Program-made: the position numbers and the translations under genes | Notes under the pieces: model-generated | Told to the model about the DNA's origin: nothing | The model's database searches: none | The model's input: only the letters and a program-made list of their open reading frames with translations | Shown here: positions 1-64,000 of the stretch, one piece after another | Layout of the letters: the number at the start of each line of letters is the position of its first letter | Position numbering within the stretch: position 1 is the first letter of the stretch | Source: Anaerolineales bacterium | GTDB taxonomy: Bacteria; Chloroflexota; Anaerolineae; Anaerolineales; Villigracilaceae | Direction of reading: 5' to 3' | DNA: 64,000 bases | Assembly: GCA_030680795.1 (NCBI GenBank) | Contig: JAUXUL010000036.1 | Location: forward strand, 16,766 to 80,765

Positions 1-61
1 GCTTGCTTCAACGGAGGAACGCCGTCTTGCATTAACATTGTTCATAATGAGAATTGCTGAC

Positions 62-103
62 TTGACAGGGGGATGTTTCTATGTGAGAATTCAGAAACTG
101 AAT
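62..103 (+). promoter_or_regulatory. Candidate promoter plus dyad operator, regulator unit 1
   Basis: TTGACA 62-67, 17-nt spacer, TG-extended GAGAAT 85-90. Perfect dyad ATTCAG(89-94)-AAA-CTGAAT(98-103) overlaps the -10. Same architecture recurs at 1662, 3675 and 5584. Confidence 0.6.
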
Positions 104-112
104 GCTCAACCT

Positions 113-580
113 ATGACAGATATCAAACCAAACGAATACGCACTTCTCAATGAAATTGCCCAAGACTCAATGGTAACCCAGGCAAATTTATCAGACCGAC
201 TGGGTATTGCTGTTGGCAGCGTCAACTGGTATATCAAACGTCTCATTACTCGCGGCTGGGTCAAGGTCTCACACCTCGATCGTACGCGCCTGAAATATGA
301 CCTGACAGCGGAAGGCATGGCTGTTCTTTCACAGCGTGCGCTGCTTTATGCCCGCGACTCGCTCAAAGTGTATGGCCAGTATAGAGTAAAAGCAAAGACC
401 CTTGTAAAAGATTTGAAAGAGCAGGGTATTCGGTCCGTATATATTGACGGTGATGATGAAGCCATGGATATCATGCGCCTGACCTGTATTGAAAACGAGA
501 TCCTGCTAAGCGAGGCCCCACAAGATGTTGCGCTGAAGGCCGTTGGACAGGAATTTCAGGTGATCGTTTCCTCTTCCTGA
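113..580 (+). CDS. Small winged-helix (MarR-like) transcriptional regulator with short Rossmann-like C-terminal module, paralog 1
   Basis: ORF 38-580. Start placed at ATG 113 (MTDIKPNEY), where the paralogs become colinear. wHTH segment QANLSDRLGIAVGSVNWYIKRLITRGWVKV; C-terminal VYIDGDDEAMDIMRLTCIENEI. Confidence 0.75.
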   Translation: MTDIKPNEYALLNEIAQDSMVTQANLSDRLGIAVGSVNWYIKRLITRGWVKVSHLDRTRLKYDLTAEGMAVLSQRALLYARDSLKVYGQYRVKAKTLVKDLKEQGIRSVYIDGDDEAMDIMRLTCIENEILLSEAPQDVALKAVGQEFQVIVSSS

Positions 581-611
581 TCTGTAAATTTTACAAGGAC
601 TAAAGAGTATT

Positions 612-872
612 ATGACTGCAAGCAATAGTGCAATTTTAAAGGACGAATGGGATCTTATTATCCGCCCGCAACGGAATTGGTGGGATCTGCATTTGGATGA
701 CTTGTGGCGCTACCGCGACCTGATTCAGTTGTTGGTCTGGCGCGATTTTGTGGCTTATTACAAGCAGACCATTCTAGGACCGTTGTGGTATATCATCCAG
801 CCGGTACTGACGACCGTTGTCTTTACTGTGATTTTTGGGAACATTGCCAAACTTTCCACCGACGGCCTGCCT
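612..872 (+). pseudogene. 5' remnant (about 87 codons) of an ABC-2 (Wzm-type) permease gene
   Basis: MTASNSAILKDEWDLIIRPQRNWWDLHLDDLWRYRDLIQLLVWRDFVAYYKQTILGPLWYIIQPV... resembles the N-terminus of the intact Wzm at 25863. Colinearity with the second remnant (2399-) stops after STDGLP. The rest of ORF 612-1013 is unrelated read-through. Confidence 0.75.
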
Positions 873-1085
873 GTGCGTACACGCAGACAGGTTGTCTCTT
901 TCGACATTGAGTATAAATGTAGGAAGGGCGGATGCTGGAAAAACAGGGTAGGGCAACTGCAAGGTGATAAAACTTGTAGCCGGGACAATTCGTTTTGGGT
1001 TTTGAATGTATAGTAGAATCACGCTTGTAGACCGGCAGACCCTAATCCAGATGTGTATTGAAAATGTCAGACGCAGGAGGTTCCA

Positions 1086-1337
1086 ATGATTCATGAATAT
1101 ATCGAAACTGCTTTACGCCACGCGCATTATGAGATCATAAAAGACGAGCAACCCTATTATGGTGAAGTGCCAGAGTTACAGGGGGTTTGGGCGACAGGAA
1201 AATCCCTGGAAGAATGCCGTCAGAACCTGACCGAAGTCGTGGATGGTTGGGTGTTAGTAAGACTGGCGCGCGGATTGCCAATTCCTCCTATCGGTAAGAT
1301 GCAAATCAGACTTCCACAGAAGATGGCTGTTGCCTAA
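1086..1337 (+). CDS. hicB: HicB-family antitoxin
   Basis: 83 aa. YYGEVPELQGVWATGKSLEECRQNLTEVVDGWV matches the HicB/UPF0150 fold pattern. Overlaps the downstream HicA-like ORF; GGAGG precedes the ATG. Confidence 0.7.
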   Translation: MIHEYIETALRHAHYEIIKDEQPYYGEVPELQGVWATGKSLEECRQNLTEVVDGWVLVRLARGLPIPPIGKMQIRLPQKMAVA

Positions 1338-1551
1338 ACTTTCTCCTGTCAGTTGGCGGGAATTCGTCAAACGCCTGCGTCAATTGGGCTTTGAGGGACC
1401 CTTTGAAGGTGGTCAGCATCCCTACATGGTGCATGGAGACCTCGTTGTGACGATTCCAAACCCACACCGCAGTGAAATAAGTGTGGATTTACTTCAGCTA
1501 ATACTGCGCCAGGCAGGAATAAGCCGTAAAGAGTGGCTTGGCGAGTCATAA
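1330..1551 (+). CDS. hicA: HicA-family toxin (YcfA-like)
   Basis: 73 aa, TTG start. SWREFVKRLRQLGFEGPFEGGQHPYMVHGDLVVTIPNPHRSEISVDLLQLILRQAGISRKEW is typical HicA. 8-nt overlap with hicB. Confidence 0.7.
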   Translation: MPKLSPVSWREFVKRLRQLGFEGPFEGGQHPYMVHGDLVVTIPNPHRSEISVDLLQLILRQAGISRKEWLGES

Positions 1552-1661
1552 CCGTCTTCACGCGAAGCGTTCATCCTTCCTAATTCATCCTTTCCTCCCC
1601 GTCCTCGGTCTCCGGTCCTCGGTCTTTTTCCCCCTTTGGGCTAACATTATAGAATTTCCAC

Positions 1662-1703
1662 TTGACAGGATGCTGTTTCCATGCGAGAATTCAGAAACTG
1701 AAT
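1662..1703 (+). promoter_or_regulatory. Candidate promoter plus dyad operator, regulator unit 2
   Basis: TTGACA 1662-1667, N17, GAGAAT 1685-1690. ATTCAG 1689-1694 / CTGAAT 1698-1703. Confidence 0.6.
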
Positions 1704-1713
1704 GCTCAAACCG

Positions 1714-2181
1714 ATGACAGATGTTAAACAGCACGAATATGATCTTTTGAACGAGATTGCCCGGGACTCACTCGGCACCCAGGCCAATCTATCCGACCGC
1801 CTGGGGATCGCCGTCGGCAGCGTGAATTGGTACATCAAGCGCCTGATTAACCGCGGCTGGGTCAAGGTCTCGCACCTCGATCGTACCCGCCTGAAATATG
1901 ACCTGACCTCGGAAGGCATGGCTGTTCTTTCACAGCGCGCCCTGCTTTATGCCCGCGACTCGCTCAAAGTGTATGGCCAGTATAGAGTAAAAGCGCAGAC
2001 TCTGGTAAAAGATCTGAAAGAGCAGGGTATTCGGTCCGTTTATATTGACGGAAATGACGAAGCCATGGATATCCTACGCCTGACCTGTATTGAAAACGAG
2101 ATCCTGCTAAGCGATGCCCCACAAGGTGTTGCGCTGAAGGCCGTTGGACAGGAATTTCAAGTGATCGTTTCCTCTTCCTGA
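1714..2181 (+). CDS. wHTH regulator paralog 2 (mosaic of paralog-3-like 5' half and paralog-1-like 3' half)
   Basis: ORF 1702-2181, conserved start ATG 1714. Same wHTH GIAVGSVNWYIKRLINRGWVKV and the same C-terminal module as paralog 1. Confidence 0.75.
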   Translation: MTDVKQHEYDLLNEIARDSLGTQANLSDRLGIAVGSVNWYIKRLINRGWVKVSHLDRTRLKYDLTSEGMAVLSQRALLYARDSLKVYGQYRVKAQTLVKDLKEQGIRSVYIDGNDEAMDILRLTCIENEILLSDAPQGVALKAVGQEFQVIVSSS

Positions 2182-2216
2182 TATGAAATTATGACTATAC
2201 TGCAAAAACATAAAAC

Positions 2217-2348
2217 TTTAACGCAAGGACGCTAGGACGCAAAAAAATAAAAGTTTTGGCGTAAAATGTTGCAACATTTTGCCTCAAGAACGCGCAAAAG
2301 TGAAGTATCTTTTTGAAAATCTTGGCGACTTTGCGCCTTTGCGTTAAA
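2217..2348. repeat. MITE-like hairpin element inserted between regulator 2 and wzm remnant 2
   Basis: Segment about 2184-2376 is absent from the equivalent spacer of unit 1. Imperfect terminal inverted repeats TTTAACGCAAGG (2217-2228) / CCTTTGCGTTAAA (2336-2348). Central 18-bp palindrome AAAATGTTGCAACATTTT. Confidence 0.5.
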
Positions 2349-2398
2349 AATTTGACTTTTTTCAGTGGTCTCAATTATTACAAGGACTAAAGAGTATT

Positions 2399-2725
2399 AT
2401 GACTGCAAGCAATAGCGCAATTTTAAAAGATGAATGGGACCTTATCATCCGCCCGCAGCGTAATTGGTGGGATTTGCATTTGGCTGACTTATGGGCGTTA
2501 CCGTGATCTGATCCAGCTATTGGTCTGGCGCGATTTTGTAGCTTATTACAAACAGACCATTCTGGGGCCGCTCTGGTATATCATCCAACCGGTGCTGACC
2601 ACAGTTGTCTTTACCGTTATTTTTGGGAACATTGCCAAACTTTCCACTGATGGACTGCCTCCATTCTTGTTTTACATGGCGGGAACCACGGTCTGGAGTT
2701 ATTTCAGCGCCTGCCTGGTGAGCAC
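2399..2725 (+). pseudogene. Second 5' remnant of the same Wzm-type permease gene, frameshifted and truncated
   Basis: ATG 2399 reads MTASNSAILKDEWDLIIRPQRNWWDLHLADLWALP then stop. A 1-nt insertion relative to remnant 1 shifts into ORF 2430-2759 (RYRDLIQLLVWRDFVAYYKQTILGPLWY...PPFLFYMAGTTVWSYFSACL). Permease similarity ends near 2725. Confidence 0.75.
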
Positions 2726-2864
2726 CTCCGTCTCCCGTTCTCCGTCCACTACTCCCTGATTACTGTTGCTTCGCTTGCTTCGGTATGGGGGGTGAAGTAT
2801 ACTGGGATGGTAAGGATTGGATAAAAGACAGTGGTGATTGGAATCGCCCGGAGGATCTGAAATA

Positions 2865-3119
2865 TTGACACACACAGTGAAAATCGAGTTGCCTGAGAGT
2901 TTGCTTGACCGCGCCCGTGTTGAGGCCTGGGATGAAGCTCGTGAATTGGTCACGTTCCTGCTTGAAAGGTACGTGCAAGAGTTGGAAAAGGCGCAGCGCT
3001 GGCAGGCTTACGAGGCCTATTATGAGGCGCGCACGCCGCAAGACGAAGCAGAAGAGCGTGAACTGATGGCCGATTTTGCCTTCGCCGATGCAGAATCTAA
3101 CGATGTATTTCCGATATGA
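2865..3119 (+). CDS. Putative antitoxin of the MazF-type toxin (family not recognised)
   Basis: ORF 2838-3119. TTG 2865 lies 9 nt after GGAGGA (2850-2855). Acidic C-terminus; ATGA overlap with the downstream toxin gene. Confidence 0.5.
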   Translation: MTHTVKIELPESLLDRARVEAWDEARELVTFLLERYVQELEKAQRWQAYEAYYEARTPQDEAEERELMADFAFADAESNDVFPI

Positions 3120-3460
3120 ACCAGGTCGTTCAGCGTGGAGACATCTTTTGGGCTAACCTGGATCCGACGATTGGGGTTGAGATCAAGAAGGCCAGGCCTG
3201 TCGTAGTAGTCTCCAATAACGTGATAAACCAGCGCAGCCAACTGGTCATCGTCGTGCCGTTGACGACAAACATTGAACGCCTTTCTCCCAGCCATGTCTT
3301 GATCCCTCGTGGCGAAGGTGGGTTGAGTCAGGATTCCAAAGTTCTCACTGAACAAATCCGGGCAATGGACAAACAACGGTTGACCGGCAAGGCTGGCAGC
3401 CTGTCGGAGCGTTTTCTACGATTGATTGAACAGGCGCTCCACAATTCTCTCGACATGTGA
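3116..3460 (+). CDS. mazF: MazF/PemK-family endoribonuclease toxin
   Basis: 114 aa. RGDIFWANLDPTIGVEIKKARPVVVVSNN...LVIVVPLTTN is the classic PemK/MazF signature. Confidence 0.85.
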   Translation: MNQVVQRGDIFWANLDPTIGVEIKKARPVVVVSNNVINQRSQLVIVVPLTTNIERLSPSHVLIPRGEGGLSQDSKVLTEQIRAMDKQRLTGKAGSLSERFLRLIEQALHNSLDM

Positions 3461-3508
3461 ATTCATTTCGAGCGCATCACCCTCGCGCCTCGCATCGCCC
3501 GCAAGACT

Positions 3509-3647
3509 ATGCTCCAGCCGCCGTCCCTTGCGAAGCATCCTGTGGACGGCGGCGTTTGCAGGGTAAATCTGGCAGATTGAGCCTGTCGAAATCTTGCCCG
3601 AGGCTTGTACTGCCGAAGGTGTCGAAGTGACGGCGCAAGGAGCAACT
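3509..3647. repeat. Structured repeat, family D, long copy
   Basis: Shares ATGCTCCAGCCGCCGTCC, GGCGTTTGCAGGGTAAATCT, CGAGGCTTGTACTG, AGCCTGTCGAA and GTGACGGCGCAAGGAGCAACT with 5453-5546. The ends are complementary (TGCTCC..GCCGTC / GACGGC..GGAGCA). Confidence 0.6.
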
Positions 3648-3674
3648 TGCCGACCCTGGGCTGAATTTTCCCAC

Positions 3675-3716
3675 TTGACAAGGGGGTATTTCCATGTGAG
3701 AATTCAGAAACTGAAT
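3675..3716 (+). promoter_or_regulatory. Candidate promoter plus dyad operator, regulator unit 3
   Basis: TTGACA 3675-3680, N17, GAGAAT 3698-3703. ATTCAG 3702-3707 / CTGAAT 3711-3716. Confidence 0.6.
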
Positions 3717-3726
3717 GCTCAAGCCG

Positions 3727-3990
3727 ATGACAGATGTTAAACAGCACGAATATGATCTTTTGAACGAGATAGCCCGGGACTCGCTCGGCACCCAGGCCCA
3801 TCTATCCGACCGGCTGGGGATCGCCGTCGGCAGCGTGAATTGGTATATCAAACGCCTGATTAATCGCGGCTGGGTCAAGGTCTCGCACCTCGATCGTACC
3901 CGCCTGAAATACGATCTGACCTCGGAAGATTTGCGGGTTATTACCCAACGCATGATGTCCTGCGCTCGGGATTCGTTGAAGGTGTATTGA
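3727..3990 (+). CDS. C-terminally truncated regulator paralog 3 (wHTH only, 87 aa); possibly a pseudogene
   Basis: Colinear with paralog 2 to ...LKYDLTSE, then a divergent 20 aa ending ARDSLKVY. Its stop TGA abuts the wecB-like ATG (TGAATG). Confidence 0.6.
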   Translation: MTDVKQHEYDLLNEIARDSLGTQAHLSDRLGIAVGSVNWYIKRLINRGWVKVSHLDRTRLKYDLTSEDLRVITQRMMSCARDSLKVY

Positions 3991-5061
3991 ATGGGAATTA
4001 AGACCATCGCTTCCATTGTCGGCGCGCGGCCGCAGTTCATAAAAGCCGCGCCTGTTTCGCGCGCGCTGGCTTCTGATTTCAAGGAAGTTTTTATCCATAC
4101 CGGCCAGCATTATGACCATGGGATGTCTGAGGTTTTCTTTACTGAAATGGAAATGCGCCCGCCCGATTTCAATTTGGGAATTGGCGGCGGTTCGCATGGG
4201 GAGCAAACCGGGAAGATGCTGGTTGAATTGGAGAAAATCTTCGACAATGTGAAGCCCGATTGCGTGCTTGTTTATGGCGATACCAATTCCACGCTGGCGG
4301 GCGCGCTTGCGGCGGCCAAGGCGGGGATTCCGCTTGCGCACGTGGAAGCAGGCTTGAGGTCCTATAACAGAGCGATGCCCGAGGAAGTGAATCGTGTGCT
4401 GACCGATCATGTCTCCAGCATGTTGTTTTGTCCCACACATGCGGCGGTCGAAAACCTTGCAAAAGAGGGAATTGTGAACGGCGTTCATCGTGTGGGGGAT
4501 GTGATGTGCGATGCGCTTTTACATAATCTCGCCAATGCGCGTGCGAGATCGAAAATTTTGAGGCGGCTTGATCTGAAGGCGGGTGAGTACTCGCTCGCCA
4601 CGGTTCATCGCGCCGCCAATACAGACGATGCGGAACGGATGCGTTCGATTCTTAGCGGGTTGGGGAGGCTGTCCACCCGGGTTGTTTTTCCTGTGCATCC
4701 GCGCACGCGCAAAGTGATCCAGGAATGGGGCATTTCAGCGGGTTCAAATGTGCTGATGGTTGAACCGGTTGGTTACTTTGATATGTTGATCTTGCAGGAA
4801 AATGCCGATTGTATTTTGACCGATTCAGGCGGCGTGCAAAAGGAAGCCTACCTTGCAGGCGTGCGCTGCATCACGCTGCGCGAAGAGACCGAATGGGTGG
4901 AAACAGTATCTGGTGGCTGGAATAAACTGGTAGGCGCGAACACGAACATGATCGTGGATACCTATAACACATGGCATCCGCAAGGGGAACGCGCTCCCTT
5001 GTATGGGGACGGCCATTCTGCGCCTCAAATCTGTAAGTTAATTTCCTCGACCCTTGGTTGA
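3991..5061 (+). CDS. wecB: UDP-N-acetylglucosamine 2-epimerase family (WecB/WbpI-type, non-hydrolysing)
   Basis: 356 aa. IVGARPQFIKAAPV, HTGQHYD, GDTNSTLAGALAA and HVEAGLRSYNRAMPEEVNR motifs. Confidence 0.85.
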   Translation: MGIKTIASIVGARPQFIKAAPVSRALASDFKEVFIHTGQHYDHGMSEVFFTEMEMRPPDFNLGIGGGSHGEQTGKMLVELEKIFDNVKPDCVLVYGDTNSTLAGALAAAKAGIPLAHVEAGLRSYNRAMPEEVNRVLTDHVSSMLFCPTHAAVENLAKEGIVNGVHRVGDVMCDALLHNLANARARSKILRRLDLKAGEYSLATVHRAANTDDAERMRSILSGLGRLSTRVVFPVHPRTRKVIQEWGISAGSNVLMVEPVGYFDMLILQENADCILTDSGGVQKEAYLAGVRCITLREETEWVETVSGGWNKLVGANTNMIVDTYNTWHPQGERAPLYGDGHSAPQICKLISSTLG

Positions 5062-5114
5062 TTATGGCTTTTGCAAAGTTGCTTGACAAAAGCAAAAGCC
5101 GTACTCTGAAACAT

Positions 5115-5182
5115 GTCACCCTGAGCGGAGCGAAGGGTCTCTGAGATGAAAACAGAGATTCTTCGCTTCGCTACTAAGGAAC
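5115..5182. repeat. Palindromic element family B (right end degenerate)
   Basis: GTCACCCTGAGCGGAGCGAAGGGTCTCTGA... is nearly identical to the start of the copy at 29756. Confidence 0.6.
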
Positions 5183-5195
5183 AAGAATTTGTGGC

Positions 5196-5211
5196 GCGAC
5201 ATTTATGTCGC
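5196..5211. repeat. 16-bp palindrome GCGACATTTATGTCGC (family E)
   Basis: Identical 16-mer recurs at 54230-54245. Confidence 0.6.
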
Positions 5212-5452
5212 TTGACCGTGCAGAGCAACATATTGCATATTAACAATTAAACCGAGCAATCCATAAAACCTATTTTGAACCACCAAAACACGGAGAAAAC
5301 CAATTTAAAAACTCCATGACTCGGTATCTCCGTGGTAAAGGCTTTATCTTTCCTTGAGGATGATTTGCTCGATTAATTTGGAAAGCTTCAAAATGTCGCG
5401 CTACGGATACCGCCCAAGTTCCTTTGGCTTTGAACAACGTCTTTTTTTGCTT

Positions 5453-5546
5453 ATGCTCCAGCCGCCGTCCCCAGCGGCGTTTGCAGGGTAAATCTTGCGC
5501 CGAGGCTTGTACTGAGCCTGTCGAAGTGACGGCGCAAGGAGCAACT
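5453..5546. repeat. Structured repeat, family D, short copy
   Basis: See 3509-3647. Both copies lie about 30-40 nt upstream of a regulator promoter and are followed by ACCCTGGGCTGA. Confidence 0.6.
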
Positions 5547-5583
5547 TGTTAATTTCCTCAACCCTGGGCTGAGATTTCATCAC

Positions 5584-5625
5584 TTGACAGGGGGATGGTT
5601 CTATGTGAGAATTCAGAAACTGAAT
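5584..5625 (+). promoter_or_regulatory. Candidate promoter plus dyad operator, regulator unit 4
   Basis: TTGACA 5584-5589, N17, GAGAAT 5607-5612. ATTCAG 5611-5616 / CTGAAT 5620-5625. Confidence 0.6.
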
Positions 5626-5634
5626 GCTCAACCT

Positions 5635-6114
5635 ATGACCGAAGTCAAACAGCACGAATACGCCCTTCTCAATGAAATTGCCCAGAACTCAATGGTAACC
5701 CAGGCGAATCTATCTGACCGCCTGGGCATTGCGGTTGGCAGCGTCAATTGGTACATTAAACGATTGATCCAGCGCGGCTGGGTCAAGGTCTCTCATCTTG
5801 ACCGTACGCGCTTGAAGTATGATCTCACGCCTGATGGGATGGCAGTATTCACGCAAAGGGCTTTGCTATATGCGCGTGATTCTTTGAAAGTGTATGGAAA
5901 TCTTCGGCAGAAAGCAAAGGCACTGGTCACGGAATTACAGGAACAAGACCTTCAGCAGGTCTATCTCAATGGCGATGATGAGGCCATGGATATACTGCGT
6001 CTCACTTGTATTGAAGCGGGGATTCAAATAAGTGATATTCCAGAAGAGTGTATCCTTGAAGCCGTTGGGCAGGGGTACCAGGTGAAACGCTTGAAAGGAA
6101 AAAACCATGCCTAA
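5635..6114 (+). CDS. wHTH regulator paralog 4
   Basis: ORF 5584-6114, conserved start ATG 5635 (MTEVKQHEY). wHTH GIAVGSVNWYIKRLIQRGWVKV. Divergent C-terminal half VYLNGDDEAMDILRLTCIEAGI. 8-nt overlap with the next gene. Confidence 0.75.
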   Translation: MTEVKQHEYALLNEIAQNSMVTQANLSDRLGIAVGSVNWYIKRLIQRGWVKVSHLDRTRLKYDLTPDGMAVFTQRALLYARDSLKVYGNLRQKAKALVTELQEQDLQQVYLNGDDEAMDILRLTCIEAGIQISDIPEECILEAVGQGYQVKRLKGKNHA

Positions 6115-7054
6115 AAATTTTGCAGTCATCGGCGTTGGCGGTTATATTGCTCCGCGCCATTTACGCGCCATCCGTGATACGGGCAATCAACTCGTCGCCG
6201 CGGTAGACCCGAAGGATTCCGTCGGTCTGCTGGATCAATATTCTTTTGACGTGAAATTCTTTACCGAGATCGAACGCTTTGACCGTCACCTCGAAAAACT
6301 GCGCCGTGGACCCAAAGAGAACCGTGTGCATTATGTGACGGTCTGCTCGCCCAATTATTTACACGATGCGCATTGCCGCCTCGCATTACGCGTAGGCGCG
6401 GATGTGATCTGCGAAAAGCCATTGGTGATCAACCCCTGGAATTTTGACGCGCTCGAAGAATTGGAAGCCGAGACAAAACACCGCATCCATACCATCTTGC
6501 AGTTGCGCGTCCACCCCGAGTTGATCAAACTCCGCGAGTCTTTGCAAAATTCAAGCGGCATGCACGACGTCGAGTTGACCTACATCACCAGCCGCGGACC
6601 CTGGTATCAAGTCTCATGGAAGGGACATGAGGATAAATCAGGCGGTGTGGCTACGAATATTGGCGTACATTTCTTTGATCTTTTATTATGGTTGTTTGGT
6701 TCTGTAAATGGAATCAAGGTATATCATTCCGATGAAAGTTGCATGTCTGGCTTTATTGAGTTGGAGCATGCCCGCGTGCACTGGTTCCTCTCGGTTGACA
6801 AAAATGACCTGCCATTTTCTGCAAAGGCTGGCGGCAAAACGACCTATCGTTCAATCACAGTAGATGGCAAGGAAATTGAATTTTCAGAAGGCTTTACTGA
6901 TTTGCATACCCGTGTCTACGAAGAGACACTGGCAGGGCGTGGATTTGGTATCAAGGATGCGCGTCCATCCATTCAATTAACACATGCCATTCGCACCGCT
7001 GAAATTTCGCCGAAGGATGACATGGCTCACCCGCTGTTGAAGAACGCCAGGTGA
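6107..7054 (+). CDS. wbpB: WbpB/WlbA-type UDP-2-acetamido-2-deoxy-sugar 3-dehydrogenase (Gfo/Idh/MocA)
   Basis: 315 aa. Recalled colinearity with P. aeruginosa WbpB: NFAVIGVGGYIAPRHLRAIRDTGN, CSPNYLH, DVICEKPLV, YITSRGPWYQVSWKG, ATNIGVHFFD, TYRSITVDGKEIEFSEGFTDLHT. Confidence 0.85.
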   Translation: MPKNFAVIGVGGYIAPRHLRAIRDTGNQLVAAVDPKDSVGLLDQYSFDVKFFTEIERFDRHLEKLRRGPKENRVHYVTVCSPNYLHDAHCRLALRVGADVICEKPLVINPWNFDALEELEAETKHRIHTILQLRVHPELIKLRESLQNSSGMHDVELTYITSRGPWYQVSWKGHEDKSGGVATNIGVHFFDLLLWLFGSVNGIKVYHSDESCMSGFIELEHARVHWFLSVDKNDLPFSAKAGGKTTYRSITVDGKEIEFSEGFTDLHTRVYEETLAGRGFGIKDARPSIQLTHAIRTAEISPKDDMAHPLLKNAR

Positions 7055-7081
7055 CAGTCACTTTAAAAGTGACTGTCACCT
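7049..7081. repeat. 33-nt near-perfect palindrome (16-bp arms) overlapping the wbpB stop codon
   Basis: AGGTGACAGTCACTTT-A-AAAGTGACTGTCACCT. No U-tract follows. Confidence 0.7.
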
Positions 7082-7095
7082 GATGATGGAAATCT

Positions 7096-7674
7096 ATGCC
7101 TGATTATTTTGTTCACGAATCCAGTTATGTGGATGATGGCGCGGAGATTGGCGCCGGCACGAAGATATGGCATTTCTGCCACATCATGCCTCGCGCAAAA
7201 ATTGGCGAACGCTGTAATGTTGGTCAGAATGTACTGGTCTCTTCGGATGTGACCATTGGAAATAATGTAAAGATCCAAAACAACGTTTCGCTTTATACAG
7301 GTGTGATTGTTGAGGATGATGTTTTCCTCGGCCCCTCGATGGTATTTACTAATGTTATCAACCCGCGCAGTCATGTCAGCAGAAAAGATGAATATAAGAC
7401 TACGCTGGTTCGAAAAGGTGCCTCCATTGGGGCAAATGCAACGATTGTTTGCGGAACAACTTTGGGCAAATATTGTTTTGTCGGCGCGGGTGCGGTGGTG
7501 ACGAGAGACGTGCCAGACTACGCGCTCGTTTACGGCTCCCCTGCGCGCGTACGCGGTTGGATATGTCAGTGTGGTGAACAATTGAAATTCGAAGATGACC
7601 GCGCAGTCTGCAATGGTTGCGGTGATGCTTATCAAAAACAGGAACAAGTCGTCAGTCCAGAAAGAGGCGTTTGA
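7096..7674 (+). CDS. wbpD: WbpD/WlbB-type 3-amino-sugar N-acetyltransferase (left-handed beta-helix)
   Basis: 192 aa. [19 protein letters not shown], hexapeptide repeats, [45 protein letters not shown]. Confidence 0.85.
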
Positions 7675-8768
7675 TGATTCCATTGGTTGACCTTACAGCG
7701 CAGTATCATTCCATCAAAAAAGAAATTGACGCGGCTGTCCTGTCCACCTTGGAATCGGGTCATTTTATTCTTGGACCACAGGTCACAAAATTTGAGGAAA
7801 GTGTCGCTTCGTACCTAGGCATGGACTTTGCGGTTGGACTGGCTTCGGGGACGGATGCGCTGGTGATCGCATTGCGGGCGTTGAATGTTGGCGCGGACGA
7901 TGAAGTCATCATGCCTGCCTATACGTTTTTTGCGACGGCAGGCACGGTCATGTCTGTCGGCGCGAAACCCCTCTTTGTGGATGTTGACCCGCAGACGTAT
8001 CAAATTGACGTGAGCAAAATTAGGTCTGCAATTACGCCAAAGACGAAAGCGATCATTCCCGTGCATTTGTACGGGCATCCCGCCGAGATGAATCCGATCC
8101 TTGAGATTGCGCGTGAGCATGGTTTGAAAATCATCGAAGATAACGCGCAGGGGTTCGGCGCGGAATATCTTGGCAGGAAAACTGGTTCACTCGGCGATAT
8201 TGGATGCTTGAGTTTTTTTCCCACAAAAAATCTCGGAGCGTTTGGCGATGCGGGCATGGTTGTGACAAATGACCCCGCGCTGGCTGAACGAATGCGAATG
8301 CTGCGGACGCACGGCTGGAAGAAAAAATATTATTCTGAAGAGGTCGGCTACAACAGCCGCATTGATGCTTTGCAAGCCGCCATCCTGCAAGCCAAACTGC
8401 CATACCTAGATTCGTGGAATGAGAAACGCCGCGAACTGGCTCAGCGCTACAGCGAGAAACTTGGTCCAAATCTTGTCACCCCGATCGAACGAGAATGGGG
8501 CAGGCATGTCTATCACCTGTATATTGTCCGCTCTGCAAAACGCGAGGAATTACAGGCATTTTTGAAACAGAAGGGGATTGCTTCTGAGGTATATTATCCC
8601 ATGCCACCGCATCTTTCTGTGCCATGCAGAAAATTTGGCTACAAGGAAGGTGACTTCCCCCATGCTGAGTTGGCATCACATGAGACTTTTGCGCTTCCGC
8701 TTTACCCTGAGTTGACTTTGTCCCAGCAGGATGAGGTGATCGCGGCGGTGCATGAGTTTGTGGGTTGA
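7671..8768 (+). CDS. wbpE: DegT/DnrJ/EryC1-family PLP aminotransferase (WbpE-type)
   Basis: 365 aa. [52 protein letters not shown] overlap with wbpD. Confidence 0.8.
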
Positions 8769-8771
8769 TAA

Positions 8772-10280
8772 ATGGTTAATTTGCCAGTTTCGCCCAACCC
8801 GCAAAACCCTGATAATAAAAAGAAAACCAACTTTTCAGCAGACATATTCAAGTTGGTGTCAGGCACGGCAATTTCGCTGGCACTAGGCGTGTTGATAATG
8901 CCTTTGCTGGCGCGTTTGTATGCGCCAGCCGCTTTTGGCGTGCTGGCTCTTTTTACTTCAATTGCAGGGATCCTCGCGGTCATTATTAGTCTGCGATATG
9001 AAATTACAATCATGCTCCCTGAAAGCGATAAGGAGGCGGCCAATCTTTTGGCAGGCAGTTTGGGCGTTGCAACAGTGAACAGCCTGCTTAGTATTCCACT
9101 GGTTTGGTTTGGCGCGCCATTTATTGGGCGGTGGTTGAAATCTCCAGAACTTGTGCCTTACTTGTGGTTATTAATCCCGGTGGTGTTTTTTGGCGGCGTT
9201 GGCGCCGGTCATCCAGCTTTGAATGCCTGGGCAAGCCGTAAACGAAATTTTACCCAAATCTCCACAACACGCGTGATCGGTAGCTTGACGCTCAATGCGG
9301 CGAAGTTGATTGCTGGGTTTTCCAGTTTTAATTCTGCTGTCGGTTTGATCTATGGCACCCTGATTGGTGCAATATGTTCGCCGTTCTTTCTTGGCTGGCA
9401 GATCTGGAGGCAAGATAAAATCCCGTTTTATGAAAATATTAGCCTTTCGCAAGCTTTGGCGGGATTAAAGAAATACCGAAAGTTTTCCTTATATAACACT
9501 TTGTCTACGCTGCTCAATACGGTCTCCTGGCAGGTGCCGTCTTTCATGCTTTCCGCTTTTTTTTCCACCACTGTGGTAGGGTATTATGCGTTTGGCAGTC
9601 AGTTGCTGCGTGTGCCAATGGATTTAATCGGCAATTCGATCGGGCAGGCTTTTTATTCGCATGCGGCTATAGCCCACCGCGAAGGGACTCTGGCGGTCTT
9701 TGTTGAGAACACATTCCGCCGCCTTGTAGAGTATAGTTTTTTTCCGATTTTAATGCTGACTGTAATTGGCAAAGACTTATTCCAGGTTGTATTCGGTTCA
9801 CAGTGGGCAGAGTCCGGGGTTTATACCCAAATATTGAGCATATGGATGGTTTTCTGGTTTGTTTCATCTCCGATGAGTCAGCTATACAGCGTTCTACAGA
9901 AGAATGAACTATTTCTAGGGCTGAATGTGGTCATTCTGATTACTCGTATTGTGTCCATTTGGCTTGGGGGAGTATTGGAAAGTCCGCGCCTTGCATTGCT
10001 CTTCTTCTCTATTTCAGGCGCAGTGGTATATGGTTTTCTTGGTGCTTCAATTATTTTCTTCTCTGGCGTTCCCTGGCGCAGGATAGTACGAATTATTCTT
10101 GAAAATCTTGCCGTATCCATACTTGCTGCTGGGGCGCTTTTTCTCTTTAATCTAATTCATGCTGCAAGTTGGGTGCAATTGATCGTAGCTGTGGTATTTA
10201 TCGGAATCTATTTTGCGTATCGTCTCAAAGACAACGAACGCGTAAAACATTTTTTTGTAAAGAGAACATCCATCAACTAA
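8772..10280 (+). CDS. wzx: Wzx-type oligosaccharide flippase (MOP superfamily)
   Basis: 502 aa, polytopic (about 12-14 hydrophobic segments). Position and size are typical of polysaccharide-biosynthesis flippases. Confidence 0.7.
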   Translation: MVNLPVSPNPQNPDNKKKTNFSADIFKLVSGTAISLALGVLIMPLLARLYAPAAFGVLALFTSIAGILAVIISLRYEITIMLPESDKEAANLLAGSLGVATVNSLLSIPLVWFGAPFIGRWLKSPELVPYLWLLIPVVFFGGVGAGHPALNAWASRKRNFTQISTTRVIGSLTLNAAKLIAGFSSFNSAVGLIYGTLIGAICSPFFLGWQIWRQDKIPFYENISLSQALAGLKKYRKFSLYNTLSTLLNTVSWQVPSFMLSAFFSTTVVGYYAFGSQLLRVPMDLIGNSIGQAFYSHAAIAHREGTLAVFVENTFRRLVEYSFFPILMLTVIGKDLFQVVFGSQWAESGVYTQILSIWMVFWFVSSPMSQLYSVLQKNELFLGLNVVILITRIVSIWLGGVLESPRLALLFFSISGAVVYGFLGASIIFFSGVPWRRIVRIILENLAVSILAAGALFLFNLIHAASWVQLIVAVVFIGIYFAYRLKDNERVKHFFVKRTSIN

Positions 10281-10376
10281 TGTAAAAGATAAGGACTGCC
10301 CAAAAATAGTTTTATATTTTTGTGTTATGCAGGAAAAGCAGGAAAACCCTAAATAAATTACCCGAAGAGGTTCGCA

Positions 10377-10925
10377 GTGGAAAATAGACAAAAATCCATA
10401 ATTGATTTTTCAAAATTAAAGAAATTTGTAATAGGAATCATGCGTTTGGTTCCTGTGCCTTTGGGGTTATGCTTGTTAAATATAATTGTGCAAAGAATTT
10501 TCCAAATTAATGGGGATGTACGATGGATGGTTCATTATACATCAAGGGTCACAACCCCTAAAAAAATCCGTCTCGGAGAAAAGGTATGGCTTTCATTTGC
10601 AGTTAGCGGAAGTTGTTATATACAGGGATTTAATGGTATTTATATTGACGACTATACAATATTTGCGCCCGGCGTGAAAATAATCTCAGCCAATCATGTT
10701 TTTGGTGAGTCTAATAAATGGGATGATGAAGTCCCCATTCAGATAGGAAAACATTGTTGGTTGGGGGCAAATGCAGTGATCTTGCCGGGAGTTACTCTGG
10801 GAGATAATTGTTTGGTTGGCGCCGGGGCAGTGGTTACTAAAAGTTTTCCTGCTGGGAGCAAGATAGCAGGAGTTCCGGCTAAATTGATCGAACAACCTAC
10901 CATATGCAAAGACAATGCAATTTGA
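10377..10925 (+). CDS. Hexapeptide-repeat O-acetyltransferase (WbbJ/MAT-like) with N-terminal hydrophobic segment
   Basis: C-terminal [47 protein letters not shown]. Start uncertain (GTG 10377 or ATG 10440). Confidence 0.7.
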   Translation: MENRQKSIIDFSKLKKFVIGIMRLVPVPLGLCLLNIIVQRIFQINGDVRWMVHYTSRVTTPKKIRLGEKVWLSFAVSGSCYIQGFNGIYIDDYTIFAPGVKIISANHVFGESNKWDDEVPIQIGKHCWLGANAVILPGVTLGDNCLVGAGAVVTKSFPAGSKIAGVPAKLIEQPTICKDNAI

Positions 10926-10940
10926 AAGGATCATCTTTTT

Positions 10941-12122
10941 ATGAAAAAAATACTAATCATGTGCAACACCGATCCTAACACCAGTCCGCGCCCAAACCGT
11001 ATGGCAAGGTGGTTGAAGGATGAGTACCAAGTTACAGTTGTGGCGCGCCAGGAATTGCGCATTGCAGGGCTTGCGAATTCTTTTGTCATCGCTCCTGAAG
11101 GTTTGTTTGGCACACTGGCAAAAGGGAAAAAATCAATCGTTAAGCTAAAGGAACTTCTTCGACGTTTGGTGATGTTCACAAAAAAGGATTATGAAGGCAT
11201 GATCTGGGCAAGCATCGGGAGTCCATCAGACTTACTTCAGCGCCTTGCCCGTGAGAATTTTGATTTGATCATCACACATGATTGCACTCTGTTGCCCTTG
11301 GCATTTTCCGTTAAAGGTGAAAAACCTGTCAAGGTCATGCTGGATGCCAGAGAGTATTATCCGCGTAATTTTGACGACCAATGGCTATGGCGCGTATTTG
11401 TGAGACCCATTAATGAGTATCTGTGCGAGCATTATCTTTCCCGCTGTAATAAAATTATCACTGTAAGTGACGGGCTTGCCCGCGAATATAATAAGGCATA
11501 TCAAATTGATCCAGAGGTCATTATGAGCATGCCCCCAGCTCAGGAAATGCCTCTCGTGCCCGCACAGCCGGGCAGAATCAGGTTAATCCACCATGGGCAG
11601 GCAAATTCATCCCGCAGACTTGAACTGATGATTGAAATGATGGATTTTCTTGATGAACGATTTTCTCTCGACTTGATGCTTGTGGGAGACGGGCGGTATC
11701 TTGAAAAACTTCGCCGCCTTACATTGCGTGGAAAGAATGTGAAAATCATTCCGCCAGTGCCGATGAAGGATATTGTTCCGTTCATTAATCAGTATGATGT
11801 TGGTTTGTATCTCGTGCAGCCGTCAAATTTTAATATCGAATACATGTTGCCGAATAAATTATTCGAGTTTATTCAAGCCCGCCTGGTGGTGGCAATTGGG
11901 CCAAGCATTGACATGAAAAAGATCGTAGAGAAATATGATTGCGGCATTGTATCGCAGGATTTCTCTCCACAATCGCTGGCGCAGGAACTGAATAAACTCA
12001 CACCCGAGAGAATTATGGATTTAAAGCGGAAGTCTCATCAAGCCGCAATGCAATTAAATGCCGAGGCAAATGGAAAAAGAATCCATGAAATTGTTGAAGA
12101 TTTGGTGGGAAATAATACATAA
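10941..12122 (+). CDS. GT-B fold glycosyltransferase (GT4-like)
   Basis: 393 aa. C-terminal Rossmann half with PNKLFEFIQARLVVAIGP resembling the E-x7-E region. Confidence 0.55.
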   Translation: MKKILIMCNTDPNTSPRPNRMARWLKDEYQVTVVARQELRIAGLANSFVIAPEGLFGTLAKGKKSIVKLKELLRRLVMFTKKDYEGMIWASIGSPSDLLQRLARENFDLIITHDCTLLPLAFSVKGEKPVKVMLDAREYYPRNFDDQWLWRVFVRPINEYLCEHYLSRCNKIITVSDGLAREYNKAYQIDPEVIMSMPPAQEMPLVPAQPGRIRLIHHGQANSSRRLELMIEMMDFLDERFSLDLMLVGDGRYLEKLRRLTLRGKNVKIIPPVPMKDIVPFINQYDVGLYLVQPSNFNIEYMLPNKLFEFIQARLVVAIGPSIDMKKIVEKYDCGIVSQDFSPQSLAQELNKLTPERIMDLKRKSHQAAMQLNAEANGKRIHEIVEDLVGNNT

Positions 12123-12124
12123 CC

Positions 12125-13213
12125 ATGCGTATCGCTTACATCAGCCTTCACTGGCCGCGCACCCGTAACAGCGGCGTTGGAAAAAAAATCCAATCGCAGA
12201 TCGCAGCCTGGAACACAATGGGGCATAAAGCCCGATTGTTCATGCACACTTCACAGCATGAGCCTCAATCCGAATTGATCGAGTCCGACACTTTTTTCTA
12301 TGCAGCGAACGGGAAAATAAAAACAGAAATAAACCGCATCAAAGCCATGAACAGGATGATCGCGGCAATACGCAACTTTCGGCCCGACCTGATCTATCTA
12401 CGCTACGGCATTTACGTTTACCCTGCTCATCTTTTGATGGACATCGCCCCAGTAGTTGAAGAGATCAACACCAATGACTTGACTCAACACGAAGAGCTTG
12501 GAGGCATCTATAGCTTATATAACCGCCTCACACGCGGGATATTTCTTCGCAACATACGCGGACTTATAACTGTCTCACGTGAACTGGCAGTTTCCCCCGC
12601 CTTTGCATCCTATCGAAAGCCAACGCGTATCATTGCAAATGGGGTGGATTTGAAAAGTTTTGCTCAATTACCGCCTGCATCGAATGAGATTCCACGTCTT
12701 GTTTTTATTGGTAACCCCGGCTGCCTCTGGCATGGCGTGGATAAGCTGGTCACACTCGCTAAACTTATCCCCGATGTTCACCTTGATATTGTGGGCTACA
12801 GTGAACTTCCAGAGCACGAACCATTACCTGAAAATATCACCTTGCACGGCTATTTGGCGGTCCAAGAGTATCGAAATGTGCTGGCTTACGCAGATGTTGC
12901 GATCAGTTCCCTTGCGTTGCATCGGGTTCAATTGGAAGAGGCATCTCCGCTCAAGAGCCGCGAATGTCTCGCTTTTGGATTGCCTTTGATTGTCTCATAC
13001 ATTGATACTGATTTGGATCATTTAAATTTCGATTTCCTGTTGAAGATTCCCAACAAAGAAGATAATATTCAGACCCATGCTCGGGCAATCCGTGATTTTG
13101 CCTGGCGGATGCGCGGCTCACGCGTGGATCGGAACCAGGTATTAAGGCTTGATCAGGCAAATAAAGAAATTGATCGGATTCAATTTTTTTCGGAAATATT
13201 AAACCCGGAGTAG
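12125..13213 (+). CDS. GT-B fold glycosyltransferase (GT4-like)
   Basis: 362 aa. LVFIGNPGCLWHGVDKLV...SPLKSRECLAFGLPLIV. Confidence 0.55.
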   Translation: MRIAYISLHWPRTRNSGVGKKIQSQIAAWNTMGHKARLFMHTSQHEPQSELIESDTFFYAANGKIKTEINRIKAMNRMIAAIRNFRPDLIYLRYGIYVYPAHLLMDIAPVVEEINTNDLTQHEELGGIYSLYNRLTRGIFLRNIRGLITVSRELAVSPAFASYRKPTRIIANGVDLKSFAQLPPASNEIPRLVFIGNPGCLWHGVDKLVTLAKLIPDVHLDIVGYSELPEHEPLPENITLHGYLAVQEYRNVLAYADVAISSLALHRVQLEEASPLKSRECLAFGLPLIVSYIDTDLDHLNFDFLLKIPNKEDNIQTHARAIRDFAWRMRGSRVDRNQVLRLDQANKEIDRIQFFSEILNPE

Positions 13214-13217
13214 GTTG

Positions 13218-15293
13218 ATGAAACAAAATATATGCAGATTTTTTCTTTTTGCTCTTATTTCTTATTTAATGATCCAGTCCTCTCAAGGATTCCAAAGGAT
13301 TGCCTGGGGCACGGGCCTATGGTGGGGGGAATATTCCTTGAAATGGGGCATGGTATATATATTGTATGTTCTTTTCTGTGTTTGTGTTATCGTTTTCGCG
13401 GGGAATGCAATATGGCGTCCCAAAAAATTTCAGCCTCTTTTCGATGAAATGATCGTCATTCGTGAACGATTAGGTATCTCGCGCTGGCTCCTGGCTCTGC
13501 TTGTTTTAATTTCACCGGTCTGGTTCTTTCAATATACAGCGTGGGGGCTGGTTTTTAGCGATATTTACATCCGAATATTGATATGGAGTTTGGTCATCTT
13601 TTTGTTCGCTTTCCTTATCAAAAAAGGCAGCACTTTATCAGGTTGGAATGAATATATGGCTGCCGCCCTGCTTACTTCCAGTGAATTCGTGATTGCCATT
13701 CCATTTATGAATGTAACAGGCTATCCGTTTTCACTGGGCTGGTCCGAAGGGAATCGGATGTGGGACTATTCCATCCTTTTTGGCAGGCAATTGTATGATT
13801 ATCCTGCCGACCAGGAGATTCGTGTCCTGCTAGATATTGGCAGGCAATTTGTAGGTGGTTTGCCTTTTATCATTCCCGGCCTTACGATTGAAATGGAAAG
13901 ATTTTGGATCGCGCTGACGGTTCTTATCCCCTACCTGTTGCTTGGTTTGGCAATATTCCGCTTTGCCCGTACCAACCTAAAGGTGTGGCTGCTCGGCACG
14001 TTATGGGTATTGATCTTCCTCAAGCAGGGTCCGATACATCCCCCGCTTGTCTTGTACGCTGTGGCGACCGTTTTGCTTTGGCGAAAGCCGCTTTGGCTTG
14101 CACTTCCACTCATCGCGATAACAGGTTATATCGCCGAGGCAAGCCGCTTCACCTGGGTATTTGCCCCGGGCATATGGCTTGGTATGCTGGAACTGGCTGG
14201 CGCTTCTTTATACAATAAAAAAATTAATATTCATTCATGGGTTCGCGCAATTTCATTAGGACTTGCTGGGATGGCTGGGGGGCAATTTGGGCAAAAAGTC
14301 GCAGGGTTGTTCGCCGGCAATGTACAGGTAAGCCCTGCCACATCTGTTAGCAGCGTGGTCTCTGTGGTTTCCGCTCCTCCAGAACCTCTTTTATGGTACC
14401 GTCTTTTGCCAAATGAAACCTATGGAGTTGGGATTTTGCTTGGCTTGTTGATTGCAATCGTACCGTTAATCATCGTTTTATTTTATCTGGCAAAAACCCG
14501 GAAGTGGCATCTAAATATTTGGCAGGCGCTGGCTGTCATATTGCCCCTGTTGGCGTTTCTCGTCGTAGGATTAATAGTTAGTACAAAAATTGGCGGGGGG
14601 GGTGATTTGCACAACATGGATATGTTTTTGATTGGGCTGGTATTTGCGACGGTAATTGCATGGGAAAAAGGTGGCTGGGAGTGGTTGTCCAACCTGGCCC
14701 TTGCTCCTGTTTGGATCAAACTTGTCCTGCTCCTGTTTTTTTCCCTGCCCGGTCTCACGTCTCTTACTGATCTACGCCCCCATAACTTCGCAAACGACGT
14801 GTCATGGCTGATTACTCTCACAAACTCTCCTGAAAAGAGTTCGTTAGATATGGTTCCGCCTCGCGAGGTTTCTGAACGGGCACTTGCGGTCATTCAAGAA
14901 CAGGTTGATCTGGCCTTGTCAACGGGTGGAGAGGTGCTATTTATGGACCAGCGTCAGCTGCTGACTTTTGGTTATATAAAGAATGTCCCGCTTGTTCCTG
15001 AATATGAAAAGAAAATTCTAATGAATGAAGCTTTAGGTTCGCGGGCAGCTTATTTCCAGCCATTCTATGCCGATCTTGCCGCGCATCGTTTTTCATTGAT
15101 CGTTTCGGAACTCCTGCGTACCCCCATCAAGGATAGCTCCTACCAATTTGGCGAAGAGAACAACGCCTGGGTCAAATGGGTTTCCAATGTGGTGTTGTGT
15201 TACTATGAACCGAAGATCACATTGAAGGAGGTTGGTGTGCAATTGCTCGTGCCAAAAGCGGAGCCGGTGGATTGCTCAGCCCAACTGCCATGA
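13218..15293 (+). CDS. Large polytopic membrane protein with C-terminal soluble domain (possible GT-C glycosyltransferase or polymerase)
   Basis: About 691 aa with more than 12 hydrophobic segments. GGAG lies 7 nt before ATG 13218. No diagnostic motif recognised. Confidence 0.4.
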   Translation: MKQNICRFFLFALISYLMIQSSQGFQRIAWGTGLWWGEYSLKWGMVYILYVLFCVCVIVFAGNAIWRPKKFQPLFDEMIVIRERLGISRWLLALLVLISPVWFFQYTAWGLVFSDIYIRILIWSLVIFLFAFLIKKGSTLSGWNEYMAAALLTSSEFVIAIPFMNVTGYPFSLGWSEGNRMWDYSILFGRQLYDYPADQEIRVLLDIGRQFVGGLPFIIPGLTIEMERFWIALTVLIPYLLLGLAIFRFARTNLKVWLLGTLWVLIFLKQGPIHPPLVLYAVATVLLWRKPLWLALPLIAITGYIAEASRFTWVFAPGIWLGMLELAGASLYNKKINIHSWVRAISLGLAGMAGGQFGQKVAGLFAGNVQVSPATSVSSVVSVVSAPPEPLLWYRLLPNETYGVGILLGLLIAIVPLIIVLFYLAKTRKWHLNIWQALAVILPLLAFLVVGLIVSTKIGGGGDLHNMDMFLIGLVFATVIAWEKGGWEWLSNLALAPVWIKLVLLLFFSLPGLTSLTDLRPHNFANDVSWLITLTNSPEKSSLDMVPPREVSERALAVIQEQVDLALSTGGEVLFMDQRQLLTFGYIKNVPLVPEYEKKILMNEALGSRAAYFQPFYADLAAHRFSLIVSELLRTPIKDSSYQFGEENNAWVKWVSNVVLCYYEPKITLKEVGVQLLVPKAEPVDCSAQLP

Positions 15294-16129
15294 GGAAATT
15301 TCGGGTGAATATCAAGTATCTTATGCTCCGTGTTTTGCGTCACTTCATGCCCGAGGCGCTGGCTCGTTTTCTTTTGAAACACAGGTGGATCATTCGCCCT
15401 GGATTGGAGTCCAGTGATCCCTCTGCCGCTGTGGATCAATATATCAAAACCCTTTCTATTCACGGCGAATCCATTCAGGGCAAGCGCGTGCTGGTTTTTG
15501 GTTACGGCGGGCGTTTTGCGGTTGCTGTAGAATTGCTTCGCCGGGGAGCCGCGCACGTGGCGCTTTGCGATCATTTCGTTTTACTGGATCAGAAGCGCAA
15601 CCTGGAACTATTGCCTGATTATTCCAATTACCTCTTTGTCCAAAATGACAGGGTCATGCCTCATCCCGAATTTATCACTCTGTTTCATGGCGATATTCGC
15701 GCTGACTCGATCCAGAAGCAGATTTCCGAAGTGGACTATGTCCTCAGCACATCGGTATACGAACACCTGGATGATGTGGATGGCATTACGCGCGCCCTCG
15801 CAAAACTGACTGCGCCGACGGGTACGCATTTACATTTTGTGGATCTGCGCGACCACTATTTCAAGTATCCTTTTGAAATGCTTACGTTTTCGGAACGCGT
15901 GTGGAGGAATTTCCTCAACCCCACCAGCAACCTGAACCGCTTCCGCCTGACGGATTACCGGGAAGTGTTCGGCGCGTATTTCCAAAAAGTGAACATCACT
16001 GTTTTGGAGCGGCTCGAGGATGAATTCCGCGCCGCACGCCCGCGCATCCGCCCGGAATTTCTTACGGGTGATGAAGCAGTGGATTCTGTCGCTTTGATCC
16101 ACGTCCTTGCCGAAGTTCCGAAGCGTTAA
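15290..16129 (+). CDS. Class I SAM-dependent methyltransferase
   Basis: ATGA overlap with the upstream gene. Motif-I-like VLVFGYGGRFAVAVELLRRGA. Confidence 0.6.
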   Translation: MRKFRVNIKYLMLRVLRHFMPEALARFLLKHRWIIRPGLESSDPSAAVDQYIKTLSIHGESIQGKRVLVFGYGGRFAVAVELLRRGAAHVALCDHFVLLDQKRNLELLPDYSNYLFVQNDRVMPHPEFITLFHGDIRADSIQKQISEVDYVLSTSVYEHLDDVDGITRALAKLTAPTGTHLHFVDLRDHYFKYPFEMLTFSERVWRNFLNPTSNLNRFRLTDYREVFGAYFQKVNITVLERLEDEFRAARPRIRPEFLTGDEAVDSVALIHVLAEVPKR

Positions 16130-16146
16130 TAACTGATATTACGCAC

Positions 16147-16240
16147 GTCATTGCGAGACGGTGTTCGTCCGTCGAAGCAATCTCCATGCGTAAACGGGGA
16201 TTGCTTCGACGCAAAGAGCAAGGGCGCTCCTCGCTATGAC
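16147..16240. repeat. Palindromic element family A
   Basis: GTCATTGCGAG...GAAGCAATC...GATTGCTTCG...CTCGCTATGAC. Other copies at 24718-24807 and 58781-58869. Confidence 0.75.
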
Positions 16241-16281
16241 ACCTACTGCGTAAGGTAAGTTAATAATTGGAGATACCCAAG

Positions 16282-17925
16282 ATGCAACAGAAATTAACCG
16301 GTTTCATGATTCGAAATGAAGTGCTGCTTCCTGTATTTATCTTCCTGCTCTTTCTGGCCGTCTCTTTGCCCGGTGTAAATTGGGGCGTGCCTGCGCTGTG
16401 GAATCCGGACGAGATGGTCTGGCGTGTGGATATGGCCCTAGGCGGATACATGCAGTTCGATGAGACCGAACCCGACTTCAATTATCCATCCCTGCCCAAA
16501 TACGTGATGCTCGGGATAGGCAAGCTGGTTTATGGAATGGGATATTCACGTTCCATTTTCTATATTGCGGCGCGCTCATTTTCAGCCCTGCTCGGAGCGC
16601 TAAGCGGCGTCCTTATTTATTATTTGGCGCGTACTATTGGCGCGAATGTGTGGACATCAGGGTTGGCTGGTCTGCTTTATATCGCCAGCGGCCTGGCCGC
16701 CGCAAATGGACGCTTTGCGCACAATGACCTGTACTTGCAGTTTTTTACAATTTTTTGTGTGTACTCGGCGATCAAATATCAATATACGAGATCAAGAGGC
16801 TGGTTGTACGGGTCTTTCCTGACTGTGGGGCTGGCGGCATCCAGTAAATTTACGGGCGGGAGCCTGCTGCTCGTGCCTTTGGCCGCCTTTTTCCTGATGA
16901 ATTGGACTGAGGTGCGTCGAGATTGGTTCCGCTCATTTGAAACGCTTTTTATCGGCGGCGCGTTGAGCTATGGCGGGTATGTGATCGGCACGCCCAAGGC
17001 TCTATTCTCGATGGCGGATTATTTCAAACGGGTCATCCCCGCTCTTCTGAACTATCCGAAATACGGGTTTAATTCCGGGACGCCGATCGGCTTATTTGGT
17101 CAGTGGGCGGTGTTTGAGAGTGCGGTCGGCACATTTGTCTATTATCTTTTCATCGTTTGTCTTATCTGGTTCGTGATGCGCTTGCTCCTGTGGCGGCTGG
17201 GACTGACGCACATGGATGAGCGGCAAGCCCAGGCCATCGTGATCCTGATCATGACCGTGCTTATCTTTGACCTGCCGTTCATGATCTCGATCAACTATAT
17301 TCCGCGCTATTTCATTCCGTTTGTGCCGTTCCTGTCCATCTTAGCGGCCTTGTTCATCAAGGAAGGCATTGATCTTGCAAAACATAAGGGCTGGAATTTT
17401 GTCCCGTCCGTTGCGGGCATTTTGCTGCTGGTGGGAATTTCCTATTCCCTTTTGCGTTTGGTGAGCACGGCCTTGCTCTTTATGAACGACGCGCGCATGC
17501 CTGCCAGTGCATACATCGCATCGCTTCGCGGGTATCAGAAAACCATTGAGTACACTTTGTACCCGCCGATCGTAAACAAAAAACAATTTCGCAAGGCCTA
17601 CAATTATCCGATCTATTTTGTGAAGTGGGCTCAGGATGTTGTGCCAACCGGCGGACGCTATGAATACAACCAGGGTGAGCAAGGTTTGCTGGCGCGCGAA
17701 ACCGATTACCTTGTCATTGACACGTTTACTTATTCAAGGCTCTATACCGATTCGATCTGTGTCACAATCCAAGTGGAGTGTGATTTCTTTAAGAGATTGC
17801 TGGCTGGTGAGATTACAACCTTCAGGCTGATCCAGGAATTTACCTACAGCCTGCCGCCTTATTTGCCGCAGGTTTCCATCACTGCAGTTAACCCTGAGAT
17901 ACGGATTTACGAAAGAGTGCGTTGA
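16282..17925 (+). CDS. ArnT/PMT-like GT-C membrane glycosyltransferase (GT39/GT83-like)
   Basis: GGAGA lies 8 nt before ATG 16282. First loop WNPDEMVWRV...FDETEPDFNYPSLPKYV. Polytopic. Confidence 0.7.
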   Translation: MQQKLTGFMIRNEVLLPVFIFLLFLAVSLPGVNWGVPALWNPDEMVWRVDMALGGYMQFDETEPDFNYPSLPKYVMLGIGKLVYGMGYSRSIFYIAARSFSALLGALSGVLIYYLARTIGANVWTSGLAGLLYIASGLAAANGRFAHNDLYLQFFTIFCVYSAIKYQYTRSRGWLYGSFLTVGLAASSKFTGGSLLLVPLAAFFLMNWTEVRRDWFRSFETLFIGGALSYGGYVIGTPKALFSMADYFKRVIPALLNYPKYGFNSGTPIGLFGQWAVFESAVGTFVYYLFIVCLIWFVMRLLLWRLGLTHMDERQAQAIVILIMTVLIFDLPFMISINYIPRYFIPFVPFLSILAALFIKEGIDLAKHKGWNFVPSVAGILLLVGISYSLLRLVSTALLFMNDARMPASAYIASLRGYQKTIEYTLYPPIVNKKQFRKAYNYPIYFVKWAQDVVPTGGRYEYNQGEQGLLARETDYLVIDTFTYSRLYTDSICVTIQVECDFFKRLLAGEITTFRLIQEFTYSLPPYLPQVSITAVNPEIRIYERVR

Positions 17926-17995
17926 TAACTCACCTTACTTACGCGCCAGAGAATGCTCCCGCCGCCGGGAGTCATGAGTGCGTAAGGTGAGTTAT
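17925..17995. terminator. Compound hairpin between convergent genes (candidate bidirectional terminator)
   Basis: 14-bp stem ATAACTCACCTTAC (17925-17938) / GTAAGGTGAGTTAT (17982-17995) overlaps both stop codons. Inner hairpin CTCCCG-CCGC-CGGGAG. T-rich tract follows on the + strand. Confidence 0.55.
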
Positions 17996-18735
17996 TTATT
18001 TTCCAGGATTACCAACAATCTTGTTGCAAATAATGCGGGGAATGGCTGCATTAGTTTTTCCAAAAACTTCACGAATGGATACGCAAAAGCGGGATAGAGT
18101 TGCGGCCCGGAATATCCGCCCGAGGCGGCGTAGGCTAACGCGGGGATTCGTTTAACTTCAACGACCTTCCAAGCCCTTAATTCAGATGCAAAATAATTTT
18201 GCACAAAGATGCGCGCAGCGTTCCCCTGACCTGAATAATAGTCAATCTTCTCCGGCGACCAGCCTTCTGGGGCAGACCATTGAATTTGTTTTGCAGTGCC
18301 AATCGGTTCAGGGTGAAAGAGCCCAAAAACAAGATAGCCTAAAGCGCTGAGACCGGGCTCCATCATGATCACGCGCCCCCCGGGTTTGAGTACACGCTGG
18401 AATTCCTTCAAAGCGGTGCCAGGGTAGCGCAGATGATGGAACACATCCACCATCAAAAGGTCCGAGAGAGATGCGTCTGTAAAAGTCAACTTGTAGGCGT
18501 TTTCCACCTGGTCGATCCACGGGTATGGGAAAAGATCCGTACGGAGACAATCCGGGATGGTTTCGTGGATGTTACCCATACCGGCGCCAAGTTCCACTAT
18601 TTTCCCATCCGGGAGCCTGCTTAAATAGCCTGCCATCAGACAATGAAATTCGACGTAACACCTGTGCAATATCGGCTTGTGGCTCCATAACCGATAGTTC
18701 TTTTTAATTAGATCCTGATGTAAGTTAATCCCCAT
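17992..18735 (-). CDS. Class I SAM-dependent methyltransferase (Methyltransf_11-like)
   Basis: 247 aa. IVELGAGMGNI motif I and LKPGGRVIMMEP. Confidence 0.7.
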   Translation of the reverse strand: MGINLHQDLIKKNYRLWSHKPILHRCYVEFHCLMAGYLSRLPDGKIVELGAGMGNIHETIPDCLRTDLFPYPWIDQVENAYKLTFTDASLSDLLMVDVFHHLRYPGTALKEFQRVLKPGGRVIMMEPGLSALGYLVFGLFHPEPIGTAKQIQWSAPEGWSPEKIDYYSGQGNAARIFVQNYFASELRAWKVVEVKRIPALAYAASGGYSGPQLYPAFAYPFVKFLEKLMQPFPALFATRLLVILENK

Positions 18736-18738
18736 CTC

Positions 18739-19422
18739 TTATTCCCGGGTCTTTATAAAATGCCCAATCTCGTACACTTCGCCCAAAAAAGATGGAAAGG
18801 CTTTCATAGCTTGCACTGAAACCTTTTTCAAAAATCGCCCGGCAGTTTGAGAAATATCTTTTTCTGTGGAAAAGTGATAATTGCGGATATCGTATCCCAG
18901 TATGCGGAACATGAAGACCATGAATGGTCGTTCGACTGGAGCGCCATAAACGACTTGTCCGCCGGGTTTGAGTACGCGTTTGATCTCGCGAAAGGCTTGT
19001 TCCAATTCACGTGTCTTGAGATGCTCCAGAATGCTGATCAATAAGACTGTATCAAATTGATTGTCAGCATAAGGCATTTCGAGTATATCGCCGTTCCTGA
19101 GATCGGGATGGATCCCATGGGCGGCAAATACCCGGCTGACCTGTTCAACATCGCAGGTCAAATCAAGGCCATGAATTTTTTTGTACATTGTATTCAGGTT
19201 GAGGAAGGTCAACCCGCTTCCAAAACCAATTTCCAGAATATTGTCTCCGCCTGTGCATTCAGCCAGACATAACTCGACGCGCTGCCTGTACAGGCAACCA
19301 AAGAAGGGCAGATAGTAGAAAATCACCGAGTATTCTTTGAGAATGCCGCGATATTCTTTGTACGGCAGTAATTGCAGAGTTTGCATCTTGAAATTCCCGG
19401 CCGACCATTTTTTATTAAACAA
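18739..19422 (-). CDS. Class I SAM-dependent methyltransferase
   Basis: 227 aa. ILEIGFGSGLTFL, FDTVLLISILEHL and LKPGGQVVYG. Confidence 0.7.
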   Translation of the reverse strand: MFNKKWSAGNFKMQTLQLLPYKEYRGILKEYSVIFYYLPFFGCLYRQRVELCLAECTGGDNILEIGFGSGLTFLNLNTMYKKIHGLDLTCDVEQVSRVFAAHGIHPDLRNGDILEMPYADNQFDTVLLISILEHLKTRELEQAFREIKRVLKPGGQVVYGAPVERPFMVFMFRILGYDIRNYHFSTEKDISQTAGRFLKKVSVQAMKAFPSFLGEVYEIGHFIKTRE

Positions 19423-20854
19423 ATTTTACCCGCCGCGCCGCAAAGACGACCATTCTAAGCAGTAGCAATCCATGTTTCCAGCGGGCAATGTTGGTGGTGC
19501 CGTAGGTGCGTTCACGGTAGCGGATGGGGAGGTCCACGATCCTGCGGTTGAGTTTTGCCGCGCCAAAGATCAGGTCGAAATCGCCGAAGGGGTCGAAATC
19601 GCCAAAGTAGGAGCGGTTGGCGGCGATCTTTTCATAGTCTTCGCGCCACATGACTTTGGTGCCGCAGAGGGTGTCTTTAATGGGCTGTCCCAGCAGCCAG
19701 GAGAAGGCCATGCTGAATAATTTGTTGCCGATGAAGTTCAGTGTGCGCATGGCTTCTTTTTCCATGGGGTAAATAAGACGCACACCGTTGATGAACTCGC
19801 CTTTGCCTGAAACGATGGCGTCAAAAAAACGCGGCAGGTCTTCTGGCGGGACGGTCAGGTCGGCGTCGAGGATCATGAGGATGTCGCCGGAGGCTTTCTC
19901 GAAGCCGAGTCGAATCGCGTCCGCTTTGCCAATGCCTGTTTGTTGAAAGACCAGGCTGGGGGTCGCAGGGTGAAGCGGAATTTCATCCTGAATGGTTTGG
20001 AAGGTATTGTCACGCGAATGTCCCTCGACGAAGATCAGCTCGGTCTTCGATCCCATTTTTGGCAGGCGTTCGAAAATATTTTTGATGTTGCCTGCTTCAT
20101 TGCGCGCTGCGACAACGACAGAAACACTGGGGGCTTGCGCGTGAGCAGGTTGTGGGCTTGGACGAGCGATGACAAAATTTGAAAGCGCAAAATTATTGAA
20201 TGGCCAAAGATTTACGAGATACCGATTTGCCAGTCCGCCGAGGGGCAGGGGCCATAAAATTTCGCGTGTGGTGCGGATGCTTTCAAAGTCTGCCAGGCGC
20301 AGCATGTTGTCAATATCTTCGGGGGTGAGCCAGTTTTGGCTTCGCATGGGTGCGGCGAGATTTAAGCTTTGCGCGAGGGTGAGCGGCAGTTGCCAAAGAT
20401 GGCTGTAAAAGTTAAGCATCAGACGAGTATGAGGTGTGCAAAATTTCCTGACCTGCTCGAGGGCGCGCTGTACATCCCACAAGTCGTTGACGGTATCTGA
20501 AAAAATGATGACGTCGAATTTTCCTTCGAGGCTGGAGAGATCATGCGCGTCGAGTTGGTTATATTCAATATCGGGATGGCGTTGCTTGGCGCGTGCGATC
20601 ATTTCGGTGGAGAAATCCACGCCGACGCCATGCGAGGGTTGCAGGCTTGCAATCAGCTCGCCCATGCCGCATCCAATTTCCAGCACGCGCTGGTTGGGGC
20701 TGACGAGAAATTTGTAAACATCCATTAATCGCAGATGATACCAACGCCCCAGGCCGCGCCAGGTGTCGCGCTTTTTTGCGACAGTGTCCCAGTGGGTAAT
20801 GCGGGTTTGCTGATACGCTTTGCCTGCTTCGTCAAATGGCGGGTTTATGTTCAT
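19415..20854 (-). CDS. Fusion protein: N-terminal SAM methyltransferase plus C-terminal GT2 (DPM1/ArnC-like polyprenyl-phosphate glycosyltransferase)
   Basis: 479 aa. VLEIGCGMGELIASL...FDVIIFSDTVNDL, then VSVVVAARNEAGNI...LIFVEGHSRDNT...ILDADLTVPPEDL. Confidence 0.75.
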   Translation of the reverse strand: MNINPPFDEAGKAYQQTRITHWDTVAKKRDTWRGLGRWYHLRLMDVYKFLVSPNQRVLEIGCGMGELIASLQPSHGVGVDFSTEMIARAKQRHPDIEYNQLDAHDLSSLEGKFDVIIFSDTVNDLWDVQRALEQVRKFCTPHTRLMLNFYSHLWQLPLTLAQSLNLAAPMRSQNWLTPEDIDNMLRLADFESIRTTREILWPLPLGGLANRYLVNLWPFNNFALSNFVIARPSPQPAHAQAPSVSVVVAARNEAGNIKNIFERLPKMGSKTELIFVEGHSRDNTFQTIQDEIPLHPATPSLVFQQTGIGKADAIRLGFEKASGDILMILDADLTVPPEDLPRFFDAIVSGKGEFINGVRLIYPMEKEAMRTLNFIGNKLFSMAFSWLLGQPIKDTLCGTKVMWREDYEKIAANRSYFGDFDPFGDFDLIFGAAKLNRRIVDLPIRYRERTYGTTNIARWKHGLLLLRMVVFAARRVKFV

Positions 20855-20907
20855 GGCTGGATGATTTTACCTGAATATTCTGTAAGGTGAAAATTCTGGG
20901 GTTTGTC

Positions 20908-20935
20908 TTGACAAAATAAAATGGGGGGGGATAAT
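20908..20935 (+). promoter_or_regulatory. Candidate sigma70-type promoter for the 20986 gene
   Basis: TTGACA 20908-20913, 16-nt spacer, GATAAT 20930-20935. Confidence 0.45.
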
Positions 20936-20985
20936 ATTCAGGTTGTCGTTATAAAATTCAATAAGCCCAAACAGAAGGGATATTC

Positions 20986-22275
20986 ATGCTAAAAGAAGCA
21001 AAATCCATCCAAAAAACCATCAGCTTTATATTTGCAGGATTGTTGCTCATCGTTTTCACCGGGGGAATTATTTTGCCTTCACAGCCAGGGCAAACTGCAT
21101 CTGCCATGAATTTATTACAGGTGGAAGATACAGCCACGCCGACAGCAACTTTGGAAGATACACTTACTCCAACCTTTACATCCACTCCCACTGTCACGCC
21201 GACACCATTAACTGGATTGTCTCTGATCGGTTGGAGAGGCGCTTGCACCACAGGCCCATACATAACCTGTTCGTCGTCATTAACAAGTACCCACACAGAT
21301 CCATACAGATGGGACTTTGACATTACTTATTCGTACAACGACAACAGAACTAATTTTGGCGCTACCTTCAGTTTTATTCTGAGTTTTGCCACTGGCGTGT
21401 TTTACACTGGTGTGCCGATCTATTGGAATATGTACCCGATCACGAATGAGGTTATGCCAAATCAAAGGATCAATGTGATTTATTCGGGCGTAAGCGACTT
21501 GAATCCAATGGGTTACCCCTCTGGAACATGGACAATCCCTTCCCAGCCTTTACCATATCATAAATTTGACCTTATTTTTTCAAGAGGCACAAGCAACCCT
21601 GAGATTCTTGTAAGAACCGATAAGTGGCACCTTACATTGTCTACGTACCCTAATGTTGCAACACCTACAATCACTCCAACGCCGACATTAACACCTACGA
21701 ATACACCGACAAGCACGGCAACTTCTACGGCTACATTCACCCCCACGTTGACTCCCACAAGCACATCAACTTCAACGCCTACTATGACGCCAACCCCATA
21801 TTATTTAGGTTCAGGCTATTTCCCAACAAATAATCTTGATCGATGTCATCAACAAGGTATAGTAGGTATAGGACATGCTGTCGAGGCTCAAAATGCGTCT
21901 GCACGATGGAGTGCGGACACTGATATTAACATGTATTATGATTGCACGGCTCCACACATTACGACAAAGCACGATGATTTTGGAGATACTGGATGGGCTG
22001 GTTACGCTTATATTTGTAGCGCAAATGGTGCGTGTGACAATAGTACTGCATATAATGACACGTACGTAAGTTGTGAAGCAAGGCTAAATGAATACTCATT
22101 TGCTAACAATCCTGCTTTTTACACGGATGCGGAAATGCAGGTAATAGTAATGCATGAACTTGGCCATTGTTATTCTTTATCTCATTCAAGTGATACTACA
22201 AGCATTATGGGAGCTGGCGCTCGCGGTGATGTTCCTAACGCGCGGGATATTGAATTGATAAATGCTAGGTATTAA
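20986..22275 (+). CDS. Secreted or anchored metzincin-type zinc metalloprotease with two Thr/Pro-rich linkers
   Basis: N-terminal hydrophobic segment. TP-rich runs (TATPTATLEDTLTPTFTSTPTVTPTP; TPTITPTPTLTPTNTPTSTATSTATFTPTLTPTSTSTSTPTMTPTP). HELGHCYSLSH plus SIM Met-turn. Confidence 0.7.
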   Translation: MLKEAKSIQKTISFIFAGLLLIVFTGGIILPSQPGQTASAMNLLQVEDTATPTATLEDTLTPTFTSTPTVTPTPLTGLSLIGWRGACTTGPYITCSSSLTSTHTDPYRWDFDITYSYNDNRTNFGATFSFILSFATGVFYTGVPIYWNMYPITNEVMPNQRINVIYSGVSDLNPMGYPSGTWTIPSQPLPYHKFDLIFSRGTSNPEILVRTDKWHLTLSTYPNVATPTITPTPTLTPTNTPTSTATSTATFTPTLTPTSTSTSTPTMTPTPYYLGSGYFPTNNLDRCHQQGIVGIGHAVEAQNASARWSADTDINMYYDCTAPHITTKHDDFGDTGWAGYAYICSANGACDNSTAYNDTYVSCEARLNEYSFANNPAFYTDAEMQVIVMHELGHCYSLSHSSDTTSIMGAGARGDVPNARDIELINARY

Positions 22276-22346
22276 AAACCAGTTATTAATTTTCAAGAAT
22301 TTATCTTGAATTGTTACAAAACTAATCACCTGATTAACAGGAGAAT

Positions 22347-23036
22347 ATGATGAATAAGAAGACAATACTTCGTGTGAGCGCAATACTAATCGTACTAGCC
22401 GCTATGACGGTATATTTTGTAAGGCAGGAGGGGGGCAAGGATTCAAGTGCTTCGCAAACTGAGGTGACAGTAACACCCACCATTTCGAGAATTACTTCGA
22501 GTGCATCTTGGGTTTCTAATGCACAGACAGTAAACGAGCTTATGTTGGAAGCTGATCTGGTTGTGAGAGCGCGAGTTTCAGAAGCGCCCGTTACCCGCGT
22601 ACTTCGCCACGAGCTTTCAGTTTTGGATGAGAATAATAATATAGTTGGCTCGACGATATCTGAAACGCTTTTCTCTGACACGGCCTTTGAAATAATAAAA
22701 ACTTACTGGGGTGAACCGCCATTAAATCTTACCGTCATGCAAACTGGCGGTTTTGACCCCACAATATCAAACAGCGTCGAGGAGATGATAGATGACCCAC
22801 TTTACAAGGTTGGAGAGGAATATATCTTATTCTTGGTAGATATCTCCGGCGATCTAGTACAAGCGCCAGATCGAGAACTTTACCGTATAGTAAACCCATT
22901 TGGCCGCGGCAGGATTGATGGCGAGAATGTCTTTTTATACGGTCAAAATCCGATGATGGATACATTTTCTATAATTCCAAATATCATCGAACTTGAGGCA
23001 CAGATTGAGCAAGCTGCGAAAGGGCTTAATAAATAG
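22347..23036 (+). CDS. Hypothetical membrane-anchored or secreted protein
   Basis: 229 aa. N-terminal hydrophobic helix; AGGAG RBS. No family recognised. Confidence 0.5.
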   Translation: MMNKKTILRVSAILIVLAAMTVYFVRQEGGKDSSASQTEVTVTPTISRITSSASWVSNAQTVNELMLEADLVVRARVSEAPVTRVLRHELSVLDENNNIVGSTISETLFSDTAFEIIKTYWGEPPLNLTVMQTGGFDPTISNSVEEMIDDPLYKVGEEYILFLVDISGDLVQAPDRELYRIVNPFGRGRIDGENVFLYGQNPMMDTFSIIPNIIELEAQIEQAAKGLNK

Positions 23037-23115
23037 AGGGCGGAACTAGCGCAGTTTTTTTAGGCTTTGATCACATATCGAATATAGTGTCATATGCTAT
23101 CTATAAAATTTCCCC

Positions 23116-23143
23116 ACCATGCGACTCAATTGAGTCGCATGGT
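23116..23143. repeat. Perfect 28-bp palindrome
   Basis: ACCATGCGACTCAATTGAGTCGCATGGT lies between the 22347 gene and regulator paralog 5. Confidence 0.8.
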
Positions 23144-23190
23144 TATTATTATGTGCAAACCCCTTTCTCTTTACCCTGCCCCAAATGGGT

Positions 23191-23209
23191 TATAATTCAG
23201 TGACTGAAT
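23191..23209 (+). promoter_or_regulatory. TATAAT -10 with overlapping dyad operator, regulator unit 5
   Basis: TATAAT 23191-23196. ATTCAG 23195-23200, TGA, CTGAAT 23204-23209. Confidence 0.55.
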
Positions 23210-23231
23210 TTTGGATTACGAAGTACTGTAT

Positions 23232-23699
23232 ATGGAATCAACAAACGACGAACTCCGCGAACTTTCCCTGCTTGAGCAGATCGAAAGCGACCCAAATGTG
23301 AATCAATCCGCGCTGGCAGTGCAGCTTGGCGTTGCAGTTGGCACGGTCAATTGGCATTTAAAGCGCCTGATTGCAAAAGGCGCTGTCAAAGTCTCGCGCG
23401 CTGAGCGCAAGAAACTGCGTTATATCATCACGCCCGAAGGCATTGCCCTGCGCGCCCGCCTCGCACTGGATTATGTGGAACGTTCATTTTTAGTTTATCG
23501 CCGCACACGTCAGCGCGTGAAAGATCATGTTTCAATAATTCGCCATGCCGGCTTCGATCGGGTGCGCATCGTTGGTTCTGGTGATGTGGCGGATATTTGC
23601 AAACTTACCTGCCTCGAACAAGGCATTTCAGTTGTGAACGATAAAACTGTACCAGCCTTAATTTTGGATGGATATAAGATCAGATTGGATGGTTTGTAA
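23232..23699 (+). CDS. wHTH regulator paralog 5 (divergent)
   Basis: ORF 23211-23699, ATG 23232 (MESTNDEL). QSALAVQLGVAVGTVNWHLKRLIAKGAVKV; C-terminal RVRIVGSGDVADICKLTCLEQGISVV. Confidence 0.7.
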   Translation: MESTNDELRELSLLEQIESDPNVNQSALAVQLGVAVGTVNWHLKRLIAKGAVKVSRAERKKLRYIITPEGIALRARLALDYVERSFLVYRRTRQRVKDHVSIIRHAGFDRVRIVGSGDVADICKLTCLEQGISVVNDKTVPALILDGYKIRLDGL

Positions 23700-24709
23700 T
23701 GACGGATCGTCATGTGCTCATCACTGGCGGCGCAGGATATATCGGTTCCATCCTGACCTCGGAACTGCTGCGCGCCAATTACAGAGTCAGCGTCCTGGAC
23801 AGTCTCCTGTTCGGCGGCGAAAGTATTGTCCCATTTCTTCATCATCCTAACTTCCACTTTGTCAGAGCCGATGTGACCGAGAATCGCGCAGTACGTGACT
23901 CGGTCAAGCGCGATTGGCAGAAACCTGATTCGATAGTTCACCTTGCGGCGATTGTGGGATTTCCCGCCTGCCAGTCGGTAGGTAAACAGGTATCGTGGAA
24001 ATATAATGTCGAGGCCACGAAAATGGTTTTCGAGCAGGCGGCAGATTTGGGCGTGGAGCGATTCGTGTTCGCATCCACATACAGCAACTACGGCTTATCC
24101 GAAGATGGCAAGCCTGTCACGGAAGAGTCCCCATTAAATCCGCAATCGTTATACGCCGAGACAAAGATCGCAAGCGAAGAGTTTTTGCTTTCACAAAAAG
24201 ATTCAGCCTGCGCGCCGTTGCTGTTCCGCTTTGCAACTTTATATGGACTTTCCCCGCGCACAAGATTTGATTTGATCGTCAATCAATTTGTGCTGGATGC
24301 ATTTACAAAGCGTTCGCTCATCATTTACCAGCGCGGATATTCGCGCTCGTTCGTCCACATCCGTGATGTGGTGCGCGGTGTGATCATGGGGCTGGAAGCA
24401 GATCAATCAAAAGTTCGTGGACAGGTTTTCAATTTGGGAACCGAGAATGGCAACTATTCGAAGGATGATATTGTGCAACTGGTTTTGAAACGTATGCCTG
24501 AAACTGTTGTTGAATACAAGGATATGTCCTTTGGCGGCGACATGCGCGATATTACCGTGTCCTTTGAAAAGATCAAGCGTGTGCTTGGATTTGACACGCT
24601 ATTCGATGTGGATGATGGCGTGCGTGAAGTTTTGTTTGCATTGAAGTCTGGTTTGATAAAAAACCCGACAGATGACAGATATAGGAATGCGCAGTTTATA
24701 GTTCAATAA
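23699..24709 (+). CDS. NAD-dependent epimerase/dehydratase (extended SDR)
   Basis: 336 aa. VLITGGAGYIGS, YAETKIASE (YxxxK). Confidence 0.7.
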   Translation: MTDRHVLITGGAGYIGSILTSELLRANYRVSVLDSLLFGGESIVPFLHHPNFHFVRADVTENRAVRDSVKRDWQKPDSIVHLAAIVGFPACQSVGKQVSWKYNVEATKMVFEQAADLGVERFVFASTYSNYGLSEDGKPVTEESPLNPQSLYAETKIASEEFLLSQKDSACAPLLFRFATLYGLSPRTRFDLIVNQFVLDAFTKRSLIIYQRGYSRSFVHIRDVVRGVIMGLEADQSKVRGQVFNLGTENGNYSKDDIVQLVLKRMPETVVEYKDMSFGGDMRDITVSFEKIKRVLGFDTLFDVDDGVREVLFALKSGLIKNPTDDRYRNAQFIVQ

Positions 24710-24717
24710 TTTTTTTC

Positions 24718-24807
24718 GTCATTGCGAGGAGCGTTTTTGCGACGAAGCAATCCCCAACATTGTCTAGGAGATTGCTTCGGGCGAAAGAACATCGCCCTCG
24801 CAATGAC
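24718..24807. repeat. Palindromic element family A
   Basis: GTCATTGCGAGGAGC...GACGAAGCAATCCCC...GGAGATTGCTTCGGGC...CCCTCGCAATGAC. The ORF 24722 N-terminal extension reads through it. Confidence 0.75.
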
Positions 24808-24826
24808 GGGGTACAAGGAGAAAAAT

Positions 24827-25798
24827 ATGGCAGAAAAATTTTGGCAAAACAAGCGTGTGATTGTCACAGGCGGCGCAGGCTTTCTTGGTTCGTTCGTGAT
24901 CGAAAAGCTCAAACAGCGCGGTGCAACGGATATTTTCATTCCGCGCATTGAGAATTACAACCTCGTTGACGCGAATGATATCCGTCGTTTGTATGCGGAT
25001 ACGCTCAAGGATGTTGACCCAAAGAACGTGGTCATCATCCACCTCGCCGCGAATGTGGGCGGCATCGGCGCGAACCGCGAGCATCCAGCCGATTTCTTTT
25101 ACGATAACCTGATGATGGGTGTTGAGTTAATGCACCAGGCATATAAAAATGGCGTGGGTAAATTCGTGGCGATCGGCACAGTATGCGCTTATCCCAAGTT
25201 CACGCCTGTGCCTTTCAAGGAAGATGACTTGTGGAATGGTTATCCCGAAGAAACGAACGCGCCTTACGGCCTTGCCAAGAAGATGATGCTTGTGCAGGCG
25301 CAGTCCTATCGCCAGCAATATGGTTTCAATGCAATTTTCCTTTTACCTGTAAACTTATATGGTCCGCGTGACAACTTTAATTTGGCGACTTCGCATGTCA
25401 TCCCTGCGTTGATCCGCAAAGCAATAGAGGCTGGTGAGCGTGGTGACAAAGTGTTGCAAGTCTGGGGCGATGGTTCTCCCACGCGTGAATTTCTTTATGT
25501 GGAAGATGCCGCCGACGGTATTGTGACCGCCGCAGAAAAATACAACGGCGACCTGCCTGTTAATCTCGGCTCTGGCTATGAGATTTCGATCAAGGATTTG
25601 ACTGAAATGATCGTGAAGATGACTAGTTTCCAGGGCAAATTAGCCTGGCAGACCGATAAACCAAATGGCCAGCCCCGCCGCGGACTCGATGTTTCCCGCG
25701 CAAAGGAATTATTCGGCTGGGGCGCGCAGGTCTCCTTTGAGGAAGGCATGCAGCGCACGATTGAATGGTTCAAGGAAAATCAAGACAAAATCAAATGA
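24827..25798 (+). CDS. fcl: GDP-L-fucose synthase-like (GDP-4-keto-6-deoxymannose 3,5-epimerase/4-reductase family)
   Basis: AAGGAG precedes ATG 24827. [71 protein letters not shown]. Confidence 0.75.
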
Positions 25799-25806
25799 AT
25801 TGGGCT

Positions 25807-25849
25807 GCGGACTTCAGTCCGCAATTTGCATAAGCGGACTGAAGTCCGC
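25807..25849. repeat. 16-nt unit and its exact reverse complement 11 nt apart (strong hairpin) between fcl and wzm
   Basis: GCGGACTTCAGTCCGC 25807-25822 and GCGGACTGAAGTCCGC 25834-25849. Confidence 0.75.
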
Positions 25850-25862
25850 GATCCGAGAAAAA

Positions 25863-26708
25863 ATGACCGAACTCACAAAACACGAACCCGCCACCATTTA
25901 CATCAAACCATCCAAAGGTCTTGCGGCGTTAAACCTGCGCGACTTGTGGGTCTACCGTGAATTGATCTTTTTCATGGTCTGGCGCGATGTAAAGGTGAAA
26001 TATAAACAAACCCTTTTGGGCATGGCATGGGCTGTGATCCAGCCTGTGATGACCATGCTGGTTTTCACTTTCCTTTTTGACAAAGTGGCCAAACTCCCAA
26101 CTGATGGGATTCCCTATCCAGTCTTTTCATTCACAGCCTTGCTGCCGTGGGGACTCTTCGTCACAGCCCTCAATCAGGGTAGTCGTTCGCTCGTGGCGCA
26201 CAACAACATGGTGACGAAGATCTACTTCCCGCGCCTGATCCTGCCCATGGCCTCGGTCTTTGCAGGGCTGGTGGATTTTGCGATTGCGTTCGTTATTTTG
26301 ATCGGTTTGATGTTCTACTATCAAGTGACGCCCGCGTGGAATATATTTTGGACTCTCCCGCTATTCCTTCTGTTGGCGATCATCACAGCCCTGGGCGTGG
26401 CGCTTTGGCTTTCAGCGGTCAACGTGAAATACCGTGACGTGAATCAAGCCCTCCCGTTTCTGACTCAATTTTGGCTGTTTGCTACGCCTGTGGCATATTC
26501 TTCCTCGGTCATTTCTGAAAAATGGCAGATCTTGTATTCCCTTAACCCAATGGCAGGCGTGGTCAACGGATTCCGTTGGGCTTTGCTCGGCTCCGGTAAT
26601 GGACCAGACATCACTCTGTGGGTTTCAGCCACCATTTCCATTTTGATATTAATTTCCGGTCTTTTCTATTTTAGAAGTATGGAAAAAACCTTTGCGGATA
26701 CTATTTAG
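25863..26708 (+). CDS. wzm: ABC-2 type polysaccharide export permease
   Basis: ORF 25665-26708. ATG 25863 follows the hairpin. YRELIFFMVWRDVKVKYKQTLLGMAWAVIQP; 6 hydrophobic segments. Confidence 0.9.
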   Translation: MTELTKHEPATIYIKPSKGLAALNLRDLWVYRELIFFMVWRDVKVKYKQTLLGMAWAVIQPVMTMLVFTFLFDKVAKLPTDGIPYPVFSFTALLPWGLFVTALNQGSRSLVAHNNMVTKIYFPRLILPMASVFAGLVDFAIAFVILIGLMFYYQVTPAWNIFWTLPLFLLLAIITALGVALWLSAVNVKYRDVNQALPFLTQFWLFATPVAYSSSVISEKWQILYSLNPMAGVVNGFRWALLGSGNGPDITLWVSATISILILISGLFYFRSMEKTFADTI

Positions 26709-26770
26709 AGAGTAGAGAATAGATGATTGGAGAGTAGTTATCCTTCACTGTTCTCTAATCTCTACTCTCT
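26707..26770. repeat. Intercistronic hairpin between wzm and wzt
   Basis: 12-bp perfect inverted repeat AGAGAGTAGAGA (26707-26718) / TCTCTACTCTCT (26759-26770). Confidence 0.7.
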
Positions 26771-26784
26771 TTATGAGAATATAA

Positions 26785-28074
26785 ATGACCATTGCGATAA
26801 ACGTAAAAAACCTCGGCAAGCAATACAAGATCGGCGCGGCGGAAACGAAGTTCCGCTATAACATGCTGCGCGACGTGCTCATGGATACGTTCTACGCGCC
26901 TGTGCGAATCGCAAAGGCTATGATAGGGAAGTCTGACCGCAGAAGCAATCAGAATTTTGTTTGGGCGTTGAAGGATGTTTCCTTTGATCTCGAAGAAGGC
27001 AGAGTCCTCGGCATTGTGGGACGTAATGGCGCGGGCAAAAGCACCCTGCTCAAAATTCTTTCCCGTGTCACCGAGCCGACTGTTGGTACAGTTTCCGTGC
27101 GTGGACGGGTTGGTTCGCTCCTCGAAGTGGGTACAGGTTTTCACCCCGAACTGACAGGTCGCGAAAACATTTACATGAACGGTGCCATCCTCGGCATGAG
27201 GCGCGCCGAGATTGATTCGAAATTTGATGAGATTGTTGATTTCTCTGAAGTCACTCAATTCATTGATACGCCTGTCAAACGTTATTCTTCAGGTATGTAT
27301 CTTCGTCTTGCATTTGCAGTCGCCGCACATCTCGAACCTGAAATCCTTGTCGTGGATGAAGTGCTTGCTGTGGGTGATGCAGAATTTCAACGCAAATGTC
27401 TCGGCAAAATGGGTGACGTGGCGCAGCAAGGCCGCACGATTTTGTTCGTCAGCCATAATATGTCCGCAATTATGCGATTGACCCAGGAAACCATCGTTTT
27501 GAACAAAGGACAATTGCTCATGCGTGGGCCAACGCAGGAAGCCGTTGATTTTTATCTTTCATCAGGGCAGGCGCAGGCAGGCGAGCGGGTTTGGGATGTG
27601 AAAGATGTCCCAGCTTCGAGCGCCCCATTTAGGCCGATCAGTTTGAAGGTCAAGAATGGAAGCGGCAAGGTCGTGGATACAGTCCGCTCCACAGAACCAG
27701 TCACCGTCGAATTTGAATATCAGCTCGATGCGCCTGTCACAGGTCTGCGTGTTGGTTTTTATCTCAGCACCATGCGTGGCGAATATGTGCTTGCTTCTTT
27801 CGATACCGATGAGCCGAACCTCTTTGAAAAATTTGATTCACGCAAGTCGGGTCGCTACATCAGCCGCGCAGAAATTCCCGCCGACATTTTCAACGAAGGC
27901 CGTTACAGCATTGGCGTGAACGCGAGTTCGTTTGGCGTGCGCCGTTATTTTATGGATGAAAACGCAATTGCATTCAACGTGGATATTTCTGGCGCGCCTG
28001 GTACACATTGGCCCGAGCCGCGTGTCGGTCCCGTTCGCCCGCGCTTGAATTGGAAGATCGAGAAATTGGATTAG
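26785..28074 (+). CDS. wzt: ABC polysaccharide export ATPase with about 180-aa C-terminal extension (Wzt_C-like)
   Basis: Walker A GRNGAGKST, signature YSSGM, Walker B ILVVDE. A beta-rich C-terminal domain follows from about residue 250. Confidence 0.9.
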   Translation: MTIAINVKNLGKQYKIGAAETKFRYNMLRDVLMDTFYAPVRIAKAMIGKSDRRSNQNFVWALKDVSFDLEEGRVLGIVGRNGAGKSTLLKILSRVTEPTVGTVSVRGRVGSLLEVGTGFHPELTGRENIYMNGAILGMRRAEIDSKFDEIVDFSEVTQFIDTPVKRYSSGMYLRLAFAVAAHLEPEILVVDEVLAVGDAEFQRKCLGKMGDVAQQGRTILFVSHNMSAIMRLTQETIVLNKGQLLMRGPTQEAVDFYLSSGQAQAGERVWDVKDVPASSAPFRPISLKVKNGSGKVVDTVRSTEPVTVEFEYQLDAPVTGLRVGFYLSTMRGEYVLASFDTDEPNLFEKFDSRKSGRYISRAEIPADIFNEGRYSIGVNASSFGVRRYFMDENAIAFNVDISGAPGTHWPEPRVGPVRPRLNWKIEKLD

Positions 28075-28109
28075 TAGTCACGCTGCAAGCGTGGCCTACG
28101 GGAATATAG

Positions 28110-29750
28110 ATGTCAAACAAAAACACCCTCCGCGATATTCTTGGCGACCTGCCTTTCACAGCTGAAATTGACTGGATGCTTCGGCATGCGGGGCGGAATC
28201 GTCCGCGCAAAGATCATTTCAATTTGGATCGTTTGCAAAAGTCTTTGCCTGCGGCGCGTGCGGTCGTTGAGCCATTTGCAAAGAACGCGAAACACGGCAA
28301 GAATGTTTTATTCTTTGCCACGCTTCATTATTGGATCGAACAATCCGCATTTCTTGGATTGGCACTCGCCGGACTTGGACACAAGGTCACTTTATTGACA
28401 TTGCCCTATTCCGAGTGGCACAAGCAAAAGGATAACTTCACACAACGACAACGCACCCTTCACACAAGGGATGCCCTTTCGACATTATTCCCCTTAATTG
28501 AACACGCATCTCTTCTTGACCCATCGACACGCTTCGCGTCAGGGAGGCGCCTCAAGCCTGCTACTGTTCTCCCGGAGAGAATCCAGGCTGACGTAAAAGA
28601 GATCTCGCTCTGGGATGTACAATACACCCTGATGCGTGAAGAAGTGGACATGAACAATGCCTGTGACCGTGCGCTGTATGACTTGCGAATTCAGCGAAAC
28701 ACATCCGCCGCCAAAGCTGCACTCGAATGGATGCAAACGAAAAACCCCGATGTTGTTTTAGTTCCAAATGGTCTTATTCTTGAAATGGGCATTGTCTTCC
28801 GTGTGGCGCGTTATTTGAAGATTGACGCAGTCACCTACGAATTCAACGACCAGCGCGAACAGATCTGGCTGGCGCAAAATTCATCCATCATGCAGCAGGA
28901 TACGGATTATCTTGTTGAAGCGCGCTGCCATCTCCCAATGACCGATGAAATGTTCGAGCGCGTGGCTGAATTGGAAAATGCCCGCCGTGGCGCTCGCGTG
29001 TGGGGTAAATCAAAACGACTGTGGCAATATGTCTCATCGCAAGGCGCGCAAGAGACTCGTAAAATGCTCAAGTTGGATGACCGGCCCGTGGTCATGCTCG
29101 CCGCGAATGTTCTGGGCGACAGCCTCACCCTCGGGCGTGACATCTTCGCCGCCTCGATGACCGAATGGATCACGAAAACTGTCCGGTTTTTTGCAAACAG
29201 GCCCGATGTCCAAATGGTGATCCGCGTTCATCCTGGCGAAAAACTTGTCCCGCAGGCCAAGTCCATGGGGATGGTTGTGGGCGAAGCCCTACCTGAAATC
29301 CCCAGCCATATTCATGTGATTGGCGCGTTGGATAACATTAACACCTACGACTTGATAGAAATCGCCGATGTTGGTTTGGCTTACACCACCACAGTTGGAC
29401 TCGAAACAGCCATGAACGGCCGTCCCGTCATTTCCTGCGGACAAACCCACTATCGCGGGCGCGGCTTTACCCTCGACCCAAATTCATGGGACGAATACTA
29501 CGAGACACTTGAAAAGGTTTTGGCGGATATCCCTGCTCATAAATTGAACGAGAAACAAACCGAGTTTGCATGGAATTACGCCTATCGTTTCTTCTTCGAA
29601 TACCCGCGTCCCTTCCCGTGGCGCTTGATGAATTTCTGGGATGACTTGGAAACATGGCCTTTGGAGAAAGTTTTGAGCGAAGAAGGCCAAAAATTATTTG
29701 GCGATACGTTTGGCTTTTTGGTGAATGAACCGTTCAAATGGAAAAACTAA
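28110..29750 (+). CDS. KpsC/KpsS-like capsule-biosynthesis (Capsule_synth-type) GT-B protein, paralog 1
   Basis: 546 aa. VIRVHPGE and YTTTVGLETAMNGRPVISCGQTHYRGRGFT resemble the Capsule_synth C-terminal signature. Clear paralog of 58322-60025. Confidence 0.6.
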   Translation: MSNKNTLRDILGDLPFTAEIDWMLRHAGRNRPRKDHFNLDRLQKSLPAARAVVEPFAKNAKHGKNVLFFATLHYWIEQSAFLGLALAGLGHKVTLLTLPYSEWHKQKDNFTQRQRTLHTRDALSTLFPLIEHASLLDPSTRFASGRRLKPATVLPERIQADVKEISLWDVQYTLMREEVDMNNACDRALYDLRIQRNTSAAKAALEWMQTKNPDVVLVPNGLILEMGIVFRVARYLKIDAVTYEFNDQREQIWLAQNSSIMQQDTDYLVEARCHLPMTDEMFERVAELENARRGARVWGKSKRLWQYVSSQGAQETRKMLKLDDRPVVMLAANVLGDSLTLGRDIFAASMTEWITKTVRFFANRPDVQMVIRVHPGEKLVPQAKSMGMVVGEALPEIPSHIHVIGALDNINTYDLIEIADVGLAYTTTVGLETAMNGRPVISCGQTHYRGRGFTLDPNSWDEYYETLEKVLADIPAHKLNEKQTEFAWNYAYRFFFEYPRPFPWRLMNFWDDLETWPLEKVLSEEGQKLFGDTFGFLVNEPFKWKN

Positions 29751-29755
29751 GGAAT

Positions 29756-29829
29756 GTCATCCTGAGCGGAGCGAAGGATCTCTGACACGACGAAAAGACT
29801 CTTCGGCCGCTCTGCTTCCTCAGAGTGAC
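29756..29829. repeat. Palindromic element family B, complete copy
   Basis: GTCATCCTGAGCGGAGCGAAGGATCTCTGA...CCTCAGAGTGAC, with terminal inverted repeats. Confidence 0.7.
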
Positions 29830-29840
29830 ACAAAAACAAT

Positions 29841-30659
29841 ATGACCGACACAAAACAAAAAGTCCGCGAATTTTATGACGAGATCGGCTGGCAGCAGGAA
29901 GATGACGGGTACTATCAAAACGCCCGCTACGAAGACCTGCGCCCTGTTTCGCGCGAATACATCCACAAGACCCGCCTGCGTGTGATGAGTGGACTCATCC
30001 CAACCGGCAGGTTTATTTTGGATGCGGGTTCTGGTCCCGTGCAATATGAGGAATACAAAGTCTATTCGCAGGGATACAAAAAGCGCATTTGTTTGGATAT
30101 TTCCATTCAAGCTTTGCGTGAAGCGCGTGAGAGAATCGGTGAGCATGGATTATTTGTAGTAGGTGACCTTGCAAATCTGCCTTTCAAGCAGGAGTCCTTT
30201 GATGGCGTGGTTTCGATGCACGCCATCCATCACCTCGCGTTGACCGAACATCCGCGCGCGTACAGTGAAATCCACCGTGTGCTGGCAAATGGGCGGACTG
30301 CCGCCATCGTCAACGGCTGGCATGAACCTTTCTTGAGCCGCTTGGCAGAGCCGTTGATCGGTCTCATGCGCAAATTATCGGGTCGTGCTGAGAAGAAGAA
30401 AAAAGAATGGTTAACCGAAGAAGATGCCACAGGCACATTCGTCCAAAAGATGACCCCCGAATGGCTCAAGCGCGAAATTGGCTCGAAGATGAAGATAGAG
30501 ATCAAACCCTGGCGCAGTATGAGCACCCGCATCTTGAGGTGGTTTGTCCGTCCGTTTGGTGGAAAGGTGCTCTTGAAATTTGTATTTTGGCTTGAAGGTA
30601 TATTCCCGAAGTTCTTTGCCGAGAATGGGCAGTATCCTTTAATTGTTATTAAGAAGTAG
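29841..30659 (+). CDS. Class I SAM-dependent methyltransferase (Methyltransf_11-like)
   Basis: 272 aa. ILDAGSGPVQY and FDGVVSMHAIHHL. Confidence 0.7.
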   Translation: MTDTKQKVREFYDEIGWQQEDDGYYQNARYEDLRPVSREYIHKTRLRVMSGLIPTGRFILDAGSGPVQYEEYKVYSQGYKKRICLDISIQALREARERIGEHGLFVVGDLANLPFKQESFDGVVSMHAIHHLALTEHPRAYSEIHRVLANGRTAAIVNGWHEPFLSRLAEPLIGLMRKLSGRAEKKKKEWLTEEDATGTFVQKMTPEWLKREIGSKMKIEIKPWRSMSTRILRWFVRPFGGKVLLKFVFWLEGIFPKFFAENGQYPLIVIKK

Positions 30660-30716
30660 AGACTAGAGACTTGTGACGAATCACTAGTCTCCAATCACTA
30701 GTCACTGGAGAAAACT

Positions 30717-31727
30717 ATGAACTGGAAAAATCAAATCGTACTCGTCACTGGCGGAACGGGATCGTTTGGCAAAAAATTCATCAAAATTTTGCTTGAGGAA
30801 AAACAGCCGAAGAAAGTCATTATCTTCAGCCGTGATGAATTGAAGCAGCACGAAATGCAGGTCGGTGGATACAACCAGGAAAACCTGCGTTATTTCATCG
30901 GCGACATTCGTGACCGTGAGCGCCTCGTGCGCGCCATGCATGGTGTGGATATTGTTGTGCATGCGGCGGCGCTTAAGCAGGTCCCTGCTTGTGAATATAA
31001 TCCGATGGAAGCCATCAAGACCAACATCATGGGCACAGCCAATGTTGTTGAAGCGGCTCTCGATGCGGGCGTCAAAAAAGTGATGACCATCAGCACCGAT
31101 AAAGCCGTCAGCCCCGCGAATCTTTATGGCGCAACCAAACTTGCCGCAGAGAAGTTGACCATTCAAAGCAACGCGTATGCCGGGGGTTCAGCAACCAGAT
31201 TTTCATGCGTCCGATACGGGAACGTCGTCGGCTCGCGCGGTTCGGTGGTTCCGCTTTTTTTGAATCAGCGTACGAACGGAAAGATCACCATCACAGATGA
31301 CCGCATGACCCGCTTCTGGCTTTCGCTTGAGCAGGGTGTCCGTTTTGTAACCACCTGCATCGAACAAATGGAAGGCGGCGAAGTTTTTGTTCCCAAGATC
31401 CCCAGCACAAAAGTTGTTGACCTGGCCAGAGCCATTGCGCCGAAGGCTGAGATAAACATCATCGGGATTCGCCCCGGCGAAAAATTGCATGAGATGCTCA
31501 TCTCGGAAGATGAAGCGCGCCACACAATTGAACTCGATAAAATGTTTGTTGTGCAGCCTGCCGAAGCCACATGGTTTGGTTATTCATGGCAATCCAAAGG
31601 CAAATCTTTAAAAGAAGGTTATTACTATTCCAGCGATAATAATTCAGAGTGGCTCGATGTTGAAGGAATTAAAAAATATATTGCGCCGTTTGATGAAATG
31701 TTCACGCAAGGCCAACTCGAAGGATGA
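30717..31727 (+). CDS. pseB: UDP-N-acetylglucosamine 4,6-dehydratase, PseB/FlaA1 type
   Basis: 336 aa. Recalled colinearity with H. pylori FlaA1: LVTGGTGSFGK, SRDELKQ, HAAALKQVP, TNIMGT, STDKAV.PANLYGATK, RYGNVVGSRGSVVP, MTRFW, GGE.FVPKIPS, GIRPGEKLHE. Confidence 0.8.
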   Translation: MNWKNQIVLVTGGTGSFGKKFIKILLEEKQPKKVIIFSRDELKQHEMQVGGYNQENLRYFIGDIRDRERLVRAMHGVDIVVHAAALKQVPACEYNPMEAIKTNIMGTANVVEAALDAGVKKVMTISTDKAVSPANLYGATKLAAEKLTIQSNAYAGGSATRFSCVRYGNVVGSRGSVVPLFLNQRTNGKITITDDRMTRFWLSLEQGVRFVTTCIEQMEGGEVFVPKIPSTKVVDLARAIAPKAEINIIGIRPGEKLHEMLISEDEARHTIELDKMFVVQPAEATWFGYSWQSKGKSLKEGYYYSSDNNSEWLDVEGIKKYIAPFDEMFTQGQLEG

Positions 31728-31835
31728 GAAGGTCAGCATGTATATAAGTACACATGTACAAAGTTTGACCGCATGTTTTCATGTATACGTGTTTACCTGT
31801 AACCATTTCAGCGCATTTATCCCGTGAGCATAATC

Positions 31836-32753
31836 ATGAAAATACTCGTCACAGGTGTCAGCGGCTTACTTGGCATCAACCTCGCGCAAGAGTCAATGAA
31901 TGCACATGATATTGTCGGCGTGGATCGCGGCACACTGGTCAACGCGCCCTTTAAAATCTTGAAGGCGGATTTGCTGGACTCTGGCGCAGTGGACTCCATT
32001 CTCGACTCTGTCCAGCCTGAATGGCTGATCAACTGCGCGGCTCTCGCGGACCTCGAGGACTGTGAGGACAACCGAGAGCTTGCCCGCCGCCTCAACATTG
32101 ACCTGCCCGCTCAAATGGCAAAGGCTTGCAAAGCGCGGAATATTTCATTCGTCCACATTTCAACCGACGCAGTTTTCGACGGCGAAAAAGATGGTTTCTA
32201 CACAGAAGAAGATACGCCCCATCCGCTTGGAGTGTATTCGCAAACCAAGCTGGCAGGGGAGCAGGCAGTTTTAGCTGAAAACCAAAAAGCAATCGTAGCG
32301 CGTGTCAATTTCTACGGTTGGAGTTTAAGCGGCAAGCGCAGCCTCGCCGAATTTTTCTTAAACAATCTTACCAATCACAAAAGCATAAGTGGTTTCTCAG
32401 ATATTATCTTCTGTCCAATGTTGGTGAACGCCACGGCTCGTACTTTGATTAAAATGCTGCAGCGCGGCTTTAGAGGTCTCTATCATCTCGTGGGACCGCA
32501 AGCCATGAGTAAGTATCAATTTGGCGTGGAGGTCGCCCGTAAATTCAGTTTGCGGGAAGGTGGAATTTTGCCAAAATCCATTCATGCCTCCAGCCTCAGC
32601 GCCCGTCGTTCCAACAATTTATGGCTTTCAACCCACAAGTTATCCACAGACTTGGGTGAGGTTATGCCTCCGTTCTCCACAGGTTTAGACGAGTTTTATA
32701 GACAATACCAGCAGGGTTACCCACAGAAAATCCGCAGTTATCAACAAAAGTAG
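31836..32753 (+). CDS. RmlD-like sugar-nucleotide 4-reductase (dTDP-4-dehydrorhamnose reductase family)
   Basis: ORF 31824-32753. MKILVTGVSGLLG, VHISTDAVFDG, YSQTKLAGE. Confidence 0.65.
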   Translation: MKILVTGVSGLLGINLAQESMNAHDIVGVDRGTLVNAPFKILKADLLDSGAVDSILDSVQPEWLINCAALADLEDCEDNRELARRLNIDLPAQMAKACKARNISFVHISTDAVFDGEKDGFYTEEDTPHPLGVYSQTKLAGEQAVLAENQKAIVARVNFYGWSLSGKRSLAEFFLNNLTNHKSISGFSDIIFCPMLVNATARTLIKMLQRGFRGLYHLVGPQAMSKYQFGVEVARKFSLREGGILPKSIHASSLSARRSNNLWLSTHKLSTDLGEVMPPFSTGLDEFYRQYQQGYPQKIRSYQQK

Positions 32754-32834
32754 GTCAAATTGCCAATTTGCCCTACCAGAGTTGTCCACAGGAAGACCCG
32801 AGTTATCCACAGGTTCCACCCACCTTTATCCACA
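32640..32834 (+). promoter_or_regulatory. Array of seven same-orientation DnaA-box-like 9-mers
   Basis: Perfect TTATCCACA at 32640, 32803 and 32826. One-mismatch boxes at 32673 (TTCTCCACA), 32717 (TTACCCACA), 32738 (TTATCAACA) and 32782 (TTGTCCACA). Six of seven are followed by G. Confidence 0.55.
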
Positions 32835-32848
32835 GAAACGGAGGATTT

Positions 32849-33919
32849 ATGGAAATTAAATTCGGAAAACACACAATTGGATTAAATCACCCTACTTATT
32901 TCATTGCAGATATCGCCGCCAACCACGACGGCAACCTGGATCGTGCCAAAGAACTGATCCGTCTTGCCAAAGAAGCAGGCGCGGACGCAGCCAAGTTTCA
33001 GAATTTCGACGCCCCAAAGATCGTCTCGGATTACGGCTTTAAGGCGATGAATGGCGGACAGGTTTCACATCAAGCCGCTTGGAAGAAATCGGTGTTTGAA
33101 GTTTACAAAGGCGCCTCGATTCCGTTTGACTGGTCGATGACCCTTGTTGAGGAATGTAATGAAGTGGGCATAGACTATTTCTCATCTCCGTATGATTTTG
33201 AAGCCATTGATTTTCTCGATCAATATGTGGAAGTCTACAAGGCTGGCTCCGGCGAAATTGACTGGATCGAAGCCCTGGAACGCATGGCGAGTAAGGGCAA
33301 ACCGTTTTTCGTTGCCACTGGCGCATCAACAATTGGTGAAGTGCAAAAAGCAGTTCATGCCATCTTGAAAATTAACAAACAACTGGTTTTGATGCAGTGC
33401 AATACTAACTACACTGCCCGCCTGAATAATTACGATCATCTCCATGTGAATGTTTTGAAAACCTATGCGACGATGTTTCCCGATGTGATTCTGGGACTGT
33501 CAGACCATACGCATTCGGTTGCGCCTGTCCTCGGCGCGGTGACCTTGGGCGCACGCGTGATCGAACGTCACTTCACGGATAGCAATGACCGCGAAGGTCC
33601 CGATCACAAGTTTGCGATGAACCCTCAGAATTGGGCAAAGATGGTCGAAGAGACTCGTTTGTTGGAGCGTTCGCTTGGAAGCCCCGATAAATTCATCGCA
33701 GAGAATGAACAGGATACACAAATTGTGCAGCGTCGTTGTCTGCGTGCCGCGCGCGATATCAAAGCTGGCGAGACATTTACCCGTGACATGATCGACGTGC
33801 TACGACCCGCCACACCTGGCGCGATCAAGCCTGACCAGATTGAGGATGTCACGGGAACAAAAGCGTTGGCAGATATGCCTCTCGGCAAGGAATTGCGCTG
33901 GACGGATTTAGGAGAGTAA
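32849..33919 (+). CDS. NeuB/PseI/LegI-family nonulosonic acid synthase with C-terminal SAF domain
   Basis: GGAGGA precedes ATG 32849. YFIADIAANHDGNLDRAKELIRLAKEAGADAAKFQ, GLSDHT, ERHFT. SAF-like C-terminus ARDIKAGETFTRDMI. Confidence 0.8.
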   Translation: MEIKFGKHTIGLNHPTYFIADIAANHDGNLDRAKELIRLAKEAGADAAKFQNFDAPKIVSDYGFKAMNGGQVSHQAAWKKSVFEVYKGASIPFDWSMTLVEECNEVGIDYFSSPYDFEAIDFLDQYVEVYKAGSGEIDWIEALERMASKGKPFFVATGASTIGEVQKAVHAILKINKQLVLMQCNTNYTARLNNYDHLHVNVLKTYATMFPDVILGLSDHTHSVAPVLGAVTLGARVIERHFTDSNDREGPDHKFAMNPQNWAKMVEETRLLERSLGSPDKFIAENEQDTQIVQRRCLRAARDIKAGETFTRDMIDVLRPATPGAIKPDQIEDVTGTKALADMPLGKELRWTDLGE

Positions 33920-33973
33920 GTTCCAAGTGCGGTGTTTCAAGTTTCATGTTCAAAAAGCCCAAAGGAGAACGAA

Positions 33974-34378
33974 ATGACAGCAGTGACGAGGTTTGAGGAG
34001 CTGATTGCATGGCAGGAAGCGCGGAAGCTAGTGCAACTGGCTTATCAGGTCACATCGGATGGATCCTTTGCAAAAGATTTTGAGATGAGAGACCAGCTTC
34101 GAGGAGCGGCGTTATCTTCAATGACGAACATTGCGGAAGGCTTCGACAATGAATCATCCATCGAGTTTGCCCGTTTTCTCGGCATGGCTCGTCGTTCTGC
34201 CGTGGAAGTGCAATCCTTGTGTTACGCCGCCCTGGATGTCAAACACATCACTGATGATGTTTTTCAAACTTGTTACGATCAGGCGAAAAAGACCCAAGCC
34301 ATCATCGGCGGATTGAAAAAAGCCGTTCTGAAAAATCCCCGTCGCCCTGCAAAACCTTTAACTGCTTCCAAAACTTGA
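33974..34378 (+). CDS. Four-helix-bundle protein (23S rRNA intervening-sequence protein family)
   Basis: FEELIAWQEARKLV...RDQLRGAALSSMTNIAEGF...EFARFLGMARRSAVEVQS. Confidence 0.75.
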   Translation: MTAVTRFEELIAWQEARKLVQLAYQVTSDGSFAKDFEMRDQLRGAALSSMTNIAEGFDNESSIEFARFLGMARRSAVEVQSLCYAALDVKHITDDVFQTCYDQAKKTQAIIGGLKKAVLKNPRRPAKPLTASKT

Positions 34379-34403
34379 AACCTGAAACCTGGAACGTGGA
34401 ACT

Positions 34404-35522
34404 TTGAAAATCCTCTATTTTTCCCTCGATTACTCCACACACGACTATCGCTTTCTGAAATCCATTTCGGAGGGCGGGCATGAGGTGTTCTTTGTTCAAC
34501 TGGAGGGGAATGCACGCCAGGTGGAGAGTCGCCCTGTGCCGCCGAATGTTCAGCAGGTGATATGGAAGGGAGGACGCGAGCCGTTCCGATGGGGAAGTCT
34601 CCTCAAGTTGACCTTCGACTTTCGACGTTTGACCAACGAGATCAAACCTGACCTCATCCATGCTGGTCCCATTCAAACCTGTGCATTCATAGCTGTGTTA
34701 AGTGGATTTCGTCCCATTCTCACCATGTCCTGGGGATTTGATTTGATGGATGATGTGCATAAAAGCAAGTGGATGGAATGGATTACGCGGTACACATTGA
34801 AACGTTCCACTTTCTTTACCAGTGATGCGAATGTGACGCGCGATATGGCTGTGAAGTATGGAATGAACCCCGAGAAAACTGTTGTCTTCCCATGGGGTGT
34901 TGATCTTGAGCACTTTTCTCCGACGATAGACTATCAACCATCAACCATGGTCAATCGTCCCTCGTCCGCGGTCACGCTCTTCTGCAATCGCTCCTGGGAA
35001 ACCCGTTACGGCGTGGATGTTCTTGCGCGGGCGTTCGTCAAAGTGGCGGGGCAAAATGAAAACATAGATTTGATTCTATTAAGCGGCGGCTCGCAAAATA
35101 CGAACATCCGTAGGATATTGCAAAGCGGGAGCGTGCTGGATAAAGTCACATTTGGCGGGCAGGTTTCACAAACCGATCTGCCGCGCTGGTATCATATGGC
35201 TGACCTGTATATCTCCCCTTCCCACGTGGATGGTTCGTCCGTTTCATTGATGGAAGCACTGGCTTGTGGCTTGCCATGCTTGGTCTCTGATATTCCCGCC
35301 AACAAGGAATGGGTTGTTGAAAATGAAAACGGCTGGTTGTTTCATGATGGCGACGCAGATCATCTCGCTGAAAAGATACTGGCGGCGATCTCTCAAAGGG
35401 AGGAACTGCCCAAGATCGGCCGGGCAAGTCGCAGGTCCGCTGAGATGCGTGCGGATTGGAAAAAGAATGCCGAAGCGCTGATGAATGTCTATCGAAGTCT
35501 CGGAGAAAAAAATGCTCAATAA
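34404..35522 (+). CDS. GT4-family glycosyltransferase (Glycos_transf_1)
   Basis: TTG start. DGSSVSLMEALACGLPCLVSDIPANKEWVVENENGWLF. Confidence 0.75.
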   Translation: MKILYFSLDYSTHDYRFLKSISEGGHEVFFVQLEGNARQVESRPVPPNVQQVIWKGGREPFRWGSLLKLTFDFRRLTNEIKPDLIHAGPIQTCAFIAVLSGFRPILTMSWGFDLMDDVHKSKWMEWITRYTLKRSTFFTSDANVTRDMAVKYGMNPEKTVVFPWGVDLEHFSPTIDYQPSTMVNRPSSAVTLFCNRSWETRYGVDVLARAFVKVAGQNENIDLILLSGGSQNTNIRRILQSGSVLDKVTFGGQVSQTDLPRWYHMADLYISPSHVDGSSVSLMEALACGLPCLVSDIPANKEWVVENENGWLFHDGDADHLAEKILAAISQREELPKIGRASRRSAEMRADWKKNAEALMNVYRSLGEKNAQ

Positions 35523-36270
35523 AAAAGATTTGTTAAATGGTTTTGGAAAAATAAATATCCGAAGTGATACGATTGTTGTACATACGTCATATAAATCATT
35601 GGGCGGTGTGGAGGGCGGCGCGGATACGGTAATTGATGTGATGCGCGAGCTGGTTGGGCCGAGCGGTACGGTAATGTTCCCGGCATTCAATTTTCAATCG
35701 TGGACGGAGACGCATTATTTTGACGTGATCGAGACGCCGTCGAAGATGGGCATGATCACAGAGATGGCGCGTCTCAAACCTGACGCAAAGCGGACTCCGC
35801 ATCCGATTTACAGTTTCTCCGTTTTGGGTGCGCGCGCGGATGAATTTTCTAAGGCTGATGATGTCGAGGCGTACGGTCCGAACTCTGCGTTTGCATTGTT
35901 CCATAAATTGAATGCGACCTTGATCAGCATTGGTCTCGATTTTAATAATACATTTTCGATGCATCATTATATTGAATACAATACAGGCTGTGATTATCGC
36001 CGCGTGAAGGAATTCGCAGGCATTTACATGGGCTATGACCGCAAGCCGCAGATCAAGACCTATTCGATGTTCGTGCGCAATCATGACCGTGTGAAGACTT
36101 ACATCGTGCCAGGCATGAACGATTTGCTTCACGCAGGTGTGATCAAGGAAATTCAAGTGGGCGCAGCAAAAGTCCATTACCTGACCGCGAATGAGTTTTT
36201 TGATAATATGTCTGTTATTGTGCGCGAGCACCCTGAGAAATTGCATTATATTGAAGAGCCGAAGTATTAA
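35512..36270 (+). CDS. AAC(3)-family N-acetyltransferase (Antibiotic_NAT fold)
   Basis: IVVHTSYKSLGGVEGGADTVIDVMRELVGPSGTVMFPAFNF...HPIYSF. 11-nt overlap with the upstream GT. Confidence 0.7.
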   Translation: MLNKKDLLNGFGKINIRSDTIVVHTSYKSLGGVEGGADTVIDVMRELVGPSGTVMFPAFNFQSWTETHYFDVIETPSKMGMITEMARLKPDAKRTPHPIYSFSVLGARADEFSKADDVEAYGPNSAFALFHKLNATLISIGLDFNNTFSMHHYIEYNTGCDYRRVKEFAGIYMGYDRKPQIKTYSMFVRNHDRVKTYIVPGMNDLLHAGVIKEIQVGAAKVHYLTANEFFDNMSVIVREHPEKLHYIEEPKY

Positions 36271-36343
36271 CCCTCACCCTGTCCCTCTCCCGAAGGGAGA
36301 TGGAACTTAAGGGAAAACCTCCGTTTATTAAGGTGAATTAACC

Positions 36344-37669
36344 ATGAAACCCTACACATCCCTCAAATCCATTCTCGCTGAGTTTTATCCGCTTCACCGA
36401 ACCCTGGCTTCCGATGATCAAGACAAGACCCTTGAAATCATCGGCTCCTACATGCCTGATTCATCCAACTACACAATTGAAACTTATAAACCTCTTGTAC
36501 AGGCATGGACATGGAAAGTGCCCGAACGATTTGTCGTCCATGAGGCTTTTCTTGAAATTGAAGGCGGTGAGCGTGTGGTGGATTTCAAGAATAATCCGCT
36601 TCATATTGTTTCGTATTCCTTGCCGGTAGATAAAACACTCACATTTGAAGAACTCCAGCCCCACTTGCATTTCAACGAAAAACGTCCGCACGCAATTCCG
36701 TGGGTGTTCAAGTATTATGACCGTGTGTGGGGATTCTGTTTGGCCAAGACTGTATTTGATAAACTCCCGCGCGACAAAAAATATCGCGTAGTTATCAAGT
36801 CTGAATTTGTCACCGACCCGAAACAAGGCTTCAAGGTGGCTACGGCTGTAGTCCACCCTGATGGAGGACCCAACCCTGAAGCGGGTGAGATCGTTATTCA
36901 GGCGCACACTTGTCATCCCATGCAAGCCAATGACGACGGCGCGGGCGTGGTCAGCGCCATTGATCTGGCGCGGCGGCTTGCTGAAAAGCCCTTGCCCGCT
37001 GGCTCGATGAGTGTCCGCTTTTGGTTTGGGCCTGAGACGATTGGTACGATTGTTTATCTCTCACATAATGAACATCTCATCCAGAATATGCGTGGAAGTA
37101 TTTTTATGGAGATGACGGGCAATAAAAATAAAATCGCCTGGCATCATACCCGCCAACACAATCATGTGTTGGATCGCATTGCAGGCTCCGTTGTAAAAAA
37201 TACCCAGCACGAAGAAAGATTTTTTGCAGATTACCCGCCGAACGACGAGCGCGTGATGAATGGACCCGGAGTTAATATCCCCAGCATTTCCATCAATCGC
37301 TGGCCTTATAATGAATACCACACCAGCGATGACAATCTCGACATTATCCATGACGACATGTTAAGCGGCGCGGCTGAAATCGCGGAGCAGGTTGTGCGCA
37401 TCTTTGCCACAAACTACATTCCGAAGCGAACGTTCCGAGGACCGGTATTTCTCAGCGGCAATGGTCTGTGGGTGGATTGGCATGAAAACTTTGCCCTCAA
37501 TCGTGCCATTGAAAAAATCATGATGCGTTTTGAAGGCGAGCACACTGTCTTCGACATCGCCGAACAGGTTGGACTCGATTACTGGATGGTGCGCGATTAC
37601 GTCGAAAAATTCCGCAAAAAGGGGTTTGTGACTCCCTTGCCGATTCCTTCTGAGGCGCAATCTGCGTAA
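36344..37669 (+). CDS. Aminopeptidase-like (M28-like, DUF2172/DUF4910-type) protein with C-terminal winged-helix domain
   Basis: 441 aa. FYPLHRTLASDDQDKTLEII, IQAHTCHPMQANDDGAGVVSAIDLARRL. C-terminal FDIAEQVGLDYWMVRDYVEKFRKKGFV. Confidence 0.65.
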   Translation: MKPYTSLKSILAEFYPLHRTLASDDQDKTLEIIGSYMPDSSNYTIETYKPLVQAWTWKVPERFVVHEAFLEIEGGERVVDFKNNPLHIVSYSLPVDKTLTFEELQPHLHFNEKRPHAIPWVFKYYDRVWGFCLAKTVFDKLPRDKKYRVVIKSEFVTDPKQGFKVATAVVHPDGGPNPEAGEIVIQAHTCHPMQANDDGAGVVSAIDLARRLAEKPLPAGSMSVRFWFGPETIGTIVYLSHNEHLIQNMRGSIFMEMTGNKNKIAWHHTRQHNHVLDRIAGSVVKNTQHEERFFADYPPNDERVMNGPGVNIPSISINRWPYNEYHTSDDNLDIIHDDMLSGAAEIAEQVVRIFATNYIPKRTFRGPVFLSGNGLWVDWHENFALNRAIEKIMMRFEGEHTVFDIAEQVGLDYWMVRDYVEKFRKKGFVTPLPIPSEAQSA

Positions 37670-37679
37670 GGACATACTA

Positions 37680-37708
37680 GGGACACAGCACCGCTGTGTC
37701 CCTACAAT
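37680..37708 (+). promoter_or_regulatory. 10-bp-stem hairpin followed by TACAAT, 6 nt before the start codon
   Basis: GGGACACAGC-ACC-GCTGTGTCCC (37680-37702), TACAAT 37703-37708, ATG 37715. Parallel arrangement at 55132-55190. Confidence 0.45.
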
Positions 37709-37714
37709 AAAAAT

Positions 37715-38560
37715 ATGAGACCAAAAATCGTTGCCATCATTCAAGGACGCATGAGTTCTTCCCGTTTACCTGGGAAGATTCTCGCAGACATCGCGGGGCA
37801 GCCCATGTTACAGCGCGTCTTCATTCGGACTTCGCGGTCTGCCACAGTTACCGAAACCATTTTCGCCACGACGACTGACTCCACTGACGACCCTGTGGCT
37901 GAGTACTGCGACTTTAGCGGAATCCCATTCACACGCGGCAGTCAATTCGATGTGCTTGACCGTTATTATCAAACCGCGTTACAAGCCAAAGCGGATGTTG
38001 TAGTCCGCATCACGGCTGATTGTCCCGTAATTGACCCTGATTTGATCGATGATGTAGTGAAAACGTTACTCGGTGAATCGGGACGCTTCGCGGGGAATTG
38101 GGAATCGGAATTCGATTTTGTTGCCAATCGTCTTCCTCCACCTTGGAATCGAACCTATCCCATTGGCTTGGATGTGGAAGCCTGCACATTTAAGATATTA
38201 AATAAGGCATGGAAGGAAGCCAATGAACCGCAGCACCGCGAACACGTTATGCCTTACTTTTACGAAGGTGTAAAACTGATTACTGATAACCGATCACTGA
38301 AAACTGGTACCTCCCCACGCGGATTCAAAGTTGCCCTCCTCCATCACACCACCGATTTCGGCGATTACCGCTGGACAGTGGACACTCCTGAAGATCTTGA
38401 ATTTTTGCGCCAGGTCTACGCCCGTTTCTATGGGCGTGATGATTTCACATGGAAAGAAATGCTCGACTTGGTTCATGATGAGCCCAAGTTGATGGAGATC
38501 AACGCAAGCGTGAAACACAAGACATTGAAGGATATTGATAAGAGGGCTTTGAAGCGTTAG
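37715..38560 (+). CDS. Acylneuraminate cytidylyltransferase family, SpsF/PseF-like
   Basis: 281 aa. IVAIIQGRMSSSRLPGKILADIAGQPML. Confidence 0.75.
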   Translation: MRPKIVAIIQGRMSSSRLPGKILADIAGQPMLQRVFIRTSRSATVTETIFATTTDSTDDPVAEYCDFSGIPFTRGSQFDVLDRYYQTALQAKADVVVRITADCPVIDPDLIDDVVKTLLGESGRFAGNWESEFDFVANRLPPPWNRTYPIGLDVEACTFKILNKAWKEANEPQHREHVMPYFYEGVKLITDNRSLKTGTSPRGFKVALLHHTTDFGDYRWTVDTPEDLEFLRQVYARFYGRDDFTWKEMLDLVHDEPKLMEINASVKHKTLKDIDKRALKR

Positions 38561-38603
38561 AAAGTTGGAAAGTTTGAACGTTGAAACGTTAAAACTTGTA
38601 AAC

Positions 38604-39581
38604 ATGCAAACAATGACCATGCCACTGATCACATTATTCTCCGCCCCCAAACCCTTCACCGATCCGCACATCGCGATGATCCAACGCAACGCGATCCGCT
38701 CATGGATTCTGCTCCCTGATGTCGAAGTCATCCTACTCGGCGAAGAAGAAGGACTTGCCCAAGTTGCGAAAGAACTTGGAGTGAAGCATTTACCCAACGT
38801 TGCCTGCAATGACAGCGGCACGCCGTTGATCTCGTCCATGTTTCAACTCGCGCGTGACGCTAGTCAACGCAGCAACAGTGACCTGCTCTGCATCATCAAC
38901 GCGGACATGATCCTCATGCCTGATTTCGTTGAAGCCGCGAAGCAGGTTTTATATCTGGAGTCCGACAGCTTGCTGTCGAAAAAGCAGGAGCAAGCTCCTG
39001 CACTCCAGAAATTCGTTCTCCTCAGCCAACGCTGGGATTATGAAATTGCAACCCAGCTTGATTTCACCGAAGGGTGGGAATCGAGGCTGTGGGAATCTGT
39101 CAGAAAACAAAATCAGCTTCACCGTCCCGCGGGAAGCGATTTTTTCCTTTTTCCAAAATCCTGTTATCAAGATATTCCCGATTTAATAATTGGAAGGGCA
39201 GGCTGGGACAACTGGATGATCTACAAAGCATGCCAGGAAAAATGGCCTGTGATTGACTGCACGCCATCGGTCATGATCGTGCATCAGAACCACGATTACA
39301 GTCATCTACCCGGAGCGAAGCCTCATTATGAACATCCCGAAACCAACGAAAATATTCGTCTCGCGGGCGGACAAGCTAACATCCGCTACACGATTCTGGA
39401 TTCGACGCACCAATTGGTGAATGGTAAACTTTCCCGCCCGAAGATGACATCGGTACGTTTTACACGGAAGTTCGAATTATTTCTTCGCTTGATCTTCTTC
39501 TTCTTGCCAGAAAATATGATTGAAAATATTGCCCGCCCAAAGCGATGGAAAAAGCGAATCGCCAAGCTTTTCAAATCGTAA
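38604..39581 (+). CDS. Hypothetical protein, possibly GT-A-fold glycosyltransferase-like
   Basis: ORF 38565-39581, ATG 38604. ITLFSAPKPF...LCIINADMILMPDF (DxD-like). No family confidently recognised. Confidence 0.35.
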   Translation: MQTMTMPLITLFSAPKPFTDPHIAMIQRNAIRSWILLPDVEVILLGEEEGLAQVAKELGVKHLPNVACNDSGTPLISSMFQLARDASQRSNSDLLCIINADMILMPDFVEAAKQVLYLESDSLLSKKQEQAPALQKFVLLSQRWDYEIATQLDFTEGWESRLWESVRKQNQLHRPAGSDFFLFPKSCYQDIPDLIIGRAGWDNWMIYKACQEKWPVIDCTPSVMIVHQNHDYSHLPGAKPHYEHPETNENIRLAGGQANIRYTILDSTHQLVNGKLSRPKMTSVRFTRKFELFLRLIFFFLPENMIENIARPKRWKKRIAKLFKS

Positions 39582-39610
39582 ATCCAAAATCTGAAATCGG
39601 AAATCGCCAC

Positions 39611-40558
39611 ATGCGTAAAGGCCAAAACCCCGCCAAGTTCGTCAAAGACGTCCCCCGCCCACAGCGGATCACCGTTGCGCTGTTGAATTACATCCCCTTC
39701 CTGAGCGGATTCTTCGCCGAGACTCTCGATGTGCTGAAAGTCTCGCTCGAGTCCATGCGCAAGGATGCGGGTTTGCCGTTCGACCTGATGGTCTTTGACA
39801 ATGGCTCCTGTGCCGAAGTGCGCGAGTTCCTTGTGAAAGAAAAAGACGAAGGGCGAATTCAATATTTGATCTTTTCCGAAAAAAATATGGGTAAAGGTGG
39901 CGCATGGAACGTCATGCTGACAGGCGCGCCTGGTGAGATTATTGCCTACACCGATGCCGATGTTTTGTTTTCCCCAAATTGGCTTTCGCGTTCTGTGGAA
40001 ATTCTTGAAATCTTCCCCAACGTTGGCATGGTGACCGCGCGTCCCTTCCGCACGCCACCTGAATTTTACGAATCGACTCTCAAGTGGGCGCGAGAAAATG
40101 CAAAACTCGAAGATGGACAATTCATTCCATGGGATACATTCCTTGAGTTCAATCTCTCGCTCGGGCAGACTGAGGAAGAGAATAAAAAAGTCTATGCAGA
40201 GACAAAAGACTGGCGCATTCAATACAAAGGTGTGACCGCGCTCGCGGGCGCATCGCATTGGCAGTTTACGGCGTACAAATCCACACTTCAGCAGTTCCTG
40301 CCCTTTGACATGGACAAGCCGATGGGCCAGGTCCGCCAATTGGACAAGCGCATGAACGACGCGGGCTTGCTGCGCCTGATGGTCTCCGACCCGCTGGCGA
40401 TGAATATGTCCAATACGCTGGGGTATTTGCGCGGGGAACTCAAAGGCGGCGAGAAAAAGAAACGTGTTTCGTTTGGCAAGCGCGTGTTGGAGTTGGGTCC
40501 GATCAAGAAGATTTTGTTGGCGATGTATAACAGGATATTTACTTGGTATTATTCGTAA
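39611..40558 (+). CDS. GT2-family glycosyltransferase
   Basis: ORF 39545-40558, ATG 39611. ITVALLNYIP...LMVFDNGSCAEV...IAYTDADVLF. Confidence 0.75.
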   Translation: MRKGQNPAKFVKDVPRPQRITVALLNYIPFLSGFFAETLDVLKVSLESMRKDAGLPFDLMVFDNGSCAEVREFLVKEKDEGRIQYLIFSEKNMGKGGAWNVMLTGAPGEIIAYTDADVLFSPNWLSRSVEILEIFPNVGMVTARPFRTPPEFYESTLKWARENAKLEDGQFIPWDTFLEFNLSLGQTEEENKKVYAETKDWRIQYKGVTALAGASHWQFTAYKSTLQQFLPFDMDKPMGQVRQLDKRMNDAGLLRLMVSDPLAMNMSNTLGYLRGELKGGEKKKRVSFGKRVLELGPIKKILLAMYNRIFTWYYS

Positions 40559-40571
40559 TAGTAGCAACCCC

Positions 40572-40696
40572 GCTGGTTGAGTAGGGCGGGTGTTTTTCCC
40601 GCCCGTATCGAAACCAGCAATGACAAGTAAACTTGAAATTCAGATGTGTGGTTTCGATACGCCCTTCGCAAAGAACGCTCAGGGCTACTCAACCAC
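40572..40696. repeat. Two copies (direct 40572-40616, inverted 40647-40696) of hairpin element family C
   Basis: CTGGTTGAGTAGGGCGGG...CCCGCCCGTATCGAAACCAG, and GTGGTTTCGATACGCCC...GGGCTACTCAACCAC. Confidence 0.7.
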
Positions 40697-40716
40697 CGTA
40701 TGGGACAAGAGTTTTT

Positions 40717-41046
40717 ATGGCATGGATGTATATTCTCGAATGTTGTGACGGCTCATATTACGTCGGCTCAACCAAAGACCTGAAACGACGCATGTCTCAA
40801 CATCAGGATGGGATTGGCTCAAACTACACTTCTAAGCGATTGCCAGTGAAACTGGTTTATTGTGAAGAATATGACCACGTTGCCGACGCATTTTATAGAG
40901 AGAAACAAGTCCAAGGTTGGACTCGGCGCAAGCGCGAAGCCTTGATTAACGGCACTCCAGAACTTTTGCCTGCCCTTGCGAAAAAGGTTTTTGATAGAAG
41001 TAAAATTGAAAAAGATAATTTGATAGATGACGAACTCGGTGGTTGA
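40717..41046 (+). CDS. Stand-alone GIY-YIG nuclease family protein
   Basis: ORF 40633-41046 (the 5' part reads through repeat C). MYILECCDGSYYVGSTKDLKRRMSQHQ...YTSKRLPVKLVY.E......A..REKQVQGWTRRKREALI. Confidence 0.8.
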   Translation: MAWMYILECCDGSYYVGSTKDLKRRMSQHQDGIGSNYTSKRLPVKLVYCEEYDHVADAFYREKQVQGWTRRKREALINGTPELLPALAKKVFDRSKIEKDNLIDDELGG

Positions 41047-41083
41047 GTAGCCCCGTGTTCGTCGGGGCGTATCGAAACCACCA
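41038..41083. repeat. Hairpin element family C, third copy, overlapping the GIY-YIG stop codon
   Basis: GGTGGTTGAGTAGCCCCG...CGGGGCGTATCGAAACCACC. Confidence 0.7.
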
Positions 41084-41088
41084 GTAAC

Positions 41089-41143
41089 CAAGAAGATTTT
41101 GTTAGCGGTGTATAACAAGATTTTCAGTTGGTATTATTCTTAA
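41089..41143 (+). other. Orphan diverged duplicate of the last 55 nt (including stop) of the GT2 gene at 39611-40558
   Basis: Compare 40504-40558. Encodes KKILLAVYNKIFSWYYS-stop versus KKILLAMYNRIFTWYYS-stop. About 47 of 55 nt identical by eye. Confidence 0.75.
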
Positions 41144-41189
41144 GCAATCTCGTTTAACTGTGACGGTTTGCTAATAAAGCGAGATCAAA

Positions 41190-42029
41190 ATGGTAAAACG
41201 AAAACGGTCACACTCTATAAAAGACCAATCAACAAAATCATTTCGGGTTAAGCCTGCCAATAAACCCGAAGTAATAGATTATTATCTTACAAGCCCTGAT
41301 GGAAAAGACTGGACAAGACATCCTGGAAATGTAATTGCGATGATACAGGGTCGGAAATTGGAGGATTCTGATCAAGAAATTGACTCAGTAATCGACCCAA
41401 TTGCCGAACTTGCAAAAGAGAAGGAAAATAAACGCTTATCGGAGAAATTGATTGATTGTCGTCACAAGCTTTACGCCGTCAAATATCACCTGTTGTCTAT
41501 AAAAAACGAAATCAAAGAACGCGTTGGAGAGTTTGAAAAGAACTATTCAGCAGGAGCAGGTATAGCGTTTGAAACAGAGAACCCCAGGTTAGTCTATGAG
41601 GCCGAAGCATTTTTGTTTCAAGTAAAAAGTAGTCTTGATATATTAGTGCAAGGGTTGGGGGGCGTTATTCCTCCTCTGAAATCAATGCATTCTTTCAAAA
41701 GTAAAAATATTGATGGAGTTGAACATTCTGGGGGATCCGTTATTACTGCTCTAAAGACAAATGGTTTTGAATCTTTAGGGGAACTTTTTGAGACTCATAG
41801 AGCAGAATGGATTCAAGATTTAGTCGATATGCGCGACACGATTACCCATTACAGTCGCTTGCGCCATTTTCATTGCTTTATAGAAGAGCCCTATATGGGT
41901 GGGAATGAAGTAATTATTCATTATCCTACAATGCCGACAGGCGTGAGAGTTGATGTGTATTGCGAAACTAACTACGAGAAATTATTGCAATTGTATAAAT
42001 CAGTTCTCGCAGCAATAAAAATAGAGTAG
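41190..42029 (+). CDS. Orphan protein with HEPN-like R-x4-H motif
   Basis: 279 aa in a visibly AT-richer segment. Helical; LVDMRDTITHYSRL contains R-D-x3-H. No family recognised with certainty. Confidence 0.4.
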   Translation: MVKRKRSHSIKDQSTKSFRVKPANKPEVIDYYLTSPDGKDWTRHPGNVIAMIQGRKLEDSDQEIDSVIDPIAELAKEKENKRLSEKLIDCRHKLYAVKYHLLSIKNEIKERVGEFEKNYSAGAGIAFETENPRLVYEAEAFLFQVKSSLDILVQGLGGVIPPLKSMHSFKSKNIDGVEHSGGSVITALKTNGFESLGELFETHRAEWIQDLVDMRDTITHYSRLRHFHCFIEEPYMGGNEVIIHYPTMPTGVRVDVYCETNYEKLLQLYKSVLAAIKIE

Positions 42030-42082
42030 TGTCCGTTAAAGTAGAACCAACCCAAAGTTAAGAAAGAAGCGAAATCATTTCA

Positions 42083-43546
42083 GTGACCAAACGTATCTTC
42101 ATCTCCGCCGACCACGGCATGGCAATCATCTACTTCCTGCAAAGCGACGTCGTTCTGACCCTGCTTGCCGCGGGCGTTGAGATCATCGTCCTCACCGACG
42201 ATGACACCAAAGAAAAAATCGCCCAACGTTTTGCAAGACCTGGGCTGGCATTCGAAGGTCTGCGCCTCAAACAGGCGAACGACTACGCCCGCAAAGTCAG
42301 CCCGCGCTGGCAGTGGCTACTCGCCTACCTGCGCCGCGTCGGCGGCTCGCGCCGCATCAACACCGAAGCCATGGACAGCCACATCTGGGAAGTCTGGGCG
42401 GAGAACGGCTGGAAATTCCGTTTGGGCATTTGGATTCCGTCCGCGCTGGCGATTCTGCTCCTGCGGAATTTTTCCTTCGCCCGCAGATTTTTGATTCGAA
42501 TGCAGAACCGCTTCACGCCTGACCCTGGGCTGTATACCGACCTATTTGACAAATACAACCCTGACATGGTCATCGCTTCGACTCCAGGCTGGCGCATGGA
42601 CCGTTACCTCCTGCGCGAATCTGCCCGACGCGGCATCCCGAACATGACCGTCATCGTCGGCTGGGACAATTCATCGTCGTACAACATCTCAGGCGCGGAC
42701 GTGCAGTGGGCGACCTGCTGGTCTGAGTTGCAAAAAGAGGAACTCGTCAAAGGTTCGGATTGGAATCCCGAGCATGTGCATGTGGGCGGCATCCCCTCGT
42801 ATGACGGATATTTTCGCAAGCAATGGCTCATGCCGCGCGACGAATATTTCAAACTACACGGTCTCGACCCCAAGCACAAGTTGATCTCGTACGCTAGCAG
42901 TTTTGTCCATTTTGCGCCGAACTATCCCAACATTGAAGCGCTGGCGAAACTGGTTTCATCTGATTCACTGGCAGAGCCTTCGCAGTTGTTGATCCGTCTG
43001 CATCCGAGTCACTTTCAAGACAAGCCGAAAATCTTTGCCGAAGAACGTCAGCGCGTGTTTGAGTTGGAGAAGAAATATCCGCACGTGCACGTTGTCCAGC
43101 CTGTGGCATTGGGCGGCTCACTCGGCTACTACGGCGGCGAAGACATGGACGAGAAATCGTCCATGATGGCGTATTCGGATGTGGTAGTGACAGTTTATTC
43201 GACCATGCTAGTTGAGACCGCCGTCCACGATACGCCGATGATTGCCGCGACCATTGATGTCCCCAGCGGGTGGAACAAAAAAGGGAAATTCTCTTTATCT
43301 CTGAAAGAGATTGGCGATTGGCCTACGCATCAAAGATTTCGCGAAGCGAAGGCAGGACGTGTTGTTACTACAGAGAATGAGTTGCGCGCTACGTTGAATG
43401 CATATTTGAAGAATCCAGCTCTTGACTATGCCGAACGCAGGAAGTTCGTTGAAGATGAAATCACTTTCACCGATGGAACGTCTGGCAAACGGACTGCTGA
43501 GTTTATTTTGAAAGTACTAGAGAAAATTAACCGCGAAGAGCGCTAA
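42083..43546 (+). CDS. GT-B-fold surface-polysaccharide biosynthesis protein, distant relative of the Capsule_synth-like paralogs
   Basis: GTG start, 487 aa. LLIRLHPSH and DVVVTVYSTMLVETAVHDTPMIA parallel RVHPGE / TTVGLETA in the 28110 protein. Confidence 0.4.
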   Translation: MTKRIFISADHGMAIIYFLQSDVVLTLLAAGVEIIVLTDDDTKEKIAQRFARPGLAFEGLRLKQANDYARKVSPRWQWLLAYLRRVGGSRRINTEAMDSHIWEVWAENGWKFRLGIWIPSALAILLLRNFSFARRFLIRMQNRFTPDPGLYTDLFDKYNPDMVIASTPGWRMDRYLLRESARRGIPNMTVIVGWDNSSSYNISGADVQWATCWSELQKEELVKGSDWNPEHVHVGGIPSYDGYFRKQWLMPRDEYFKLHGLDPKHKLISYASSFVHFAPNYPNIEALAKLVSSDSLAEPSQLLIRLHPSHFQDKPKIFAEERQRVFELEKKYPHVHVVQPVALGGSLGYYGGEDMDEKSSMMAYSDVVVTVYSTMLVETAVHDTPMIAATIDVPSGWNKKGKFSLSLKEIGDWPTHQRFREAKAGRVVTTENELRATLNAYLKNPALDYAERRKFVEDEITFTDGTSGKRTAEFILKVLEKINREER

Positions 43547-43647
43547 GGTCGCGAAGATTTAAGGGCTTTTTCTTGGCGTGCTTAGCGCTTAAAAACATTC
43601 GTGCCTCTTTGTGTTCTTTGTGGTAAAAATGGGTTCTTGGAGAACAA

Positions 43648-44238
43648 ATGAAAATAAAATTCCTATATATCCTATCAATATTAATCATCACTACCCTGGC
43701 TGCCTGCGGCACTGCTCAGCCGGCATTGAGCTCCGAAGATATTGCGAATACGGCTGTCGCAGACGCATGGATCGCCATCACTCAAACGCAAGCCGCAATG
43801 CCCACTGCAACTCTTGCACCGCCTACAGCGACGTCTGAACCCACGTTGACTCCCTTTCCAACCTTGCCGCCGCTCCCTGTGCTTCCAACTGCGACGGTAG
43901 CAGCTCCTGCAACGGATCCTTGCAACCAGGTCCCGCCTCAGGAACCCCAAGGTGTCTTGGTAAATGTTGAGTTTATTAATCAATCAGATGGACAGGTTAA
44001 TCTTTCAATCGGTATGAGCACGCCAAATGATAAAAGCGAGTGCGTTACTTATTCATTTGCTTTCGGCAAAGTCGGCGTGCCCACAACCAAAGTGTTGGCA
44101 GGTTGTTATTGGGGCTATGCCTGGATCACAGGCGACGAACCCTCCGTTGCCAGAACTGGGAATACCATTTTATGTATGACCGACACGAGCGGAATTTATC
44201 ATATCGAAATCACCAAGGAACGCATTGAATTCAAATAA
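43648..44238 (+). CDS. Lipoprotein with Thr/Pro-rich linker
   Basis: Signal plus lipobox ITTLAAC. Linker PTATLAPPTATSEPTLTPFPTLPPLPVLPTATVAAPATDP. Confidence 0.7.
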   Translation: MKIKFLYILSILIITTLAACGTAQPALSSEDIANTAVADAWIAITQTQAAMPTATLAPPTATSEPTLTPFPTLPPLPVLPTATVAAPATDPCNQVPPQEPQGVLVNVEFINQSDGQVNLSIGMSTPNDKSECVTYSFAFGKVGVPTTKVLAGCYWGYAWITGDEPSVARTGNTILCMTDTSGIYHIEITKERIEFK

Positions 44239-44247
44239 CCGTGGTTT

Positions 44248-44696
44248 ATGAATGAAAAGCGCCCCAAGTTCCTCTTCTACTTCTCCATCACCTTAGTGAT
44301 TTGCTCAAGCGCGCTCTATCACTTTGCAGCAAAGAGCATGCCGTCGAATGTGAACTTCATCGTATCCCTTTTGGTGACGTACATTGTTGCGGTTGTGGTT
44401 GTTTTATTGACCATCTTTTTCTTCCCTATTCAAAACGGACTTGTCTTCGAGTTGAAACAAATCAACTCGGCAAGTATCGGATTGGCCATTGCCATCGTCG
44501 GAATCGAGTTTGGCTTTCTGCGTATCTATCGCTCAGCTGGCCTCTCGGCCTTGCCGCGGTGTTGGTCAATGTAGTGGCTTCGCTGATTTTAGTGTCTGTG
44601 GCGATTTTTGTGTTCAAGGATAAATTGAACTGGGTCAATATCGCTGGGATTTTGGTCTGCCTGGCCGGGCTGATCATGTTGAATTGGAAAAGATAA
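44248..44696 (+). pseudogene. Small DMT/EamA-type (ArnE/ArnF-like) membrane protein split by a frameshift
   Basis: ORF 44248-44574 carries helices 1-3. The last helix (LILVSVAIFVFKDKLNWVNIAGILVCLAGLIMLNW) is in another frame (ORF 44301-44696). The switch is near 44540-44560. Confidence 0.55.
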
Positions 44697-44714
44697 ACAG
44701 GAGTTTTTATAAAA

Positions 44715-45743
44715 ATGCTTTCTCGCATCAAATCCGCTGCTCGCATCCTGCTCAAAGGCGACTCCAAAAAGAAAAACCGCAACCCCATCCCTGCCATCAC
44801 CACCGAGGAGGTGGCGGAGATCAAGCAGTTCTTCCCGCGCGAGAAGTTCTTCATCATGGGCCACGCCCGCTCAGGGACGACTCTCCTGATGCGCCTGGCG
44901 CGCCTGCATCCCGAAGTGCACTGCAACTATCAGGCGCACTTCTTCACGCGCCAGCCTTTGCTCAAGTCACTGGTGAATACGCCCGAAGCGGAAGAGTGGC
45001 TTACGCGCAAGTCCAACCGCTGGAATCAGGGACGCGACCTTTCGCCGCTTGTCCTGCGCTCCGCCGCCGATTTCATCATGGAACGCGATGCGGCTCGCGA
45101 AGGAAAGATGATCGTAGGCGACAAAAGTCCCTCGTCCACCATTCATGGACAGGCTGTGCGCGACATGTATATGGTCTACCCCGATGCGAAACTGATCTAC
45201 ATTATCCGCGATGGACGCGATGTGTTGATCTCGGAACGTTTTCGGAATTTTGTGGAAGAATCCAAATTCTTAAGCACGGAAGACAAACGCATCATTGCTG
45301 ACCTGCAAGTTGATTCTGCTCCATTTACAGATGGACGCCGTTCGATCTTCACCGAGACCTTCATCCGCCGCGTGGCGAAAGACTGGGTGGAAGATTTGCA
45401 GGAGACCGAAGATGAAGGTAAAAGATTATTTGGCGAGAATTATATTGGGATGCGCTATGAAGACCTGCTGAACAACTCGTTTGAAGAAATGTCGCGCTTG
45501 TGGAAATTTTTAGGCGTGAAAAATATCAATGTGTCACTTGTGGACGAGATCAAAACCGAGATGGGATCAAACCCCGATGAGGAGTGGCAGGCCAAACGGA
45601 ATGAAGGCATCGCATCCTTCCTTCCAAAAGGGCAGGCTGGGAATTGGTCGAAATTGTTTACGGCGCGAGACAGGATGATTTTCAAGGAGGCAGCCGGTGA
45701 AATGTTGAAAAAATGGAAATATGAAAAGGATTCCGATTGGTGA
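44715..45743 (+). CDS. Sulfotransferase (PAPS-dependent)
   Basis: 5'-PSB motif FFIMGHARSGTTLL. 3'-PB motif IYIIRDGRDVLIS. Confidence 0.75.
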   Translation: MLSRIKSAARILLKGDSKKKNRNPIPAITTEEVAEIKQFFPREKFFIMGHARSGTTLLMRLARLHPEVHCNYQAHFFTRQPLLKSLVNTPEAEEWLTRKSNRWNQGRDLSPLVLRSAADFIMERDAAREGKMIVGDKSPSSTIHGQAVRDMYMVYPDAKLIYIIRDGRDVLISERFRNFVEESKFLSTEDKRIIADLQVDSAPFTDGRRSIFTETFIRRVAKDWVEDLQETEDEGKRLFGENYIGMRYEDLLNNSFEEMSRLWKFLGVKNINVSLVDEIKTEMGSNPDEEWQAKRNEGIASFLPKGQAGNWSKLFTARDRMIFKEAAGEMLKKWKYEKDSDW

Positions 45744-45849
45744 GTTGTAAACTACAGAGGTGCAAAGGAAAAAATAAATTCAGCACTTTGTGATTTGATA
45801 TACTGCTAAAGCAGGAGTACCTATGTCTCTTTTGATAAATGTTTTTCAA

Positions 45850-47538
45850 ATGAAGAAAAAGCAGATCGCCTCACTTTTCATTGGTATGAGTGCTGTCTTG
45901 GGGGCTATTTTATTCACCATGTTCATTATTCCCAAGTCGGAGCCAGGCAACCAGTTGATTATGGGATTATCGGTAATCAGGGTTTTTATCGGCATCTTTT
46001 TCTTGGGGCTTTTACTGATTAATGTTGGGGCAATATTATTTATCACCGTGAATTTGGGTTCTTGGCAAAAAGAATTTGAAAGAAAGGTGATTGGATATTT
46101 TTTAGACCATCAAGCAGTAGTAATGATAGGTTTGTATGGCGTCTTTATTTTGACGGGTGCGTTTTTATTGCTGATCATACCGCCTATTATCCGCCCTCTT
46201 ACTTTTTTACAGCCGGTTAGCACTCGTTTAGGTGGTTTCTTAGGATGGATCTTTTTGGCCAGCTTACTTCTTATTGTATTGTTGCGTCTTCTTGCTGCAG
46301 AAATGAAAATTAATGAGCCGGTTGTAGCCCGATTGGATGAAATTCTAATTCTTGTGGGGTTATTCCTGGTGGTCTTTGTCCTATATGCACATTTCGCCGC
46401 CCTGATAGGTTGGATCAACAAAACCAAATATTCTTTTTGGGATCTACTTGCCGGGCAATTCTTACAAGGGAAGCTTTATTTGACGAATCCGCCCTATACT
46501 CACGACCTGACCCTGTATGAAGGAAACTGGTATGTTCCCATGCCGCCCCTGCCCGCTATTTTGATGATGCCTCTGGCCTACTTGATCGGGGCGGAGAATA
46601 TCAGCACAAGCTACCTGTCCATGGTTTTTAGTGCCATCAATGGGGTTCTCGTTTTTTTGATTTTGAGACAGATTAATGATCGTCAATGGATCCAAATTTC
46701 CAAGAGGGGAATTTTCTTGCTTGTCATTATATTCTTGTTTGGCACCCCGCACCTTTGGGTTGGTATTAGCGGGCGGGGATGGTATGTCAGCCAGATTTTG
46801 ACAGTACTGTTTTTGGCCCTGGCAACTTATTCGGCCTTGCGGTCATGGCCGGCGTGGTTGATCGGAACTTTTATCGCCATTGCAATGATTGCACGGCCTA
46901 ACAGTTTGATGACTTGGCCGTTCGTTTTCGCAATTTCGATGCAGATACTGAAAGAAAACCAGGGAAAAATTGACCTGAAGCATGTCTTTCATTGGAGTAT
47001 AGAGACGGTACCTCCAATTGTCATAGCTGTTATCGGGTTACTCACTTATAACTACTTAAGATTCGAAAATGTCCTTGATTTTGGATACACTACTGTTAAT
47101 GCTGGTCCAGATATAGTGAAAAATGTACAAACCTGGGGCGTATTTTCTCCTCACTTCATACTTAATAATCTTAAGGTTATGTTTTTCAGGATGCCCCGGA
47201 TAAATTTAAGCAGCCAATGGCCGCTTGAACCATCAACTACCGGCATGAGCGTCTTCCTGACCACGCCTCCCTTGATTTATCTGTTCCATCGTTATCCAAA
47301 GCAGTGGTGGATCATTGGTGCCTGGGTTGCAGTCCTTTTTAATATAACTTTGCTTAGCTTTTACCATAACACCGGCGCTCATCAGTTTGGTTACCGCTAT
47401 ATCCTTGATATGCTGGTGCCCCTGATAACCATGCTGGCTGTAGGGTTGGGCAGGAAAATCCCCTGGCATTTTATAGTTCTTGTTTTGGCCAGTATAATTA
47501 TCAACATGTATGGGGCAGACTGGTTTATGAATGGATGA
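45850..47538 (+). CDS. Polytopic membrane protein, probable GT-C glycosyltransferase
   Basis: ORF 45823-47538. More than 12 hydrophobic segments. Loop LYLTNPPYTHDLTLYEGNWYVPMPP. AT-richer by eye. Confidence 0.45.
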   Translation: MKKKQIASLFIGMSAVLGAILFTMFIIPKSEPGNQLIMGLSVIRVFIGIFFLGLLLINVGAILFITVNLGSWQKEFERKVIGYFLDHQAVVMIGLYGVFILTGAFLLLIIPPIIRPLTFLQPVSTRLGGFLGWIFLASLLLIVLLRLLAAEMKINEPVVARLDEILILVGLFLVVFVLYAHFAALIGWINKTKYSFWDLLAGQFLQGKLYLTNPPYTHDLTLYEGNWYVPMPPLPAILMMPLAYLIGAENISTSYLSMVFSAINGVLVFLILRQINDRQWIQISKRGIFLLVIIFLFGTPHLWVGISGRGWYVSQILTVLFLALATYSALRSWPAWLIGTFIAIAMIARPNSLMTWPFVFAISMQILKENQGKIDLKHVFHWSIETVPPIVIAVIGLLTYNYLRFENVLDFGYTTVNAGPDIVKNVQTWGVFSPHFILNNLKVMFFRMPRINLSSQWPLEPSTTGMSVFLTTPPLIYLFHRYPKQWWIIGAWVAVLFNITLLSFYHNTGAHQFGYRYILDMLVPLITMLAVGLGRKIPWHFIVLVLASIIINMYGADWFMNG

Positions 47539-47556
47539 TGTCTTTTTAAGGTAAAT

Positions 47557-48594
47557 ATGAAATTTTTAATTGCTGGGTTGGGTTCCATAGGACGCAGGCA
47601 TTTTCGTAATTTGATTTCACTTGGCGAAAAGGATATTGTTCTACTTCGCACACACAAAGCCACTTTACCTGATGATGAATTGGCGGGTTACCCTGTTGAG
47701 ATAGATATAAAGGAAGCACTTATAAAACACAAACCAGACGCTGTGATTGTATCAAATCCCACTTCCATGCATTTGGATGTTGCCATCCCTGCGGCAGAAG
47801 CGGGGTGTGCAATTTTGCTTGAAAAACCGATCTCTCATTCCACGGAGAGATTGGATATGTTACAAGCTGCCGCGAAAAATAACAATTCGAAAATTCTGGT
47901 CGCATTTCAGTTTCGCTTTCATCCTGGATTAATGCGTGCAAAACAATTGATCTCAAATGGCGAAATTGGGCGGGTCATTTCGGCGCACGTCCATTTTGGT
48001 GAATACCTGCCAGCCTGGCATCCATGGGAGGATTACAGAAAAGGATATGCGGCTCGCGCGGATATGGGCGGCGGTGTGGTATTGACCCAATGTCACTCGC
48101 TGGATTATCTTCCGTGGCTGGTTGGAAAGGTTGTGTCCGCATGGGGATTTACGGCAAAGTTAAGCGACCTTGAGGTGGATGTAGAAGACACAGCAAAGAT
48201 TGGTTTGCGTTTTGAAGGCGGGGCGTTGGCCAGTCTGCATTTGGATTTCAATCAGCAACCGCCTGCGCATCACTTTGAAGTAATTGGCACAAAAGGTACT
48301 GTGAAGTGGGATCTTTCTGATGGCGCAACACGCATATATCGGGCTTCGCCTGAGTCTCTTGCAATCTCCACAGGAATGGGGATCAAGGCTGGCGGCGAGT
48401 GGGAAACGTATCCACTTCCTGACGGCTGGGAGCGCAATCTCATGTTCCTGGAACAGATGAAACATTTTGTTGCAGTAGTGCATGCTGAAGCAGACCCGAT
48501 CTGTACGCTGGATGATGGTGTGCGGGTGCAATATCTTGTCGGCGCTCTTCACAGGTCCAGTGTTACGGGCAGTGCAGTCGATTTTATAATTTGA
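47557..48594 (+). CDS. Gfo/Idh/MocA-family oxidoreductase
   Basis: MKFLIAGLGSIGRRH...ILLEKPIS. Confidence 0.75.
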   Translation: MKFLIAGLGSIGRRHFRNLISLGEKDIVLLRTHKATLPDDELAGYPVEIDIKEALIKHKPDAVIVSNPTSMHLDVAIPAAEAGCAILLEKPISHSTERLDMLQAAAKNNNSKILVAFQFRFHPGLMRAKQLISNGEIGRVISAHVHFGEYLPAWHPWEDYRKGYAARADMGGGVVLTQCHSLDYLPWLVGKVVSAWGFTAKLSDLEVDVEDTAKIGLRFEGGALASLHLDFNQQPPAHHFEVIGTKGTVKWDLSDGATRIYRASPESLAISTGMGIKAGGEWETYPLPDGWERNLMFLEQMKHFVAVVHAEADPICTLDDGVRVQYLVGALHRSSVTGSAVDFII

Positions 48595-48622
48595 ATTTTG
48601 GGTTGTCTATTTAGTGATGTAA

Positions 48623-50638
48623 ATGCAAAAAATTAAATCGATTCTCCGCTTTAAATATTTTGTTGAATGTCTTTTAATGATTCTGATTTCAGGCCTTGCT
48701 TACTTGCTGTTTATTCCAAAATTCGGTTATTTCAACGACGACTGGTATCTGATGTATGCGGCGGGGGCGAAGGGGCCGGCTGTATTTTGGGATATTTTCA
48801 GCATTGACCGTCCCTTGCGCGCGCTGGTGATGATACCGGCGTATACCTTCTTTGGCGCGGATCCGCTTTATTACAACCTGAGCGCGTTCCTGTTTCGGCT
48901 GCTCGGTGGATTATCTTTTCTATGGATTCTTCGTATGGTCTGGCCAGGAAAGAACCGTATGACTCTTTGGATGGCCATTTTATTTTTACTGTATCCGGGC
49001 TTTTTGTCCCAGCCAAATGCGATTGATTATCTTAGTCATCTTGCCGGGCTGGCGGCGGGGATGCTTTCCATCGGTTTGACGCTCCAAGCAGTTCAATCCA
49101 ATACGTGGAAGCGCAAGGCCTTGTTTTATCTCGCCTCGATTTTGCTGGGCTGGTTTTATCTCGGCCAGATCGAGTGGTATATCGGACTTGAATTCTTCAG
49201 GTTCGCTTGTATTTTTCTTTTGGCGTTTCGCTTGAACGAAACGATATGGGTGAGGGCGGCCAGGTTCTTTCAGTATTCGCTTCCCGTGTTTTTGATCCCT
49301 GGCGTGTTTTTGGCATGGAGACTCTTTTATTTCAAGAGCGAGAGAGGTGCAACAGATGTGGATTTGCAATTAACCGACATGCGAGCGGAACCGTTGAAAT
49401 TCCTTTTCAATTACTCATCCGCACTCTTAAATGACTTTTTTGATGTACTGCTCCACGCCTGGTGGCTGCCGCTCCGCCGCCTTAGCGCTGGAATGACCAC
49501 TCAGGAATGGATGCCGGGATTTGGAATTGCTTTTTTGGTGTTGCTTTTGGTGTGGATATTTTCCGGCGTAGCTCAAGGGCCCGGGGACGTTGAATCAGGC
49601 CAAAGGTCCGTTTGGAGGCGGGAGCTAATTTGGGTTGGCCTTGGGGCGCTTGTATTCGGATTATTCCCCGTTATTTTGGTCGGTCGTACAGTTGATTTTA
49701 AGAATTTTTCACGATATACATTGATTGCATCTATAGGAGCGGTACTATTATGGCAGGTTGTGTTAAGCTATATTTCCAGCTTGCGGTTACGGAATGCTCT
49801 TTTTGGAATCCTGATCGTTTCCGCATCGCTGACTCACTATGCCAATGGATTTGTAAAAGCTCGCGAAACAGAAGCCACTCGTAATTTCTGGTGGCAGGTC
49901 AGCTGGCGTATTCCTCAGATAAATCCTGGCGCGACTTTGGTCACACATTACACTGTAGTAGCCGAGGAGGATTATTTTACGTGGGGCCCCGCCAATCTTC
50001 TTTATCACCCTGAATCCGATCACGAAAAATATGTTCAACCGGCTGTTTATGCCGTGGTTCTGAATGAGAAGACTGTTGCCAAAGTTCTTGCTCACGAACC
50101 TCAGGATTATTCCAATCGTCGCAGCATCCGCACTTATCCAAATTACCGCAATATTCTAATCTTTACTCAGCCAACCCCCGCCTCTTGCGTTCAAGTAATA
50201 GATTTACATCAGGTGGAATTATCTTCTGCTGAAGATTTGCGTGTGACCGACATTGCGCCGTATTCAGAGGCAGACCAGATCGCATTGAATGAGTCGTTCC
50301 ATGTTCCACCTGCAATCCCCTTTGGTCTTGAACCGCCTAATGAGTGGTGTTATTACTACGAGAAAGCTTCATATGCCCGCCAGTTGGGGGATTGGGATGA
50401 AGTTCTTCGTTTGGGAGAGGAGGCCATATCCCGTGGTTTTATTGCAAAAGACCAGATCGAGTGGATGCCATTCCTGCAGGCCTATGCGTATTCTGATTAT
50501 ACTGTCCGCCTGAACGAACTCGCTTCTTTCATGACCTCGGACCTGCCAGCCTTGCAACAGGCCTGTCACACGCTGACAGCCATGCCGCTTGCCCCGAACA
50601 CTCTCAACGAGATCAGCCACCTATTTTGCATCGAATAA
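48623..50638 (+). CDS. Polytopic membrane protein with C-terminal soluble domain, possible GT-C glycosyltransferase
   Basis: 671 aa. Early loop FGYFNDDWYLMYAA; many hydrophobic segments. Confidence 0.45.
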   Translation: MQKIKSILRFKYFVECLLMILISGLAYLLFIPKFGYFNDDWYLMYAAGAKGPAVFWDIFSIDRPLRALVMIPAYTFFGADPLYYNLSAFLFRLLGGLSFLWILRMVWPGKNRMTLWMAILFLLYPGFLSQPNAIDYLSHLAGLAAGMLSIGLTLQAVQSNTWKRKALFYLASILLGWFYLGQIEWYIGLEFFRFACIFLLAFRLNETIWVRAARFFQYSLPVFLIPGVFLAWRLFYFKSERGATDVDLQLTDMRAEPLKFLFNYSSALLNDFFDVLLHAWWLPLRRLSAGMTTQEWMPGFGIAFLVLLLVWIFSGVAQGPGDVESGQRSVWRRELIWVGLGALVFGLFPVILVGRTVDFKNFSRYTLIASIGAVLLWQVVLSYISSLRLRNALFGILIVSASLTHYANGFVKARETEATRNFWWQVSWRIPQINPGATLVTHYTVVAEEDYFTWGPANLLYHPESDHEKYVQPAVYAVVLNEKTVAKVLAHEPQDYSNRRSIRTYPNYRNILIFTQPTPASCVQVIDLHQVELSSAEDLRVTDIAPYSEADQIALNESFHVPPAIPFGLEPPNEWCYYYEKASYARQLGDWDEVLRLGEEAISRGFIAKDQIEWMPFLQAYAYSDYTVRLNELASFMTSDLPALQQACHTLTAMPLAPNTLNEISHLFCIE

Positions 50639-50666
50639 TGGGGATGGGTAGCCGAAAAAATCCAAA

Positions 50667-50694
50667 ATTCACCGCCTGAATTTTGGAGTATAAT
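50667..50694 (+). promoter_or_regulatory. Operator-like dyad plus TATAAT upstream of the PAPS-synthase gene
   Basis: ATTCAC 50667-50672, CGC, CTGAAT 50676-50681, inside the 10-bp inverted repeat CCAAAATTCA/TGAATTTTGG. TATAAT 50689-50694. Confidence 0.45.
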
Positions 50695-50803
50695 TTGCGC
50701 TTGTGTTTGACAAATAATAAAACTTCGGAAGTCTCTCTACATGTTTTTTAATTGAAAGACTCCGAAAAGGCTTCCGAAGTTTACACTTTTCATGGAGTAA
50801 AAA

Positions 50804-52531
50804 ATGGCAAAAGCAAAACTCATCCCGCCTTATGGCGGCAAACTGGTCAACCTGATGGTCGAAGGCAAGGAGCGTGAAGAACTTCTCGCCCGCGCCGGGC
50901 AACTTCCTTCCATCAAGATCACCATGCGTAATATGTGCGACCTCGAATTGATCGCCACGGGCGGATTTTCTCCACTGGCCACATTCATGGGCAAAGCCGA
51001 TTATGACCGAGTGCTCAAGGAAATGCGCCTTGCGGATGGAACGCTCTTCCCGCTTCCCATCACCCTGACAGCTGATCCTAAAGAACTAGCGACCATTGGC
51101 GAAGAACTGGCATTGCGAAGCGCAAACTTCGATCTGATCGCGGTGATGACTCTTGATGAGGTCTATCACTGGGATGCAGAGACCGAAGCGACATTGGCTT
51201 ATGGTTCAACTGACTCCAAGCACCCGATGGTCTCTGAGATGGAGCGGTGGGACAAGGTCTGCATCTCTGGACCAATGAAAGTTGTTAACCTCCCCAAGTA
51301 TTATGACTTTGTGAATTTGAGACACACGCCCGTTCAGATACGTGACATGCTCGAAAAGATGGGACATGATAATGTGGTCGCATTTCAGACCCGCAATCCT
51401 TTGCACCGCATTCATGAAGAACTCACCAAACGCGCCGCGGCTGAGGTCAAAGGCTCGTTGATCGTTCACCCCGTCGTCGGTATGACCAAGCCCGGTGATG
51501 TGGATCATTACACCCGCGTCCGAACATACAAGGCGTTGGTGGATAATTACTACGACAAGAAAGACACCATGCTCAGCCTGCTTCCGCTGGCAATGCGTAT
51601 GGCGGGTCCAAAGGAAGCGTTACTGCATGCCATCATTCGTCGTAACCACGGTGCGAATCATTTTGTTGTCGGCCGCGATCACGCAGGGCCGGGAAACGAT
51701 TCTTCGGGCAAACCATTCTACGGTCCGTATGAGGCGCAGGAAGTCATGAAGAAATACGAAGCCGAGCTAGGCGTCAAGATGATCCCGTTCGAAATGCTCG
51801 TCTATCTGCCTGATGAAGATCGTTATGTCGAAGAGAAGGAAGTGCCCAGGGGCATGAAGACAGCCAATATTTCCGGCACACAAGTCCGCGATGAATATCT
51901 GATCAAGGGTAAGTTGTTACCTGAATGGTTCACACGACCCGAGACCGCTGAGATCTTGCGCGAGATGTATCCGCCGCGCCACAAGCAGGGCTTTTGTATT
52001 TGGTTTACCGGCTTAAGCGGTTCAGGCAAGAGCGCCACATCAGAGGTGCTCACCACGTTGCTCCTCGAACGCGGACGTGAGATAGCCATTCTCGATGGTG
52101 ATGTGGTTCGCACGCATCTTTCCAAGGGACTTGGTTTCAGCAAGGAAGATCGCGACACCAATATCATTCGCATCGGATTCGTAGCCGGCGAAATTGTCCA
52201 CGCAAGCGGTGCTGTGATTTGTGCAGCAATTAGTCCATACCGCGCTACCCGCGCAGAAGCCCGCAAGATGGTGGGTGAGAACTTCATCGAAGTGTACATG
52301 GATACCCCCGTTGAAGTCTGCGAACAACGCGATGTAAAAGGTTTATATGCCAAAGCGCGCCAGGCTATGGCGGACGGTAAGCCGATGGGCTTCACCGGCG
52401 TGGACGATCCCTACGAACCGCCGATCGAACCTTCGATCACGCTCCAGGGCTTCGGCGCAACACCGGAAGACAATGCCCGCATTATCATCAAGTACCTTGA
52501 AGACCAGGGCTATATTCTGCCTGCAAAATAG
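50804..52531 (+). CDS. Bifunctional sulfate adenylyltransferase / adenylylsulfate kinase (PAPS synthase)
   Basis: 575 aa. QTRNPLHRIHEEL and VGRDHAGPG (ATP sulfurylase). C-terminal FTGLSGSGKS P-loop (APS kinase). Confidence 0.9.
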   Translation: MAKAKLIPPYGGKLVNLMVEGKEREELLARAGQLPSIKITMRNMCDLELIATGGFSPLATFMGKADYDRVLKEMRLADGTLFPLPITLTADPKELATIGEELALRSANFDLIAVMTLDEVYHWDAETEATLAYGSTDSKHPMVSEMERWDKVCISGPMKVVNLPKYYDFVNLRHTPVQIRDMLEKMGHDNVVAFQTRNPLHRIHEELTKRAAAEVKGSLIVHPVVGMTKPGDVDHYTRVRTYKALVDNYYDKKDTMLSLLPLAMRMAGPKEALLHAIIRRNHGANHFVVGRDHAGPGNDSSGKPFYGPYEAQEVMKKYEAELGVKMIPFEMLVYLPDEDRYVEEKEVPRGMKTANISGTQVRDEYLIKGKLLPEWFTRPETAEILREMYPPRHKQGFCIWFTGLSGSGKSATSEVLTTLLLERGREIAILDGDVVRTHLSKGLGFSKEDRDTNIIRIGFVAGEIVHASGAVICAAISPYRATRAEARKMVGENFIEVYMDTPVEVCEQRDVKGLYAKARQAMADGKPMGFTGVDDPYEPPIEPSITLQGFGATPEDNARIIIKYLEDQGYILPAK

Positions 52532-52605
52532 TTTAATATTGATAAGGTATCCGTCACCTTTACCCCCAGGGAGCTCCGCGAAGATGACCGTCACCTATTT
52601 TCTCT

Positions 52606-54219
52606 ATGACAAATGTCCGTGCCGCCTCTTTCTTAACCCTTCGACACGCTCAGGGCATCGCCCTTGGCTTGCTCGCCGCACTAGCCACATTTCTCGTCCT
52701 TTATGCGACTCCGCAGGGGCTGAGCCTCTCGGATGATTCGATTGCATACATTGCAGGCGCGCGCAGTATCTTAAGTGGTAATGGTTATCGTGAAGCCTGG
52801 CTTGCATCCAACCAGCCTGGGACACATTTACCACCAGGTTTTTCATCCATGCTTGCGCTGATCGGCTTGAGCGGGTTGGACCCATTACGCGGCACGCGCT
52901 TTATCAACTCACTGCTCTTCGGCGCAAATACGTTCCTGCTCGGCCTGGTCGGCTGGCGCATGACCAGATCGCAAATCGCAGGCGTCCTACTGGCTTTGTT
53001 ATTTGTGTTCAACGCTTCCATGTTTCGAGTCCATACAGCCGCAATGAGCGAACCGCTTTATATCTTTTTCTGCCTTGCTGCGTTCTTAACTTTTTCAAAT
53101 TACTTTGGAATGCAGGAGCTTGCTCCTGCATCAGACAGCAAGCTGTCTGACTCCAGAATATTGCTTATCCTCACGGGCATTCTCACCGCATTCGCTTATC
53201 TCACACGCTATGCAGGACTTGCGCTTCTCGCGACCTTTCTTGCCACGCTCATCCTGCTTCATGATACATGGAAGAAGAGAATAACAAGTGCAGCCATCTT
53301 CCTCGCCGGTTTTATCCCCTTTGCTCTAGCCTGGAGTATCCGCAACAAACTGGTTGCAGATAGCGCCACCAACCGCGCGCTGATCTATCATCCGCTCACT
53401 ACCGAAAATATCGAGACGGGAATTCGCAATTTCTCACTCTTCCTTGTTCCGCTGGAAACATGGCGGCGCGCTCTGATCAAGATCCCAAATCTGTTTGTTA
53501 TTATTCTTGTCATGATCGCATTGGTCCTGCTCGTCTGGATCATGTCCAAAGGACTGAAGAAACTTATCCAGCCATCCACACAAAGACCTGAAATTCTATC
53601 GTTCACGAACGCGTTGTATATCTTCGCCTATCTGGCATCCATTATTTCATCCATGTTATTGTTTGACGCCAGCACAAAGTTCAAACTGCGGATCGTCTCG
53701 CCGATCTACGTTGGACTGCTGATCATGCTGGTTTTATTTGGATATTGGTTATGGCAAAAACGCGCCATCTACTGGTGGGCGCTCACTGCTGTTATTGCAA
53801 TATTCATCCTGACACTTTCAGTTTATGATATGTCCGATGTTGTCAAGCAGCTTCGCAAAGGCGGGCAGGGATACGCCTCCTTCCAGTGGTTTGATTCGCA
53901 AGCTATGCAATTCTTGAGAGAACTTCCCGAAGGCATACGCATCTATAGCAATCAGGTCGCTCCCGTTTATCTTTACACCGGCCGCCCGGGCTATGTCCTG
54001 CCCGACCTCGTCGACCCTGTCACAAGCCTGCCGCGTGGAAATTATGAAGAAGGTGTTGCTGCCGTGCAAAGCGATGTACTATTGGGCAATGCGGTGCTCG
54101 CCTTATTCAAGTTTGGCTCCGAATCGGAAGACGTGCAATCCATTTACATCAATCTCTCCGACGGTTTATATCTCGCGCACGATACCCGCGGAGATAAAAT
54201 CTATACGGCTTATCCATAA
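52606..54219 (+). CDS. ArnT/PMT_2-like GT-C membrane glycosyltransferase
   Basis: 537 aa. LSLSDDSIAYIAGARSILSGNGY first-loop motif. Polytopic. Confidence 0.65.
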   Translation: MTNVRAASFLTLRHAQGIALGLLAALATFLVLYATPQGLSLSDDSIAYIAGARSILSGNGYREAWLASNQPGTHLPPGFSSMLALIGLSGLDPLRGTRFINSLLFGANTFLLGLVGWRMTRSQIAGVLLALLFVFNASMFRVHTAAMSEPLYIFFCLAAFLTFSNYFGMQELAPASDSKLSDSRILLILTGILTAFAYLTRYAGLALLATFLATLILLHDTWKKRITSAAIFLAGFIPFALAWSIRNKLVADSATNRALIYHPLTTENIETGIRNFSLFLVPLETWRRALIKIPNLFVIILVMIALVLLVWIMSKGLKKLIQPSTQRPEILSFTNALYIFAYLASIISSMLLFDASTKFKLRIVSPIYVGLLIMLVLFGYWLWQKRAIYWWALTAVIAIFILTLSVYDMSDVVKQLRKGGQGYASFQWFDSQAMQFLRELPEGIRIYSNQVAPVYLYTGRPGYVLPDLVDPVTSLPRGNYEEGVAAVQSDVLLGNAVLALFKFGSESEDVQSIYINLSDGLYLAHDTRGDKIYTAYP

Positions 54220-54229
54220 AAATCGTACT

Positions 54230-54274
54230 GCGACATTTATGTCGCTTACCATAAAAGACTACATAAATGTCGCG
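54230..54274. repeat. Family E palindrome plus a third arm
   Basis: GCGACATTTATGTCGC 54230-54245. CATAAATGTCGCG 54262-54274. Confidence 0.6.
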
Positions 54275-54294
54275 TTACATATCAAGGAACGAAC

Positions 54295-55122
54295 ATGACC
54301 ATTCTCGATAAATTCAATTTGAAAGACAACGTTGCGGTGGTTACAGGCGGCGGTGGACAATTAGGCTTTGAATTCTGCAAGACCCTGGCCGAAGCAGGCG
54401 CGGCTCTTGTCGCCGCAGACTTGAATATGGAATTTGCAGCGAAGACAGCTGCCCGCCTGACAGACTTAGGCTTCTCTGCCATCGCTTTTCCGCTTGATGT
54501 GACCCGCCTCGAATCAACCCGTGAACTGGTCGCTGAAACCGTCAAGCAATTCGGCCGCCTCGACATTCTCGTCAATTCCGCCGCCCTCGATCCAAAATTT
54601 GACCCCGATGCCGCCTCCAAGGGTATCGCCCCCGGCGCCTTCGAAGACTATCCGCTTGACCAGTGGAACGCGGCCTTGAACGTCAACCTGACAGGCATGT
54701 TCCTTGTTACGCAGGCTTGTGTTAAACAAATGATCGCGCAAGGCAAAAAAGGCAGTATTATCAATATCTGCTCCACGTATGGGCTGAATGGGCCTGACCA
54801 AAGAATTTATATCAAAGATGGGGTGCGAGTGGCGTATAAACCTGTCTATTACACAGTGACCAAAGCCGGCGTGCTGGGTTTTACCAAGTACCTCGCCGCA
54901 TACTATGCCGGGACCGAGATCCGCGTGAATGCACTCACCCCCGGCGGCGTGTTCAACGATCATGAAGATTATTTCGTAAAAAATTATTCCGCCAAAACCA
55001 TTCTCGGACGCATGGCCAAGAAGGACGAAATGAACGGCGCCCTATTATTCCTCGCATCTGAAGCCTCCTCATATATGACAGGCAACAACGTCATCGTGGA
55101 TGGCGGCTGGACATCATGGTAA
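54295..55122 (+). CDS. Short-chain dehydrogenase/reductase (classical SDR)
   Basis: VAVVTGGGGQLG and YTVTKAG (YxxxK). Confidence 0.8.
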   Translation: MTILDKFNLKDNVAVVTGGGGQLGFEFCKTLAEAGAALVAADLNMEFAAKTAARLTDLGFSAIAFPLDVTRLESTRELVAETVKQFGRLDILVNSAALDPKFDPDAASKGIAPGAFEDYPLDQWNAALNVNLTGMFLVTQACVKQMIAQGKKGSIINICSTYGLNGPDQRIYIKDGVRVAYKPVYYTVTKAGVLGFTKYLAAYYAGTEIRVNALTPGGVFNDHEDYFVKNYSAKTILGRMAKKDEMNGALLFLASEASSYMTGNNVIVDGGWTSW

Positions 55123-55131
55123 TTACGGTCA

Positions 55132-55190
55132 GGGCACAGCGGGATGGTCAATCGTCAAAATCCTTGAACTATTCGCTGTGCCCCTACAAT
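55132..55190 (+). promoter_or_regulatory. 10-bp-stem hairpin followed by TACAAT, 8 nt before the start codon
   Basis: GGGCACAGCG (55132-55141) / CGCTGTGCCC (55174-55183). TACAAT 55185-55190. ATG 55199. Confidence 0.45.
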
Positions 55191-55198
55191 AAACAATA

Positions 55199-56419
55199 AT
55201 GACCGAAATCCTCGCTCTCATCCCCGCACGCGGCGGCTCGAAAGGAATTCCGCGCAAGAATATTCGATCCTTTGCAGGTTTTCCTTTGATCGCGTGGAGT
55301 ATTGCCGCGGCTAAACAATCGGATTTGGTCACGCGTGTCATCGTCTCCACAGATGATGAAGAGATCGCCTCAGTTGCCCGCGAGTGGGGGGCTGAGACTC
55401 CCTTCCTGCGTCCCACTGAACTCGCGAAGGATAAAACCACCGACCTGCCAGTCTTTGAACATGCGCTCAAATGGCTTGAAGGCGTGGAAGGCTATCGCCC
55501 GGATATTCTCGTGCAATTGCGCCCCACATCGCCGATCCGCCCGAAAACCATGGTGGATGATTCCATCCGTATCCTGCTGGATCATAAAGATGCAGATTGT
55601 GTGCGTGGCGTTGTGCCTGCCGCGCAAAATCCATTTAAGATGTGGCGGTTTGATGGAGAAAATAAACCGTTGAATCCATTGCTTGAAGTGGATGGAATTC
55701 CCGAACCGTATAATGCTCCGCGCCAAATGTTGCCTCCTGTCTACTGGCAAACAGGTCACATTGATGCGATCAGCATATCAACGATTTTGCAGAAGAAATC
55801 ATTGACGGGCGATGTCATCTATCCATTATTGATTGATCCGAAATATACTGTGGATATTGATACGCTTGTAGATTGGGCCAAGTATGAAGCGCTTGTATAT
55901 GGCGGCTTGAACATGGTCACACCTGGCAGGACTCATCGTTCCATGCCTGAACACATAAAATTGATCATCTGCGATTTCGACGGAGTGGTGACGGACAATC
56001 TCGTGCTGACGGATGAAAATGGGAAAGAGACCGTCTCCGCCTCGCGCAGCGACAGTATGCACATTAATAAATTGCGTGAAATGGGCATTGAGACCATGAT
56101 TCTGTCCTCCGAGCCGAACCCTGTGGTTAAGGCGCGTGCGAAAAAAATGGGGGTGGAGGCAATTCACAATGTGGGCTTGCAGGACAAAGGTCGCGCGATG
56201 CGGGAAATCCTCGAGCAGAAAAATATCAAGGCGGAGAATGTCATCTATATTGGCAATGATTTGAACGATCTTCCATGTTTTGAGATCGCGGGTTGGTCTG
56301 TGGCGGTTGCGGATGCATATCCCGAAGTGATCCGCGCGGCGGATCATGTGTTGACGAAGAGCGGTGGACATGGCGCGGTCCGCGAACTTTGCGAAATAAT
56401 TTTATCGCGCATGAAATAA
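55199..56419 (+). CDS. Fusion: CMP-N-acylneuraminate synthetase (NeuA-type) plus HAD-IIIA (KdsC/YrbI-type) sugar-acid phosphate phosphatase
   Basis: N-terminal IPARGGSKGIPRKN...VQLRPTSPIR. C-terminal LIICDFDGVVTDN...GNDLNDLPCF...GGHGAVRE. Confidence 0.8.
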   Translation: MTEILALIPARGGSKGIPRKNIRSFAGFPLIAWSIAAAKQSDLVTRVIVSTDDEEIASVAREWGAETPFLRPTELAKDKTTDLPVFEHALKWLEGVEGYRPDILVQLRPTSPIRPKTMVDDSIRILLDHKDADCVRGVVPAAQNPFKMWRFDGENKPLNPLLEVDGIPEPYNAPRQMLPPVYWQTGHIDAISISTILQKKSLTGDVIYPLLIDPKYTVDIDTLVDWAKYEALVYGGLNMVTPGRTHRSMPEHIKLIICDFDGVVTDNLVLTDENGKETVSASRSDSMHINKLREMGIETMILSSEPNPVVKARAKKMGVEAIHNVGLQDKGRAMREILEQKNIKAENVIYIGNDLNDLPCFEIAGWSVAVADAYPEVIRAADHVLTKSGGHGAVRELCEIILSRMK

Positions 56420-56437
56420 AATTACGCATTACGTATC

Positions 56438-56455
56438 ACGTATTACGTAATACGT
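56438..56455. repeat. 18-bp perfect palindrome in the neuA-neuB spacer
   Basis: ACGTATTACGTAATACGT. Confidence 0.7.
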
Positions 56456-56473
56456 AAAACTTGAGGAGATACT

Positions 56474-57355
56474 ATGGATCGTGAAATTAAATTTGGTAAT
56501 CGAATGATGGGGGATGGTCATCCTGCCTATATCATCGCGGAAGTGGGCATCAACCATAATGGCGACCTCGACAACGCAAAGAAAATTATTGCTGCCGCCG
56601 CTCACGCGGGCGCGGATGCGGTCAAGTTCCAGAAGCGCACCCCGGAAGTGTCCACGCCGCCTGAGCAACAAAAGCAAATGCGTGAGACGCCCTGGGGTTA
56701 CATCACGTATTTGGATTATCGTCATAAGGTTGAATTCAACGAAGAGCAATATCGTGAGATTGACCGCTATTGCAAGGAAAAGAAAATTGACTGGATGGTC
56801 TCCGTGTGGGACGAGCCTTCGGTTGATTTCATGGAGAAGTTCGATATTCCTGCTTATAAAGTTCCCTCTGCTTCATTAACCGATCATAATCTTTTGAAAT
56901 ATGTTCGCAAGACGGGCAGGCCTGTTATTATTTCAACGGGCATGTCCACTATGGAACAGATCCATAAAGGCGTGAATGCTGTCGGTGAAGATAATCTTGT
57001 CATCATGCACTGCACCAGCACCTATCCATGCGAGCCTGAAGAATTGAATCTCAAGATGATCGAAACACTCCGCAAGGAATTCCCCAATAACCCCATTGGA
57101 TATTCGGGTCACGAAGTTGGGCTTGTGCCTTCTGCGGTTGCCATTGCCCTGGGCGCTACTTCGATTGAACGTCATATCACATTGGATCGCGCCATGTGGG
57201 GCAGTGACCAGGCTGCCTCTGTCGAACCTGGCGGTTTTGAGAGACTTGTGAAGTACATCCGTGTGACAGAGTCCGCGCTCGGTGATGGCATGAAGAAAGT
57301 TTACGAATCCGAAAAGGGTTCGATGAAGAAACTTCGCCGCGTAACTAACGATTAA
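56474..57355 (+). CDS. NeuB-family synthase lacking the C-terminal SAF domain
   Basis: 293 aa. YIIAEVGINHNGDLDNAKKIIAAAAHAGADAVKFQ, GYSGHE, ERHITLD. Ends shortly after the TIM-barrel part. Confidence 0.8.
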   Translation: MDREIKFGNRMMGDGHPAYIIAEVGINHNGDLDNAKKIIAAAAHAGADAVKFQKRTPEVSTPPEQQKQMRETPWGYITYLDYRHKVEFNEEQYREIDRYCKEKKIDWMVSVWDEPSVDFMEKFDIPAYKVPSASLTDHNLLKYVRKTGRPVIISTGMSTMEQIHKGVNAVGEDNLVIMHCTSTYPCEPEELNLKMIETLRKEFPNNPIGYSGHEVGLVPSAVAIALGATSIERHITLDRAMWGSDQAASVEPGGFERLVKYIRVTESALGDGMKKVYESEKGSMKKLRRVTND

Positions 57356-57406
57356 GATTTTACCAATTACTATATCAAGTAAAAGGTAATCGGTAATTGT
57401 ATTTCA

Positions 57407-58261
57407 ATGAGATTGATCCAACAACTTCGTCGTATTCTCCGCCCTGCAGGCAAAACCGCTCAAGCCATTTTGCGATGGAAGCGGTTTTCTTTTAATGATG
57501 CGCCGCCCATCTTTGGCAACTCCAAACCGAAGAGCGGATCGCATTTGCTGTTGCAAATTCTCAATGGCTTTACACAGATCATGCCGTATCGTTACGTAGA
57601 TGCTGATCCGATCCGGACGATAAAGAAAGACGGCGGACGACGGACGACGGACGATGTTCTGATGGATTTGCGTGCTGTGCCAGAAGGGGTAATTGGCTGG
57701 GGATATTTGGAAGCGACCAAAGAGAACGCCTCTTTCTTAACCGAGGCTGGGCGCGTCAACTATTTCATTTATCGTGACCCGAGGGACATGCTCGTCTCAC
57801 AAGTGTTCTTCGCGACCGATATGCACGAAGAGCATGGGATGCACGCCTACTATAATTCCCTGTCTGATTTCGGCGCGAGATTGAATGTTGCCATCTCAGG
57901 CATTGACCAGGACGGCATGAAAATGGTCAGTGTGAAGCAGAGGTATGAAGGCGTCTTCCAGTGGCTGGAACAAAAGAATGTGATGTGCCTGCGCTTTGAG
58001 GATTTGATCAATAACCGTGATGTGACTCTCAACGCCATGCTCGATGAAGTGGAAAAGACAGGCTACAAGATCCCAACTCCGCGCGGGAAAGCATTGTCCA
58101 TTTTGGTGGATGCGATCCAGCCGAAGAAGAGTCACACCTTCCGCTCGGGAAAGACAGGTAGCTGGCGTCAGCATTTCACCGAGGAACACAAGCAGTTATT
58201 CAAGGATATGGCGGGAAATTTGCTGGTGAAGCTGGGGTATGAGAAGGATAATAGTTGGTAA
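57407..58261 (+). CDS. Sulfotransferase (PAPS-dependent)
   Basis: 5'-PSB-like GNSKPKSGSHLL. 3'-PB-like IYRDPRDMLVS. Confidence 0.65.
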   Translation: MRLIQQLRRILRPAGKTAQAILRWKRFSFNDAPPIFGNSKPKSGSHLLLQILNGFTQIMPYRYVDADPIRTIKKDGGRRTTDDVLMDLRAVPEGVIGWGYLEATKENASFLTEAGRVNYFIYRDPRDMLVSQVFFATDMHEEHGMHAYYNSLSDFGARLNVAISGIDQDGMKMVSVKQRYEGVFQWLEQKNVMCLRFEDLINNRDVTLNAMLDEVEKTGYKIPTPRGKALSILVDAIQPKKSHTFRSGKTGSWRQHFTEEHKQLFKDMAGNLLVKLGYEKDNSW

Positions 58262-58321
58262 ATTGGGAAACGGTAGATTGGTGATTATGCCAATATGCTG
58301 CGCCCAGGCTACCAATAACTA

Positions 58322-60025
58322 ATGGCCATGAAAGATTTTTTCACCCAACGCATCAAACGCGGACTTGTCCGCAGGCTCAATAATCTAAAGATCACGGCGA
58401 TGGCGAAGCGTGTGGCTCGTCAGGAGCCGCAACCTTCGGGCGCGCCTGTCCTCTTTTTCAAAGCGTCCACAGGGATTGATGATCTCTCGTGGAACAGCGG
58501 ATTTCATCTGCTGGCATCGTGGGCGTTTCGCTTGCTGGGAATCCCTGTTATTTATTTTGCATGTAACTCTGGCATGAGTCATTGTGTGCTTGGGACGAAT
58601 CGCGATCATGTGCAGAAAAAGCCTCCGTGTAAGTCATGTGTGTATCAATCGAAGACGTTATACACGGGTACAAATCCACATTGGTTTACTTTTGAGCGTG
58701 ATAAAGAACTTGAAAAAACTCTGGAAAATCTTAATGTCGGAGAATTATCCAAATTTCAATGGAAATTAATAAACTATGATGTCATTGCGAGAAGCCGCGA
58801 AGCGGCGACGAAGCAATCTCCTCGTGAGTCGGAGATTGCTTCGTCGCAAAGTGCGCTCCTCGCAATGACATTGCCTTTGGGGGCGTTGTGTCTGCCTGGA
58901 CTGAGATGGGTCCTGAGAGTTCACCATCTGAAAGACGATGAAGCGACGCGTTATCTTTTCAGGGAATATATTTTATCGGCGTGGAATGTCGCGCAAAAAT
59001 TTGAAGCGCTACTCGATCAGACTCAGCCGCGGGCTGTTCTGGTTTTCAATGGACAGTTCTTCCCCGAAGCGACCGCGCGTTACATGGCGTTGAAGCGCGG
59101 CATTCGTGTGATCACGCATGAGGTGGGCTTGCAGCCTGCGACGGCGTACTTTACCGCAGGCGAAGCGACGGCCTACCCGATTGCGATCCCTGAGACGTTC
59201 GAGATGAACGCCGAACAAAATGCAAAACTGGATGCGTATCTTGCGAAGCGCTTTCAAGGGGACTTCACGATGGCGGGCATCAAGTTTTGGGCGGACATGC
59301 AGAGACTCGATGAATCGTTTTTGAAGAAAGCCGCGGGCTTCAAACAGATCGTGCCTGTGTTTACGAATGTGATTTTCGATACCAGCCAACCGCACGCCAA
59401 CACGGTCTTTGAAGATATGTTCGATTGGCTGGATTTGGTGTTGGAGGAAATTCGCTCACACCCTGAAACCTTGTTCGTGATCCGCGCGCACCCCGATGAA
59501 ACCCGAGTACGCAAAGCCAGCCGCGAGACGGTGGCGGGCTGGGTTGAAGCGCGCCGTGTAACGGACTTGCCGAATGTGGTTTTCGTATCGCCACAGGAAA
59601 CGCTCAGTTCGTATGAGTTGATCCTGAAGTCGAAGTTCGTGATGGTTTATAACTCGACCATCGGCTTGGAGGCTGCGATCATGGGCGCTGCGGTGTTGTG
59701 CGCGGGCAAGGCGAGATTTACACAATACCCGACTGTGTTCTTCCCGCAGACAGTGGATGAGGTAAGAGGAAAGATGAAAGAATTTTTAGCGGCTGATGCG
59801 ATTGTTGTTCCGCTTGAATTCAAACGCAATGCGCGCAGGTTCTTGTATTATCAGTTGTTCAGAACATCATTGCCGTTTGGGGAATTTCTTGAGCCATCTG
59901 TCCGCACTACGCAGACGAGATTGAAGTCGTTTGGGTTGGAAGAGGTGGTGAGTTCGGAGTCGGTGAAGGTAATTATGGAGGGAGTGTTGGAGGGTGGAGA
60001 TTTTTTGTTGAAAGCGAATCAGTGA
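58322..60025 (+). CDS. KpsC/KpsS-like capsule-biosynthesis (Capsule_synth-type) GT-B protein, paralog 2, carrying an in-frame repeat insertion
   Basis: 567 aa. FVIRAHPDE and VYNSTIGLEAAIMGAAVLCAG. Colinear by eye with the 28110 protein. Confidence 0.6.
   Translation: MAMKDFFTQRIKRGLVRRLNNLKITAMAKRVARQEPQPSGAPVLFFKASTGIDDLSWNSGFHLLASWAFRLLGIPVIYFACNSGMSHCVLGTNRDHVQKKPPCKSCVYQSKTLYTGTNPHWFTFERDKELEKTLENLNVGELSKFQWKLINYDVIARSREAATKQSPRESEIASSQSALLAMTLPLGALCLPGLRWVLRVHHLKDDEATRYLFREYILSAWNVAQKFEALLDQTQPRAVLVFNGQFFPEATARYMALKRGIRVITHEVGLQPATAYFTAGEATAYPIAIPETFEMNAEQNAKLDAYLAKRFQGDFTMAGIKFWADMQRLDESFLKKAAGFKQIVPVFTNVIFDTSQPHANTVFEDMFDWLDLVLEEIRSHPETLFVIRAHPDETRVRKASRETVAGWVEARRVTDLPNVVFVSPQETLSSYELILKSKFVMVYNSTIGLEAAIMGAAVLCAGKARFTQYPTVFFPQTVDEVRGKMKEFLAADAIVVPLEFKRNARRFLYYQLFRTSLPFGEFLEPSVRTTQTRLKSFGLEEVVSSESVKVIMEGVLEGGDFLLKANQ
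58781..58869. repeat. Palindromic element family A copy inside the CDS, read in frame
   Basis: GTCATTGCGAGAAGC...GACGAAGCAATCTCC...GGAGATTGCTTCGTCGC...CTCGCAATGAC, translated as VIARSREAATKQSPRESEIASSQSALLAMT. Confidence 0.8.
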
Positions 60026-60236
60026 TATTCGGAAAATAAGCCAGACATGTCTCAACTCTCCGAGTCATGTCTGATCTTTGACCTATTCAATATAAATTTT
60101 TATTGAGAGTGTGACTGCGGCAACAAACCGAGTTGTGACATCAATGCAAATGGTCTACCACACTCCTTTATTCAATCATCCAGCCATCTTTCGTGCGTGT
60201 CCCAACCTATTGTAGACATTCAAAACTGACTGGATT

Positions 60237-61343
60237 TCAAAACGAGTGTCCGTTATGGGCGATTTGCCCGCTGATATAAGCCGCATCTGCGCCCACGCCG
60301 CCAAGCAGCGATGAACTTAACGCCGTCTGAAACATGAGGCCAATAAAATACAGTCCAGGCGCGTCCTGAACAATGCCTCGCGAGTGGCGGGGATACCCAT
60401 GTTCATCGAAGATGGGTAGGTTGATCCAGTTGTAGTCCGAGTGGAAACCGGTTGCCCATATCACGCTGTCCACTGGTAAGGCACGTCCATCTTCAAGTTG
60501 TGGTTTGCCGGATTGGATTCCAGAAACGCGCGGTACTAGTTTAACGCCGGCATCTGCAATTTCCTGTCGTGTGGCGCGTCCCAAAGGCGTTCCATGATGA
60601 CCCTCGCCTGCCTTCACTTTCCGCCCGATAGGTGTATTCACAGTTAGGACGTGGTTCATAAACCACCAGATTGGCCGACCACCAAGGAACTTGCCCAGCG
60701 GTCCATTGGCAGGGATACGACCCACGTCCCGCCCCGCCAACCAGACCTGTTTGCCTGTTTTGACAAGATCAAGCGCAATCTCTGCCCCGGAATTTCCTGC
60801 CCCAACTACCAGCACATTCTGGACCCGGATTTGCTGTGGGTTGCAATACGCGCTTGAGTGCAATTGCAGAATTGATGGGTTAAGCTCACCGGCAAAGCCA
60901 GGGATATGGGGCACCTGAAAAGGTCCGGTGGCAATAATCACGTTTCTGGCAGAGTAGCCAGAACCTTTAGTGGATATGTGATACCCTTGGCTATTGCGAC
61001 TGAGACTCTCGACTTTTACACCATGCCGCACTGGTAAGTTGAATTGTTGGACATATGCTTCCAGGTATTCGGCAACTTCGTTTTTTGTTGGAAGATAATC
61101 ACTGGGCTTTGGGAACGGCGCCCCCGGCAAGCCATTAAACTTGCTTGGAGTGAATAATTTCAAACTTTCCCAGCGTTTTCGCCACGAATCACCGGTATGT
61201 GGATTGTCATCGAGGATGACAAATTTCTCGCCCTGACGAGAGAGAAAGTAACCTGCAGCCAATCCTGCCTGCCCGCCGCCAATCACAACTGTGTGAAACG
61301 ATTCGTCTATGTTGGTAGTACCTTTAATATTTTCTGTGGACAT
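60237..61343 (-). CDS. FAD/NAD(P)-dependent flavoprotein monooxygenase-like oxidoreductase
   Basis: ORF to 61394. ATG at 61343 is preceded by GGAG. VVIGGGQAGLAAGYFL and a second VLVVGAGNSGAEIA dinucleotide motif. Confidence 0.7.
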   Translation of the reverse strand: MSTENIKGTTNIDESFHTVVIGGGQAGLAAGYFLSRQGEKFVILDDNPHTGDSWRKRWESLKLFTPSKFNGLPGAPFPKPSDYLPTKNEVAEYLEAYVQQFNLPVRHGVKVESLSRNSQGYHISTKGSGYSARNVIIATGPFQVPHIPGFAGELNPSILQLHSSAYCNPQQIRVQNVLVVGAGNSGAEIALDLVKTGKQVWLAGRDVGRIPANGPLGKFLGGRPIWWFMNHVLTVNTPIGRKVKAGEGHHGTPLGRATRQEIADAGVKLVPRVSGIQSGKPQLEDGRALPVDSVIWATGFHSDYNWINLPIFDEHGYPRHSRGIVQDAPGLYFIGLMFQTALSSSLLGGVGADAAYISGQIAHNGHSF

Positions 61344-61448
61344 TTTTACTCCTTCAATGTAACCAATAAAATGTTTAGGTTTTAAATAAAGCATTACTGT
61401 ATTTAATATATATATGATATAATGGAATTATGAAAGAGTCAAGAGGCA

Positions 61449-62096
61449 ATGGCAAAGCAAACTCCCCCAAAACGCAAATATGATTCGTCCCGCCGCAAGG
61501 AGCAGGCGCTTCATACTCAACGTCAAATTGTGGAGGCCGCCCGCAGCCTGTTCATCAGCCGAGGCTATGCAGGTGCGACCATTGAAGCCATTGCCCAGGA
61601 AGCTGGTGTGGCTGTAGAGACCGTCTATGCATCCTTTGGAAGCAAACGGGCAATCCTTTCAAAGTTAATTGATGTGTCTATTGTTGGAGATGACCAGCCA
61701 ATTCCACTTTTACAACGGCAAGGTCCGCAGATGGTGCAGCTTGAAACGAATCAGCACCGCCAGATCAAACTTTTCGTAAATGACATTTACGAGATCATGG
61801 GACGTGTAGCCCCGATCTTTGATATTATGCGCGTGGCTGCAAAAACCGAACCAGATATTTCCGAGATGTTCCAAATAATACTCAATGCTCGCGTTCAGGG
61901 GATGATGACGTTTGTCAATGCTCTGATGAAGAACGGACCTTTGCGAGAAGGTCTTATACCTGAAGAAGCGGCAGAGACAGTGTGGGCGCTTACAAGCGGC
62001 GAAGTTTATATTTTGTTTATCACGAATCGCGGTTGGACTGAGAACAAATATAAGCAGTGGATGGTGAATGCGCTTGAAAAGCTTCTTCTGCCTTGA
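61449..62096 (+). CDS. TetR-family transcriptional regulator
   Basis: IVEAARSLFISRGYAGATIEAIAQEAGVAVETVYASFGSKRAIL. Divergent from the flavoprotein gene. Confidence 0.8.
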   Translation: MAKQTPPKRKYDSSRRKEQALHTQRQIVEAARSLFISRGYAGATIEAIAQEAGVAVETVYASFGSKRAILSKLIDVSIVGDDQPIPLLQRQGPQMVQLETNQHRQIKLFVNDIYEIMGRVAPIFDIMRVAAKTEPDISEMFQIILNARVQGMMTFVNALMKNGPLREGLIPEEAAETVWALTSGEVYILFITNRGWTENKYKQWMVNALEKLLLP

Positions 62097-62206
62097 GTAA
62101 TATTTGTCAGGAAGTATGTATAAAACACGATGATGCTCGCTGGCATATCACCCAGCTTTCCCGCAAATATCTTCCTCGAAATCAACAACGTGTCCGCTCA
62201 AAAATG

Positions 62207-62279
62207 GTGGTTTCGATAGGGCGGCAGAGGTGGGAGGTTTTGAAAAGATGGGACGAGTCCCGCCGCCTACTCAACCATC
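62207..62279. repeat. Family C-like hairpin element (inverted orientation)
   Basis: GTGGTTTCGATAGGGCGGC...CCCGCCGCCTACTCAACCA. Confidence 0.5.
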
Positions 62280-62291
62280 ACTAACCCCACT

Positions 62292-62720
62292 TCACTTATG
62301 TGGAATTGAGATTCTCACTACAAACTCTTTTGGAGTCAAAATGGGGATGTCTTTGTAAGTTTTCAAATCCAAAAGATGCGGGTCGCCTGAGACAATGCAA
62401 TCCGCTGATTCATTCAGGGCACAAGCCAGAACGAAATCATCGTCACGGTCACGGCTAACAGGATTTGTTTCAGGGATGCCTGACGTGAGGATGGAAAATG
62501 CGCGCAGAAAGTCGAGCAAGGCTTCGGCTTCTTGGGCAGCTTCGGGATATTTTTTCGCAATGTGACGGCGTGAAATCACATCACTAAATTCTTCGAGCAG
62601 ATGGGCAGATGTAACCAGTTTGATCTCTTCACGGCGGGCGGCGTCCAAAATGGATGCGGAATATCCCGACGCAATCACCCCGCTGACGAGTATATTGGTA
62701 TCAAGAACGACTTTTTGCAT
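62292..62720 (-). CDS. PIN-domain toxin
   Basis: ORF to 62759. ATG 62720 (MQKVVLDTNILVSG...DDDFVLACAL...IVSGDPHLL). Confidence 0.75.
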   Translation of the reverse strand: MQKVVLDTNILVSGVIASGYSASILDAARREEIKLVTSAHLLEEFSDVISRRHIAKKYPEAAQEAEALLDFLRAFSILTSGIPETNPVSRDRDDDFVLACALNESADCIVSGDPHLLDLKTYKDIPILTPKEFVVRISIPHK

Positions 62721-62958
62721 GACGAGATTTACGAACCTGTCGGGTGGCTTTGACCGCATCTTTCATCACTTCGTCTTCGCTGATGTGGGCATAAGCCTTG
62801 CGAATAGAATTGACAGATAATGTGAATTGACGCGCGATGGCTGGGCGGTCAAGGTCTTTGTCCAGCAAACGCCAGAGTGCGATCTTTTCCTGCGCGGGGA
62901 GTTGGCGCACAGCCCTCCTAATTTGGTCAAGCGATAAATCTACACTGACTGTATTCAT
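62701..62958 (-). CDS. Putative antitoxin of the PIN toxin
   Basis: ORF to 63060. ATG 62958 is preceded by AGGAG. 85 aa; 20-nt overlap with the toxin gene. Confidence 0.55.
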   Translation of the reverse strand: MNTVSVDLSLDQIRRAVRQLPAQEKIALWRLLDKDLDRPAIARQFTLSVNSIRKAYAHISEDEVMKDAVKATRQVRKSRHAKSRS

Positions 62959-63127
62959 GACAATCTCCTGTCCATATTTTACCCCGATTTGATGTCTCCC
63001 CGAAATCAAGGACGAGTCCCGCCGCCTTGTTTCGACAGGCTCAACATAAGCCTCAACCACCGCTCAACATGATTATTTATGTGGAATTGAGAATCACAAA
63101 TATTTATTATAAACCCGACATAAGTAT

Positions 63128-64000
63128 TTAATTATTAACATCCTTTCGCTTGTTCAGTATGACATTGCGTATTTTCCCCAATCCCAGCAAATTCAAGACA
63201 GCAGAGACAAAAATGTTCATCCGCGCCAGAGCCGTGGACGGGTGGATGAATAACGCGCGCATCCACGCGGAGAGCGCTTTGGCAGGCTGGCCGCCATCGA
63301 GCAGGTAGCGCGAGTCTACGCGGTGAGCTGAAGCGTAGGCGCGGCGAGTCACTTTTGCAAGAATGGGCGCGAGATGAAAATCCCGCGCTACGGTTTCCAA
63401 AATGCGGAAGGCTTCGCGTCCAAATTCGGCGGCTCTGGCGCGGTTCTTGGCTTCGGCATGGTAACGCGCGGCAGACCAGGTTTGGTGTGCGTGTAAAATT
63501 TTTCCCTGTTGCGCAATTTGAATCCAGAGCAAATGATCGAGCAGAAAGTGGAAAGTAGCATCAAGTCCGTTTGTCTTTTGCAGCGCAAAACGGCGCATGA
63601 ACACGCCGGGTTGTCCGATGATCTGGAAGCACAACAAATCTTCGATGGTCAATTGTTTGTAATTCAAAGTATTGAAGGTCCTGCCCTCTTCGTCCACGGC
63701 GAGCATGTTTCCGTACACCAGCACAACATCGGGATGCTCTTCAAAGACCTTTACCGCCGCGCTGACTGCGCCTTGTAAATAATAATCATCCGAGTTGAGC
63801 CAGGCAACGATATCCCCCGTTGCGCGGGCAAAGCCTTTGTTGATCGCATCCGCCTGCCCGCGATCTTTTTCTGAAACCCACCAGGCGAATCTGCTTTCGT
63901 ATTTCCTGATGATCTCCACGCTTCCATCTGTGGAGGCGCCGTCCACGACGATGTATTCAATGCGCGCATAATCCTGATCCAAAACAGACAAGATCGTCTG
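63128..64000 (-). CDS. GT2-family glycosyltransferase, N-terminus beyond the window edge
   Basis: ILSVLDQDYARIEYIVVDGASTDGS...VAWLNSDDYY. The reading frame is open to position 64000. Confidence 0.75.
   Translation of the reverse strand, partial: QTILSVLDQDYARIEYIVVDGASTDGSVEIIRKYESRFAWWVSEKDRGQADAINKGFARATGDIVAWLNSDDYYLQGAVSAAVKVFEEHPDVVLVYGNMLAVDEEGRTFNTLNYKQLTIEDLLCFQIIGQPGVFMRRFALQKTNGLDATFHFLLDHLLWIQIAQQGKILHAHQTWSAARYHAEAKNRARAAEFGREAFRILETVARDFHLAPILAKVTRRAYASAHRVDSRYLLDGGQPAKALSAWMRALFIHPSTALARMNIFVSAVLNLLGLGKIRNVILNKRKDVNN

Follow-up and report, generated by a model that had tools for sequence, protein, structure and literature searches.

A conserved, helically phased array of DnaA boxes at the end of an RmlD-like gene in Anaerolineales, probably a DnaA assembly site outside the origin

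The window (the whole stretch of DNA analyzed, 64 kb) is a single large polysaccharide gene cluster, with nearly all its genes on the + strand. Around the array of DnaA boxes described below, the upstream genes code, in this order, for a Wzm/Wzt ABC transporter, a capsule-synthesis-family protein, a methyltransferase, a PseB-like dehydratase and an RmlD-like SDR, and the downstream ones for a NeuB-family synthase, a small four-helix protein, a glycosyltransferase, an acetyltransferase and a DUF4910 protein. Four paralogous HTH_24/MarR-like winged-helix genes head sub-operons in the window. No tRNA genes and no Rfam families were found in the 64 kb. The absence of dnaA and dnaN nearby, already pointed out in the original prediction of this array from the sequence, was borne out by tblastn, which gave no hit for either protein in the 64 kb or in loci L001-L081, used below for comparison and read over 6-10 kb to either side. 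The array lies at the junction of two genes:

31824..32753, + strand: RmlD_sub_bind-family SDR gene (PF04321, E = 4e-62); its last ~40 codons hold the conserved core of the array
32849..33919, + strand: NeuB-family synthase gene, the downstream neighbour here but not in every relative

The original prediction had described seven 9-mers resembling the DnaA box, perfect at 32640, 32803 and 32826 and with one mismatch at 32673, 32717, 32738 and 32782. Reading of the sequence and a pattern search returned the same perfect copies, and the pattern search the same one-mismatch copies. All seven are on the + strand, six of them continue to CACAG, and the spacings of 33, 44, 21, 44, 21 and 23 nt are as first given. 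So is their distribution, with four boxes at the end of the RmlD-like gene (the last 38 codons of the ORF at 31824-32753), in two codon phases, and three in the 95-nt spacer ahead of the GGAGGA (32840) and ATG (32849) of the synthase gene. We found, beyond these seven, a degenerate eighth box, TTATAGACA at 32696, that fills the 44-nt gap between 32673 and 32717, so that there are eight boxes within 195 bp in the window (5-13 in relatives). The repeat unit is the 11-mer GTTATCCACAG. The elements of the array are as follows (signed numbers are positions relative to the stop of the RmlD-like gene):

32629..32637, + strand: weak box CAACCCACA (6/9), 11 bp start-to-start 5' of the first perfect box, a "double box" arrangement
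32640..32648, + strand: perfect DnaA box TTATCCACA, Leu-Ser-Thr in codon frame 0 of the RmlD-like protein, -113
32673..32681, + strand: box TTCTCCACA, one mismatch, Phe-Ser-Thr, -80
32696..32704, + strand: degenerate box TTATAGACA, two mismatches, mostly TTATACACA in relatives, -57
32717..32725, + strand: box TTACCCACA, one mismatch, second codon phase, (G)GT-TAC-CCA-CAG = Gly-Tyr-Pro-Gln, -36
32738..32746, + strand: box TTATCAACA, one mismatch, Ser-Tyr-Gln-Gln, -15, the identical variant in nearly all relatives
32750..32776, + strand: palindrome/hairpin GTAGGTCAAATTG-C-CAATTTGCCCTAC, overlapping the stop codon (32751-32753) and occupying a 44-bp (four-turn) gap
32782..32790, + strand: intergenic box TTGTCCACA, one mismatch, +29
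32803..32811, + strand: intergenic perfect box, +50
32826..32834, + strand: intergenic perfect box, +73, ending 5 nt ahead of the neuB GGAGGA ribosome-binding site

The box at -36, TTACCCACA here, is perfect in most relatives, and in two of them (L073 and L078) a box with at most one mismatch stands 11 bp 5' of the first strong one. A hairpin after the stop codon, of differing sequence, is found in about 20-30 of the 80 orthologous loci and is not a universal part of the array; no T-tract was found at it. The three perfect copies of TTATCCACA in the 64-kb window all belong to the array, where 0.46 would be expected in the whole window. By a Poisson estimate, with ~0.022 boxes expected per strand in 195 bp, the probability of at least seven on one strand is ~4e-16, which rules out chance, as had been claimed.

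A genome scan with the RmlD-like protein recovered 80 orthologous loci (64-87% protein identity), all of them from Anaerolineales or other Chloroflexota MAGs; they are related by descent, and thus counts across them are not independent events. The array is conserved at the level of the order. Coding-sequence boxes recur at ~-113, -80, -57, -36 and -15 relative to the stop in all 80 loci, and post-stop boxes are present in 73, commonly near +28, +50/60, +113, +134 and +155, while the other 7 retain only the coding-sequence boxes. Virtually all boxes are on the + strand. Their density reaches 13.6/kb in the array zone versus 0.28/kb in the other 810 kb of the loci, and for perfect boxes the figures are 6.0 and 0.015/kb (an enrichment of ~400-fold, with 268 perfect boxes in the array zones of 81 loci). 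MAGs labelled Anaerolinea thermophila (L048) and Brevefilum fermentans (L011) are among the carriers of the array. In two complete or near-complete assemblies, the locus lies at 2.99 of 4.26 Mb (OW818655.1) and at 4.19 of 4.89 Mb (JAXLVS010000001.1). Gene order around the array is strongly conserved. In 39 loci, 0.3 to 3.4 kb separate the array from neuB, and in most of these the intervening stretch holds other genes (DUF4260, NUDIX, GDPD, DUF3800, PMT_2). No boxes were found directly before neuB in any of the 39; the array stays at the end of the RmlD-like gene and is therefore not a neuB element.

These displaced loci bear on one of the options first put forward, a DnaA-controlled internal promoter of the synthase gene. 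We rejected a neuB promoter, since the array remains with the RmlD-like gene past the intervening genes in the 39 loci and there is no promoter-like site: no sigma-70-like site was found on the + strand of 31600-33200, taking the Chloroflexi consensus to be sigma-70-like. The array often reaches to 0-30 nt from the start codon that follows, and its final box even overlaps the ATG in L036 and L067; it is therefore transcribed with the rest of the operon.

The boxes inside the gene leave a clear mark on its codons. Taking usage in the rest of the same RmlD-like gene as background, the box at -113 uses TTA for Leu in 45/64 cases (background 5%), TCC for Ser in 65/65 (20%) and ACA for Thr in 54/65 (17%); the box at -80, TCC for Ser in 69/70 (20%) and ACA for Thr in 54/68; the box at -36, GGT for Gly in 67/70 (20%) and CCA for Pro in 69/70 (15%); and the box at -15, AGT for Ser in 57/57 (13%), TAT for Tyr in 68/70 and CAA for Gln in 57/57. 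Normalized codon entropy is 0.42 in the box codons and 0.75 elsewhere in the gene (conserved degenerate columns; Mann-Whitney p = 2.7e-4). The comparison with synonymous-site expectation in orthologues that the original prediction had called for thus revealed constraint, with boxes in 80/80 loci. Selection on the box codons acts at the DNA level.

Two distant loci have the same operon, headed by the same winged-helix regulator, with an RmlD-like protein of 45-51% identity; no box with up to one mismatch was found in them near the gene end or in the spacer. In the distant homologues the C-terminus has much the same overall shape but differs in its residues where the boxes would be (LAAALG, AQSDG and GYPARIR versus LSTDLG, FSTG and GYPQKIR in the array-bearing proteins), and the array was thus overprinted, at the base of the clade, onto a gene end that already existed, as a clade-specific element. 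In bacteria, it offers a clear case of the C-terminus of a protein reshaped to carry a predicted DNA-binding array, with LST, FST, YTQ, YPQ and SYQQ replacing unrelated residues of the distant homologues. Two observations suggest later accretion of boxes: the orthologues that diverge most carry the fewest, and L042 shows a recent tandem amplification of a 21-22-nt unit. Chance and protein constraint were rejected as causes of the array in view of sequence shuffles, the Poisson estimate, the fixation of rare codons and the box-less distant relatives.

Intergenic neighbour spacings peak at 10, 21-22, 32, 43, 53, 64, 74 and 85 bp. When the spacers were grouped into 137 classes <70% identical to one another, each entering a single time, the best period was 10.5 bp with a resultant R of 0.90. 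The spacer sequences have drifted while their lengths have been held to the pitch of B-DNA, which indicates a putative protein array on one face of the duplex rather than a motif acting at the RNA level. Weak boxes (at least 6/9) are enriched 10-12 bp from the strong ones (8-10% versus ~1%), and this double-box geometry is what E. coli DnaA requires in vivo (PMC11317965). Given the common descent of the loci, the strongest independent signals are the fixation of rare codons against saturated synonymous sites elsewhere in the gene, the diverged spacers of conserved length and the distant relatives devoid of boxes.

The same spacers bear on the idea that the motif works in the mRNA, where the repeated GUUAUCCACAG would be the target of an RNA-binding protein (or of DnaA itself), controlling translation of the next gene or transcript stability. 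Every copy lies in sense orientation within transcribed DNA, the last one touches or overlaps the ribosome-binding site or start codon that comes next, and one paper has proposed that DnaA binds "rDnaA boxes" in RNA (PMC10989985). Still, RNA binding leaves the 10.5-bp pitch unexplained, including the odd multiples 32 and 53, the RNA fold of the region is unremarkable (z = -0.8), and the flanks of the boxes resemble those of DNA boxes at origins, all of which makes this explanation very improbable. A structured RNA was likewise discarded, on the fold z-score and the lack of Rfam hits in the window.

The identity of the predicted binder is suggested by the motif and its surroundings. The consensus equals the DnaA box at 9/9 positions, with an intergenic logo of TTATCCACA in which each position reaches 0.79-1.00. 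In E. coli, boxes R1 and R4 read GTTATCCACAG. For comparison, we scanned metagenomes for three perfect boxes 21-23 bp apart, which at least 120 loci matched; 25 of these had dnaA or dnaN beside the array and were marked as origins (one dnaA-dnaN region is Deinococcota by homology search). Intergenic boxes of Anaerolineales and the 319 perfect boxes beside dnaA/dnaN favour the same neighbouring bases, A at -2 (0.63 and 0.71, respectively), G at -1 (0.50 and 0.60), G at +9 (0.73 and 0.50) and T at +12 (0.53 and 0.56). The immediate context of the boxes (aG-TTATCCACA-G..T) hence matches that of true DnaA arrays. In addition, gagTTATCCACAg is listed both at oriC and at datA (PMC11317965, table). 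The metagenomic origin arrays run in one orientation, with spacing peaks at 11-12 and 21 bp (21-23 having been selected for) and minor ones near 33, 44 and 53. What oriC arrays (such as the dnaA-dnaN intergenic ones in L096, L088 and L161) and the array described here have in common is the 9-mer, its flanks, the same-orientation runs and the multiples of ~10.5-11 bp. The dominant spacing, however, is 21-22 bp here and 11-12 bp in the oriC arrays, and an unwinding element, a skew switch and adjacent dnaA/dnaN are missing here.

The original prediction had also considered an unrelated regulator that binds direct repeats. Such a clade-specific protein could be one of the four HTH_24/MarR-like winged-helix regulators, and the likeness of the repeats to DnaA boxes would then be a coincidence. 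The paralogous genes at the heads of the sub-operons in the window and the location of the array in a polysaccharide cluster, with replication genes absent nearby, agree with this option, and it stays a candidate. It is weakened, to the point of seeming quite unlikely, by the identity of the consensus with the DnaA box at all nine positions and by flanks like those of boxes beside dnaA/dnaN. Besides, the operons headed by winged-helix regulators lack upstream boxes, and MarR-type proteins usually bind palindromes. The nearest winged-helix regulator was rejected as the binder in view of its orthologue, 66% identical and with a near-identical recognition helix, in a box-less distant relative.

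A dense, oriented and phased cluster of perfect boxes, conserved across a clade, does resemble an origin, and origin-prediction software could well flag it and take it for oriC in Anaerolineales genomes. That it is not an origin had nonetheless been anticipated, and the surroundings agree. Averaged over 39 loci, GC skew is +0.027 on the upstream side of the array and +0.022 on the downstream side, with no switch; cumulative GC skew climbs throughout the 64-kb window; + strand genes flank the array on either side, and half of it lies within coding sequence. Neither dnaA nor dnaN occurs in the 64 kb or at any of the 80 orthologous loci. A+T makes up 55% of the array region, and the only 40-nt stretch at 70-75% A+T is the conserved coding start of neuB, where neuB adjoins, which is gone where neuB is displaced. 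A chromosomal oriC, or a dormant or secondary origin, therefore seems extremely improbable. An origin of a mobile element (plasmid or phage iterons) was also rejected, as no similarity to plasmid or phage records appeared and the flanks are conserved glycan-synthesis genes. In DARS, core boxes are in opposed orientation; no such arrangement was found in the array, where virtually all the boxes are on one strand.

We consider it likely that the array is a DnaA assembly site outside the origin, of the kind of datA or the B. subtilis DBCs. This was among the options of the original prediction and is now the best supported, by conservation, constraint at synonymous sites, 10.5-bp phasing and oriC-like flanks. 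We infer both the binding of DnaA and the effect of such binding; the array would probably be a DnaA "sink" or checkpoint, and not a product of chance or an origin. According to this model, the boxes (8-13), all in one direction, would be presented on one face of the helix at 21-22, 32, 43-44 or 53 bp. Each high-affinity box (aG-TTATCCACA-G) would hold one DnaA molecule, and the weaker sites 10-12 bp off would let ATP-DnaA complete a head-to-tail oligomer like those on origin arrays. With no adjoining DNA to unwind, the complex would be non-productive, and the array would most likely act as a sink damping or timing the initiation of replication, like E. coli datA or the DBCs. It should be noted that, for a DnaA filament, the dominant spacing of two helical turns departs from the 11-12 bp of tight filaments, and the fill-in sites are weak.

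The same DnaA complex would sit in an operon that is transcribed and leaves no space for a promoter, and it could therefore also obstruct, as a DnaA-dependent roadblock, transcription that reads through into neuB and the genes beyond; alternatively, RNA polymerase might strip DnaA off the array. Eviction of DnaA by transcription is possible, cf. datA, whose complex is modulated by read-through transcription (PMC10950094). The roadblock is a live alternative to the sink, or a second function of the array. In its strict form, the selected function would be transcriptional: DnaA binds, the phased complex serves as an orientation-specific roadblock or attenuator that makes the expression of neuB and of the glycan genes distal to it depend on replication status, and titration of DnaA is incidental. 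The position of the array, wholly inside a co-directional transcription unit without a promoter-like site and spanning, in many arrangements, from the gene end to 0-30 nt before the next start codon, would suit such a role. So would the hairpin that some loci have behind the stop codon, and DnaA roadblocks to elongating RNA polymerase have been described in E. coli (cited in PMC11317965). Yet the next gene downstream varies among loci (neuB, DUF4260, PMT_2 and others), 7 loci have boxes in the coding sequence only, eight to thirteen boxes far exceed known regulatory sites, and distant relatives run the same operon box-free. We regard this strict form as possible but doubtful. For a sink, overlapping a coding sequence or abutting the next ribosome-binding site is not obviously needed.

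A combination of both roles can be imagined, although we hold it to be unlikely: a purpose-built coupling device, more than a passive sink, in which a phased DnaA filament in a core cell-envelope glycan operon, on DNA that in part codes for the C-terminus of an enzyme, gates transcription of the distal half by the level of DnaA-ATP, while transcription strips DnaA for initiation. If so, envelope synthesis and replication initiation would be reciprocally linked via one DNA element in filamentous Chloroflexi.

Among known systems, the DBCs of B. subtilis (Ishikawa 2007, PMC2533591; Okumura 2012, PMC3245932) come close to the proposed assembly site. Like the array, they have at least four boxes in 50-100+ bp outside the origin, lie between genes or at their ends, and are conserved among relatives. 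They differ in being mainly intergenic, near oriC and with a known deletion phenotype, whereas half of the array is in coding sequence, in two codon phases, and has a single box orientation and strict 10.5-bp phasing. Known clusters of this kind tend to be located near oriC. Chloroflexota are not known to have SeqA or Hda. DBCs belong to a lineage that lacks both proteins; as clusters outside the origin they restrain initiation to an extent that depends on their copy number and position, and they have been predicted to be common where both proteins are absent (PMC3245932). One of them is conserved downstream of gcp, a gene without a known role (PMC2533591).

E. coli datA shares with the array the high-affinity boxes outside the origin, including aG-TTATCCACA-G, and withdraws DnaA from circulation, as we propose here. 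The array is far denser than datA, which has ~5 boxes over ~1 kb and requires an IHF site for the hydrolysis of DnaA-ATP. By eye, the 44-bp gap holds a palindrome and not a WATCAANNNNTTR-type IHF site (Chloroflexi IHF/HU preferences may differ), so hydrolysis of DnaA-ATP in the style of datA cannot be claimed. The oriCII/gidA-upstream cluster of Pseudomonas aeruginosa has origin-like boxes and does not fire, as would be the case here, and regulates a neighbouring operon through DnaA binding (PMC13438810). It lies upstream of a promoter and near the true origin, whereas the array is inside an operon without a promoter. In phage lambda, the iterons of ori are within gene O, are bound by the phage O protein and form a working origin. 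They resemble the array in being phased direct repeats overprinted on coding sequence, with binding of an initiator predicted in our case; the array, unlike them, carries no mobile-element signature or phage/plasmid match.

No description of a datA- or DBC-like element in Chloroflexota was found in the searchable literature, and the array is most likely a new DnaA-box cluster in this phylum, unusual in that half of it is encoded within a gene. Control of replication is nearly unexplored beyond Proteobacteria and Firmicutes, and the array provides a conserved target of 200-300 bp for DnaA ChIP, footprinting and titration assays in Chloroflexota. It should also be useful for studies of dual coding and synonymous constraint.

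Outside the array of same-orientation predicted DnaA boxes (32629-32834, + strand), which spans the end of the RmlD-like gene and the spacer before neuB, the whole window held 22 one-mismatch boxes versus about 14 expected (z about 2.3), and no second box cluster was seen elsewhere in the 64 kb. How such an array grows is illustrated by L042, one of the 80 orthologous Anaerolineales/Chloroflexota MAG loci, where a 21/22-nt unit (CTATCCACAggatacgcta) is found in six near-identical copies from +28 to +164 past the stop codon; this repeat is a recent tandem amplification. The slot directly 3' of the array (L007-L080; equivalent to 32835-32848 in the window) is an insertion hot spot whose cargo varies. 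In 39 loci, insertions of 0.3 to 3.4 kb, with DUF4260, NUDIX, GDPD, DUF3800 or PMT_2 genes, separate the array from neuB, and the genes flanking this slot are 75-95% conserved.

Other features of the window are as follows.

38-580, 1702-2181, 5584-6114 and 23211-23699: four paralogous HTH_24/MarR-like winged-helix genes, about 160-180 aa
32750-32776: palindrome GTAGGTCAAATTG-C-CAATTTGCCCTAC, 13/13 nt, overlapping the stop codon of the RmlD-like gene
33932-34378: 23S rRNA-intervening-sequence protein family gene (four-helix bundle), between neuB and a glycosyltransferase gene

A hairpin of other sequence occupies the palindrome's place in ca. 20-30 of the 80 orthologous loci, with compensatory changes between versions and a centre that is often ..ATTGCCAAT... 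No T-tract is present. The hairpin could be terminator-like or stabilising, or else it could be a protein site within the four-turn gap of the array. The 23S rRNA-intervening-sequence family gene was found in only about one-quarter of the orthologous loci. Each of the winged-helix paralogues leads a sub-operon within the polysaccharide super-cluster, and the distant locus L205 has an orthologue of the last of them (66% identity) at the head of the same operon.

Long same-orientation runs of perfect DnaA boxes, up to 24 of them, at steps of exactly 11, 21 or 22 bp, were found on other metagenome contigs (L111, L163, L154, L138 and L141), on which dnaA and dnaN gave no match. Arrays of the same type begin 5 nt past a Prim-Pol/AAA_25 replication gene (L151) or lie within an unannotated 387-aa ORF close to a RusA gene (L087). 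The runs on these contigs could represent mobile-element origins or DnaA sponges. Another locus (L186, 3869-3943) has a phased four-box array immediately after an operon for class II ribonucleotide reductase; control of this enzyme by DnaA is a classic case, but the boxes here are on the operon's 3' side.

Follow-up and report, generated by a model that had tools for sequence, protein, structure and literature searches.

The genes between positions 44715 and 58261 are probably the part of a conserved cell-surface glycan pathway of Anaerolineales that supplies PAPS and transfers sulfuryl groups, and the product of this pathway is predicted to be sulfated. They lie in a stretch of 64,000 nucleotides from an Anaerolineales bacterium, a member of the Chloroflexi of the wastewater and freshwater type (the whole stretch analysed is called the window here), and include a fused ATP sulfurylase/APS kinase (Sat/CysC) and two sulfotransferases (ST1 and ST2) (Table 1). 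A preliminary description of this DNA had proposed a PAPS maker and PAPS-dependent sulfotransferases for a surface glycan. This proposal fits all the evidence gathered, with the sulfated product still a prediction, and the positions and plus strand that it had given for Sat/CysC, ST1 and ST2 are all correct.

Table 1. Features of the sulfation locus and of the export genes in the same window.
Feature	Position	Strand	Evidence and remarks
ABC2_membrane	25665-26708		ABC-2 permease
ABC_tran + Wzt_C	26785-28074		ATPase
Capsule_synth, second copy	28110-29750		Pfam E 1e-7, above the Pfam cut-off with a weak E-value
TagF-like glycerophosphotransferase-family gene (Glyphos_transf)	42083-43546	+	Pfam PF04464 E 8e-8; conserved upstream neighbour of ST1
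Small 4-TM DMT-like membrane gene	44248-44696	+	Directly upstream of ST1; frameshifted in this assembly
ST1, cytoplasmic PAPS-type sulfotransferase (Sulfotransfer_3/1)	44715-45743	+	Pfam, motifs, predicted fold
Polytopic membrane protein, weak GT-C leads	45823-47538	+	NCBIfam LA_3751/2 putative GT E 2e-6; Atlas lead to PMT_2
GFO/IDH/MocA oxidoreductase	47557-48594	+	Pfam; conserved partner after ST1
Chloroflexota-specific polytopic protein without family	48623-50638	+	Variable among relatives
Predicted sat/cysC promoter	50661-50694	+	Palindrome with 11-bp arms, core AAAATTCA-N5-TGAATTTT, then TATAAT -10 box (50689-50694)
Bifunctional ATP sulfurylase/APS kinase (Sat/CysC)	50804-52531	+	Pfam, NCBIfam, 2GKS match; sole genome copy of either activity
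PMT-like GT-C membrane glycosyltransferase	52606-54219	+	Pfam PMT E 5e-7
SDR oxidoreductase, ulosonic-acid module	54295-55122	+	Pfam, NCBIfam; conserved synteny
CMP-ulosonic acid synthetase fused to KdsC/KDN-9-P-phosphatase-like HAD	55199-56419	+	Pfam CTP_transf_3 + Hydrolase_3
Short NeuB-family synthase without SAF domain	56474-57355	+	Pfam NeuB E 9e-81
ST2, cytoplasmic SULT-fold sulfotransferase	57407-58261	+	Partial Pfam match, motifs, predicted fold
KpsC/KpsS-like Capsule_synth protein	58322-60025	+	Pfam PF05159 E 5e-6, above the Pfam cut-off with a weak E-value; closes the plus-strand run; syntenic after ST2

The protein of 50804-52531 is a full Sat/CysC fusion and a predicted PAPS maker, as had been claimed. 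Its 575 residues contain the Pfam domains PUA_2, ATP-sulfurylase (E 3e-83) and APS_kinase (E 9e-56) at residues 7-162, 171-387 and 395-547, namely a PUA-like domain, the sulfurylase and a C-terminal kinase. With 821.6 bits it passed the cut-off (669) of the NCBIfam equivalog for bifunctional SAT/APS kinase (NF004040), and it aligned over about its full length with 2GKS of Aquifex (E 9e-218). The sulfurylase motifs QTRNPLHRIH and GRDHAG are readable in the translation, and the kinase motifs GLSGSGKS (P-loop), LDGD and ISPY are intact. A regulatory-only kinase domain of the fungal type was ruled out by these intact kinase motifs and by the equivalog model.

Both ST1 and ST2 have the sulfotransferase fold, their 5'-PSB and 3'-PB motifs are conserved, and sulfuryl transfer is predicted for both. 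ST1 (342 aa) matches Sulfotransfer_3 (E 8e-24) and Sulfotransfer_1 (E 3e-17) of Pfam, and ST2 (284 aa) gives only a partial match to Sulfotransfer_1 (residues 121-270, E 2e-9). The PAPS-binding motifs GHARSGTT (5'-PSB) and RDGRDVLIS (3'-PB) of ST1 are fixed in 17 orthologs, in which GHARSGTT, RDGRDxxxS and KGxAGxW are invariant or almost so. Similarly, PKSGSH and RDPRDMLVS of ST2 vary little or not at all among 84 homologs, across which PKSG, RDPRDxxxS and SHTFRxGxxGxW are conserved. The earlier assignment of both proteins as PAPS-type sulfotransferases with the two motifs was thus confirmed. The predicted structures (pLDDT 85 for ST1 and 96 for ST2) matched, at probability 1.0, TPST1/2 and 3rnl in the case of ST1 and the cytosolic sulfotransferases SULT7A1/2A1 in the case of ST2; the structures nearest to ST1 are tyrosylprotein sulfotransferases. 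Neither protein has a signal peptide or a membrane span. Relatives of ST1 are encoded in 449 species-level genomes.

Nevertheless, the chemistry of ST1 and ST2 is less certain than the presence of both motifs implies. Glu99 is named among the catalytic residues of TPST2 (PMC5562738); this general base has no equivalent in ST1, where Gln73, kept in the orthologs, aligns to it and to the Glu of 3rnl. In ST2, the canonical His of the THL motif of cytosolic SULTs is likewise missing, and its position is occupied by Tyr100, whose profile column aligns with the THL motif of SULT7A1. This residue is His in 75 of the 84 homologs and Tyr in all syntenic ST2 orthologs. Because of these replacements, of Glu by Gln in ST1 and of His by Tyr in ST2, canonical catalysis should not be assumed for either protein.

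With regard to sulfur metabolism, the fusion is the sole copy of ATP sulfurylase and of APS kinase in the genome, and a check for a separate assimilatory sat/cysC, suggested in the preliminary description, gave none. Pfam searches of the 97.4%-complete draft genome gave no match to PF01507 (PAPS_reduct; APS/PAPS reductase, CysH) or PF01077 (NIR_SIR; sulfite reductase), for which 14 of 14 and 11 of 14 control genomes, respectively, were positive. A complete (closed) genome of the same genus, G044, has no PAPS_reduct either. CysK is encoded in the genome, and the assimilatory sulfate reduction set (CysH and sulfite reductase with Sat/CysC) was not found there. The most likely use of PAPS is sulfation alone, with PAPS as the sulfuryl donor, because the route of APS/PAPS reduction was not found in the genome. 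The preliminary description had held that a sole assimilatory fusion together with loss of PAPS binding in the sulfotransferase-like proteins would speak against a sulfation module: the fusion is indeed the sole copy, yet the reductive branch was not found, and ST1 and ST2 keep their PAPS-binding motifs. Neither cysQ nor a sulfate permease lies within the window; one Inositol_P-family gene is present elsewhere in the genome (contig C33). No SulP sulfate transporter was found in the genome and nothing for CysT/W exceeded the cut-off; the candidates for sulfate uptake are one PiT-family gene and two DASS-like genes.

The genome encodes about eight sulfotransferases, seven of them in glycan-assembly clusters that hold Wzx, Wzy_C, GT2, GT4 or PMT_2-type genes and one (contig C8) outside any glycan cluster. 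About six of these genes are additional to ST1 and ST2, lie at four other loci and rely on the same PAPS synthase. The module is therefore not, as had been supposed, dedicated to this one glycan locus alone.

Among the neighbouring genes, the TagF-like gene keeps its synteny with ST1 at most of the related loci, and the DMT-like gene is split into two overlapping frames here, whereas its orthologs of about 145 aa are intact in L062, L075 and L087. The membrane proteins of 45823-47538 (no match in Pfam) and 48623-50638 (no match in Pfam or NCBIfam, and only Atlas clusters without family) are not part of the conserved module, because both genes are variable among relatives, the former being absent from many syntenic loci. 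Of the GT-C proteins described earlier, the PMT-like one, whose gene comes after Sat/CysC in family-level relatives, was supported, the protein of 45823-47538 has weak leads, and that of 48623-50638 matches no family. The NCBIfam models of inositol 2-dehydrogenase and UDP-GlcNAc 3-dehydrogenase match the GFO oxidoreductase below cut-off. A second nonulosonic-acid module, also claimed earlier, is present between Sat/CysC and ST2 as the SDR, the CTP_transf_3/HAD fusion and NeuB. The HAD domain reaches 113 bits (cut-off 107) with the KdsC-type phosphatase subfamily of NCBIfam and matches the Bacteroides KDN-9-P phosphatase model below cut-off, and NeuB scores 264 bits with TIGR03569, below cut-off.

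The sulfation module forms a core conserved across the order, rather than a decoration specific to one strain. The gene order ST1, GFO oxidoreductase, variable membrane genes, Sat/CysC, SDR, CMP-transferase/phosphatase, NeuB, ST2 and KpsC/S-like gene occurs in at least seven Anaerolineales families, and Sat/CysC follows ST1 downstream on the same strand in 44 of the 48 species-level loci with at least 8 kb of flank. In a survey of 151 genomes of the order, in which sulfotransferases were counted by PF00685 only and related genomes are non-independent samples, 89 had both Sat/CysC-type and PF00685 genes, 14 Sat/CysC-type only, four PF00685 only and 44 neither; a Fisher test on this co-occurrence is of descriptive use, since kinship makes the genomes non-independent. 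In the literature on Anaerolineae or Villigracilis, we found no report of a sulfotransferase, PAPS or a sulfated glycan.

The expression of the locus may also be linked to glycan synthesis. The intergenic gaps are short (19-80 bp) except for a single gap of 166 bp before sat/cysC, and this spacing suggests that the genes from Sat/CysC to Capsule_synth (50804-60025) are transcribed as one unit. The dyad at the predicted sat/cysC promoter occurs at six sites in the window against 0.15 expected, and its palindrome core and -10 box are invariant in eight genomes of several genera. A consensus scan for promoters and terminators over 43500-60400 gave counts no higher than those of shuffles, and the palindrome alone was taken from it. 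The predicted operator is of the type present at the regulator genes of the island and overlaps the promoter, which would tie PAPS supply to glycan synthesis.

In the pathway that we propose, the Sat domain would convert sulfate and ATP to APS and the fused CysC domain would phosphorylate APS to PAPS, judging from family membership and intact motifs. ST1 and ST2, having no signal peptide or membrane span, would then sulfate cytoplasmic nucleotide- or lipid-linked intermediates of an anionic polymer. From gene order, the target of ST1 would most likely be a unit assembled by the TagF-like transferase together with the GFO oxidoreductase, and that of ST2 a unit bearing an ulosonic acid. The neighbouring SDR, CMP-transferase/phosphatase and NeuB may furnish the polymer with a KDN/Kdo-like ulosonic acid as well, and the polymer may be exported via the ABC transporter or a flippase of the locus. 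The same PAPS pool would supply the sulfotransferases of the other glycan clusters.

On the other hand, the target of ST1 and ST2 might not be a polysaccharide, but tyrosine of a protein or peptide (RaxST/TPST-like), a lipid or a small metabolite, with the position in a glycan locus incidental. The best structure and sequence matches of ST1 are indeed tyrosylprotein sulfotransferases, those of ST2 are small-molecule cytosolic SULTs, and the gene on contig C8 shows that a sulfotransferase can stand apart from glycan clusters. However, these matches are remote, with 15-19% identity and a TM of about 0.5-0.66, and reflect mostly the shared PAPS-binding core. In dozens of genomes across families, moreover, ST1 stands beside the TagF-like and sugar-type oxidoreductase genes and ST2 beside NeuB and the KpsC/S-like gene, and genes for precursor peptides or lipid synthesis were not seen adjoining either of them, so we regard such a target as unlikely. 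It is also hard to favour the idea that ST1, ST2 or both are inactive binders of PAPS or PAP (regulators or scaffolds, for example), leaving sulfation to the other sulfotransferases only, to which we give slightly less credence. This would agree with the missing canonical base in both proteins, but both substitutions are fixed in orthologs while all PAPS-contacting motifs are invariant, and ST1 retains two further invariant residues, His75, aligned with the EAHFF-motif His of 3rnl, and Lys137, aligned with TPST2 Lys158. In addition, an identity of 77-85% over 80 species-level genomes argues for strong functional constraint, and two dead enzymes beside the sole PAPS synthase would be uneconomical.

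An assimilatory role as the main reading of Sat/CysC was rejected, as neither PAPS_reduct nor NIR_SIR was found here and PAPS_reduct is lacking in G044. A variant, in which Sat/CysC feeds sulfur assimilation via a reductase that escaped recognition or assembly and sits in the glycan locus by coincidence, seems very improbable. It could draw on the facts that no other Sat or APS kinase exists in the genome, that the draft, 97% complete, is not closed, and that a PAPS_reduct gene occurs elsewhere in 20 of 77 fusion-bearing relatives. Yet a strong PAPS_reduct match is absent in the other 57, the position of Sat/CysC among glycan genes is kept order-wide, its presence follows that of sulfotransferases, and its promoter bears the operator type of the glycan island.

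Sulfated glycans are considered uncommon in bacteria, with few pathways described. In EPS of wastewater sludge, both sulfate and nonulosonic acids were measured, and few sulfotransferase matches were found among the dominant sludge organisms, so that the study did not identify the sulfotransferases behind these polymers (PMC10483923). An order-wide gene set in Villigracilis-type Chloroflexi could account for such polymers, and it is plausible that Anaerolineales produce the sulfated and sialic-acid-like polymers detected in sludge. As a tentative and rather doubtful extension, Anaerolineales (monoderm filaments, abundant in activated sludge, lakes and groundwater) might build a conserved teichoic-acid- or capsule-like wall polymer charged negatively by sulfate esters and a KDN/Kdo-like ulosonic acid, the Tyr-for-His ST2 might sulfate the ulosonic acid itself, and the order might be a main, hitherto unassigned source of the "sialylated and sulfated" anionic glycoconjugates of sludge EPS; if so, the ST2 product would be a bacterial counterpart of sulfated sialic acid. 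Two kinds of simple marker, namely a Sat/CysC fusion beside ST1 and the peptides QAHFFTR and GHARSGTT, can be used in surveys of metagenomes and metatranscriptomes, and the conserved substitutions of the catalytic bases in ST1 and ST2 provide testable enzymology. The genome is also a clear case of PAPS synthesis retained without sulfate reduction, which is a reason not to count sat/cysC matches in genomes of this kind towards assimilatory sulfate reduction.

Finally, the locus can be compared with known systems. Rhizobial nodPQ is an extra copy, of the CysDN/C type, beside the housekeeping cys genes. As with nodPQ and nodH (and lpsS), an ATP sulfurylase/APS kinase adjoins the sulfotransferase that it serves and gives PAPS for sulfation of a glycoconjugate, whereas Sat/CysC here has no second copy in the genome, in which no reductive pathway was found. 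The SAT/APS kinase of Aquifex aeolicus, compared as a structure entry (2GKS), has the same order of PUA-like domain, sulfurylase and C-terminal kinase and differs in the genomic context of its gene. The module by ST2 resembles the KDN-9-P/Kdo-8-P route in its phosphatase-dependent layout (KdsC-type phosphatase, cytidylyltransferase and NeuB/KdsA-type synthase), although the synthase and the cytidylyltransferase are below every equivalog cut-off. The synechan (xss) cluster of Synechocystis likewise has bacterial sulfotransferases within a polysaccharide assembly cluster, and its report presents sulfated extracellular polysaccharides as unique to cyanobacteria among bacteria (PMC8205485). The sulfated capsule locus of Cobetia marina KMM 1449 contains PAPS genes, sulfotransferases, kpsSC and an ABC transporter, and its polymer is chemically proven to be sulfated and also carries glycerophosphate (PMC11766843). 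The present locus similarly has PAPS-synthesis and sulfotransferase genes inside a polysaccharide locus of the ABC-transporter type with KpsC/KpsS-type genes, and a TagF-like glycerophosphotransferase-family gene. In contrast, Cobetia is a diderm gammaproteobacterium with CysD and CysN/C, cysQ and a sulfate permease in the locus, while our locus belongs to a Chloroflexota host and has a single Sat/CysC fusion, no cysQ or permease and an adjacent ulosonic-acid module. The kind of system is already known from nodPQ/nodH and the Cobetia capsule locus, and the Anaerolineales locus is a well-supported new example of it in a monoderm phylum, with a product that is presumably sulfated.

The preliminary description had placed a sulfation module in the glycan locus, consisting of a fused ATP sulfurylase/APS kinase (Sat/CysC) and two sulfotransferases (ST1 and ST2). 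This observation is confirmed: the three genes are all on the + strand, with exactly the coordinates given before. At 821.6 bits, Sat/CysC exceeds the cut-off (669) of the NCBIfam equivalog for bifunctional SAT/APS kinases, and Aquifex aeolicus SAT/APS kinase (2GKS) aligns with it over nearly the full length (E 9e-218). In its translation, the sulfurylase motifs QTRNPLHRIH and GRDHAG are legible, and so are the kinase P-loop GLSGSGKS, LDGD and ISPY. A degenerate kinase domain of the regulatory type was ruled out because these kinase motifs are intact. Domains, equivalog score and motifs agree with the claim that the fusion makes PAPS, and we regard it as a predicted full PAPS synthase. In a genome of the same family (G130), Sat/CysC matches only as two pieces (C46:11847-12842; residues 1-94 and 365-571, 87% identity), and this gene may be disrupted.

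Sulfation genes of the window and sulfotransferase genes on other contigs (C8, C35, C36, C48) of the same genome
Feature	Position	Strand	Protein and Pfam match	Neighbours
Sat/CysC, bifunctional ATP sulfurylase/APS kinase	window 50804-52531	+	575 aa; PUA_2, ATP-sulfurylase, APS_kinase	
ST1 sulfotransferase	window 44715-45743	+	342 aa; Sulfotransfer_3 and Sulfotransfer_1	
ST2 sulfotransferase	window 57407-58261	+	284 aa; match spans residues 121-270 only	
2 sulfotransferases	C48:4672-9228			Wzy_C, Wzz-like, GT2, DUF6056, two PMT_2
2 sulfotransferases	C36:14344-17629			two GT4, Wzx-type flippase, Wzy_C
1 sulfotransferase	C35:234476-235360			GT2, 488-aa protein without Pfam match
1 sulfotransferase	C8:135068-136255			no glycan genes

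PAPS may serve assimilation or sulfation. The whole-genome search (3.45 Mb, 97.4% complete) detected no ATP sulfurylase or APS kinase other than those of the Sat/CysC gene. That the fusion might be the sole assimilatory copy had been named as part of an objection to the sulfation reading; it is indeed the sole copy, but an assimilatory role does not fit, as no downstream reductases were found in the genome. Neither the PAPS_reduct family (CysH or CysD) nor NIR_SIR sulfite reductase was detected in this 97.4%-complete genome, in searches whose controls were positive in 14/14 and 11/14 reference genomes, respectively, and PAPS_reduct was also not found in the closed genome of the same genus (G044). 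CysK is present above the cut-off and allows cysteine synthesis from sulfide. Given that no reductive branch was found downstream of Sat/CysC, PAPS would most simply be a sulfuryl donor only. The interpretation as PAPS-fed glycan sulfation is supported.

About eight sulfotransferase-family genes were detected genome-wide by Pfam: ST1 and ST2, a pair each on C48 and C36, and single genes on C35 and C8. Of the six outside the window, five sit in Wzx/Wzy- or GT2-type glycan cassettes. Since sulfotransferases occur in several glycan clusters, sulfation seems to be a trait of this organism's glycans in general. The term "dedicated sulfation module" does not hold in the sense of dedication to this locus alone, as the single synthase would serve all of these genes.

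ST1 and ST2 had been described as PAPS-type enzymes with 5'-PSB and 3'-PB motifs, and all PAPS-contacting motifs are kept in proteins that model as sulfotransferase folds. A search of 1.8 billion representatives supplied 84 homologs of ST2, in which its PKSG loop, RDPRDxxxS and SHTFRxGxxGxW are conserved, and the ST2 model (pLDDT 96) matched cytosolic sulfotransferases at probability 1.0. The column of Tyr100, which is His in 75 of the 84 homologs, is aligned to the THL motif of SULT7A1, the site of the catalytic His in cytosolic sulfotransferases. Tyr occupies this position in every syntenic ST2 ortholog, and the C35 sulfotransferase, a 40%-identical paralog, has the canonical His. For ST1, the matches of the model (pLDDT 85) are tyrosylprotein sulfotransferases and 3rnl, a bacterial structure. 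Gln73-Ala-His75-Phe-Phe is invariant in ST1, Gln73 being aligned to the Glu of EAHFF in 3rnl and to Glu99 of TPST2, for which R78, E99, K158 and S285 are listed as catalytic (PMC5562738); R78 and K158 are matched in the alignment by ST1 residues Arg52 and Lys137. Because both proteins are strongly constrained and retain all the PAPS-contacting motifs, they read as predicted active enzymes with a non-canonical base, though the non-canonical residues lower our confidence. The substituted base is the most interesting enzymological aspect of the finding. Immediately 5' of ST1, a small 4-TM DMT-like gene (44248-44696) is frameshifted in this assembly (frame 1 to ~44540, then frame 3 to 44696), so that either the gene is a true pseudogene or the assembly is wrong here; orthologs of this gene are intact (~145 aa) in three related loci (L062, L075, L087).

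The names carried by homologs set the organism close to Candidatus Villigracilis in the order Anaerolineales. We surveyed 151 genomes sampled across this order; the counts are descriptive, because related genomes are not independent. Sat/CysC-type matches occur in 103 genomes (77 with full-length fusions) and PF00685 sulfotransferases in 93, those matched only by PF13469 being uncounted. Both were found in 89 genomes, PAPS enzymes only in 14, a sulfotransferase only in 4 and neither in 44. A strong PAPS_reduct match is missing from 57 of the 77 fusion-bearing genomes. More telling is the gene order, which recurs in 20 regions of at least seven families: unknown gene, GT2, TagF-like transferase, ST1, GFO oxidoreductase, zero to three variable polytopic membrane genes, Sat/CysC, (PMT-like), SDR, CMP-transferase/HAD phosphatase, NeuB, (ST2) and Capsule_synth. 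The two large membrane genes described earlier as GT-C (45823-47538 and 48623-50638) proved to be variable insertions outside this conserved core. With one genome scanned per species, 449 ST1 relatives were found, the best 80 of which are 77-85% identical, and Sat/CysC lies 3' of ST1 on the same strand in 44 of the 48 loci whose downstream flank is 8 kb or longer. Three ST1 loci (L064, L068, L071), 81-83% identical to Anaerolineales ones, occur in MAGs titled Bacteroidota, Microthrixaceae and Herpetosiphon, and are most likely mis-binned or mislabelled contigs rather than gene transfers. Between the GT2 and TagF-like genes, 40633-42029 holds a gene for a GIY-YIG nuclease and another with weak HEPN similarity; the former varies in position within the locus or is missing in relatives, and so resembles a mobile or defence insertion.

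Gaps in the gene run are short except for the 166 bp preceding sat/cysC, where a palindrome (50661-50687, 11-bp arms, core AAAATTCA-N5-TGAATTTT) lies closely 5' of a TATAAT box. Across eight genomes from several genera, neither element varies, while the flanking sequence diverges. The dyad is of the same type as at the regulator genes of the island, and ATTCAG-N3-CTGAAT has five exact copies elsewhere in the window (0.15 expected by chance). The gaps of 52-77 bp from sat/cysC through Capsule_synth suggest a single transcription unit (50804-60025). Between the -10 box and the start codon, the sat/cysC leader contains an inverted repeat (AACTTCGGAAG ... CTTCCGAAGTT, 50720-50781) that may form a hairpin; G044, G071 and G014 retain its first arm, and G071 and G014 its second. 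In addition, the 55 bp separating the CMP-transferase/HAD gene from the NeuB gene include an ACGTA-rich palindrome of 14 pairs (56422-56457).

The HAD domain fused to the CMP-transferase is above the cut-off for the KdsC-type phosphatase subfamily and below that for the Bacteroides KDN-9-P phosphatase model, and the NeuB-family synthase is short, without a SAF domain. From the sequence, these genes are laid out as for a ulosonic-acid route that depends on a phosphatase and is either KDN-like or Kdo-like. The run ends with a KpsC/KpsS-like gene, from a family that a reference cited in PMC11766843 describes as Kdo transferases. By its position, ST2 is the best candidate for sulfating the ulosonic-acid-bearing unit. 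Neither a signal peptide nor a membrane span is present in the ST1 and ST2 sequences; both would sulfate nucleotide- or lipid-linked intermediates in the cytoplasm. Export may proceed via the ABC-2/Wzt pair (25665-28074) or the flippase (8772-10280) of the locus, and PAP may be removed by the product of the single Inositol_P-family gene on contig C33. As for the sulfated surface glycan proposed earlier, the sequence bears out the complete PAPS synthase and the sulfotransferases in conserved linkage to glycan genes, and the product itself is a prediction.

For Anaerolineae or Villigracilis, we found no literature on a link with sulfated polymers or sulfotransferases. Sialylated and sulfated glycoconjugates were reported in sludge EPS, in a study that did not locate the responsible sulfotransferases (PMC10483923). 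The kind of gene set, PAPS genes with sulfotransferases for a glycan, is already known. In rhizobia, nodPQ is paired with nodH. In Cobetia marina, the locus for the sulfated capsule, whose product is chemically proven to be sulfated, combines cysNC, cysD, cysQ, a permease and sulfotransferases with kpsSC and an ABC transporter (PMC11766843). In contrast to these systems, the host here is a Chloroflexota bacterium, a single Sat/CysC fusion is the sole copy and the reductive branch was not found in the genome, the sulfation genes are linked to a ulosonic-acid module, both sulfotransferases carry substituted catalytic residues, and the arrangement is conserved across the order Anaerolineales.
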